Assembly: GCA_037200905.1 (NCBI GenBank)
Contig: JBBCGN010000003.1
Coordinates: 1 to 41,283, forward strand
Reading direction: 5' to 3'
DNA: 41,283 bases
From: a bacterium
GTDB taxonomy: Bacteria; Patescibacteriota; Minisyncoccia; Phycocordibacterales; UBA9973
Shown: one piece after another, positions 1-41,283 of the stretch
Position numbering within the stretch: the first letter of the stretch is position 1
How the letters are laid out: each line of letters starts with the position of its first letter
Program-made: the position numbers and the translations under genes
Notes under the pieces: model-generated
Told to the model about the DNA's origin: nothing
The model's input: the letters and a program-made list of their open reading frames with translations, nothing else
The model's database searches: none

Positions 1-669
1 ATGACGATACTTGTTGTAGAAGACGAAAAGAAGCTGACGGCCATACTGAAGCGCGCCCTCCGGGGCGAACGCTATACCGTCGACGCGGCCTTCGACGGCG
101 ACGAAGGCCTGTCGAAGGCCATGAAGAACGATTATTCCCTCATCCTGCTCGACATCATGCTCCCAAAGCGCGACGGCTTCGCGGTCTGCAAGGAGCTGCG
201 TGCCAGGAACATCCACACCCCCATCATCATGCTCACCGCCCGCGGCCTCGTCGAGGACCGCGTGGCCGGGCTCGACATCGGCGCGGATGATTACCTCGTC
301 AAGCCCTTCGGCATGGACGAGCTCTTCGCCCGCATCCGCTCGGTGCTGCGCCGCCGCAAAGTCACATCGCCCGACATCGTCACGTTCGCCGACATCGTCA
401 TGGACCGCAAGAAGCACGAAGTCACCCGCGCCGGCGCCATCGTCCCGCTCACTCCGAAAGAATACAAGCTGCTCGACACGCTGCTCTCGAACCGCGACGA
501 AGCCGTCAACCGCAGGAAGCTCATCGACAATGCCTGGGGTCCGGAATTCAAGGAAGCCGGCAACGAGCTCAACGTGCACATCAAGTATCTCCGCACCAAG
601 CTCGATCGCGGCCAGAAGAAGAGCCTGATCCACACCGTGCGCGGCGTCGGCTTCGTATTGAAAGAGTAA
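1..669 (+). CDS. OmpR/PhoB-family DNA-binding response regulator
   Basis: Receiver domain (ILVVEDE, LLDIMLP, MLTAR, GADDYLVKPF) plus winged-helix tail (LTPKEYKLL, HTVRGVGF). Confidence 0.95.
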   Translation: MTILVVEDEKKLTAILKRALRGERYTVDAAFDGDEGLSKAMKNDYSLILLDIMLPKRDGFAVCKELRARNIHTPIIMLTARGLVEDRVAGLDIGADDYLVKPFGMDELFARIRSVLRRRKVTSPDIVTFADIVMDRKKHEVTRAGAIVPLTPKEYKLLDTLLSNRDEAVNRRKLIDNAWGPEFKEAGNELNVHIKYLRTKLDRGQKKSLIHTVRGVGFVLKE

Positions 670-675
670 GTTCCC

Positions 676-700
676 TGTGCTATAGTGCGCACAAAAGGAG
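676..700 (+). promoter_or_regulatory. Extended -10 (TGCTATAGT 678-686) and Shine-Dalgarno (AAGGAG 695-700) for the gene at 709
   Basis: Motifs read directly; SD lies 8 nt before ATG 709. Confidence 0.6.
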
Positions 701-708
701 TTCCTATT

Positions 709-1536
709 ATGTTGAGCCAAAAATTAGAACTGACAGCGAATCTGCGTCAGTCATTGGTCTTGAGCCAAGAACAGCAGCAGAAGCAGTGCGATGACTGGAA
801 CCACGAGATAGCCGGCCCCTGTCCTTTCGCCCCTCACGAGTTCAGGAATAGCAAGAACATCGTCGAGCGGAATATCATCGAGAATCGGAAACTGGGAGAG
901 TTCGCGTCGCAGCAGATGCGGAAAATCTTCGAGCAGAGCAAGAAAGATGCGAAAATTTTCGATTCAGGAGGCATCAAGCGCGTAGTAAACGTAGGCTGGG
1001 GCAAAGGAGATGATTCCAAATGGCTGAATGAAGCCACCCTCGCCGGATACGGGACCGTATGCATCGACGTGGCCTCTATCCCGTGCACGAATGCCCGCCG
1101 GATCCTCGGATTGCGATGGGACAAGATACGCGATCGTCCGTCGCATGTCCCTCCGCCCGAGGTCATCCAAGGAGACATCCGTTCCATACTGCTCGACCCC
1201 GAGCCGGTCGGCCTCGACATCCCTTCCGTGAAGCTCTGGTATTTCTGCCGGACGCTCACCTGCCTCGATCAGGAATCAGCGCATATCGTGCTCAATATCC
1301 TGGGCGAATCGCTCTGCGCCGAGCACAACCGGGACGGGCTGACTACCGTCCTCATCATATCTCCCATGTGGGACTACAATTACGCCCGGGTTTCCCGACG
1401 GACCAAGTTGTACCCCATCAAAGAGATAGTATCCATGCTGTCATACGGAGCAGGATGCGAAGTAGAAGTCGCCGATGACGTGCAGCACATGTATTATGAC
1501 CAGACCTATTCTGCGCTCACGATGCGTGTAAAATAG
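709..1536 (+). CDS. Divergent class I SAM-dependent methyltransferase-fold protein with Gln/Leu-rich, RpoN Region I-like N-terminus
   Basis: Motif I-like VVNVGWGKG, motif II-like VCIDVA, VIQGDI, LWYFCRTLTCL; start moved to ATG 709 because of the SD. Confidence 0.6.
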   Translation: MLSQKLELTANLRQSLVLSQEQQQKQCDDWNHEIAGPCPFAPHEFRNSKNIVERNIIENRKLGEFASQQMRKIFEQSKKDAKIFDSGGIKRVVNVGWGKGDDSKWLNEATLAGYGTVCIDVASIPCTNARRILGLRWDKIRDRPSHVPPPEVIQGDIRSILLDPEPVGLDIPSVKLWYFCRTLTCLDQESAHIVLNILGESLCAEHNRDGLTTVLIISPMWDYNYARVSRRTKLYPIKEIVSMLSYGAGCEVEVADDVQHMYYDQTYSALTMRVK

Positions 1537-1578
1537 ATGGTGGACGAACATATCAAGCTTCTCCACCATCTTTTAATT
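1535..1578 (+). terminator. Intrinsic terminator-like hairpin
   Basis: AGATGGTGGA (1535-1544) pairs with TCCACCATCT (1562-1571), followed by TTTAATT; the loop is long (17 nt). Confidence 0.5.
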
Positions 1579-1585
1579 TACATAT

Positions 1586-2809
1586 ATGATTGCAGACAAA
1601 GTTACAATTTTGAATAAGACCACTCTGGAATGCCTCGACGAATCTGACGAGGCAAAGATCATCCAGCGCTTCACCGAGACGGGCATCCAAGTCCTCGACG
1701 CCGATTTCGGCTTCGTCTGGCTCAATTCTCCGAAATCGCCGGAACTGAAGCTCTCTTACAAGAGCGAGAACGTGCCGTTCACTCCGAACCCGCCGCGCAA
1801 GAACGGCAGGAACCGCAAAGCCATGCGCGCGGGAACGCCGGATTTCGTGGCCGAGACCGACAAGGCTCTGGATTCGCAGTACGTCAGCCGCCATATCAGG
1901 AGCTTCGTCATCATCCCTCTCGTCTACAAGCGGGCGGCCTACGGCAGCATGGTGCTGTGCTTCAAGGCGCATGAGCCTTTCCCGAAAGAGAAAAGGATTC
2001 TCTGCCAATTCATCGGCAACAGCGTGGCCCAGACCATCACTATCTCGAGATTCATCGCGAGCGAGCACGAGGCCCTGGAAAAAGAAGAACGGGCCAAGCG
2101 CGTCGAGCAGGAGCTCAAGGAAGAGACGCTCAAGATGGAGTTCATCGCGAACGCCACGCACGAGCTCCGTACGCCGCTCGCCATCATCCGCGGGAACATC
2201 GACCTCGCGCTCAAAGACAAGGGGAAGATCGCACGGTCGTCTTCGGGCGTGCTCCGCGCCATCGAGCAGGAAGTGAAGCATTTGTCGAACATCCTTTCCG
2301 ACCTCACCATCCTGACGGCCACCAAAGAGCAGTGGAAGAAAGAGCATTTCGACGAGCGCATCAGCCTGAAAAGTCTCCTTGCCGACACCGTCCGCCGCTC
2401 CGGCGTGCTCGCCAAGAAACGCAGCATTTCTCTGGTGATCAAGTCCGTGCCCGATATCGAGATCATCGGCCACCGCATGTACCTGGAAAAGCTTTTCATC
2501 AACTTGGTGGCGAATTCCATCATCTACGGGAACGACGGCGGCAAGACGGTCATCGCTGCGAAGAAGCACAAGGGCGATGTTGTCATCGACGTCGCCGACA
2601 ACGGCATCGGCATATCGCGGGAGGATCTGCCGCACCTCTTCGAGAGATTCTTCCAGGCGGACAAATCGCACTCGACCGGCGGCACCGGCCTCGGCCTCGC
2701 CATCGTCAAATGGATCGCGGACATCCATGGCGGCACCGTGAGCGCCAAAAGCGCCAAGGGCAAAGGCAGCACGTTTCGGGTGGTCATACCGCTATCGGTT
2801 GTAAATTAA
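1586..2809 (+). CDS. Soluble sensor histidine kinase (GAF-like + HisKA + HATPase_c)
   Basis: H-box ATHELRTPL, N-box INLVANS, G1 DNGIGI, F-box FERFFQ, G2 GGTGLGL; no hydrophobic TM segment; GAF-like SFVIIPLVYKRAAYGSMVL. Confidence 0.92.
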   Translation: MIADKVTILNKTTLECLDESDEAKIIQRFTETGIQVLDADFGFVWLNSPKSPELKLSYKSENVPFTPNPPRKNGRNRKAMRAGTPDFVAETDKALDSQYVSRHIRSFVIIPLVYKRAAYGSMVLCFKAHEPFPKEKRILCQFIGNSVAQTITISRFIASEHEALEKEERAKRVEQELKEETLKMEFIANATHELRTPLAIIRGNIDLALKDKGKIARSSSGVLRAIEQEVKHLSNILSDLTILTATKEQWKKEHFDERISLKSLLADTVRRSGVLAKKRSISLVIKSVPDIEIIGHRMYLEKLFINLVANSIIYGNDGGKTVIAAKKHKGDVVIDVADNGIGISREDLPHLFERFFQADKSHSTGGTGLGLAIVKWIADIHGGTVSAKSAKGKGSTFRVVIPLSVVN

Positions 2810-2873
2810 TTTAATATTAAAATTTATAAACAGCTTATTCACTTATTTTGCCCTATTTTGGGCTTTTTTCGTA

Positions 2874-2918
2874 TTGACAGGCATATTTGAGAGAATATAA
2901 TATTAAAGTTAGATTAAA
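2874..2918 (+). promoter_or_regulatory. Sigma70 promoter followed by ATTAAA-N5-ATTAAA direct repeat
   Basis: TTGACA 2874-2879, 16-nt spacer, TATAAT 2896-2901; repeat half-sites at 2902-2907 and 2913-2918. Confidence 0.65.
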
Positions 2919-2945
2919 ATTATAAATAATATAACATTTACATTT

Positions 2946-3206
2946 ATGAACAACACATTCGAATCGGGCGCCAGGAATCTCTTGGCGAACTACAGGAAGA
3001 AGATCTTGCATTATACCAATCTGAAGAAGCTCATCATGTGCAGGAAGTGCTACACCTTTTATTACGACAACAGCTGGCACACCGACATGCCCGAGCGCCT
3101 GAAAGAGAACAAACAGGCCGAAGTCGAGGTGCTTTTCACCCAATGCTCCGGCTGCCGCGAAGAGACGGAAGCCTTCGCGCAAAGAAGGCCGCGGTTCGCA
3201 TTCTAA
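2946..3206 (+). CDS. Small putative zinc-ribbon protein (CxxC...WH...CxxC)
   Basis: CRKC and CSGC pairs; own promoter upstream; layout recalls BCAM0308/NMD3-like ribbons. Confidence 0.7.
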   Translation: MNNTFESGARNLLANYRKKILHYTNLKKLIMCRKCYTFYYDNSWHTDMPERLKENKQAEVEVLFTQCSGCREETEAFAQRRPRFAF

Positions 3207-3212
3207 AACAAT

Positions 3213-3398
3213 ATGAAAAATAATACTTTGACCAAAATAATCGTTCCAGCGCTGGCCCTGTTCGCCATCCTTGCCGCCCGCACGTTCATCGACAGTCCCG
3301 CGAACCTGAACAATTACGTAGCCGAAAACGACAGCATCTACAAGTACAATGCCCTCGAGAACAAGACGATCTTCCCCGCTAGTCGCGCAGCTTCTTGA
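3213..3398 (+). CDS. Small hypothetical membrane or exported protein
   Basis: Basic then hydrophobic N-terminus; starts 6 nt after the previous stop. Confidence 0.5.
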   Translation: MKNNTLTKIIVPALALFAILAARTFIDSPANLNNYVAENDSIYKYNALENKTIFPASRAAS

Positions 3399-3597
3399 GC
3401 TCGCTCTCGTACTTCTTCATGACCTCCATGGCAGCCTGATTCTGATCGGCGCCGGCTTTGACTTTGGCCTGTATCTCGTCCGCAATAGCCTTGAAGAGCG
3501 CGGGGTTCTTCTCCATCATCGCGAGGATCGCATCCATCTGCTCTTCCGGCACGCCGTGCTTGCGGAGCATTTTCCTGATTAAAAAATTTCCGAACAT
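3379..3597 (-). CDS. Small helical hypothetical protein (CPR-type)
   Basis: MFGNFLIRKMLRKHGVPEEQMD...; TGCTACTAT 7 nt upstream of ATG 3597; GC3-rich codons. Confidence 0.75.
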   Translation of the reverse strand: MFGNFLIRKMLRKHGVPEEQMDAILAMMEKNPALFKAIADEIQAKVKAGADQNQAAMEVMKKYESELKKLRD

Positions 3598-3697
3598 GTG
3601 GTATATAGTAGCAGAAGGGCCCGTCGAGAGCCAGTACTGATACTGTGCTAAAATATATGGGCACTTTGTAAGATAAGGCAAAGTTAATCCGTCTCAA

Positions 3698-4228
3698 ATG
3701 GCAGAAGAAAAGAACCACAATTTAAACGACCTTTTAGCCAGGTCCTACGGCCAATTCTCGAACGCCATCTTCCGGTACTGCTATTTCCAGACCTCGGACA
3801 GGCAAAAGGCCCTTGATTTCACGCAAGACACCTTCATCAAGACCCTTGAATACCTTGCCGAAGGCAAAGAAGTCGAGAATCTGCGGGCCTTCCTGTACAA
3901 GGTGGCCAGAAACCTGATCATCGACGAACGGCGGAAACGGAAGTCAGAATCCCTTGACCAGATGCAAGACCTGGGGTTTGACGTAAAAAGCGAACAGGAC
4001 GAGAGCGAGGCGCACGAAGACGCATTTGATGCGAACATGGTCATCGAAGTAGTCAACCAGCTCGAGCTCAAGTATCGCGAAGTCATCATGCTCCGATACG
4101 TGGAGGATATGAGCGTCAAAGACATCGCCGCGGTCCTGGGAGACACGGAAAACAACGTTTCGGTAAAGATTCACAGGGGCTTGGAAAAATTGCGCGCCCT
4201 GATGCGCCGCGAAGGCGAAGAAGAATAA
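3698..4228 (+). CDS. ECF-subfamily RNA polymerase sigma factor
   Basis: Region 2 (DFTQDTFIK, LRAFLYKVARNLIID) and region 4 (LRYVEDMSVKDIA, VSVKIHRGLEKLR). Confidence 0.93.
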   Translation: MAEEKNHNLNDLLARSYGQFSNAIFRYCYFQTSDRQKALDFTQDTFIKTLEYLAEGKEVENLRAFLYKVARNLIIDERRKRKSESLDQMQDLGFDVKSEQDESEAHEDAFDANMVIEVVNQLELKYREVIMLRYVEDMSVKDIAAVLGDTENNVSVKIHRGLEKLRALMRREGEEE

Positions 4229-4232
4229 AATC

Positions 4233-5132
4233 ATGAAAGACAGAGTAAAAAACTTCATAGAGATCATCCGCCGCATAAAGATGACGGAAGAAGAGAATGA
4301 AGCTATCCGGGCAAAGGTAGCGGCTTTTGCCGCGTCTCGCGGCGCTCCGGCTCCGGAACCTCGGGCAAAGACCCCTTCTCCTTACTTCCGCCGCTTCTCG
4401 TTCGTCATGGCCGGCAAAGTCGTCGGCTTCGCGGCGCTTTTCGTCATCATCGGCGTGAGCGGCCTCTCCTACGCTTCCGCTTCGGCCCTGCCTGGCGACC
4501 TGCTCTACCCTATCAAGCTCTCCAAGGAGAAGCTTGAGGAGCGATTCGTCTCGACGCCGGAGCAGAAGATCGCTCTCAAGCAGAAAAGGATCGAGACGCG
4601 CTTCAAGGAAGTGGAGACGCTCATCAAGGAGAAGAAGATCACTCCGGAAAACCGCTCTATCGCCGAAGCCAAGATCCAGGAAGACAAGGAAGCCATCGGC
4701 AACGACCTTGAAGAGATCAACAAAGCTGATCCCCAGGCCGCTACCTTGGCCAAGACCACGCTCGACGCTTCGATAGAAGAGCATCAGGAAAAAATCGATG
4801 ATCTGATGGAACAATCGACAGATACCACCAACCCGGATAGTACGACGACCGATACTGATACCGACGCAGACGGCGACGCTGCCGATACTTCAGCAGAGAC
4901 AGATTTCGACGGAGAGAACGATGTCGAACTCGGCACCACTCCCGACGCTACTACCGACGACGGCACTGTTCCTGCGCCAGCTGATGGCACGGATACCGAT
5001 ACTCCTGCCACCAGCAACGGCTCAATCTCCCAGGATCTCAAAGTCACTCCCGACGCTGCTGGTACCGGCACTGCCAACACCACTCCGGCTGCGGCGAATG
5101 CGAACAGCCAGAAAGGCCCCAAGGCTCAATAA
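4233..5132 (+). CDS. DUF5667-type single-TM protein with Thr/Asp-rich tail; probable anti-sigma partner
   Basis: TM segment followed by ASASALPGDLLYPIKL; directly downstream of the ECF sigma. Confidence 0.75.
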   Translation: MKDRVKNFIEIIRRIKMTEEENEAIRAKVAAFAASRGAPAPEPRAKTPSPYFRRFSFVMAGKVVGFAALFVIIGVSGLSYASASALPGDLLYPIKLSKEKLEERFVSTPEQKIALKQKRIETRFKEVETLIKEKKITPENRSIAEAKIQEDKEAIGNDLEEINKADPQAATLAKTTLDASIEEHQEKIDDLMEQSTDTTNPDSTTTDTDTDADGDAADTSAETDFDGENDVELGTTPDATTDDGTVPAPADGTDTDTPATSNGSISQDLKVTPDAAGTGTANTTPAAANANSQKGPKAQ

Positions 5133-5196
5133 GAGGGCTAGCGCGGCGAATACGAGAATTGTTCTCGGCATATGAGCCTATGCTATACTATCCTAT

Positions 5197-6192
5197 ATGA
5201 AAAAGATAGATTTTTTGGCTATCGGAGACATCGTTATCGATGCGTTTATCAGGCTCAAGGACGCTCACGTGCATTGCAAGATCGATTCTGACGCATGCGA
5301 ACTCTGCGTGCGATTCGGCGACAAAATTCCTTTTGAATCCGTCACCGTAGTCCCTGCCGTCGGCAATGGCCCGAACGCCGCCGTTTCTGCGGCCCGTCTT
5401 GGCCTCGCTTCCGCCGCTCTCACCTGGATCGGCGATGATCAGAATGGCAAAGACTGCTTGGAATCCCTGAAGCGTGATAAAGTCATCCGCGATTACGTCA
5501 CCCGCCAGAAGGGCGTGCCTACGAACTACCATTACGTGCTCTGGTACGACGTCGACCGCACTATTTTGATAAAGCATACCGAGTTCGATTACAAGCTGCC
5601 GAAATTGAAGAACATCGGCTGGATGTATCTGACTTCCCTCGCGAACAATTCCCTGCCGTATCAGCTCGAGATCGCGCAGTATCTGAAAGATCATCCCGAG
5701 ACCAAGCTCGCCTTCCAGCCCGGCACCTTCCAGATCAAGCTCGGTACGGAACAATTGAAAGATCTCTACGCCCGCACAGAAATATTCTTCTGCAACCTCG
5801 AAGAGGCTCAGATCATCGTGAACAAGCCCGGCGAAAGAAACGTAGAAGTCCTTTCCAAGGCCCTACTTGAGCACGGCCCGAAGATGGTTTCCATTTCCGA
5901 CGGCCCGAACGGCTCGTATTTCTATACTAACGGCGAACTGTGGCAGCTGCCGATCTATCCCGATATCGCTCCGCCGCTCGACCGCACCGGCGCCGGCGAC
6001 GCATTCGCATCTACATTCACGGCAGGCCTTGCATTAGGCCTCGATCCCCTCGTGGCTTTCTCCTGGGGACCTATCAACTCCATGTCCGTGGTGCAGGAAA
6101 TCGGCGCGCAAAAAGGCCTGCTCTCGCGCAAGCAATTGGAAGAATACGTAGCCAAAGCTCCAGCAGACTATAAGCCGAAAAAGATAAATTAA
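5197..6192 (+). CDS. PfkB/ribokinase-family carbohydrate kinase
   Basis: GNGPNAAVSAARLG and DRTGAGDAFAS signatures. Confidence 0.92.
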   Translation: MKKIDFLAIGDIVIDAFIRLKDAHVHCKIDSDACELCVRFGDKIPFESVTVVPAVGNGPNAAVSAARLGLASAALTWIGDDQNGKDCLESLKRDKVIRDYVTRQKGVPTNYHYVLWYDVDRTILIKHTEFDYKLPKLKNIGWMYLTSLANNSLPYQLEIAQYLKDHPETKLAFQPGTFQIKLGTEQLKDLYARTEIFFCNLEEAQIIVNKPGERNVEVLSKALLEHGPKMVSISDGPNGSYFYTNGELWQLPIYPDIAPPLDRTGAGDAFASTFTAGLALGLDPLVAFSWGPINSMSVVQEIGAQKGLLSRKQLEEYVAKAPADYKPKKIN

Positions 6193-7193
6193 ACTTTCGT
6201 TTTTCTCGCCAGCACTCTCTTCACCGCGCTAGCGATATCCGCCACGCCCATGCCGTAGGCCTTGATGAGCTCGTCGGGAGTGCCCGACTGGCCGAATTTG
6301 TCCTGCACGCCGATGAACTCCATGGCAGTGGGAAAGTTGGCCGCTAAGACTTCTGCGACCGCGCCGCCCATGCCACCCATGATCTGATGCTCTTCCACGG
6401 TGACGATAGCCCGAGTTTCCTTCGCTAACGCGATAATGGCACTAGCGTCGATCGGTTTTATAGATGAGAGGTTCATGACTTTCGCCTTGATGCCTTCGCC
6501 TTCGAGGGCCCTGGCGGCGATGATGGCCCGGTATGCCAAGCCTCCGGTGACGATGATGCCGACGTCCGCCAGGCCCACTTCGGGGATCCAGAATATCTGG
6601 GCTTTGCCGATCTCGAACGGAGTCTCTTCCGTGGTCACCACGGGGGTCTTTTCGCGCGCCAGGCGGATGTATGCGGGGCGCTTGCTCTTGGCCAGGGCCA
6701 AGGTGGCTTTCCTCGCTTCGATAGCGTCACAAGGCGATATGACGTCCATATTGGGCATGGTGCGCATGATGGCCATGTCTTCGAGAGCCTGGTGCGTGCC
6801 GCCGTCAGGGCCCACGGAAATGCCCGCGTGCGAGCCGGCGATGACTACCTTGCGGTCGTTGTACGCGATAGTGGTACGGATCTGTTCCCAGTTGCGGCCG
6901 GGGCTGAACATGGCGTAGGAAGAAACGAAGGGAATCTTGCCCATGGCGGCCATGCCGGAGGCTACGGTGACGAGATTCTGCTCCGCCACGCCGATCTCGA
7001 CATAGCGCTCGGGGAATTTCTCCTTGAACAGGTGCATCTGCGTGCTCTCGGTCAGGTCGGCGCACAGGGCCACCACGTTCTTGTCGAGTTCGCCAGCCGC
7101 CCGCAGGCCTTCGCCGAAACCTTTGCGTATCGGCGCCTGCTCGATCTCGGGAGAGATTATTTTCGGATTCAGTTTTAGTTCGGGGTTAAGCAT
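6189..7193 (-). CDS. Transketolase, C-terminal subunit
   Basis: EIGVAEQN, GPDGGTHQALED, VEEHQIMGGMG. Confidence 0.95.
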   Translation of the reverse strand: MLNPELKLNPKIISPEIEQAPIRKGFGEGLRAAGELDKNVVALCADLTESTQMHLFKEKFPERYVEIGVAEQNLVTVASGMAAMGKIPFVSSYAMFSPGRNWEQIRTTIAYNDRKVVIAGSHAGISVGPDGGTHQALEDMAIMRTMPNMDVISPCDAIEARKATLALAKSKRPAYIRLAREKTPVVTTEETPFEIGKAQIFWIPEVGLADVGIIVTGGLAYRAIIAARALEGEGIKAKVMNLSSIKPIDASAIIALAKETRAIVTVEEHQIMGGMGGAVAEVLAANFPTAMEFIGVQDKFGQSGTPDELIKAYGMGVADIASAVKRVLARKTKV

Positions 7194-8056
7194 TATTGGT
7201 GTTCGCTTTTTATTCTGCCTCCCAATGTGCGCAGTTCCGCAAGCGCTTCAGCCGCTTGCTGCTTGTCGGGCGCCGTGCCATGCCAATGGAAATCGCGCTC
7301 GAACTTCGTCACGCCCTTGCCCGGAATGGTGTGAGCAATGATAACGATCGGCTTCTCGTATATCGCCTTCGCCTCTTCCACCGCTTCGTCGAGGGCCCGG
7401 AAATCGTGCCCGCCCGCTTCGATGACATGCCAGTTGAATGCCCGCCATTTGTCCGCGATTGGCTCGAGGGGCATGACGTCCTCGGTGACGCCGTCAATCT
7501 GGATGTTGTTGCGGTCGACGATGGCGATGAGGTTGCGCAATTTGTGCTTGCCCGCGAGCATCATGGCTTCCCAAGTATTGCCCTCGTCATGCTCGCCGTC
7601 GGACATGAGGCAATAGATATATTTCGAAGTATTCGGGCCGGAATCCATGCGGTCGGCCAAGGCCATGCCCACGGCCTGCGACAGGCCCGAGCCGAGCGGC
7701 CCGGAGCTGTTCTCGAGCATGGGCAGGAACTCGCGGTGCGGATGCCCTTGGAGCCGCGAGCCGAATTTGCGCAGGGTCTTCAGTTCTTCCACGGGAAAAT
7801 AGCCGGCATGAGCCATGGCGGCGTAGAGCACCGGGCAGATGTGGCCGTTCGAGAGCACCAGCCTGTCGCGCTCCGGCCATGAGGGATTCTTCGGATCATG
7901 ATTGAGCGTATGGAAATACAGGAGCGTGAAGATGTCCGCCATGCCGAGCGGGCCGGCCGTATGCCCGGATTTCGCTTCCGCCAGCATCTCTATGATCGAG
8001 ACGCGAATATTATTCGCTTTTTCTTCAAGTTCAAGAACTTTATTTTCTGTGAGCAT
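7193..8056 (-). CDS. Transketolase, N-terminal subunit
   Basis: SGHTAGPLG, RDRLVLSNGH, LQGHP, TPP motif SDGEHDEG...DRN; stop overlaps the start of the C-terminal subunit. Confidence 0.95.
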   Translation of the reverse strand: MLTENKVLELEEKANNIRVSIIEMLAEAKSGHTAGPLGMADIFTLLYFHTLNHDPKNPSWPERDRLVLSNGHICPVLYAAMAHAGYFPVEELKTLRKFGSRLQGHPHREFLPMLENSSGPLGSGLSQAVGMALADRMDSGPNTSKYIYCLMSDGEHDEGNTWEAMMLAGKHKLRNLIAIVDRNNIQIDGVTEDVMPLEPIADKWRAFNWHVIEAGGHDFRALDEAVEEAKAIYEKPIVIIAHTIPGKGVTKFERDFHWHGTAPDKQQAAEALAELRTLGGRIKSEHQ

Positions 8057-8103
8057 AAGATTCAATCCTGCCGTTTTTTCAGCAAGGACTCCCCTTGCTG
8101 AAA

Positions 8104-8796
8104 TTATAAACTTGCCAACTCTTCTATGGTTCCAATTATATCACCCGAGTTGAAAATAGCCGAGCCGACGACGAGCCGTTCCGCCCCCGCAGCCACGAGT
8201 TCGGGCGCGGTTTCCATATTGACCGAGCCGTCGACAGAGATCAAGAGATCGGGAAACTTTTCTTTGAGAGCTTTGATCTGATCGATAGAGCGCTCGTCGA
8301 AGTCCTGTCCCTGCCACCCGACCTGTTCGATGCCCATGACCTGCACATAGTCCACGAACGGCACGAGCGGCGCGACATCTTCGATCGGCGTCGTCGTATT
8401 GAACGCCACGCCGATCTTGATGCTGTCGCGCACGTACGGGTCGATGCCTTCTAGGAAATCTTTGAAATCGCTCAAGTCTCCCACTGCCTCGGCATGAAAG
8501 ACGATCTGCTTCGGAGAGAGCTTGGTGTACACGTCGAAATTCGCTATGGCGTCGCTCACCATCAGGTCGAGCTCGAAATCCATATCTTCCCAGAACGGCA
8601 TGCCTTCCTGCTCATTGAGGATGGCGGTGAAATGCGGATCGAATGATCCGCCGTTGAACGGCCAGGTGGTATTTTTCACGAATATGCCGTCGCAGATGTC
8701 TATCTGCACGAGCGGCACCGTGCCTCGCACGAGCGAGATGCTGTTCTTCAGATCATCATAATCTTTCGGCAGTATGGCCGGGGTTATTTCTGTCAT
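8104..8796 (-). CDS. rpe: Ribulose-phosphate 3-epimerase
   Basis: ITPAIL, QIDICDGIFV, LDLMV, SVDGSVN, LVVGSAIF. Confidence 0.9.
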   Translation of the reverse strand: MTEITPAILPKDYDDLKNSISLVRGTVPLVQIDICDGIFVKNTTWPFNGGSFDPHFTAILNEQEGMPFWEDMDFELDLMVSDAIANFDVYTKLSPKQIVFHAEAVGDLSDFKDFLEGIDPYVRDSIKIGVAFNTTTPIEDVAPLVPFVDYVQVMGIEQVGWQGQDFDERSIDQIKALKEKFPDLLISVDGSVNMETAPELVAAGAERLVVGSAIFNSGDIIGTIEELASL

Positions 8797-8828
8797 GTTC
8801 CTATTATAACCCAAATGAGAGTTTATTT

Positions 8829-9299
8829 TTAGCTGTCTATTTTGGCTATTTTTGCCAAACGCCTGGCATGGCGTTCTTCGGCTTCGTACGGAGTGGCAAG
8901 CCACTTAGTGACCACTTCGATGGCTTCGGCTTCGTCGAGGTAGCGCGCGCCGAGAGAAAGCACGTTGGCATCATTGTGCTGGCGGGTACGAGTAATCATG
9001 TCAGCATCCCCGTCGATGACGAATTTCGGCGCGCCATAATATACGGCCGCACGCACGCCCTTGACCTTGTTCGCGGCGATAGCTTCGCCCTGGCCGGTAG
9101 CCCCGAGAACGATGCCTTTGCTCTCTGGATCCCTGGAGACCTCTTCGGCCACGGGAATGACGTAGTCCGGATAGTCGTCTTCCGGATCGAGCGCCAGAGC
9201 GCCCTTGTCCACCACCTCATGCCCGGCGCTCTTCAAGTGCGCCACGAGGACTTCCTTGATGCCGAACCCCGCATGATCCGTGCCGATGTAGATTTTCAT
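8829..9299 (-). CDS. rpiB: Ribose-5-phosphate isomerase B (possibly extended to ATG 9422 by an in-frame insertion)
   Basis: IYIGTDHAG, DDYPD, GATGQGEAIAANK, HNDANVLSLGAR, RHARR. Confidence 0.92.
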   Translation of the reverse strand: MKIYIGTDHAGFGIKEVLVAHLKSAGHEVVDKGALALDPEDDYPDYVIPVAEEVSRDPESKGIVLGATGQGEAIAANKVKGVRAAVYYGAPKFVIDGDADMITRTRQHNDANVLSLGARYLDEAEAIEVVTKWLATPYEAEERHARRLAKIAKIDS

Positions 9300-9417
9300 C
9301 CCGTTTAGAAGCAGGTCGCGGTTTTTTAAACCGCAATCGCTGTTTTTATTTAAAATAATAATTTTTATCATATCTTTTGAATTGTTTGCCTTAGCGCGAC
9401 CGCAGCTTCTAACGGGA
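9300..9417. mobile_element. 118-bp MITE-like element with imperfect terminal inverted repeats and 5-bp target duplication
   Basis: Left end CCCGTTTAGAAGCAGGTCGCG, right end CGCGACCGCAGCTTCTAACGGG; flanked by TTCAT at 9295-9299 and 9418-9422; AT-rich core. Confidence 0.75.
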
Positions 9418-9457
9418 TTCATTACCTCCTCATTGTAGCAAATCCAGAGATATGGGC

Positions 9458-9489
9458 AATAAAAAACACTATCTATAGAGATAGTGTTT
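9458..9489 (-). terminator. Intrinsic terminator of the 9511-10020 gene
   Basis: 11-bp stem AAACACTATCT (9464-9474)/AGATAGTGTTT (9479-9489), T-run on the minus strand. Confidence 0.75.
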
Positions 9490-9510
9490 AGTGCCACATA
9501 ATTGGACTTC

Positions 9511-10020
9511 TTAAAATTGTTTCTGAAGCTCTTGCCAAGCCATCTGCCATGCCGCGGGCGATGTTTTCGATATTCCTACAAATCCCTGCGCAGTTACAAC
9601 ATGGTCACTTTCATATATCCCGGGAAACATGTCAATAAACGCAACATCTCCCTTATTGGCAAAATCAAATTTTCTGCCAATCATATGTGAAGCGTGATTG
9701 AACGTAGATTCAAAATATCTATGCTTAGGGTGAGCAGTAAATATATTCAATCTCCCGTGTTCAGAAACCAAGACTGCTGGCAATCCTTTTCCTTTTGCAT
9801 TCATAATGATGGCGTAGCCGTTTTCGAGCTCATTTGTACGGACTCTTTCTTCATAGGGCAAATCTCTATCAGAAATCACCCCATCGACAGAATCCATAAG
9901 CTCTTCAGCTTCTTTCCTGTTCACGGCATAGACAAATCTATTGTCGGAAACAGTAGAGAAGAAGGCTTTTGCGGCATCGAGATTAGCTTGAGTATCTTCA
10001 ACAATTAGTATTGTTTTCAT
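9511..10020 (-). CDS. Orphan receiver (REC)-domain protein with short C-terminal extension, AT-rich
   Basis: KTILIVED, DGVISDRDLP (phospho-Asp position), NGY, PAVLVS. Confidence 0.75.
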   Translation of the reverse strand: MKTILIVEDTQANLDAAKAFFSTVSDNRFVYAVNRKEAEELMDSVDGVISDRDLPYEERVRTNELENGYAIIMNAKGKGLPAVLVSEHGRLNIFTAHPKHRYFESTFNHASHMIGRKFDFANKGDVAFIDMFPGIYESDHVVTAQGFVGISKTSPAAWQMAWQELQKQF

Positions 10021-10085
10021 GTTATGTAGTTTTAGATTGGTTACCGCAGACCCCATCAAGGATTTCCGGAAACCAATCAAAACTA

Positions 10086-10142
10086 TTTTGTAAAGAACCT
10101 ATACTTACTTATAAGTATACCATAGTATCGTATAAAAGTCAA
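10086..10142 (-). promoter_or_regulatory. Sigma70 promoter TTGACT-17-TATACT with boxA-like GGTTCTTTACAAAA in the leader
   Basis: -35 at 10137-10142, -10 at 10114-10119 preceded by TGG; boxA-like string at 10086-10099. Confidence 0.7.
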
Positions 10143-10147
10143 TAGAA

Positions 10148-10177
10148 CTAAAAAGCCCCATTTCTAGGGCTTTTTAG
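10148..10177 (-). terminator. Intrinsic (possibly bidirectional) terminator
   Basis: CTAAAAAGCCC/GGGCTTTTTAG 11-bp stem. Confidence 0.75.
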
Positions 10178-10196
10178 CAAATAATTAGCACAATGG

Positions 10197-10307
10197 TCAT
10201 TTCCTGAGCTTTTTAATCTTTTCCTCAAGTTCTCTCTTTTGGTGTTTCAATTCTTCTATCCGAGCTTGAGCAGTTTCCCTTTCGTTTATGTGCTTGTGTT
10301 TTTCCAT
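10197..10307 (-). CDS. Possible small coiled-coil protein; 3' end uncertain
   Basis: ATG 10307 MEKHKHINERETAQARIEELK..., 9 nt after the upstream stop; a possible indel changes the end. Confidence 0.3.
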   Translation of the reverse strand: MEKHKHINERETAQARIEELKHQKRELEEKIKKLRK

Positions 10308-10316
10308 CGATTTATT

Positions 10317-11043
10317 TTAATATCCGGCAAGCTTTCGATATTCTTCGCGCTTTAATTTTAACTCGTCATAATCTTGTTGCATCTGGGCTACTTTCTTTTT
10401 ATACCTATTTACATCATCCTGTGACATTCCATACTCATCAGGGTTATTAATCATCTCTTGGAACTCAGGAATATACTCTTCGTTGAATTTGATTCTCTTA
10501 TCAATGAGTGCTAAAGATATCTCCTCATACCTGTCAATGAATCTTTTCTCATTGAAGAGCTTTTTTCCAAGTTCGTTATTTTTCCTATTTTGACTATTAT
10601 GCATTATCAGCTTGATTGTAGTGATTGTTGTCTTTGCTTTTTCATAAAATTTCGCAAATTCTTTCTTGTCCTTATTGCTCACAATTGCTTCCATACCGAT
10701 CTGGAGCTGCATAAGCAATTTTTTAGGATCTTCTCCTCCTTTGATCTTAGGAATAAGTTTACTAGCGCCGATACTCTCAAAAAAATTTTTCCGCGTCCTT
10801 GTTTTAAGTCGCCGGTCATCATTCCACCGATTGCTGGATATTCGTCTTGCATCATGGCTGCCGTCAAAAAGAGAACGAGCTGGTCTGCTTCGACCATTTT
10901 TTTCTTCGTATTTTTTTATTGCTTCTTCATTGATCTGCTGAAACTCAGGCATGTCAAAGACAGTACGTATATCTACCACAGATTCTTTTTTTTACTAGTG
11001 CGTCTTTTGAAACTGATTGTTCTCTTTCGAAAATGTTTCGCAT
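10317..11043 (-). CDS. AT-rich Lys/Glu-rich hypothetical protein (one frameshift near the A-run at ~10990)
   Basis: ATG 11043 MRNIFEREQSVSKDALVKK joins ORF 10317..10979; coiled-coil-like C-terminus. Confidence 0.6.
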
Positions 11044-11054
11044 ATCTCTCAGGT

Positions 11055-12092
11055 TTATTTGATGGTATTCCCTGTCTTGATCACATGATCCACGAGTGTA
11101 TATGTATACCCCATCTCGTTGGTCATACCAGCCCATGACTTTGACCAGATTACCCCCCACGACGCGGGTCATAGCGAGGTCCGCGATGGATGCATGAGGG
11201 TTTCCGAGGATATCACTTGAGACGAGCGGTTCATCGGTAACGGTAAAGACTTTCGCCCAGCGCGAATCGGTTGCGGCTTTTTTTCAGGATTTCATTCACT
11301 TCTTTCAGCGGTAGTGTTTTTCTTGGAGATGAAGGTCACGTCGACAATCGAACCTGCCGGTACGGGCACGCGGATGGAGATGCCGTCAAAGAGTCCGGAG
11401 AGCGACGGATAAGCCTGGGGTCACGGGCGATAGCCGCGCCGGTAGAGCTCGGTACTATGTTTCTGCGCCGCTGCGCGGCCTTCGCGCAGATCTTTCTTAC
11501 TTGGACCGTCTACAAGGGCCTGTGAAGCAGTATAGCCGTGCACGGTGTTGAGTATGGCTTTTCTCTATGCCAAGGGCTTCATCCATGATGCCGATAAGGG
11601 TGGTGACGCGGCATTGGTAGTGCATGAAGCGTTCGAGGTGATGTCGCAGGTGCCGAATTTGTCTTCGTTGACGCCGAGCAAGATCGTCTCGCCTGGCACA
11701 GAGCCATCCCCGCCTTTTGAAGGTGCGCTGATGACTACCTTCTTTGCGCCGTCATCGATATGGAACTTCGCCTTGTCGTACGAGGTAAAGAGTCCGGTCG
11801 ATTCCACTACCACGTCGATGCCGAGATCTTTCCATGGCAATTTTGCCGTATCCTTTTCCGAGATGACTTTCACCGTCTTGCCGTCGATGACGAGATTTGT
11901 GCCGTCTACTTTCACTTCATGATTCCAGGTACGATACACTGTGTCGTATTTCAAGAGATACGCCAGGCTCTCGATAGAGCCAAGGTCGTTCACTGCCACT
12001 ACTTCTATTTCCGGTCGCTCCCAGGCGATCTTGAGGAATGCCCTGCCGATCCTGCCGAAACCGTTCACTGCCACTTTGATTTTCTTATCCAT
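11055..12092 (-). CDS. gap: Glyceraldehyde-3-phosphate dehydrogenase (type I); several indels
   Basis: [28 protein letters not shown] and VKVMGWYD spread over shifting frames; TAA at 11055. Confidence 0.92.
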
Positions 12093-12220
12093 GTGAATCT
12101 TGTATGTAAATTGTAATAGGCCCATTATACCCCATGCAAAAAAAAAATATGAAGATTCTCGCTGCGCCTGCTGGCTGCGCTGCGTGCTAGGCGCCAGAAA
12201 ACTATATCTCTTCGAGGCTT

Positions 12221-14853
12221 TTACGAAGCCGGAGTCTCTGCGGGTCCGTCGCTCGCATCGCCTGCCGGCGCACTGTCCTCAGCCGGAGGCGAATCAGCAG
12301 ATTCGGGTCCTGGGACCAACTTCATCGCCTGAATCATCCGCGGGCGGAGTAACTTCTTCATCGCTTGGCGGCGGTATTACCGTATCATCGCTCGGAGGCG
12401 TCGCATCGTCATCTGCTGGCGGAACCGTATCATCTGCTGAGCCTGATGGAGAGCCATCGTCGGACTGATTATCATTGTTCAGGCCGGTCGGCGTGAGATC
12501 AGCCTTGATCAGCAAGGCATCGAGCTTGTCCGCGCTCACGCAGCTTTCGCTGCCGTCCGACCTCTTGAGGCAGGACTTCTTTGGTGTGGGACTTTCTTGG
12601 CGAAGAAGTCGCCGATGTCGTTGCCGGCATCGCCGAACCAGCCTGCCAGCCTGGTCAGGATCGAATCATCCGCGGGCAGCGGCACATGCTTGAGATCCTC
12701 GACTTTCTTGTTCAATTCCTTGATGGCCTCGGCCAGTATCGGCGTCATCTGGGCGTAGTTGACGGAACGCATGCCGTCGATGTTTGCGGGGTGACGAGTT
12801 GCGGGAAATAGTCTTCGAGGTTCTGGGCGATGAAGCCGACCATCGGGTCGCCGTTCGGATCGGTCTTCCAGTTGTAGGTGACGGTCTGGAGATTCATGAG
12901 GTCGTCGAGAACGGTATCGGGAAGATCAGTGATGTTCGTCTTGAGGCGCTCGTCCGATGAGCAGGTGATGCCGGTGCCGGCATCGATGGAACAGGTGTTG
13001 CCGGTGCCGCCGTTGAAGACGAGGGGTGTTGATGCGGCGGAGCGTCGAACCGATCATCATCTGGTTCGAGGCGGTGTTGATGGCGCTGCCGCCGATGGGC
13101 GATAGAGTTTCTTGAAAGAATCAGGAGTTGCATTATGACCGATAGCGATAGAGAAATCATCAGAATCTGCAGTAGTGTCGATAGTGGTACCGCCACCCGC
13201 CCCTTCGCCGATAAAGACAGATCGTGCGGCATTTTCAGCGGCATATCCGGCGCTATATCCTATGAATACAGACTTGAAAGCATCCGTCGCGCCGCTACCA
13301 GCATCGAGACCGAAAAAAGTTTGAATTGCTGGCATTGGTGGCCTGAAAGCCCGCCCGAGTGCCGAAAAAGTTGGAATTGTTGGCATTGGCGGCACCATTA
13401 CCTGCACCAGTACCAAAGAAGTTGGAATGATCAGCATTTACAGCGCTTGTCAAAAGCGTGCCGTCAAAGGCGCCGGCAGCGTTGCCGATGAAGTTTGAAT
13501 TGTTGGCGTTGGTGGCGCTGAAGCCAGCACCGTTTGCCGATGAAGTTTGAATTGTTGGCTTCTGCGGGCATTGCCGCCGGCGGCGGACGGACCTATGAAG
13601 TTCGAGTCGTGAGCGTTCGTCGCGCCCGTAGCCAGTCGAGCTTGCCCGCCTGGATCAGAGGTCGGGGGCGCCGTATCGTTGCTGCCGATGAAGTTCGAGC
13701 GATAGGCACCGGTGGCGTTTGTAGCCGGCCCCCACGCCGATGAAGTTCGAGCGATGGGCATCGGTGGCCTGGAAAGCCCGCCCGAGTGCCGACAAATACC
13801 GAACCGAGAGCATTGGTAGCGTGAAATCCGGATGCATTACCAAAAAAATAGGAATCGGAAGCGCCTGAAGCCACGCTGCCGGCGCTCTGGCCGATGAAGT
13901 AGGAACGGATAGCTCCTGTAGCAGTGAGACCGGCGTTGCGTCCGATGAAAATTGCGTCGCTCGCGCCGGTCGCGCCGCTGCCGGCCGCATTACCCAAAAA
14001 GATAGAATTGGCCGCGCTCGTGGCGCCGTTGCCGGCGTTTCAGGCCGATAAATTGCGCGGTGCTCGCCCCGGACGCGTTCAGGCCGGAGTTCTGGCCGAT
14101 AAATACGGAGTTGACCGCGCTCACGGCGCCACTACCAGCGTTCTGACCGAGGGAAATTCGCGTTGTTTCGCACCGCTTGCCCCGCTACCGGCGTTCTGGC
14201 CGAAAAAGTTGGCGTTCGAGGCGCTCGTTGCCGTCGCGCCGGCATTCTGCCCGAAAAAAGTTGGGAATTGTTGGCAGCGGGAGGCATTGTTGCCGGCATG
14301 GTTGCCGAAAAAGTTTACATTATTGGCGTTTGTAGCATTGTTGCCGGCGTTGTCGCCGAAGATGTTCGAGTGTTCGGGCAATTCGTGGCCAGCGCGCCGG
14401 CGGATTGTCCGAAGAAGTTGGAATTGTTGGCGTTTGTAGCGCCCACGCCGGCAGCGTAGCCGATAAAGTTGGGAATATGCGGCATTTCCCGCGCCGCCGA
14501 AACCGCTGCCGCCGGCATTGGTGCCGATGAAGACGGCGTTGGTGGCACTCGTGGCATTTCCTTCCCGCATTGATTCCTATCAACACCGTACCGTCAGTGC
14601 TTGCCGTGCCCAGATCTGTCGGATCAGTGCCGAACCATGTCTCTGTTCCCGTGATACTGGTCGCTCCGAGATAGATGCGCACCGAGCAATGGTCGCTGCC
14701 GGGGGGTACATTTCGGGATCAAGAGTTTCTCCCTGGGAATAATATGTGGTAGGAGGTACGGCGTAGGTGATGGATGCGGCGTAGAAAAAGAGGAAGACGA
14801 TCCAAAAAAGCCAGGTTCTTGTTCCGTAATAAGAATGTGCGAAGCTTGTGCAT
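12221..14853 (-). CDS. Large exported fibre/adhesin-like protein: TM, 14-aa Gly/Asn repeats, intramolecular chaperone (Peptidase_S74-like) domain, Pro/Asp-rich tail; many indels
   Basis: N-terminal hydrophobic stretch and YSQGETLDP; repeats such as NSNFFGQNAG..ATNA; CSSDERLKTNI, GFIAQ, SVNYAQMTPILAEAIKEL; TGCTATAAT upstream. Confidence 0.8.
13190..14570 (-). repeat. Degenerate ~42-nt coding tandem repeats
   Basis: Recurrent GCCGA(T/A)(G/A)AAGTT(T/G)GAATTG units on the + strand; near-duplicated block at ~13330-13369 and ~13755-13796. Confidence 0.75.
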
Positions 14854-14944
14854 AAGATGCACGTAAATTATAGCACTATGCAACTTCCGAGTCACTAGTT
14901 TTGCAAGGCCTTCTGGGGATTACGGATATGCTATGATGGAATTC

Positions 14945-17900
14945 ATGGGCGAAAGCAGCGGAAACGGAAAAGAACGCACCGGCAGGCACGGCAAAATTCG
15001 TGCACCTGCACACCCACTCGCACTATTCCCTGCTCGACGGACTCTCGAAGATTGAAAAACTGGTCCGCCCTGGCCAAAGAATTCGGCATGCCGGCCATGG
15101 CCATCACCGACCACGGCAACATGTACGGCGCCATCGAATTCTTCAAGCTCGCGAAGAAGGAAGGCATCAAGCCCATCTTGGGCGTCGAAGCCTACGTGGC
15201 GAATCGCGGCCGCCTCGACAAGGAGCCGGGCATCGACAACAAGCGCTACCACCTCATCCTCCTCGCCAAGAACCTCACCGGCTACAAGAATCTCATCCGC
15301 CTCGTCTCCATCTCCGGCCTCGAAGGCTACTACTACAAGCCGCGCATGGACAAGGAGATCCTGCGGACATATTCCGAAGGCATCATCGCCCTCTCCGGCT
15401 GCATGGGCGGCGAGCTCTCGAGCGCCCTCATGGCAGGCAATGACGAGCATGCCGAAAGAAATCATCAGAGAGCATCAGGACATTTTCGGCAAAGGAAATT
15501 ATTTTCTCGAGGTTCAGAAACATCCGGCCCTCCAGGGCGACGCCGAGCTCCGCGCAAAATTAATTGCCCTCGGCAAAAAATTCGACATCCCGCTCGTCGC
15601 CACCATCGACTCGCACTATCCGTTGCGCCGACGATCACAAGGCCCACGAGGACCCTGCCTCGCCATCCCAGACCAACTCCGACGTGAAGAATGAGAACAA
15701 ATTCACGTTCGGCGAAGACGACTTTTCTTTCATCAGCGCGGAAAAGGCCCTGGAACTTTTCGCCGACATCCCCGAAGCGGTCACGAACACCTTGAAAGTA
15801 GCCGAGATGTGCGACGTCGAGCTCGAGCTCGGCAAGTGGGTCTTTCCCCGACTACAAGATCGAGCCCGGCAAGAGTTACGACGAGAAGATCCGCGAGCTC
15901 GCCTTTGCCGGCATGGATCGCCCTCAAACTCGAGAAGGATACAGAGCTCCTCGACCGCGTCGAATACGAGCTCGACATCATCATCAAGAAGGGCTATTCG
16001 CCGTACTTCCTCGTGGTCGGCGACCTCCTCCGCTACGCCAAGGAGCATGGCATCCTCACCACCATCCGAGGCTCGGTGGCGGGTTCCATGGTCACCTATC
16101 TCCTCGGCATTACCAACGTGAACCCTATCGAGTACAAGCTGCCCCTTCGAGCGCTTCCTGAACCCGTACCGCCCGTCCGCCCCCGATATCGACATGGACT
16201 ACGCCGACAATAGGCGCGACGAGATGATCGAATACGCCAAGCAGAAATATGGCGAGGACAAAGTGGCGCAGATCGGTACTTTCGGCACCATGATGGCCCG
16301 CGGCGCCGTGCGCGGACGTGGGCCCGGGCCCTCGCCTATCCGTATACCGTCGGCGACCGGCTCTCGAAGATGATCCCCATGGGCTCGCAGGGCATGCCCA
16401 TGACCATCGACCACGCCATGGAGCTCGTACCCGAAACTCAAGGAGGCCTACGAGAAGGAAAAGGACACCAAGGAGATCATCGACCTCGCCAAGAAGATGG
16501 AAGGCTGCGTGCGGCACATCTCGGTGCACGCCGCCGGCGTGGTTCATCGCCCCGAAGCCGATCTATGAGTACACCCCCGTCCAGCTCGACCCGAAGGGCG
16601 GCAAGATCATCACCCAGTACGACATGTATTCCATCGAGGAAGCCGGCCTCCTGAAATTCGACTTCCTCGGCATCCGCAACCTCTCCATCCTCGGGGGACG
16701 CCGTCAGCCTGGTCAAGAAATTCTACGGCGTGGGGACATCGACCTCGAAAATATTCCTCTTGATGACAAGAGGACTTTCCGGCTCCTCGCCCTCGGCCAG
16801 ACCGAAGGCCTCTTCCAGCTGAACGGCGCCGGCATGACCCGCTACCTCAAGGAGCTCCGGCCGACTTCCATCCACGACATCAACGCCATGGTGGCCCTCT
16901 CTACCGCCCGGGGCCCGATGGAATCCATCCCCGAATACATCAAGCGCAAGCACAATCCCGCCCTCGTGTCGTACCTCGATCCGCGCATGAAGAAAATTCC
17001 TGGGCGAATCCTACGGCCTCATCGTCTACCAGGGACGACCTGCTCTTCTGCGCCCTCGATCTGGCCGGCTACAACTGGGAAGAAGCCGACAAGTTCCGCA
17101 AGGGCCGTGGGCAAGAAGATCCCGGCGGAGATGGCGGCGCAGTACGAGAAATTCACCAAGGGGCGTGGGTGGCCAACGGCCAGACCAAAGCCTTCGCCGA
17201 AAAGCTCTGGAAGCTCTTCGAGCCGTTCCAGGCCTACGGATTCAACAAGGCTCACGCCGCTTCGTACGGCAAGGTGGCCTACCAGACCGCCTACATGAAG
17301 GCCCAGTATCCGGTGGGAATACATGAACGCCATCCTCACCGCCGAATCCGGCGACGCGGAGAAGGTCGGCGAGATCATCGCCGAATGCAAGAAGATGGAC
17401 ATCGCCGTCCTGCCGCCCCTCCGTCAACGAATCGTTCGGCGGCTTCACCTGCCTCGGCGCCGACCCGCTCGCGCCGGTCACGAACGACAACAGGAGCGCT
17501 TCCATCCGCTTCGGCCTCTACACCATCAAGAACCTCGGCACCGACATCGCCGACGCCGTCATCGCGGAGCGCAAGGAGCGCGGGCACTTCAAATCGATTT
17601 CCGACTTCCTCGACCGCGTCAAGCACAAGAAACCTGAACAAGAAGTCCCTCGAAGCCATGATAAAGAGCGGCGCCATGGACGACCTCGGCGAGCGCGGCA
17701 ACCTCTTCGCGAACTTGGAAGACATGCTCGCCTACAATCACGAGGCTGCCAAGCAGAACCAGAACCAGGTCTCGCTCTTCGGCGGCGCGGCCGCCATCGC
17801 TATGCCATCGTTCAAGCTGAAAGAGACGCCGCCGGCCGCGGCGGCGGAAAAAACTGCTCTGGGAAAAAGAACTGCTCGGCCTCTATATCTCGGGCCATCC

Positions 17901-18223
17901 CCCTCGACCGCCCTGCGCGAGAAATTGGAGAGCCGCGACATGAACATCAAGAAGATCCACGAAGCCGTCGGCAAACGGCATGCCGGTGACCGTCGCAGGC
18001 ATCATCGACTCGGCGCGCATCATCATCACCAAGAACAACGACCGCATGGCCTTCCTGAAGATCACCGATCTCTCCGGCACCATCGAGGCCGTTGGTCTTC
18101 CCGAAACTGTTCAAGGATCACGCCGACGTGCTCGTGGCCGAGAAATGCATCGCCGTGCAGGGCAAAGTCTCCGTCCGCAACGGCGAAAAGAGCATCGCCA
18201 TCGACGCCCTGAAAGAGATTTAA
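14945..18223 (+). CDS. dnaE: DNA polymerase III alpha subunit; many indels
   Basis: [58 protein letters not shown] and OB-fold MAFLKITD across frames. Confidence 0.95.
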
Positions 18224-18238
18224 TGATATACTCTTCGC

Positions 18239-18900
18239 ATGACTAAAAAAATCATCCTCATCCTCCTTTTGGTAGTGGGTCGCCGCCGTGGCGGTGGTGA
18301 GCTACTCGAAGCACCCGGGCGGAGCGCCGAGCAAGCTCTCCGTGGCCGAGCAGAACAAGGCCCAGTACGAAAAACTGAATGCCGGCAAGGAAGCCGTACG
18401 CCATGATCGAGAGAGAGGACCGTGCCCAAGAACCAGATGCTCGGCAAGATCCTGGCCGTCGACCAGTCGGAGATCGCCGTCGAAAAAGTCCCTCGACCTC
18501 GAATGCTTCTCCGGCTTCAACGGAGACTACGGATCGGAAAGCGTCACCTCATTGAGCGAAAAGGAGCTGGATGCGAAATACAATGCCGAGAATCTGCCCT
18601 GGTGCACCAGCTGGTCCGGCGGCAGCGGCCGTTTCTTCTCGGATACCGGCGAAGGATTCACGTATGGTTTCGACGCGGGACACCACGTTCCTGGTTGCAA
18701 GAGCGCGCGGATGCTTCCGGTACGGCCCGTGACAAAAGAGGCTTTCCTCAAGAACGTGGACGCCGGACATGCGCAGGCCCTCATCACCACAGACGGCAGC
18801 ACGGCTCGGACTGTCGAAACTGCAGTATGGAAAATAAATCCCACGTGGACATCCGATGCCCCACGTGGTGAAAAAGCTGCTTGTGTTTGTCATGCTGTCT
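18239..18900 (+). CDS. Hypothetical exported Cys-containing protein; indels, 3' end uncertain
   Basis: MTKKIILILLLVV signal/anchor; TGATATACT 6 nt upstream; coding-like frames 18288.. and 18422.. Confidence 0.5.
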
Positions 18901-18901
18901 C

Positions 18902-19452
18902 TCAATTGAACATGCTCATGGCCTTCTTGCTGCCCTTCGGAGTAGATCATCTCCACGGCTTCAGCCACTTTCTTCGAGATTTTTTTCAGTTCGGCGAGTT
19001 CCGGCGCCTTGAATTCTTTCAGCAGGAAATCGAGCATGGGCCTTCTCCCCCTGCGGTTTTTTTTCAACTTGCCCGTAGGCGTGTGAGGCGCGATGCCCAC
19101 GCGGATACGCAGGAAATTCTTCGGTCTTGAGCGATTTGATGATGGAGCCCAGGGCCGTTGTGCCCGCCGCTCGAGCGGTTTGAAGGAGATACGGCATGCG
19201 GCCGAGGGCGAGATCGATGTCGTCGTAGATGACGATGAGGCTGGCCAGATCCTTTTTCGACTTGATGAGCGGCGCCACCGCCCTTGCCCGAATTATTCAT
19301 GAAGGTATCCGGCGTCAAAAAATTTTATTTTGCTTGCAGTCTCGCTTGCCGCCAGCTTCTTCTCGATCAGGGCCGACGATAATCCGCCCGGTATTGTGCC
19401 GGGTATTTTCATATTCCGCGCCCGGGTTGCCGAGCCCTACCACTAATTTCAT
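18902..19452 (-). CDS. pth: Peptidyl-tRNA hydrolase; indels
   Basis: [46 protein letters not shown], ending AMSMFN*. Confidence 0.92.
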
Positions 19453-19553
19453 GCCCTACATGATAGCACTTCAGGAGCTCAATTCGAGAGGGTTTTTATT
19501 TCACCATACATTTTCGTTTCTTGTCAAGGATTTTTTTGTGATAGAATAGGGCC

Positions 19554-20180
19554 ATGTCAGAAGAAAAACTTTAGAGAAGCGCCACAAGGAAGCCCGGTAT
19601 CTCCCGGCCCCCCGGCCGTCCCGGCCGCAAAGACGGGCAGGCAGTCGTTCTGGGAACTCGCCCGTTTCGCCATCCTCGCCGTCATCATCGTCGTGCCTAT
19701 CCGCATGTTCATCGCCCAGCCGTTCATCGTCTCGGGCTCCTCGATGGTGCCGACCTTCGAAGACGGCCAGTACCTCATCGTCGACGAGATCTCCTACCGC
19801 TTCGACGCCCCGAAGCGCGACGATGTCGTGGTCTTCAAGTACCCGAACGACACCACCAAGTTCTTCATCAAGCGCATCATCGGGCCTGCCCGGCGAGACC
19901 GTGGACAATCAAGGGCAGCGATGTCTACATCACGAACGCTGAGCACCCTGACGGCTTCAAGCTCGACCAGCCGTACGTGGAGAATACTTCGGAGAACAAC
20001 ACGCACTTCGTGCTCAAGTCCGGCGAATACTTCGTCATGGGCGACAACCGATCAGCAAGCTCCGACTCCCGCTACTGGGGCGCCGTGCCCAAGAACCTGC
20101 TCATCGGCAAAGTCTTCCTCCGCCTCCTGCCCCTCAAGAACGTCGGCGTTCTTCCCGGCAGCTACGACCAGGGCGAATAA
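19554..20180 (+). CDS. lepB: Signal peptidase I; indels
   Basis: QPFIVSGSSMVPTF, FFIKRIIG, YFVMGDNRSASSDSRYWG. Confidence 0.93.
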
Positions 20181-20202
20181 TTTAACCGCATAACTCACAT
20201 CT

Positions 20203-20903
20203 ATGATAAAAAAAAACCAAACCCCGAGCCGCAAAGACCACGGAAGCGAAGGCAAAGAATAGAGACATAGCCTCGCCGAAAGGCATGCGCGGACATCACC
20301 GGCGAAGACTACTACAGCTTCCAGGGATTCTTCGAGAAAGGCCCAGGAGATCGCCGTCCTACTACGGCTTCAAGCCGATAGAGGACGGCCGATCCTCGAG
20401 CACGAGGACATCTTCACCTCGAGCATCGGCATCGGTACCGACATCGTCGACAAGGAGATGTACACCTTGAAGACCAAGGGCGGCGACCATCTAGCGCTCC
20501 GGCCCCGAGCACACCGCTCCGCTGATGCGCTCATATATAGAGCACGGCATGCAGACCATGCCCCAGCCGGTACTCTTTTATCAATACGGACCAGTTTTCA
20601 GGCACGAACAAGCCGCAGGCCGGCCGCTACCGCCAGTTCTATCAGTTTCGACCCTCGACGTGCTCGGCAGCGAGAAGAGCATCATGGGACGCCCCTCGTC
20701 CATCAAGACCGGCATGGCCATCCTCGAAGAGGCCGGCGCTGAAGGCCTGACCATCGACATCAACTCCATCGGCGACAAGGAATGCCGCGGCGCATACCTG
20801 CGCGAGCTCGTGAACTACTACAAGAAGAACTTGAAGGATCTGCCGCCCATCGATCGCGAGCGTTTGAAGTCCAATCCCCCTGCGCATCCTCGACTCGAAA
20901 GAG
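20203..20903 (+). CDS. hisS: Histidine--tRNA ligase, N-terminal half only (truncated at junction); indels
   Basis: PKGMR, GTDIVDKEMYTLK, LALRPE, GPVFRHE, GRYRQF, RILDSKE, then an abrupt change to unrelated sequence. Confidence 0.88.
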
Positions 20904-20999
20904 GCTCTTCTGCACCCTGCGCACCTTGCGGAGCATAGTATTGTTCTCTTTCGCGAGCTCATACGTCTCTTCCAAGAGTTTTCTGTCCTCCGAATCCAT
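20904..20999 (-). CDS. N-terminal fragment of a small CPR-type membrane protein, truncated at junction
   Basis: MDSEDRKLLEETYELAKENNTMLRKVRRVQKS with TGCTAGAAT 6 nt upstream; the expected TM helix is replaced by antisense hisS. Confidence 0.6.
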
Positions 21000-21075
21000 G
21001 GCGAAATTCTAGCATAAAACAAATAAAAAACCAATTGGGAATTGATTTTTTATGTGCTAGATTATATAGGCGTTT

Positions 21076-21147
21076 GCCCTCATAGTTCAATGGATAGAAC
21101 AGTTCCGTCCTAAGGAATAGATCCCCGTTCGATTCGGAGTGAGGGCA
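21076..21147 (+). tRNA. tRNA-Arg(CCT)
   Basis: Acceptor GCCCTCA/TGAGGGC, D arm GTTC/GAAC, anticodon stem GTTCC/GGAAT with loop GT-CCT-AA, T loop TTCGATT; CCA not encoded. Confidence 0.92.
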
Positions 21148-21157
21148 CAAGATTCGA

Positions 21158-22041
21158 TCAGGAGAGGACCTTGCTGAACAATTTCCTGTCAAAACCCAAT
21201 TTCATCCATTCTTGGGCGATTGATTTAAGATTTGCCCCAGGCTGCGCATTTGCAAATTTTTCAAAACTTTCTCGGACTTTTTCTTGTATGGCTTGATCAT
21301 GAATGAATTCATCTCCTTCGATAATATGGCGTTCTTTGAGTTCTTTCAAGAAATTACCGAGTATGGAAGCTAAATCTAGTTCTTGGGAATTTAAAATTAT
21401 TCGATATGCATGTGTATAAGCAGTTTCCTTGATAAGCGGATCTGCAATAATTTTTTCTTTGTCTAATGTCAAACCGTCATCAGAAAATTTAGACCAGAGA
21501 GCGATGGAATGATCAAAGTTCTGTATGAATGAGCGAAAGTTTGAGTGAGCATCTGCCCCTTTTCTTGGCAACATAGATATGTCTAGGGAAATCTTCTTAA
21601 TTATTTCAAGATGAACTTCAGGACTATTGATGATTCCGGCTACGTCTTTATGTTCTTCTTTTAGTTTATTAATGTACACCCTAAAACCTCTATCTCCATA
21701 TTTAATGGCTCCTGATGGACTATTTTCCTGTTCATTTTTCATATCTCTTGCCATTTCAGAAAAAGCCGCTTCCAAAGTGCTTTTTGGAAGAATATCTTCT
21801 CCTTCTGGAGTGCTTCATATGCTTCTATAATCAAGCGTGCTATTTCCGAACCTTCACGATTCTGATGGTCTACTTTATCAGGGTTGTAAAAAAGCATCGT
21901 ACGGCGATACGCTTTTTTAATTTCTTCAGGTGAAGCACCCTTGACAATACCGAGGCGTTGCCAATTATCCATCTTTTCAAAATCTTTTAATCCTAATTTC
22001 TTTTGCTCAGTCTGGTTGTTAGATATAGGGGATTTTTCCAT
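21158..22041 (-). CDS. AT-rich protein with N-terminal J-domain-like region (NPD in place of HPD); probably one gene split by a frameshift at ~21740-21815
   Basis: DNWQRLGIVKGASPEEIKKAYRRTMLFYNPDK...ARLIIEAYEAL; overlapping ORFs 21739..22041 and 21158..21775. Confidence 0.65.
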
Positions 22042-22064
22042 GGTATTGTATTAGATCTAAGTAA

Positions 22065-22298
22065 TTACAACCCTAAGGCTTGAGCTATCTTCGGCTTGTC
22101 GAAGCCGACGGTGATGTCGCCGTCGATGATGATAACAGGCACGCCCATCTGGCCGCTCTTGTCTACCATCTCCTTTCTGCGATCAAGATCAGCGGCTACG
22201 TCGTAGTCGGTGAAAGCTATATTGTTCTCGGTGAAATAATCCTTTGCCGCATGGCAGAAGTGACAGGTCGGTGTCGAATATATTGATACGTTATGCAT
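22065..22298 (-). CDS. Glutaredoxin-like protein (NrdH/YruB type)
   Basis: IYSTPTCHFC, SGQMGVPVI, VGFD. Confidence 0.92.
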   Translation of the reverse strand: MHNVSIYSTPTCHFCHAAKDYFTENNIAFTDYDVAADLDRRKEMVDKSGQMGVPVIIIDGDITVGFDKPKIAQALGL

Positions 22299-22403
22299 GT
22301 GATTTTGCAAATCGCTTCGCGCAAGTCCATTTGGCGCGAAGCAATCGGTTACCTATTTCTAATAGTTCTATTATATCATAGTCTCTAAGAAAACTTATAA
22401 TTA

Positions 22404-22431
22404 TTGACAATAAAAAATTGTGTGCTAGTAT
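22404..22431 (+). promoter_or_regulatory. Sigma70 promoter TTGACA-16-TAGTAT (extended TG)
   Basis: Read directly upstream of ORF 22471. Confidence 0.6.
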
Positions 22432-22470
22432 TTATTGGAAAATCTTTGTCATTAATTAAAACTTAAAACA

Positions 22471-22953
22471 ATGATGACCATATTGATGTATCCCTACTAT
22501 TTCTACCAATACTGGAGAAATACGCTGTATATCCTGCGAAACAGGAAAGCAATAAATTACCTCCTGAACAGGAAATTTCAAATGGACAGATTCCGATATT
22601 CAGTTCTCTGGATACGAAGCCTGAATACCATACCTGCACAGGTTGGTGATTATCGACTCAAAGAACAAATTCCGATACTTTATGGAGCGAAGGAAACGAA
22701 GAGTATTGCCTTTATCCTTTCAGTTTTCTTCTGCGGAATCGCTTCCTTTATTCCAATCCTGAACAGGTCGTTGATGAGAAAAGCATATGCAATCGATGCG
22801 GAATATGATACATATTTCCCTGATTTTTATAATGCTTTCTACTTCACTGCCAAAGAGTACGCTGCAGGCAAAGAAAAACAAATTAGAATGAGTAATTATC
22901 CATTTGAAACGGGTCTCCGCCCAAAGCAGATAGAACTTTGGGGGATAGTGTAA
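22471..22953 (+). CDS. AT-rich hypothetical membrane protein
   Basis: 160-aa ORF with one hydrophobic segment, its own promoter and terminator. Confidence 0.65.
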   Translation: MMTILMYPYYFYQYWRNTLYILRNRKAINYLLNRKFQMDRFRYSVLWIRSLNTIPAQVGDYRLKEQIPILYGAKETKSIAFILSVFFCGIASFIPILNRSLMRKAYAIDAEYDTYFPDFYNAFYFTAKEYAAGKEKQIRMSNYPFETGLRPKQIELWGIV

Positions 22954-22988
22954 AGTATTCAAACGCCCTTAAGCAGTATTTATCTTTC

Positions 22989-23022
22989 AAACCTTCCGAT
23001 CCTTTCGGGAGGTTTTTATTTT
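22989..23022 (+). terminator. Intrinsic terminator
   Basis: AAACCTTCCGA/TCGGGAGGTTT stem followed by TTATTTT. Confidence 0.7.
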
Positions 23023-23023
23023 G

Positions 23024-23094
23024 TGCGGGATGCGGGAATCGAACCCGCGTCTCAACCTTGGGAAGGTCGCATCATGCCACTAAACTAATCCCGC
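23024..23094 (-). tRNA. tRNA-Gly(CCC)
   Basis: Acceptor GCGGGAT/ATCCCGC, anticodon stem CGACC/GGTTG with loop TT-CCC-AA, T arm GCGGG-TTCGATT-CCCGC; CCA not encoded. Confidence 0.92.
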
Positions 23095-23101
23095 CTATAT
23101 A

Positions 23102-23479
23102 CTATTTGAACCAATTTTTCACAAAAGTCCAAAATTTCGAAGTATCAGCCGTCTGGCTCTCGGCCGGCACGGCCTTGTCGTCCACCACGACGATCATGCC
23201 CTCCCCGTCCTTCACCAGGCCGAATTTCTCGCGGATAGACTCTTCCACGCCCTCGTCCGTCTTCAGCTTGCTTATCTCCACGGACAGCTGATCCTTCTGC
23301 TTCTCTAATTCCGCAATTTTTTCCTGAGCGATTTCCTTGTTGCGGGCCGTCTCCTTCAGCTTTCCGAGAAAACTCACCAGGTTCGCGGCAAAGACGAGCA
23401 CCACGATGCCTAAAAATATCAATACTGGCTTTGATTGCATGATCCGGGCGAATCCGGTCTTCTTTTTGAAATTTCTCAT
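23102..23479 (-). CDS. FtsB/DivIC-family septum formation initiator
   Basis: Short cytoplasmic N-terminus, one TM, coiled coil, EESIREKFGLVKDGE. Confidence 0.85.
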   Translation of the reverse strand: MRNFKKKTGFARIMQSKPVLIFLGIVVLVFAANLVSFLGKLKETARNKEIAQEKIAELEKQKDQLSVEISKLKTDEGVEESIREKFGLVKDGEGMIVVVDDKAVPAESQTADTSKFWTFVKNWFK

Positions 23480-23573
23480 ACCCTGTGGTAGTATTAGTAT
23501 ATCAATAAACGAGGAGCATGACCAAGCTTGCTTGGTTGATGTCCGAGAGCAATTGATATATAGTAGCCTATAT

Positions 23574-23684
23574 ATGCTTTTCAATAAGAAACATCAAAAG
23601 AAGCTCCAGGTCGCCTGGGCGATCATGAGCGTCATCGTCATCATCGGCATGATCCTTTTGTACTCTCCTATCACGCAGAAATAG
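23574..23684 (+). CDS. 36-aa single-TM protein
   Basis: MLFNKKHQKKLQVAWAIMSVIVIIGMILLY; fills the gap between ftsB-like gene and lepA. Confidence 0.6.
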   Translation: MLFNKKHQKKLQVAWAIMSVIVIIGMILLYSPITQK

Positions 23685-23690
23685 CCGGGC

Positions 23691-25492
23691 TCAATTGTCT
23701 CCGCTCCGCATCATCTTCAGAAACACGTCCTGAGGGATGTTTACGCGTCCGCGCTCTTTCATCTTCTTCTTGCCCTTCTTCTGCTTCTCGCGGAGCTTCA
23801 TCTTGCGCGTGATATCGCCGCCATACATGTGCTGGGTAACGTCTTTCTTCATGCCGGAAACGCTGCGAGAAGAAATAATCCTCCCCAAGGCCTTGCCTTG
23901 GATCTTCAAAGAAAACATCTGCCGCGGCAGTATCTTGTGCAGGCGTTCTACTGCTTCTTCGGCTTCTTCCTCCACGCGTTTCGTGGAAACGACGCGGGAA
24001 AAGGCCGGCACCACTTCGTCGGCTACCAGCACGTCGAGCCTGGTGACGTTCGCGTCGCGCATGCCTTCGATCTCGTACGAGATGGATGCATAGCCGGAAG
24101 AGACGCTTTTCAAGTCATCGAAGAAATTGCGCATCAGTTCGCGGAGCGGCATCTTGAGCGATATGGCCGAGCGGCTGTCGCCGAAGTTCTCCGTCACGCC
24201 GATTTCCGCCTCGTGATCGAATAAGAGCTGCATGATGCCGCCGATATATTCCGCAGGACTGATGATCTTCACCGCTACCCATGGCTCTGAAACGCGCTCG
24301 ATATTGGCATCCTCGGGGAAGTAATACGGCGAATAGACTTTCTCTATCTTGCCCTGCTTGTTGGTGACTTCATATGGCGTGGTAATGACGATGCTCGAGA
24401 TACAAATTCGCGCTTCAAGCGCTCGGTGATAATCTCGAGGTGGAGCATGCCGAGAAAGCCCGCAGCGGAAGCCGCGGCCGAGCGAGCCGCTCGATTCTTC
24501 TTCATATGAAAAAGCCGAATCGGACAAGCTTGAGCTTGCCGAGCGCAGCCTTCAGTTCGGTTGAAATCATCCGCATCTTCCGGGAAAACGGAAGCCCATA
24601 CTACAGGCAGGGCCCGCATGTAGCCCGGCAGGGCCGGCAGCGGGATTCTTCGACATGGTGATAGTGTCTCCGACGGATGCGATGCCCGGCTTCTTGATGC
24701 CGGTGACGATATAGCCCGTGTCTCCGGAGGAATGCGCGTCGCGCGGGGTCTCTTCGGGGAGAAAAGGTGCCGACTTCGAGGGCGATGAATTTTTCCCCGG
24801 ATATGGCGAACATCAGGTTCTCCCCCTTGCCTACTTGTCCGTCGAGGATGCGCACGAAGACGATCACTCCGCGATGATTTGAATATTTGAAATCGAACAC
24901 GAGGGCACGCAAGGCATTGGCATCGTGGTACGTTTCCGAGGGCGGCGGTACCCGTTTGATGACTTCCGCCAGAAGATTTTCCACGCCCTCGCCCGTCCTG
25001 CCCGACACTGTCAGTATGTCTTCCCTGTCGCAATCGAGCAGTTTCACTACTTCGTCTTTGATATCTTCCACCCGCGCCAGCGGCGAATCGATCTTGGAAA
25101 GCACAGGGATGATGGTAAGGCCTCCCTCGCGCGCCATAGCGAGCGTGGTGAGGGTCTGGGCCTGCACGCCTTGCGTGGAGTCGACGAGCAATATCGAGCC
25201 TTCTACGGCCTTCAGGGCGCGGGAAACCTCATATGAGAAATCTATGTGGCCCGGGGTGTCGATCAGGTTCAAGACGTATTTTTCGCCCCCCAGAGAGTGC
25301 TCCATGCGCACCGGCTGCATTTTGATCGTGATGCCGCGTTCGCGTTCGAGCTCCATAGAATCGAGCACTTGGGTCACGCATTTTGCGCTCGGGAATAGTG
25401 TGAGTAATCTCGAGCATCCTGTCAGCCAGAGTGCTTTTGCCGTGGTCGATATGGGCGATTATGCTGAAATTGCGGATATGCTTCAGGTCCAT
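23691..25492 (-). CDS. lepA: Elongation factor 4 (LepA); indels
   Basis: [59 protein letters not shown]. Confidence 0.95.
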
Positions 25493-25522
25493 ACGACCAT
25501 AGTAGCAGAAATGGGCTTAATG

Positions 25523-27202
25523 CTAAAGCCCTTCTTCGGCCGGAGCGGCGATCTTGGTGCGCCAGAATTTTGAGCGCATGGTCTTTACGAGGTCCTGCAA
25601 TTCCTGATTCTTCAGGAGCCAGAGTACCAGAATGCCGGCGGCGATGCCGAAAATGCCTGAGATGAATCCTTGCAGGAACACTCCCCAGAATGTCGTCGTA
25701 CCGAAAATCGGCGAGAGGATATTGAGGCCGAGATACGCCACGCCGCCGATGAAGAACGAAGCACCGAGGCTCTGAAAAAATGTCTTGCCGAGGAAATATT
25801 CTCCCGGCATGAAATCGCGCTTCACCGCTACCCAGTGCAGGATGAAGTTGAGTATGGTGCCGACGGAATACGCGAGCGGCAGCATCAGGATTTCCGTCCC
25901 CGGAATATCGTTCACCTTGAACAACGACTCGATGAAATAGCGGAAATACGTGAAGTGCTCGAAGCAGTGCAAAAAGGTATAGGAAAGGATGATAATCAGC
26001 ACGGAACACAGGAAATTCACTATCAGCGGCTTCTTGGTATTGCCGTTGGCATAAAATGCGCGGGACAGAAGCGCCGTCATACCCTGGGCCAAGACTGAGA
26101 TGGAGAATACTGCCAGAGATGCAGCCACGAGCCTGGTATTGTCCCATGAGAAAGAGCCAGAGCCGAGTATGACGCGCACGATCTGGGCGCGGAGGACGAT
26201 GAAGAGGAACGTCACCGGCAGGGACCAGAAGACGATGGCCTTCCCTGCCGATTTGAGATTGGCCTTGAACTCGTCCATCTTGCCGAGGGCCACGGCCCGG
26301 GCCAGCACCGGGAACGTCGCCACGGCGTACGAGATGCCGATAATGTTGAGCGGCACCGATTGCAGGTTGAAAGAAAAATTGAAGACGGAAATAGAACCGG
26401 CTTTCAAGTACGAGGCAAAAGCGATGATGCAGATAAGCGCGATGGAGTTGAATGAGAGTCCGAGAGTGCGCGGCAAAGATATCAATACGGCGCGCTTGAT
26501 ATCTTTGAAATTTATCTTCATCGAGAATCTCGGCACGAAGCCCGAGATCGAGGATCCGATGGCCTGCAGGACGAAGTGCATGAATGCTCCGAGCGCGACG
26601 CCCGCGGCCAAGCCGCTGATGCCGAACAAGGGATACAGGAATATCACGCCGATGATGATGCCGAAGTTGTAGAAGATCGGCGAGAGCGAATACAGGAAAA
26701 ATTTCTTGAAGAGCTGGGTGACGGTGCCGAAGAGGCTCGAGAGGCCCATGAATATCGGCGACAGGAGCATGATGCGCGAGAGCTGGAAGACTTTCGCCTG
26801 CATTTCCGGCGAGAAGCCCGGCGCGATAAAGGATGCGAGATGCGGCATGAGGAAGTACGCGATCACCGCCACGAGCACCATCACGGCGAAGAATACCGTG
26901 AAGACGTCATTGAGAAATTTCCGTGCCGCGGGCGTGACCGCGCCGCCGTCCATCTTCTCCACGATGAACGGTATCAGCACGGTGATGGACGCGAGCGATG
27001 CGATGGAGATGAATATCAGGTCTGGGATGCGGAAAGCGGCGTAATAGGCATCGAGCATGGGCGACGGCCCGATGAAGTGCGCGATGGCGCGGTCGCGGAA
27101 CAGGGCGAGGACCTGGGAAAGGAGCGTGAAGATTCCCAAAAGGAGCGCAGCCTGATTGATGTTGCCGTATTCCTTGCTGAAAATCCTGAATATCTTCTCC
27201 AT
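25523..27202 (-). CDS. murJ: Lipid II flippase MurJ (MviN)
   Basis: DAYYAAFRIPDLI, multiple TMs, RAFYANGNTKKP. Confidence 0.9.
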   Translation of the reverse strand: MEKIFRIFSKEYGNINQAALLLGIFTLLSQVLALFRDRAIAHFIGPSPMLDAYYAAFRIPDLIFISIASLASITVLIPFIVEKMDGGAVTPAARKFLNDVFTVFFAVMVLVAVIAYFLMPHLASFIAPGFSPEMQAKVFQLSRIMLLSPIFMGLSSLFGTVTQLFKKFFLYSLSPIFYNFGIIIGVIFLYPLFGISGLAAGVALGAFMHFVLQAIGSSISGFVPRFSMKINFKDIKRAVLISLPRTLGLSFNSIALICIIAFASYLKAGSISVFNFSFNLQSVPLNIIGISYAVATFPVLARAVALGKMDEFKANLKSAGKAIVFWSLPVTFLFIVLRAQIVRVILGSGSFSWDNTRLVAASLAVFSISVLAQGMTALLSRAFYANGNTKKPLIVNFLCSVLIIILSYTFLHCFEHFTYFRYFIESLFKVNDIPGTEILMLPLAYSVGTILNFILHWVAVKRDFMPGEYFLGKTFFQSLGASFFIGGVAYLGLNILSPIFGTTTFWGVFLQGFISGIFGIAAGILVLWLLKNQELQDLVKTMRSKFWRTKIAAPAEEGL

Positions 27203-27220
27203 CCGCGTTCTGTCCTTAGA

Positions 27221-29302
27221 CTACTGAGCTTTCTTGGTATCTTCTTTTTTCGTATCGGCAGGCGCGGCCGGAGCGCCCTTGAGCGTGCCGACATACTGCT
27301 GGAGGCTCTTGTCGTTCGGAGAGAGGCCGAGGGCCTGCTCGGCATAGGAAAGAGCGGCGGCATTGTTGCCGTCGGCCTTCGCGGCCTGGGAGAGGATGAT
27401 GTATGCGTCGATATAGTCAGGCTTGAGCGAAAGGGCCTGATTGGCGAAATCCTTCGCCTCCTTGCTCTTGCCGCTCGTGAGCGACAGGCGCGCGAGGGAA
27501 AGCTTGATGCCCGGATTGAGCGGGTTGAGGCTGCCGGCCTTCTCATACGCCTCGACAGCCTTGTCGTACGCGCCGGTCACGCCGAACGGCGCGACCGTCT
27601 CGTACACCGCGCCGAGCGTGGTGTAGTTCAGGTAATTGCTCGGATTGTACGCCACGGCGGAATTGGCTCCGCTGATGGCCTGATCGAAGCTCGATTGCAG
27701 AGTAGCCTTGTCGGCGTCCGATATGTTCTGGCCCTTGGCGACGATGCTGTTGAGCTGCACCAGGTATATCTGCGCGTAGGTCCGGAAATACAAGTCGTTC
27801 GCATAGAGGGACAAGGCCTTATTGATCGAGGACTGCGCCTGCGGCACCGTCTGCGCGGCCACGGCGCTGCCGAAGTACGGCACCGACGCGAAGCGCTCGA
27901 CGAACTTGAATCCGGTGGCAGCCGTGATGATCATGACGAGCACCAGGAAGAGTATGGAGAAGAAGCTCTTGCGGGGATCGTCGAGGAACGAGATGACGAT
28001 CTCGCCGTTCTCGCGGTTCGCCGCGGACAGGCCGACGAACACTCCGGTAAAGGCGAAGGCGAGCAGGAAGAGCACCGTGCCCGTCGGATAGAAGAATGAC
28101 GCCACGAAGAGGTACACCGACGCGATGAAGAAGATGATGGCGTCCTGACCGGTGCCGTGCTTCATGCCGGACGAGAACGACTTCACCCCTGCCCAGACGA
28201 AGAGCACGATGAACGCGAGCCAGGCGAGGATGCCGAGCGAGCCGGTAGTCGAAGCGAAGGTCGGTATGGTGCCGGAGCCCGCGTTGAACGACGCGTCCCA
28301 GAACTGCGTGGAGTTGATGGAAACGGGCTTATGGGCGGCCCAGACCTCGGTGAACCGGTTCGGACCGATGCCGAAGACGGGATCCTTGCGCAGGGCGCTG
28401 CCCGTGACCTTCATGGTCGTGCCGAGAGAAGGGCTGATCTCGATATTGGAAGTGCCGAGATGGTTCGGCAGGAATGAGCCGATGAAGTTTCCCGTCATGA
28501 AGAAGAGCAGCGATACCATGATGATGACGAGGGAGAAGATCGGGAAATGCTTGTGGCGGTCTTCCTTGTGCATCTCGCTCGAATACAGGGAGATCTTGTA
28601 GATGAACACGATGAGCGCGAAGATGCCGATCATCTCCCAGACGAATATGAAGTTCACGATGGCCGCCATGACGAGCGCCAGTACGGCGATGGTGCCGAGC
28701 ACCCATTTGAGCCGCTTCGAGAGAGCGAAAAGCTCGGTCAGGAAGAGCGAGACGATGGCCGCGAACCCGGCGAAGAGGCCGAGGGCGTTCCAGGTGCCGA
28801 AGACGTTGTCAGTCTTGCCGCCGAGCACTCCGAGCGACAGGGCTTGCGGGGCGAATATGCGCAGTATCTGGAAGATGAAGACCACGCCGAACGAGACGAC
28901 TACGCCGAGAAGCACGAGCTTGGCCTTCCTCGAATCGCGGAGCACGACGGAAGACACGAGCATGAGGAGAAAGGCCGCGAACATGAACCAGAACGTGCCG
29001 ACGTCGAACATGATGCCGAAGAACGACATGCGGGAAGCCGTAGAAAAGAGCGCCGCGAGGAGAAAAGCCACCGTGACGCCCAAGGCCGAGACGAGCACCC
29101 AGGATTTCGGAAAGATGATCTTGCCGCCGGAGAACCGCGCCGCCGTCCAGAAGATGATGGAGATGGTGAGGCCGACGACGAGGAGCAAGCCCTTCGAGGT
29201 CTCTACCGGCACCTTGACGAAGGGCAGGAAGAAGATCGGCAGCAAGACGAGCACTATGAAGAGCGACCAAAAAGAAATCCTATCGAGTACGTTTGATATC
29301 AT
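27221..29302 (-). CDS. Polytopic membrane protein (O-antigen ligase/Wzy_C-like) with C-terminal TPR repeats
   Basis: Many TMs, FGTWNALG, PVFGIGPNRF, TGSLGILAW; TPR-like AYEKAGSLNPLN, ALSLKPDY. Confidence 0.8.
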   Translation of the reverse strand: MISNVLDRISFWSLFIVLVLLPIFFLPFVKVPVETSKGLLLVVGLTISIIFWTAARFSGGKIIFPKSWVLVSALGVTVAFLLAALFSTASRMSFFGIMFDVGTFWFMFAAFLLMLVSSVVLRDSRKAKLVLLGVVVSFGVVFIFQILRIFAPQALSLGVLGGKTDNVFGTWNALGLFAGFAAIVSLFLTELFALSKRLKWVLGTIAVLALVMAAIVNFIFVWEMIGIFALIVFIYKISLYSSEMHKEDRHKHFPIFSLVIIMVSLLFFMTGNFIGSFLPNHLGTSNIEISPSLGTTMKVTGSALRKDPVFGIGPNRFTEVWAAHKPVSINSTQFWDASFNAGSGTIPTFASTTGSLGILAWLAFIVLFVWAGVKSFSSGMKHGTGQDAIIFFIASVYLFVASFFYPTGTVLFLLAFAFTGVFVGLSAANRENGEIVISFLDDPRKSFFSILFLVLVMIITAATGFKFVERFASVPYFGSAVAAQTVPQAQSSINKALSLYANDLYFRTYAQIYLVQLNSIVAKGQNISDADKATLQSSFDQAISGANSAVAYNPSNYLNYTTLGAVYETVAPFGVTGAYDKAVEAYEKAGSLNPLNPGIKLSLARLSLTSGKSKEAKDFANQALSLKPDYIDAYIILSQAAKADGNNAAALSYAEQALGLSPNDKSLQQYVGTLKGAPAAPADTKKEDTKKAQ

Positions 29303-29380
29303 ATTGAAAAATACTAATTAAAAGTAAATAATCTACGGCCTGTAATACACATTATAGTATCACAAAACCGACTTACACAA

Positions 29381-32224
29381 CTAAATAACGATGTTGATAA
29401 GTCTATTTTTGACATAGACTACGCGCTGTGACGTCTTGCCTTCCATATATTTGGCAATATTCGCATTTTCGAGCGCCGCTTTCTTGATATGTTCTTCGGA
29501 TTCGTCCACGGCGGCGCTCATAGTGCCGCGCAGCTTGCCGTTTATCTGGAGGGCGATCTCTACCGTTTCGTCCTTTATCAGATTCTCGTCGAATGCCGGC
29601 CACTCGGCGAGATGGATCGACTCCGTTTCCCCGAGCTCGTGCCAGAGCTCTTCGGCGATATGCGGCGCGAACGGCGCGAGCAGTCGGAGCAGCGTCTTGT
29701 ATTCGTCTTTCTGCACAGCATCAGCTTTCTCCCACTCGTTCAAAAGTATCATCATCTGCGCGATGGAAGTATTAAATTTGTATTCCTCCATATCGGCTGA
29801 CATTTTCTTGATAGTCTTATGGAGCGTCGGCGTCACCTTCCCGTTTTGTTCTTTTGCGATCTTCGCCGAGAGTTTCCAGACGCGCTCAAGGAATCTGCGC
29901 ACGCCGACGACGCCATTCGGATCCCACGGATAGTTCACCGTCACGCCGTACGGACCCATGAATGAAAGATAGAGGCGTACCGTATCGGCACCGAGAGTTT
30001 CCACAATCTCATCGGGATTGATGACATTGCCTTTCGATTTGCTCATCTTATTGCCATCAGGACCAAGAATCAGTCCGCGATTGCGGCGCACGGTGTACGC
30101 TTCATCGTCTTTTACCAAGCCGAGGTCATACAGCGCCTTCGTCCAGAATCGCGAATACAGGACATGCATCGTAGTGTGCTCTGCGCCGCCCATATACAGA
30201 TTTATTGGCATCCACGCATCCATGCGCTCTTTTGCAGCGAATTCCTTGTCATTTCTGTTATCAAGATAACGATAGAAGTACCACGACGAATCTACGAACG
30301 CATCCATCGTCTCAACCTCCGGCTTCCAGCCTGCGCCAAAAATTTTCTCCGTACGCGCAAAAAGTTCCTTGCTGCGCGCCAGTGGCGCAGTACCGTCCGG
30401 AGTGTGATCGACATCGGTCGGCAAGAGCCACGGCAAATGTTCCTCTGGTATCGGATGCGCTTTGCCTTCGGGGTCATAGACTATCGGAATGGGACAGCCC
30501 CAATAGCGCTGGCGAGAAATTCCCCAATCCCGGAGTCTGTATGTGTTCACTAATTTTCCGCCGACGGCTTCGGTTATTTTCTTTATAGCTTCTTTTGAGT
30601 CAAGACCGTCGAATTCTCCCGAACTTGCAAGTATACCTTTTTCTGTACTTGCAAATTCCATGAATGCTCTATTCCAGATAAGCTTCATGTCTTCTACCCA
30701 TGACAAATATTGTTCCATCTCTTCCCTTGGAATCCAGACCACATCATGAATACTTTTTTCTTTTTCAGAAGTTTCCTGCTGGTCGCCATTTTGCAATTCG
30801 AAAAGTACAGGATGAAAATGTGCCCAACGATTTTCTTTTTTTACAACATGATAAAACTGAGCATGAACGATTCCAGGAATCTCTTTTACAAACTTCGCAG
30901 ATGTATAGCCAGTTTCCTCGACGATTTCACGCATCGCTGCTGTTTTAGCATCTTCCCCTTCTTCTATTCCCCCGATGACAAATCCGCGCCAGTCTGTCTG
31001 CTTCCATTTGAGACACAAATATTTATCTTCAGACCAATGCTTGATGATAGCTACGGCTGCATTTCGCTTTACAAAAGGCAGGCCGTCCTGCACATTACGT
31101 ACGCCGTCCTTCTCACCTGTCTTTCTAAAAAGTGGTTCTACTACTTCCCGTATCGGCAAATTAAACCTCTTAGCAAACTCAAAATCTCTTTCATCGTGCG
31201 CCGGCACGGCCATGATGGCGCCCGTGCCATAGCCCGCGAGCACGTAATCCGCGATCCAGATCGGGATTTCCTCTTTGTTCGCAGGGTTGATGGCTTTTAT
31301 GCCTTTGAGTTCCACGCCGGTCTTTTCTTTCGACTGCTGGCGATCAAGCTCGAGCTTCTTCTTTGTGGCATCGATATATGCTTCGACATCTTCCTTATTC
31401 TCGATATTCGAGAGAAGCTCCTGCACAAGCGCATGTTCCGGCGCGAGCACGAGATATGTCACGCCGAAAATAGTATCGGCTCGAGTGGTGAATACTCTTA
31501 TTTTTTTATCTGAACCGACAAGCCCAAACTCAAGCTCGCTGCCCTCGCTCCGGCCGATCCAGTTTCTTTGCGCCGCCTTGATCTCTTCCGGCCAGTCGAG
31601 CTTTTCAAGATCATCGACGAGCCTGTCGGCATACTTCGTGATGCGCAGCATCCACTGCTCCTGATCGCGCTGGATGACTTCAGTGCCGCAGCGCTCGCAT
31701 TTGCCGTCGATGACCTGCTCGTTCGCAAGTATGGTCTGATCCTTCGGGCACCAGTTCACTTTCGTGCTGGCGCGGTATACGAGATCGTTCGCCAGGAATT
31801 TATTGAACATCCACTGCGTCCATTTGTAGTATTCCGGCGCGCAGGAGACTATTTCCCTGTCCCAGTCGAACATGGCGCCCATGGAGCGGAGCTGCAGGCG
31901 CATCTTGTCCATCTGTTCGTATGTCCAGACTTTCGGATCGGCGCCCTGCTTGATGGCGGCATTCTCCGCCGGCAGGCCGAATGCGTCGAAGCCCATCGGG
32001 TAGAGTGAGTTATACCCCTGCATGCGCTTGAAACGCGCGAAAATATCAGGGATGGAAAACGCATACCAATGTCCCGTGTGCAGATTGCCGGAAGGATAAC
32101 TGAACTCCACAAGCGTGAAATAATTTTCTTTTCCTGGAACCTTATCCTCTACTTTGTAGATTTTCTTATCTTCCCACTCTTTCTGCCATTTCTTTTCAAT
32201 TTTTTTGTGGTCGTATTGTTTCAT
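29381..32224 (-). CDS. leuS: Leucine--tRNA ligase with internal Nudix domain
   Basis: HTGH (HIGH motif), NWIGRSEG, FTTRADT, GTGAIMAVPAHDERD, DWGISRQRYWG, KMSKS; Nudix box at 30905-30973. Confidence 0.96.
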   Translation of the reverse strand: MKQYDHKKIEKKWQKEWEDKKIYKVEDKVPGKENYFTLVEFSYPSGNLHTGHWYAFSIPDIFARFKRMQGYNSLYPMGFDAFGLPAENAAIKQGADPKVWTYEQMDKMRLQLRSMGAMFDWDREIVSCAPEYYKWTQWMFNKFLANDLVYRASTKVNWCPKDQTILANEQVIDGKCERCGTEVIQRDQEQWMLRITKYADRLVDDLEKLDWPEEIKAAQRNWIGRSEGSELEFGLVGSDKKIRVFTTRADTIFGVTYLVLAPEHALVQELLSNIENKEDVEAYIDATKKKLELDRQQSKEKTGVELKGIKAINPANKEEIPIWIADYVLAGYGTGAIMAVPAHDERDFEFAKRFNLPIREVVEPLFRKTGEKDGVRNVQDGLPFVKRNAAVAIIKHWSEDKYLCLKWKQTDWRGFVIGGIEEGEDAKTAAMREIVEETGYTSAKFVKEIPGIVHAQFYHVVKKENRWAHFHPVLFELQNGDQQETSEKEKSIHDVVWIPREEMEQYLSWVEDMKLIWNRAFMEFASTEKGILASSGEFDGLDSKEAIKKITEAVGGKLVNTYRLRDWGISRQRYWGCPIPIVYDPEGKAHPIPEEHLPWLLPTDVDHTPDGTAPLARSKELFARTEKIFGAGWKPEVETMDAFVDSSWYFYRYLDNRNDKEFAAKERMDAWMPINLYMGGAEHTTMHVLYSRFWTKALYDLGLVKDDEAYTVRRNRGLILGPDGNKMSKSKGNVINPDEIVETLGADTVRLYLSFMGPYGVTVNYPWDPNGVVGVRRFLERVWKLSAKIAKEQNGKVTPTLHKTIKKMSADMEEYKFNTSIAQMMILLNEWEKADAVQKDEYKTLLRLLAPFAPHIAEELWHELGETESIHLAEWPAFDENLIKDETVEIALQINGKLRGTMSAAVDESEEHIKKAALENANIAKYMEGKTSQRVVYVKNRLINIVI

Positions 32225-32245
32225 TGGCTTGGCCCGATTCGAGTA

Positions 32246-33322
32246 TTACTGCACCATCATCTTCGCTGCCGGCTCCGTTGCCGGCTTCGGATATGGAGGA
32301 TAGAGGTCCTTGTCGATCGTGCGAGTGTAGCACGTACGACCAGCCTGGTGATCCCATGATTCGTTTACTCCGGAGCCTCCGGGAGCAGCCACCGGTCGGG
32401 CAGAAACAGAGGTATCCATGAATGGTGTTATGCCGCCATAACCCTGATTCTCCTGCCAGCCTTGCGGCATGACTGCGGAGTATGTGGCACAGAGCTCGAA
32501 GCTCGGATCAGTCTTCGCATCTCCTGCTGCCTTCACGCTATATTCATAGGTATTGCCTTTCTCGAATTCCGGATCGACAGGGATGGCGAAGCCGGAAAGC
32601 GGATTGGAAAGATCGGACAGAGACGCGGGCAGTTTCTCCTTCTGCTGCCAGTAGCTGATGACCTGCCACTGGATGCTCTGCAAGTCCTGCACGCGGCGGT
32701 CATCCAGGCGCCAAACGCGCTGCTGCCCGGGCGTACCCATGACATGGAAGCTCCAGATGATGAGAGCGATGACGAGGATGGAAGACTTGATAGCGGACCA
32801 GGCGCCGACGTTGAAGACGAATATCTTTTCCTTACCCTGGAGTTCGAGGATGTAGTAGATGCCGACGATGAGCGCCACGATCAGCACCGCCACGACTTTC
32901 AGGATGAATCGCGTGGTGATCTCGCCGGAGACGAAGTAGCGCACGAGAGTGACGAGGTCGACAGCCACGACGATGGCGGAAAGGAAGAGGATGATGTACA
33001 TGACCCACTTGCGGATGATTGTGTCGATAGAGCCCATGCGGCGCGAGTGCTTCTTCCAGAAATACGAGACGATGAGGAATATCGGGAAGAAGATGATCAG
33101 CGTGGCGAGAGCCATGCGGATGGAGTCGTAATTGTACGAATTATAGCCGTATTGATAAGTGGCATTGAGAGCGTCCGGAAACTGCTTTTCGAGCGTGCCA
33201 AAAACGAGATTCAAGAATGAGACGACCGAAGTGATCAAGGAGATCAGAACGCCTAGTGATAAGAAGAAGAAACCGAGGCTGAACTTAGCTTTGTTTTGCT
33301 GTGCATTTAGTTGTGTTTGCAT
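32246..33322 (-). CDS. DUF5671-type membrane protein
   Basis: Several TMs, IRMALATLIIFFP, IRKWVMY, GEITTRFILK, RLDDRRVQDL, FELCA; TGATATAGT 7 nt upstream. Confidence 0.75.
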   Translation of the reverse strand: MQTQLNAQQNKAKFSLGFFFLSLGVLISLITSVVSFLNLVFGTLEKQFPDALNATYQYGYNSYNYDSIRMALATLIIFFPIFLIVSYFWKKHSRRMGSIDTIIRKWVMYIILFLSAIVVAVDLVTLVRYFVSGEITTRFILKVVAVLIVALIVGIYYILELQGKEKIFVFNVGAWSAIKSSILVIALIIWSFHVMGTPGQQRVWRLDDRRVQDLQSIQWQVISYWQQKEKLPASLSDLSNPLSGFAIPVDPEFEKGNTYEYSVKAAGDAKTDPSFELCATYSAVMPQGWQENQGYGGITPFMDTSVSARPVAAPGGSGVNESWDHQAGRTCYTRTIDKDLYPPYPKPATEPAAKMMVQ

Positions 33323-33368
33323 ATCGCTTACTATATCATAAGAGCATAGCAAAATAAAATTGACTACG

Positions 33369-33731
33369 ATGAACAACGGATTCGAAAATTTCTCCAAAAA
33401 ACTGACCAAATGGATCGGCTCGCCGCAGTCGCTCGTCGTGCACACCATCTTCTTCATCGCCATGTTCTCATTGCGGCTCTTCGGCATAGCGGCCGCTGAC
33501 ATCCTGCTCGTACTCACCACTATCGTCTCGCTCGAGGCCATCTATATGTCCATCTTCATCCAGATGACGGTGAACAAGCACGCCGAAGAGCTCGAAGAAG
33601 TTTCCGAAGATGTCGACGAGATACAGAAGGATGTCGACGAGATCCAGGAAGACGTGGAAGAAATCCAGAAAGACGTGGATGAGATTCAAGAAGACGTCGA
33701 GGACATCCAGGAAGAAGTGAAAGAGGAGTAA
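33369..33731 (+). CDS. DUF1003-like membrane protein with acidic heptad-repeat tail
   Basis: TKWIGSPQSLVVH, LTTIVSLEAIYMSIFIQM, (EDVDEIQ)n. Confidence 0.8.
   Translation: MNNGFENFSKKLTKWIGSPQSLVVHTIFFIAMFSLRLFGIAAADILLVLTTIVSLEAIYMSIFIQMTVNKHAEELEEVSEDVDEIQKDVDEIQEDVEEIQKDVDEIQEDVEDIQEEVKEE
33606..33710 (+). repeat. Five 21-nt coding tandem repeats
   Basis: GAAGATGTCGACGAGATACAG-like units encoding [EK]DV[DE][ED]IQ. Confidence 0.85.
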
Positions 33732-33759
33732 AAAAAACCGGCCTTTGAAAGGGCCGGTC
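33730..33759 (-). terminator. Intrinsic terminator (minus strand)
   Basis: ACCGGCCTT/AGGGCCGGT stem with an 8-T run on the minus strand. Confidence 0.75.
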
Positions 33760-33841
33760 TAAAGAAATAAGCGGTCTAAAGAAATAATGAACCGTATGTT
33801 CGGCGAGGAGCATACGTGAAATAGTACCTGGAGAATATACG

Positions 33842-34747
33842 CTAATCCTTGCTGTTTGTCCACACAGCGGTATGCGCGAGCGAGAGCAGGCGGCCATTCG
33901 ACTTTTCCCTGACGCACATCTCCCCCTGCTTCGTTTCCCCGTCGAAATCTTTCATAGTGTCCGCCAGGGCATAGCCGAGCGCGAGTGCGGATGAATCCGT
34001 AGCATACGAGGTCAATATCACGAAGAGCGGCTTGCTGCTCAAGACTTTCTGCACCAGGGCCAAAAGCTGCGGCAGCTTTTCTTCGATCTTCCAGATCTCT
34101 CCTTTCGGCCCGCGGCCGAATTTCGGCGGATCCATGATGACGGCATCGTATGCATTGCCTCTTTTCACTTCCCGTTCCAAGAATTTCAATACATCGTCTT
34201 CGAGCACGCGCATGGGCAATGCTTCCAGCCCTGAAAGTTTCTGATTCTCTTTGGCCCAGCTGAGGGTCTGTTTCGAAGCATCGACATGCGTCACTTCGGC
34301 GCCGGCGGCGAGCGCCGACAGGCTCGCGAGGCCCGTGTAGCCGAACAGGTTCAGAAACTTCACCGGCTTCTTCGCGGCACCGATCTTTTCAGAAATGAAA
34401 TCCCAGTGACTCGATTGTTCCGGGAAAAATCCGAGATGGCGGAACGGCGTGGGCGACGCCAGGAATTTCAAACCCCCGTATGCCATGTGCCATTTCTTCT
34501 CCACCGCATCTTTTAGCTTCCAGCCGCCTTTGGCGCCGGTCTTGGTGCTCCAGAATTTCCCGTCGGCGGCATCCCACTCCTTTTTCGAGAGCGTCTTCGG
34601 CCACGCCGCTTCCTCGTACGGCCGCACGAAGGCGTACGGGCCGAAGCGCTCGAGCTTCTCGCCCTCGCCCGTGTCGAGCACCTCGTAATCTTGCCAGCCG
34701 TCGGCGGCAAACAGAGATATATCCGCCCCCCGTTCCCTTTTTTCCAT
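33842..34747 (-). CDS. Class I SAM-dependent methyltransferase, RlmI/RlmK-like
   Basis: FRHLGFFPEQ, LNLFGYTG, THVDAS, IMDPPKFGRG. Confidence 0.88.
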   Translation of the reverse strand: MEKRERGADISLFAADGWQDYEVLDTGEGEKLERFGPYAFVRPYEEAAWPKTLSKKEWDAADGKFWSTKTGAKGGWKLKDAVEKKWHMAYGGLKFLASPTPFRHLGFFPEQSSHWDFISEKIGAAKKPVKFLNLFGYTGLASLSALAAGAEVTHVDASKQTLSWAKENQKLSGLEALPMRVLEDDVLKFLEREVKRGNAYDAVIMDPPKFGRGPKGEIWKIEEKLPQLLALVQKVLSSKPLFVILTSYATDSSALALGYALADTMKDFDGETKQGEMCVREKSNGRLLSLAHTAVWTNSKD

Positions 34748-34782
34748 AGCTTTCATCATAGCATGAAAAGCAAAACTGCGCT

Positions 34783-34811
34783 TTGACCAAATCAGATATA
34801 TGTGTTAATAT
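34783..34811 (+). promoter_or_regulatory. Sigma70 promoter TTGACC-17-TAATAT
   Basis: Read directly; TG upstream of the -10. Confidence 0.55.
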
Positions 34812-34832
34812 AGGCACAAATATTTCTTTGAT

Positions 34833-35705
34833 ATGAGAATGAGAAAACTGAAGATTACCAGATCGATCACAAACCATGATTGCCCGTCCACGGAGAAATA
34901 CCTCTCCGACATCAGCAAGATTCCCAGAGTGACTCCCGACGACGAGACCAGACTGACACAGCTCATACGGAAAGGAGACAAGAAGGCTCTGGATACGCTC
35001 GTACAAGCAAACCTGCGCTTCGTAGTATCTGTCGCAAAGCGATACCAGCATCAAGGCATGACGTTCGGAGACCTCATCAACGAAGGCAACATCGGCCTCA
35101 TCACGGCCGCCCAGCGCTTTGATGAGACACGCGGCTTCAAATTCATCTCGTTCGCCGTGTGGTGGATACGTCAGAGTATCCTGCAAGCCCTCGCAGAGGG
35201 ATCAAGAATGGTCCGTCTGCCGCACAACAGGATACTCGTCCACAACAAGGCACGGCGCTTGGCGAACAAGTTCGAGCAGGACAACGAGAGAGATCCTTCC
35301 GACGAAGAATTAGCAGAACTCACGGGCATGACCGAAATCGAAATCACCAGGTATTATCAAGGCGATGCCTTCCATACTTCTCTCGATTCGCCGATGAGTG
35401 CCGATTCCGATAATGAGACGACCATGGGCGACATGCTCGCGGACGAAGGCAGCGCCGATGACAGGATCATGCGCAAATCCCTGCAGGCGGAAGTCCGCGA
35501 GCTCTTAAAGTCGTGGACGCCCAAAGACAGGGATGTCATCATCGCTTATTTCAGGCTCGACGGCGAGTACGGGCTCGATGTCGAAGATGTCATGAAAAAG
35601 TATGGCCTGACGAGGGAAGGGGTGCAGCGGATCAAGGAGCGGCTGGTACGCAAGAGGTTTCGAAAGCCGCAATACCGACAGAAGCTGAAACCTTATCTCG
35701 GGTAA
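34833..35705 (+). CDS. RpoD/SigA-family sigma-70 factor, Bacteroidota-type (no region 1.1), copy 1
   Basis: MRKLKITRSITN, ANLRFVVSVAK, DLINEGNIGL, FDETRGFKFISFAVWWIRQSILQAL, C-terminal YLG. Confidence 0.92.
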   Translation: MRMRKLKITRSITNHDCPSTEKYLSDISKIPRVTPDDETRLTQLIRKGDKKALDTLVQANLRFVVSVAKRYQHQGMTFGDLINEGNIGLITAAQRFDETRGFKFISFAVWWIRQSILQALAEGSRMVRLPHNRILVHNKARRLANKFEQDNERDPSDEELAELTGMTEIEITRYYQGDAFHTSLDSPMSADSDNETTMGDMLADEGSADDRIMRKSLQAEVRELLKSWTPKDRDVIIAYFRLDGEYGLDVEDVMKKYGLTREGVQRIKERLVRKRFRKPQYRQKLKPYLG

Positions 35706-35721
35706 CCGGTTTGTGAATCAC

Positions 35722-35761
35722 AAAATCCGAAAATGCAGCGCATTTATCGGATTTTTTTATT
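35722..35761 (+). terminator. Intrinsic terminator
   Basis: AAAATCCGA-AAATGC/GCATTT-ATCGGATTTT followed by a T-run. Confidence 0.75.
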
Positions 35762-35774
35762 GCACGGATGAGCT

Positions 35775-35803
35775 TTGACAAAAGACCCTCCCTTCTGTAC
35801 GCT
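35775..35803 (+). promoter_or_regulatory. Sigma70 promoter TTGACA-17-TACGCT
   Basis: Read directly. Confidence 0.5.
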
Positions 35804-35843
35804 TATGGAAACAACCATTCTTTCATATCTAAAACTCATACCT

Positions 35844-36713
35844 ATGGCAATGCGAGAATTGAAAATCAGCAAATCCATCACCAACCGCGATAGCCGCAGC
35901 ACGGAAAAATTCTTTCAGGAAATGGCGAAAGAAACGCTCCTGACGCCGGACGAAGAAGTAGTCATCGCCCAGCGCATCAAGATGGGAGACCAAAAGGCTC
36001 TCGACAGGCTCATCCGGGCAAACTTGCGTTTCGTGGTGTCCGTAGCGAAGCAGTACCAGAATCAGGGACTGGGACTCAACGACCTCATCAACGAGGGCAA
36101 TGTGGGCCTCATAGTCGCGGCGCACCGCTTTGACGAGACAAAGGGATTCAAATTCATCTCATATGCCGTCTGGTGGATCCGCCAGTCTATCCTGAAAGCC
36201 CTTGCGGAAGATGCGCGCATAGTTCAGCTTCCGCTGAACAAGGTCGCCCTCTCGAACGATTCGGCAAAAGCCCATCTGAAATTTTTGCAGGAGAACGAGC
36301 GCGACCCGACTTCGGAAGAACTGGCCGAACTCATCGGCGTAGAGCTAAGGGATATCCAGGATGCCATGTCGACCAGTATCAGGCACAAGTCGCTCGACGA
36401 GCCGGTGCACGAGGGCGAAGACCTCACGCTCGGCGACAACCTGGAGAACGGCGAACGCTCCGATACGGAACTCGACCATCATGAATCGCTCCGCATCGAG
36501 GTACAGATGGCGTTCAGGCGCCTCACGCCGAGGCAGGCTGAAGTCCTCGCTGATTTCTTCGGCATCAATGAAAAGAGAGAGGCGTTCAGCCTCGAGGCCA
36601 TCGCGGGAAAATACGGCTTGGGCAGAGAACGGGTGCGGCAGATAAAGGAACGGGCGATCGAAAAACTTCGAAAATCGAGAGCCGGCCAAAGGCTCGCGGA
36701 ATATCTGGGCTGA
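35844..36713 (+). CDS. RpoD/SigA-family sigma-70 factor, Bacteroidota-type (no region 1.1), copy 2
   Basis: MRELKISKSITNRDS, ANLRFVVSVAKQYQNQGL, FDETKGFKFISYAVWWIRQSIL, RERVRQIKE, C-terminal YLG. Confidence 0.93.
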   Translation: MAMRELKISKSITNRDSRSTEKFFQEMAKETLLTPDEEVVIAQRIKMGDQKALDRLIRANLRFVVSVAKQYQNQGLGLNDLINEGNVGLIVAAHRFDETKGFKFISYAVWWIRQSILKALAEDARIVQLPLNKVALSNDSAKAHLKFLQENERDPTSEELAELIGVELRDIQDAMSTSIRHKSLDEPVHEGEDLTLGDNLENGERSDTELDHHESLRIEVQMAFRRLTPRQAEVLADFFGINEKREAFSLEAIAGKYGLGRERVRQIKERAIEKLRKSRAGQRLAEYLG

Positions 36714-36725
36714 ACCGCCTGCTCG

Positions 36726-36760
36726 AATCCGGAATGTGAAAACATTCCGGATTTTTTATT
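36726..36760 (+). terminator. Intrinsic terminator
   Basis: Perfect 12-bp stem AATCCGGAATGT/ACATTCCGGATT, GAAA loop, T-run. Confidence 0.85.
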
Positions 36761-36789
36761 TTGACATTATTAAAAATTTATGATATTAT
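36761..36789 (+). promoter_or_regulatory. Sigma70 promoter TTGACA-17-TATTAT (extended TG)
   Basis: Directly abuts the upstream terminator. Confidence 0.7.
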
Positions 36790-36822
36790 CATAAAAATTT
36801 TGTAACTTAAAAACCGAAAAAT

Positions 36823-38610
36823 ATGGGAAAACTCTTGGCTGTTTACTGGAAACACGCGAAAGGCATACAACGTTTTGCCTATTACACTATCTTCTTGCAT
36901 CTCTGCGCGTATACTCTGCAAGAGATTCTCCGGCCGTATGCGTTCAAGCGTATCATCGACGCCATCACCGGCACGAACGGCGCGGAACGGATACTCTACC
37001 TCGTGCTCACTCTATGCGCGGTACAGGTCGTAGCGCAAGTTTGCTTTCGTATAGGAGAACTCTATACCTGCAAATTCGAATTGCGCCATATGAAAATATT
37101 GCGTAATGCCGTATTGACGCACCTTCTGCGGCACTCCAGCGCATTCTTTGCAGGCAGGCAGACGGGCGCCATCGTTACGAAACAAAAGCGTTTCGTCTCA
37201 TCAGCCGAAGCACTGTTCGACCTGGTTGTTGATCAGTATGTGATCCTCGTCGTGCAGGTCGTTGGCATTGTTGCCGTCCTATGCTTCATCTCCCTGCCGA
37301 TCGCATTCGGGATGCTGGTGTGGATGCTGCTGTACTTCGGCTATATCGCGCTTTTTCTCAAGAAACGCATGAGGCTCGACACGGAAGCCGCCGAACAGGA
37401 CTCGAGAGTGACGGGAATGTTCGCCGATATCATCGGCAATATTTCAATCGTCAAGATGTTCGGCACTAGCCGCCGCGAAAGAAAACGCTTTGAGGAAGCC
37501 ACTGTACGGCAGCATAATGCCATCCAGCTATCCTGGAATTTTGCCATCAGGCAGAGTCTGATTCATGGCTTTCTTTCCATCCTCCTGACTGCCGGCGGCA
37601 TTTCTGCAGGGGTCTTCTTGTGGACCAAGAACATGCTCACGCCGGGAGAACTGGTATTGATCAGCATGTACACCGCGCAGTTCTCGAACTGCTTGGGAAA
37701 CTTCAGCAAGAGCGTGCGGAAATACATCCAGGCTGTCGCCGATGCCCAAGAGATGCTCGAGATCATCGAGCAGACTCCGGATATTCTTGACGCTCCCGGC
37801 GCCATCGCTGACCCGAGACTAGAACCTCGACAAGCATCAGTAGCCTTTCACAATGTCACATTCGGCTACATTCCAGGCACTACCGTTTTCAAAGATTTTT
37901 CTTTGCATATTCCTGCAAGGCAGAAAATCGCCGTCGTCGGTTCGTCCGGTGCAGGAAAAACTACGTTGATACAAATGCTATTGCGCAACGTAGACATTCA
38001 AAACGGATCGATCAACATCGGGCACTACAACATTGCGAAAGATGTGACCCAGGACGGATTGAAATCCCTGATCTCGTGCGTATCGCAGAACATCGACATG
38101 TTCAACCGCAATATCAAGAGCAATATTGGTTACGGCAAGGAAGAAGCAACTGAAGAAGAAATCACTGATGCCGCAAAACGCGCCCGCATCCACGGCTTCA
38201 TCGAAACCCTGGATAAGGGCTATCTGACAAAAGTCGGAGAACGCGGCATAAAGCTCTCGGGCGGACAGCGACAGCGCGTCGCCATCGCGAGAGCCCTGGT
38301 GCACAATGCGCCTATCCTGATCTTTGATGAAGCCACTTCATCGCTCGACAACATAACGGAAAAAGAAATCCAATCCATACTCGAGAACGGATTGAAAGAC
38401 AAGACCGTTATCGTCATCGCGCACCGGCTGTCCACCATAAAAAACTGCGACAGGATACTGGTACTCGACGATGGCAAGATCATCCAGGACGGCAGTCATG
38501 AAACATTGCTGAAAGATACAAACGGCATGTATTACAAGATGCAGCATTCGCACGAAATAGCGGTGCAGATGCATGTGCAGGAAGAGATTCCAGCAGAGTC
38601 AAAAAATTAA
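36823..38610 (+). CDS. ABC exporter, fused permease/ATPase (ABCB/MsbA-like)
   Basis: N-terminal TMD, Walker A GSSGAGKT, LSGGQRQR, IFDEATSSLD, IAHRLST. Confidence 0.93.
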   Translation: MGKLLAVYWKHAKGIQRFAYYTIFLHLCAYTLQEILRPYAFKRIIDAITGTNGAERILYLVLTLCAVQVVAQVCFRIGELYTCKFELRHMKILRNAVLTHLLRHSSAFFAGRQTGAIVTKQKRFVSSAEALFDLVVDQYVILVVQVVGIVAVLCFISLPIAFGMLVWMLLYFGYIALFLKKRMRLDTEAAEQDSRVTGMFADIIGNISIVKMFGTSRRERKRFEEATVRQHNAIQLSWNFAIRQSLIHGFLSILLTAGGISAGVFLWTKNMLTPGELVLISMYTAQFSNCLGNFSKSVRKYIQAVADAQEMLEIIEQTPDILDAPGAIADPRLEPRQASVAFHNVTFGYIPGTTVFKDFSLHIPARQKIAVVGSSGAGKTTLIQMLLRNVDIQNGSINIGHYNIAKDVTQDGLKSLISCVSQNIDMFNRNIKSNIGYGKEEATEEEITDAAKRARIHGFIETLDKGYLTKVGERGIKLSGGQRQRVAIARALVHNAPILIFDEATSSLDNITEKEIQSILENGLKDKTVIVIAHRLSTIKNCDRILVLDDGKIIQDGSHETLLKDTNGMYYKMQHSHEIAVQMHVQEEIPAESKN

Positions 38611-38617
38611 AAAAATC

Positions 38618-38656
38618 AAAACCGGCCCACTCTCTATAGTGGCCGGTTTTTCTATT
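38618..38656 (+). terminator. Intrinsic terminator
   Basis: AAAACCGGCC/GGCCGGTTTT stem followed by Ts. Confidence 0.75.
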
Positions 38657-38686
38657 TCAGCCTTACTTATATAGGTCAAAATTCTA

Positions 38687-38715
38687 TTGACTTTTTTATT
38701 AAAAGGTGATATAAT
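38687..38715 (+). promoter_or_regulatory. Sigma70 promoter TTGACT-17-TATAAT (extended TG)
   Basis: Near-consensus elements with ideal spacing. Confidence 0.75.
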
Positions 38716-38836
38716 ATGCACATAGGTCCCTGCTCCTCGATGCAGGTATAGCGAGAATGAAGAAACTCGCAGAACGCCCATAACGGGAATTTAAAATAAT
38801 TTCGGCATCGCACGTCGCGGTACAAATCTTTGAAAA

Positions 38837-39469
38837 ATGAAAAAGTTATCAACTGTCAACAAGATTGGTCAGGCAGCATTGACTCACCTCTTCAGACCAC
38901 ACAGCACTGTAAACGCTATGGAACAAAGCGTGGTATCGGTATCTTTTCCGAAAGAAGAGTTCGATTTAGAAGCTGATCTGAAAGCCAATCGCCACCTCAG
39001 CAACAAGTTTGGTATTAACTCAAACTATGGTCGCAGCTATCAGGTGTGGGGCATTGAAATTGGCCGTCGTTTCCTCGCTAAGGTTTTCGATGGCGATACT
39101 GCACTTGATGCAGTCGCCAGGCTAAAATGCTTGTTACGGATGGGTATAGACGTACCTTCTCACTTCATCGTTCGTGAATGGTCTTCAAATGATATTTCAG
39201 GAGACAACGAGAGATACACGGTATATCGTCTTTCTCAAAAACAGGAAGCTGATGTAAAGAGGTATGTCGATATCAGAGCACGTGTCTATGAAAATGTAAC
39301 GGTTGAACCTATGCCTTCATATTTAAACCATAGAGAAGGACATAATTTCTTTTCCGAAATCCAATATGGCGGATGGGAACTGAGCGGTTCTGGCGTTACC
39401 GAAGAAGAAGCCAAGGAAGACGTAATCCGAAGATGGTGTAAGGTTGTACAACCTGTTCAATCAGCGTAA
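38837..39469 (+). CDS. Hypothetical protein
   Basis: 210-aa ORF bounded by its own promoter and terminator. Confidence 0.7.
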   Translation: MKKLSTVNKIGQAALTHLFRPHSTVNAMEQSVVSVSFPKEEFDLEADLKANRHLSNKFGINSNYGRSYQVWGIEIGRRFLAKVFDGDTALDAVARLKCLLRMGIDVPSHFIVREWSSNDISGDNERYTVYRLSQKQEADVKRYVDIRARVYENVTVEPMPSYLNHREGHNFFSEIQYGGWELSGSGVTEEEAKEDVIRRWCKVVQPVQSA

Positions 39470-39477
39470 TGAATTAT

Positions 39478-39516
39478 TAGCCCGTATCTCAAAAGGATAC
39501 GGGCTATTTTATTTTT
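39478..39516 (+). terminator. Intrinsic terminator
   Basis: TAGCCCGTATC/GATACGGGCTA stem followed by TTTTATTTTT. Confidence 0.8.
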
Positions 39517-40517
39517 CTAGACCAAAAATTCTATGACATCGCCGTCTTGGACGATATATTCTTTGCCTTCCGTGCGTATCCAGCCGCGCTCGCGAGCTGC
39601 GCCGCGAGAGCCGGCTTCGATGAGCTTGTCCCAAGCTATCACTTCCGCACGGATAAATTTATTTTTGAAATCTTCATGAATGGCGCGGCCAGCCTCAGGG
39701 GCTGTACTGCCGATAGCTACAGTCCAGGCGCGGGTCTCGTCCTCGCCTGTTGTGAAATATGTCTCGAGTGAGAGCAGTTTGTAGCTTTCTTTTATCAGGT
39801 CATCGAGCCCGGTCTCGAACACCGGATCGATCTTTACATAGGCACCGGGAATTTTTGAAATAATTCCGTCGACGACATTTTCATTCGCAGCCGAAACATT
39901 TAAACCATAAAGGACTGGTTTCGCAGACAATAGATGCATGCCTTTGACGATTTTCTTTTCTTCTTCATCAAGTGCTACGGTGCTTGCCATTCTAGAATCC
40001 GCCAGTGCCGCTTCTATTCTTCTCAACACAGCATCTTCTTTAATTGCTTCCTTGTCGCCGCGCTTTACATCGCGCACGAGATTGCCTAATCGTTTGGTGA
40101 CGGTTTCCAAATCCGCCAGGATGAGTTCGAGATTGATGACTTCGATATCCTGCAGAGGATCGACTTTATTCGCCACATGGATGACATCCTTGTCCTCGAA
40201 GGTGCGCACCATGTGCAGGATAGCGTCCACTTCGCGGATATTCGAGAGAAACTTGTTGCCGAGGCCTTCGCCTTTCGAAGCCCCGGCCACGAGTCCCGCG
40301 ATGTCCACGAATTCGATGACTGCGGGAATGGTTTTCTTCGACTTAGAGAATTCGGAAAGTTTCTGCACGCGCTCGTCCGGCACCGGCACGATGCCCACTG
40401 ACGGATCGATGGTGCAGAACGGGTAATTTTCCGCCGGCACGCCTTTTTGGTAAGCGCGTTGAAGAGCGTGGACTTCCCCACGTTCGGCAGGCCCACGATT
40501 CCGATAGACAGCTGCAT
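39517..40517 (-). CDS. ychF: Redox-regulated ribosome-binding ATPase YchF (one indel near 40445)
   Basis: GIVGLPNVGKSTLFNAL in one frame; ENYPFCTIDP, DIAGLVAGASKGEGLGNKFL, EGKEYIVQDGD in the next. Confidence 0.95.
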
Positions 40518-40575
40518 AGAACACAAATATATCAGAATCGGGCCGAAAAGTCATATCGGCGCTTCTTTTTCCGGC

Positions 40576-41085
40576 CTATTGGTTGTAGAGCAGGCGGAGC
40601 TTTTCCAGGCCGCGGTGGAGCTGCACCGAAATGGTGTTCTTCGAGGCGCCGGTGGCGCTCGAGATCTCTTCAAGCGACAGGTCCTGCACGTATTTCATGC
40701 GCATGACCTTCTTGCATTTCTCGGGCAGGCGCGAGACGAGGCCGATGGCTTTCTTGCTGTCGAGCAGGTTGTATACTTCGGCAGGATCCCCGGCGGCCGG
40801 CTCAAAACCCTGTTCGAGCAGGGTATCGAGCGATGCCGACTTGTGCTTGCGGTACTGGTCGATGATGAGGTGGTTGAGGATGTGGTACAGGAAGGCTTTG
40901 ATCTTATAAATCTTTCCGCCCTTGACGAGGTAGTTCCACGTCTTGGTAAACGTGTCCTGGACGAGGTCGATGCTCGTCTCGATGCTGTTCACCTTGAAGA
41001 AGGCGTACGAGCGCAGGCCTTTCTCGTGCTCGCCGAATATCGTCTTGAACTCTTCTTCCAGCTTGTGTTGATTTTTTTTGGTCAT
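40576..41085 (-). CDS. ECF-subfamily RNA polymerase sigma factor
   Basis: DLVQDTFTKTW, KAFLYHILNHLIID, MKYVQDLSLEEIS, ISVQLHRGLEKLR. Confidence 0.92.
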   Translation of the reverse strand: MTKKNQHKLEEEFKTIFGEHEKGLRSYAFFKVNSIETSIDLVQDTFTKTWNYLVKGGKIYKIKAFLYHILNHLIIDQYRKHKSASLDTLLEQGFEPAAGDPAEVYNLLDSKKAIGLVSRLPEKCKKVMRMKYVQDLSLEEISSATGASKNTISVQLHRGLEKLRLLYNQ

Positions 41086-41111
41086 ATGTATGTGAGTTAA
41101 GATATATTAAA

Positions 41112-41159
41112 CTTAATCTTAACTTAATAAAGTGTAGACTCCTGTGCAGCTGAAGTCAA
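41112..41159 (-). promoter_or_regulatory. Sigma70 promoter TTGACT-17-TACACT followed by ATTAAG-N5-ATTAAG direct repeat
   Basis: -35 at 41154-41159, -10 at 41131-41136, half-sites at 41123-41128 and 41112-41117. Confidence 0.65.
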
Positions 41160-41266
41160 GCCTATGCAATATAAAATTGATATCAAACATGTGGATAGTC
41201 TGTGAATACATATTAATGTATTGTTAATATTAACTATATTTTGCTATTGCAGAGAGTGTCTTCGCA

Positions 41267-41275
41267 TGCTATAGT
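41267..41275 (+). promoter_or_regulatory. Extended -10 TGCTATAGT pointing off the window end
   Basis: Same motif that precedes leaderless genes; it lies 8 nt before ATG at position 1 if the sequence is circular. Confidence 0.6.
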
Positions 41276-41283
41276 GCTTTCAT

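Follow-up and report, generated by a model that had tools for sequence, protein, structure and literature searches.

Two adjacent genes for sigma-70 family proteins, sig1 and sig2, stand in the chromosome of a Patescibacterium and are well supported as horizontal acquisitions from a sigma factor family of the Bacteroidota type. They were found in a contig stretch of 41,283 nucleotides (the window), and the evidence for their acquisition consists of trees, an insertion footprint, and rarity within the phylum, in agreement with the horizontal origin proposed in a preliminary description of this DNA. We consider it fairly likely that the two proteins are domesticated accessory sigma factors and that a long RpoD is encoded in DNA missing from the assembly. 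Few genes are less expected to cross phyla than those for sigma factors, since a transferred sigma factor must fit both the polymerase and the promoters of its recipient; here a Bacteroidota-type pair has become a firm part of a Patescibacteria chromosome. A literature search, with supplementary files outside its reach, found no published description of such a pair.

Two tandem sigma factors lack region 1.1

The list of open reading frames contains two intact, tandem frames on the + strand, at positions 34833 to 35705 (290 aa) and 35775 to 36713 (312 aa, with a TTG start). Homology indicates that the likely starts are at 34839 (MRKLKI) for sig1 and 35850 (MRELKI) for sig2, which are also those of the database gene calls and give proteins of 288 and 287 aa. 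Aligned over 292 columns, sig1 and sig2 share 49% identity (E 1e-92). Pfam identified regions 1.2, 2, and 3 in both proteins and region 4 in sig2 alone (E 8e-12); no region 4 match was listed for sig1 at an E value of 0.001 or below, but this region of sig1 nevertheless aligns. Taken together, the Pfam and alignment data show regions 1.2 to 4 in order in both proteins, the architecture of primary-like (group 1/2) sigma-70 factors. Pfam listed no match to region 1.1 (PF03979) for either protein. In sig1 the match to region 1.2 starts at residue 19, with no region 1.1 ahead of it; in sig2 it starts at residue 43 of the 312-aa frame, or near residue 18 when counted from MRELKI. Both proteins contain the N-terminal motif MR[KE]LKI[TS][RK]SITN, the internal motifs ANLRFVVSVAK and FKFIS[FY]AVWWIRQSIL, and a C-terminal YLG. 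Reading frames, Pfam matches, and alignment therefore all agree with the earlier account of two intact paralogues of about 290 aa.

All of the core-binding and DNA-melting motifs are conserved in sig1 and sig2, and the frames are intact over about 288 codons. In the alignment, region 4.2 is conventional in sig2 (LGRERVRQIKERAIEKLR) and diverged in sig1 (LTREGVQRIKERLVRKRF). This altered -35-reading helix in sig1 suggests that the two copies probably differ in specificity. A total length of about 285 to 290 aa and the absence of region 1.1 are criteria of the Bacteroidota-type sigma-A family, and both copies show them. Alignment with named Chitinophagaceae and Bacteroidales sequences and with long RpoDs also revealed the Bacteroidota-style signature in regions 2.4/3.0 and at the termini. 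The GC content at third codon positions (GC3) is 0.685 for sig1 and 0.705 for sig2, and the genome mean is 0.698 ± 0.111.

The pair lies in a block inserted between native genes

The two sigma genes are part of a four-gene block that separates a methyltransferase gene from ychF (Table 1). The gap between these two flanking genes is 40 to 76 nt in relatives G009 and G015, about 577 nt in G017, where they are also neighbours, and 4.7 kb here. Upstream of the block, the gene order MurJ-(TPR)-LeuRS-DUF5671-cc123-methyltransferase is kept in G009 and G015, and the flanking orthologs are 52 to 77% identical. A search for mobile-element repeats at the block borders found no bounding repeats and nothing beyond short chance matches.

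Table 1. Features of the inserted block and its flanks (positions in the window)
Feature	Positions	Strand	Basis and remarks
SAM-dependent methyltransferase gene, native left flank	33842..34759	-	Pfam; 62-68% identical orthologs adjoin ychF in G009, G015, G017
Inserted block of four genes (sig1, sig2, ABC exporter, orf210), ~4.7 kb	34760..39516	+	Between two - strand genes
sig1 promoter-like site: TTGACC, 17 nt, TAATAT; TG one base upstream of -10 element	34783..34811	+	Consensus scan, 9/12 matches
sig1, sigma-70 family protein without region 1.1, 288 aa	34839..35705	+	Alternative ATG 34833
Terminator-like hairpin and T-run 3' of sig1	35716..35768	+	Inverted repeat I9; not listed by consensus scan
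Candidate sig2 promoter: TTGACA, 17 nt, TACGCT	35775..35803	+	Read by eye; not listed by consensus scan
sig2, sigma-70 family protein without region 1.1, 287 aa	35850..36713	+	Alternative starts ATG 35844, TTG 35775
Intrinsic-terminator-like hairpin and T-run 3' of sig2	36725..36762	+	13-pair stem, loop of 4, then T-run
ABC exporter promoter-like site: TTGACA, 17 nt, TATTAT with TG	36761..36789	+	11/12 matches
ABC exporter, transmembrane and ATPase domains	36823..38610	+	Pfam ABC_membrane, ABC_tran; Patescibacteria-like
orf210, compositionally atypical	38837..39469	+	GC3 0.398 (genome 0.698 ± 0.111)
ychF GTPase gene, native right flank	39517..40554	-	Pfam; 54-69% identical orthologs in G009, G015, G017, G026

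The arms of I9 (35716-35733 and 35744-35761) are 83% complementary and lead into TTTTTTTATT. In the candidate sig2 promoter, 3 of the 6 positions of the -10 element agree with TATAAT. The native-style promoter-like sites, the terminator-like hairpins, and the host-like codon usage suggest that the acquisition is old and that the genes have been domesticated. The ABC exporter has named full-length matches in Yanofskybacteria, Paceibacterota, and Patescibacteria (37 to 40% identity) and unnamed best matches at 48 to 59%; it is 31 to 37% identical to the ABC gene found between g24601 and MurJ in relatives. No Pfam family matched orf210.

The contig is Patescibacterial

The assembly comprises 676,658 bp in 6 contigs and is 72% complete at a depth of about 4x. 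The contig is truly Patescibacterial: it carries a LeuRS that is 44 to 69% identical to those of Patescibacteria relatives, together with a DUF5671 gene, and its gene order agrees with that of relatives. These features and the assembly size uphold the original view of the genome as CPR-like.

The low depth raises the question of an artefact, in which a Bacteroidota fragment was misassembled or misbinned into a Patescibacteria bin. Some other bins may indeed be affected, as two copies labelled "Pacebacteria" (P0053 and P0109) nest among Chitinophagaceae sequences in the type A clade described below, and the G667 copy, on a 3.2-kb locus, groups with a Bacteroidales sequence (99/82). For the present genome we regard an artefact as exceedingly improbable, since native syntenic genes stand on both sides of the block on one contig, and an independent 3,910-nt contig from a second assembler covers positions 33741 to 37650 with 0 differences, at the same depth as its neighbours, bridging both junctions. 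In addition, tetranucleotide correlation with the other contigs is 0.97 to 0.99, composition and GC3 agree with the genome, and identity of the pair to database proteins does not exceed 62%, so that there is no known Bacteroidota source for such a fragment. Contigs from two RNA libraries of the same sample contained fragments of sig1 and sig2 with 0 differences; as carried-over DNA could account for this match, it is no more than a weak hint that the genes are domesticated.

sig1 and sig2 group with Bacteroidota sigma factors

Each of 30 close relatives (30/30) has one long RpoD, which is 33 to 38% identical to the window copies. A copy-number survey across the phylum, suggested at the outset, gave a match in 388 of 401 sampled genomes and showed that short copies are rare, occurring only in the present genome (G000) and in G177. 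The short type is present in 100 of 101 sampled Bacteroidota genomes, at 48 to 61% identity to sig1 and sig2. In two careful IQ-TREE runs, short and long sigma factors separated at 100/100, which places the window copies apart from the long RpoDs of Patescibacteria, and sig1 fell within a clade of Chitinophagaceae-like Bacteroidota accessory paralogues, here labelled type A, with support of 99/100 and 98/96 in the two trees. The phylogeny is therefore as the acquisition proposal anticipated. sig2 was the sister of the type A clade (93/94). The end branches of sig1 and sig2 are long (0.9 to 1.1 changes per column), which makes their precise position in the trees uncertain. The best matches of sig2 are 59 to 62% identical and are mostly unnamed proteins of 288 to 291 aa, with Chitinophagaceae sigma factors as the named members; its highest identity is to type B sequences (61%), whereas the tree instead puts it beside type A. 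A clade uniting sig1 and sig2 was neither supported nor rejected (p-AU 0.264). The nearest source is probably a Chitinophagaceae-like type A paralogue lineage, from which either one gene would have been taken up and duplicated in place or two genes taken up. The suggestion in the preliminary description that the donor was a host of this organism gained no support. A separate contig scan with sig1-specific peptide patterns returned mostly Bacteroidales paralogues at 44 to 51% identity, which are not the closest relatives.

Among 400 other genomes sampled from the order, 7 (about 2%), belonging to 7 genera, also carry short sigma factors, and most of these copies lie where the tree is unresolved. 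Such a distribution could be left by an old Patescibacteria-specific paralogue that was inherited vertically and lost by most lineages. This history is very improbable: a single clade of all 12 Patescibacteria short sigma factors was rejected (p-AU 0.001), sig1 is nested within a Bacteroidota clade, the insertion site in G000 differs from that in the same-family genome G832, and the methyltransferase-ychF junction is uninterrupted in the closest relatives. The short sigma factors of the order thus do not share one origin.

The genome uses canonical promoters

Upstream regions (n = 320) were defined by a rough gene prediction of our own (628 genes, 74% coding). The extended -10 pattern TGnTATAAT (TGNTATAAT) occurred 21 times in sense orientation, compared with 5 antisense and 1.2 in shuffled sequence, and TTGAC-N16-19-TANNNT occurred 43 times, compared with 22 antisense and 3.1 shuffled. 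The dominant promoter type of the genome is therefore TTGAC-N17-TGnTATAAT, and promoters are canonical locally as well. The TTGACA/TATAAT type first described for the window holds throughout the genome, and its contrast with the Bacteroidota type is real.

The Bacteroidota-type element TAnnTTTG (TANNTTTG) was at chance level (14 sense, 18 antisense, 15.6 shuffled), a count that speaks of upstream regions and not of protein binding. One of the 14 matches had TTTG in the inspected upstream window, and the full -33/-7 pattern was found once in sense orientation in the 320 upstream regions (0 antisense, 0.5 shuffled). These counts give no support to the idea, put forward with the first account of the genes, that the pair transcribes captured host-style genes.

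The pair is probably not the primary sigma factor

No long RpoD was found in this 72%-complete assembly by HMM, protein, or tblastn search. On this ground the pair could be thought to have ousted the ancestral long RpoD, with one copy now serving as the housekeeping sigma factor. The presence of TTGAC-type promoter-like sites ahead of sig1 and sig2 fits such a replacement, as does G625 (66% complete), the only other assembly with two adjacent short sigma factors, which also shows no long RpoD. However, DnaG, S2, EF-Ts, and the beta-prime N-terminal domain are absent from the same assembly and cannot all be lost; tRNA-His and tRNA-Phe were not found in it either. The dnaG gene adjoins long rpoD at 27 of 29 relatives' loci, and G625 lacks DnaG too. 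Long RpoD is retained in 6 of the 7 other short-sigma genomes of the order, on the same contig in G832, and likewise in G177. Moreover, the promoters are of the extended -10 type, and the alignment shows that the long RpoDs of relatives keep canonical reading residues at positions in regions 2.4/3.0 where sig1 and sig2 lack them; these positions we take, from E. coli work, to be tied to recognition of the TG or of -12. At a depth of merely 4x or so and with 72% completeness, absence of a gene from this bin should not be taken as replacement, which we judge quite improbable.

Nor are the window copies orthologs of the relatives' RpoD, as they lie in a different clade and at a different locus, and their 33 to 38% identity compares with 73 to 84% among the relatives themselves. 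A change of synteny at truB was considered as a sign of rpoD loss and set aside as weak evidence. The truB gene lies downstream of rpoD in 4 order-level relatives, and in G000 msrB is upstream of truB; same-genus relatives lack the linkage. The earlier designation of the pair as "primary" sigma factors therefore stands as a sequence type but not as a role in this organism, since the whole dnaG-rpoD neighbourhood is absent from the assembly. sig1 and sig2 are probably not the primary sigma factor of the cell.

Proposed function of sig1 and sig2

We propose that sig1 and sig2 are accessory, group-2-like sigma factors that would bind the native core RNA polymerase and steer it to a small set of promoters. 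A housekeeping long RpoD, not seen in the assembly, is inferred to be encoded in the unassembled part of the genome.

The genes could instead be neutral passengers or slowly decaying relics without present function. The motif counts in upstream regions revealed neither a regulon nor a target motif, both genes have long end branches, Pfam lists no region 4 in sig1, and no close relative carrying the pair is at hand for a selection test. Against this, the frames and all core-binding and DNA-melting motifs are kept, codon usage is host-like, each gene is served by separate promoter-like and terminator-like sites, and the genome is small; small genomes seldom keep useless DNA. On balance, persistence of the pair without a function appears unlikely.

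The preliminary description also raised the possibility that sig1 and sig2 serve as effectors or decoys delivered to a Bacteroidota host, whose RNA polymerase they would reprogram. In favour of this, the pair is of the host phylum's type and is followed directly by an ABC exporter gene. Nonetheless, sig1 and sig2 are ordinary full-length sigma factors with native-type promoters and terminators, and both begin with MRxLKI, as is standard for cytoplasmic Bacteroidota sigma factors. A terminator and a separate promoter precede the ABC gene, which encodes an ordinary Patescibacteria-like half-transporter. A Pfam scan of island genes found no partner genes of a protein secretion system, neither the ABC exporter nor orf210 was linked to short sigma factors in 112 other loci (Bacteroidota and G177), and comparable sigma genes stand among housekeeping genes in other Patescibacteria. 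Delivery into a host thus has very little probability.

If sig1 and sig2 work with the Patescibacterial core enzyme, they constitute a natural experiment on sigma-core compatibility and on the way in which a minimal genome gains a second promoter specificity. The identity of the donor phylum may also give a clue to the partners that these uncultured cells have. More speculatively, and with rather low probability, the order may have repeatedly captured Bacteroidota sigma factors, the kept pair serving as a second promoter code for a small regulon, possibly of genes derived from Bacteroidota or used in contact with them, so that the scattered captures would mark a physical, host-symbiont association of the two groups.

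Comparison with known sigma factors

Like the sigma-A of Bacteroidota (Bacteroides fragilis type), sig1 and sig2 have about 285 to 290 aa, no region 1.1, an MRxLKI N-terminus, a YLG C-terminus, and the signature FKFISYAVWWIRQSILQAL...RLP.N. According to the review PMC12632263, Bacteroidota sigma-A lacks region 1.1 and uses -33/-7 promoters with TANNTTTGY, and E. coli promoters are inactive in Bacteroides. Unlike that sigma factor, the pair resides in a Patescibacterium with canonical promoters, has long branches and a changed region 4.2 in sig1, and is probably not the housekeeping sigma factor.

The type A paralogues are mostly 285 aa long and bear the database names RpoD/SigA in Taibaiella, Thermoflavifilum, Flavipsychrobacter, and Edaphocola. 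They share with sig1 the segment ...AYF.LDGE.G... ahead of region 4.2. Since type A genomes have two to three short sigma factors, the type A copy is additional in those genomes as well. However, the identity of type A to sig1 is only 53 to 58%, and the type A copy has no tandem partner in G429 and G430, the two genomes checked.

The long RpoD of Patescibacteria belongs to the same superfamily and has the same conserved core-binding and -10-melting motifs. It differs in its Lys-rich N-terminus, with a region 1.1 match (PF03979) in G832, and in the length of its frames, mostly 381 to 454 aa in relatives and up to 553 across the phylum sample; it is also dnaG-linked.

Group 2 sigma factors, which are primary-like but non-essential, such as proteobacterial RpoS and the extra RpoD-like proteins of cyanobacteria and actinobacteria, resemble the pair in having regions 1.2 to 4 without a long N-terminal part. 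The best NCBIfam matches were to rpoS_proteo (TIGR02394), at 199.8 and 216.8 bits compared with a cut-off of 378.7, and there were also matches to a cyanobacterial RpoD/SigA subfamily; only the generic superfamily model TIGR02937 exceeded its cut-off. These scores, far below the family cut-offs, indicate that the pair does not belong to RpoS or to other named sigma families. Group 2 sigma factors coexist with a housekeeping sigma factor, which is the role that we propose for sig1 and sig2; unlike them, the pair came by transfer from another phylum.

Two short Bacteroidota-type sigma factors in a Patescibacteria chromosome

The tandem genes sig1 and sig2 had been described as paralogues without region 1.1 that carry Bacteroidota motifs, and the ORFs, Pfam matches and alignment bear this out. 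The two products are 49% identical. Pfam places sigma-70 regions 1.2, 2 and 3 in both and region 4 in sig2; for sig1, no region 4 match was listed at E<=0.001. Because region 1.2 begins at about residue 19, both proteins lack region 1.1. No NCBIfam equivalog reached its cut-off for either protein, the top models being of the RpoS type (200-217 bits versus a cut-off of 378.7). Both carry the Bacteroidota-style ...AVWWIRQSIL[QK]AL...LP.N..., and in region 4.2 sig1 reads LTREGVQRIKERLVRKRF versus LGRERVRQIKERAIEKLR in sig2, an alteration which suggests that sig1 may have a different -35 preference.

Features of the inserted block
Feature	Position	Strand	Description
Inserted block	34760-39516	opposite to flanks	sig1, sig2, ABC exporter, orf210; splits methyltransferase gene (MTase) from ychF
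sig1 promoter-like site	5' of sig1	+	TTGACC-17-TAATAT, TG upstream (consensus scan)
sig1 ORF	34833-35705	+	290 aa; probable start by homology 34839 (MRKLKI), equal to database call of 288 aa
sig1 terminator-like site	3' of sig1	+	hairpin and T-run
sig2 possible promoter	5' of sig2	+	TTGACA-17-TACGCT, read by eye; -10 weak, not in scan list
sig2 ORF	35775-36713	+	312 aa from TTG start; probable start by homology 35850 (MRELKI), equal to database call of 287 aa
sig2 terminator	3' of sig2	+	13-pair stem (scan)
ABC exporter promoter-like site	5' of ABC gene	+	TTGACA-17-TATTAT with TG (scan)
orf210	38837-39469	+	GC3 0.398 versus genome mean 0.698

The search covered 30 relatives, 18 from the same genus and 12 from the same order, and in every one the sigma factor was only 33-38% identical, in frames of mostly 381-454 aa. 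This is the long RpoD, the ordinary housekeeping sigma of Patescibacteria, whose N-terminus is Lys-rich and which has a segment resembling region 1.1. In an even sample across the phylum, 388 of 401 genomes gave sigma matches, a tally that includes the unpublished G184 (one ordinary long-type row; no other result depends on it). In the E-value-sorted list, matches outside G000, the genome of the window, were 32-40% identical, save those of G177 (44% and 53%, 307-aa frames). The best database matches of sig1, labeled type A, were mostly 285-aa proteins, 53-57% identical, whose named members are Chitinophagaceae-like (Taibaiella, Thermoflavifilum, Flavipsychrobacter, Edaphocola). Those of sig2, labeled type B, were 288-291 aa long and 59-62% identical, included Terrimonas and Sediminibacterium, and did not overlap the sig1 set. 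The short type was present in 100 of 101 sampled Bacteroidota genomes at 48-61% identity (by hand count of rows, one copy in 83, two in 13 and three in 4), and 5/5 named genomes checked had two or three copies. Tandem same-strand short pairs occurred at 6 of 80 named Bacteroidota loci; the sigma-A-like pairs at L068, L070, L090, L094, L097 and L106 belong to Bacteroidales, Muribaculaceae and Bacteroides, and their second copies form clades of their own.

Trees were built with FastTree (overview, 150 rows) and, more carefully, with IQ-TREE (76 and 75 rows) from subsampled rows (18, 10 and 8 of 56 long RpoDs; 70 and 14 of 107 full-length representative clusters) plus 30 sampled-Bacteroidota loci; identical and near-identical Bacteroidota rows were removed before the 75-row run. 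In all three trees, the short family and the long RpoDs of Patescibacteria separated with full support (100; 100/100). sig1 fell within the type A clade in both IQ-TREE runs (99/100 and 98/96). In the 76-row tree, sig2 lay beside that clade with its position unresolved; the 75-row tree made it the clade's sister (93/94). Neither careful tree recovered a grouping of sig2 with type B. The end branches of both are long (0.9-1.1). A clade of sig1 plus sig2 was not rejected (p-AU 0.264), so a single acquisition with local duplication is as possible as two acquisitions.

Insertion site and assembly integrity

Two relatives, G009 and G015, share the gene order g23691 - g24601 - ABC' - MurJ - (TPR) - LeuRS - DUF5671 - cc123 - MTase - YchF. 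The MTase-YchF gap is 40-76 nt in these two and about 577 nt in G017, where the genes are still neighbors. The window's flanks are 52-77% identical to their G009 and G015 counterparts, and the block that parts MTase from YchF has no bounding repeats. Phylogeny and synteny thus support the proposed horizontal acquisition: sig1 and sig2 are foreign, intact genes in a Patescibacteria chromosome. The ABC exporter of the block looks native to the phylum, as its named full-length matches are Patescibacteria (37-40%; unnamed best matches reach 48-59%). orf210 has no Pfam family and, given also its low GC3, may be foreign and of more recent arrival. The relatives encode an ABC exporter between g24601 and MurJ (L180 of G009, L184 of G015); at that site (window 25377-25523) G000 has none, and its sole nearby exporter (36823-38610), in the block, is 31-37% identical to theirs. 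At 33755-33787, downstream of the small coiled-coil gene, lies an exact 16-nt direct repeat, CGGTCTAAAGAAATAA, in two copies one base apart.

The G000 assembly comprises 676,658 bp in 6 contigs (72.47% complete), the window being the whole of contig C3. The tetranucleotide profile of C3 correlates with those of the other contigs at 0.97-0.99. Its LeuRS is 44-69% identical to that of 29 of the 30 relatives compared (all but G005, where no match was obtained), and MurJ, a DUF5671 protein and YchF are also encoded (Pfam). Runs X1-X4, labeled wood decay metagenome and from one sample, were compared with window 32500-38500. A 3,910-nt contig from a different assembler matches 33741-37650 without a single difference, and its depth is 3.6 (neighbors, 3.7 and 4.3); it was built from the same reads and hence is not independent data. 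No chimeric joint was seen across this interval, and misassembly from another organism thus found no support. Contigs from two RNA libraries match pieces of sig1 and sig2 with 0 differences (34945-35175, 35553-35663, 35893-36062), a weak hint of transcription that DNA carry-over could also explain.

In the 947-aa LeuRS (29381-32224, -), the editing domain is followed by an inserted NUDIX domain (residues 387-507); the LeuRS frames of relatives span about 800-1173 aa, and matches frequently break at the insertion point. GC content is low at 10001-11000 (0.355) and 21001-23000 (0.37-0.39) versus about 0.53; the latter stretch, between tRNA-Arg (21076-21148, +) and tRNA-Gly (23023-23094, -), may be an integrated element. 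On G000 contig C1 (244724-246395; L147 3724-5395, -), a 389-aa ORF combines a TruB N-terminal domain with the beginning of a UvrD helicase domain, and separate ORFs with more UvrD and PD-(D/E)XK pieces come after it; a fusion is one possibility, a frameshifted gene for a helicase-nuclease another.

Both sigma genes show host-like codon usage (GC3 of 0.685 for sig1 and 0.705 for sig2; genome mean, 0.698 ± 0.111) and predicted native-type promoter-like and terminator-like sites. These features suggest that they are old residents, probably expressed from such sites.

Recurrence in other Patescibacteria

A copy-number survey showed that short sigmas are rare in the window's order, occurring in 7 of 400 other genomes (7 genera). 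Six of these carriers have a long RpoD 73-84% identical to a relative's, on the same contig in G832. The exception, G625 (66% complete, also without DnaG), carries a pair of short copies, with about 2.3 kb between them, in a neighborhood of housekeeping genes. At this locus (L194, contig C12), the copies (7875-8738 and 11072-11995, one strand) enclose a 247-aa ORF and an MgsA-type ATPase gene, amid GreA, PBP2 and tRNA synthetase genes.

In the 75-row tree, the ten short sigmas from other Patescibacteria were dispersed. A single clade of all 12, set by taxonomy and tested after the tree was seen, was rejected (p-AU 0.001). The G832 gene occupies a different locus, whose neighbors have orthologs at G000 C1:138698-156654. 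The G667 copy, on a 3.2-kb locus, grouped with a Bacteroidales sequence (99/82), and proteins P0053 and P0109 ('Candidatus Pacebacteria bacterium') lie on a short branch inside the Chitinophagaceae type A clade. Some of these carriers may be binning errors; P0053 and P0109 reflect either mis-binning or another recent transfer. Native context was verified for G000, G832 and G625 only.

Probably accessory rather than primary sigma factors

G000 has seven sigma-70 region 2 matches: sig1, sig2 and five short ECF-like genes. The latter lie at window 3698-4228 (+) and 40576-41085 (-), C1:251423-251620, C4:7059-7280 and C4:7860-8075; the C4 genes are in tandem, and the C1 gene adjoins a DUF5667 protein gene. 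When G000 was searched by tblastn with relatives' long RpoDs (29 queries), the rows inspected for 4 gave only sig1, sig2 and a weak 48-62-aa match on C5; a best-hit table that covers the frames from all 29 loci shows the same. Taken alone, this lack of a long RpoD match would point to sig1 and sig2 having replaced RpoD as primary sigma. However, the assembly is truly incomplete (72%, depth about 4x), with 33 tRNAs for 18/20 amino acids and none for His or Phe. Moreover, dnaG adjoins long rpoD at 27/29 of the relatives' loci; in G832, of the same family, the block reads rpsB - tsf - two ORFs - glycosyltransferase - thioredoxin-like - rpoD - dnaG. G000 gave no match to DnaG (PF01807, PF08275), S2 (PF00318), EF-Ts (PF00889) or the beta-prime N-terminal domain (PF04997). 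Since these essential proteins cannot all be missing from a cell, the dnaG-rpoD region is unassembled.

Promoter sequences also argue against replacement. Canonical elements are enriched across G000, extending to the genome the TTGACA/TATAAT type noted for the window, whereas Bacteroidota motifs are not; TAnnTTTG upstream of genes was at chance.

Motif counts in 320 upstream regions from our own crude G000 gene call (628 genes)
Motif	Sense	Antisense	Shuffled mean
TGNTATAAT	21	5	1.2
TATAAT	67	33	26
TTGACA	35	24	13.6
TTGAC-N16-19-TANNNT	43	22	3.1
TANNTTTG	14	18	15.6
TTTG-N17-22-TANNTTTG	1	0	0.5

In the alignment, long RpoDs retain ...YATWWIRQ[AS]ITRA...RTIR[IV]PVHMVETI... and ...VTRERIRQIEAK..., whereas sig1 and sig2 have Bacteroidota-style residues; from E. 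coli work, we take these positions to recognize the -12 base and the TG of an extended -10 element. Finally, retention of long RpoD by 6/7 other carriers of the order, and by G177, speaks against replacement. We infer that sig1 and sig2 serve as accessory sigma factors on the cell's own core enzyme and that the housekeeping RpoD is located in unassembled DNA; neither replacement of RpoD nor a role as delivered effectors or decoys was supported.

A review (PMC12632263) describes Bacteroides promoters as -33/-7 elements with TANNTTTGY, E. coli promoters as inactive in Bacteroides, and the Bacteroides sigma as lacking region 1.1; passages of PMC12641261 contributed nothing further on this subject. 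Literature searches, which covered the main texts of openly available papers, brought up none that describes Bacteroidota-type sigmas in Patescibacteria. A real inter-phylum transfer of primary-like sigma factor genes is well supported. The preliminary description had ranked the pair as the best candidate for an undescribed system; sig1 and sig2 instead belong to an established family of proteins, here in a host where it was not expected.
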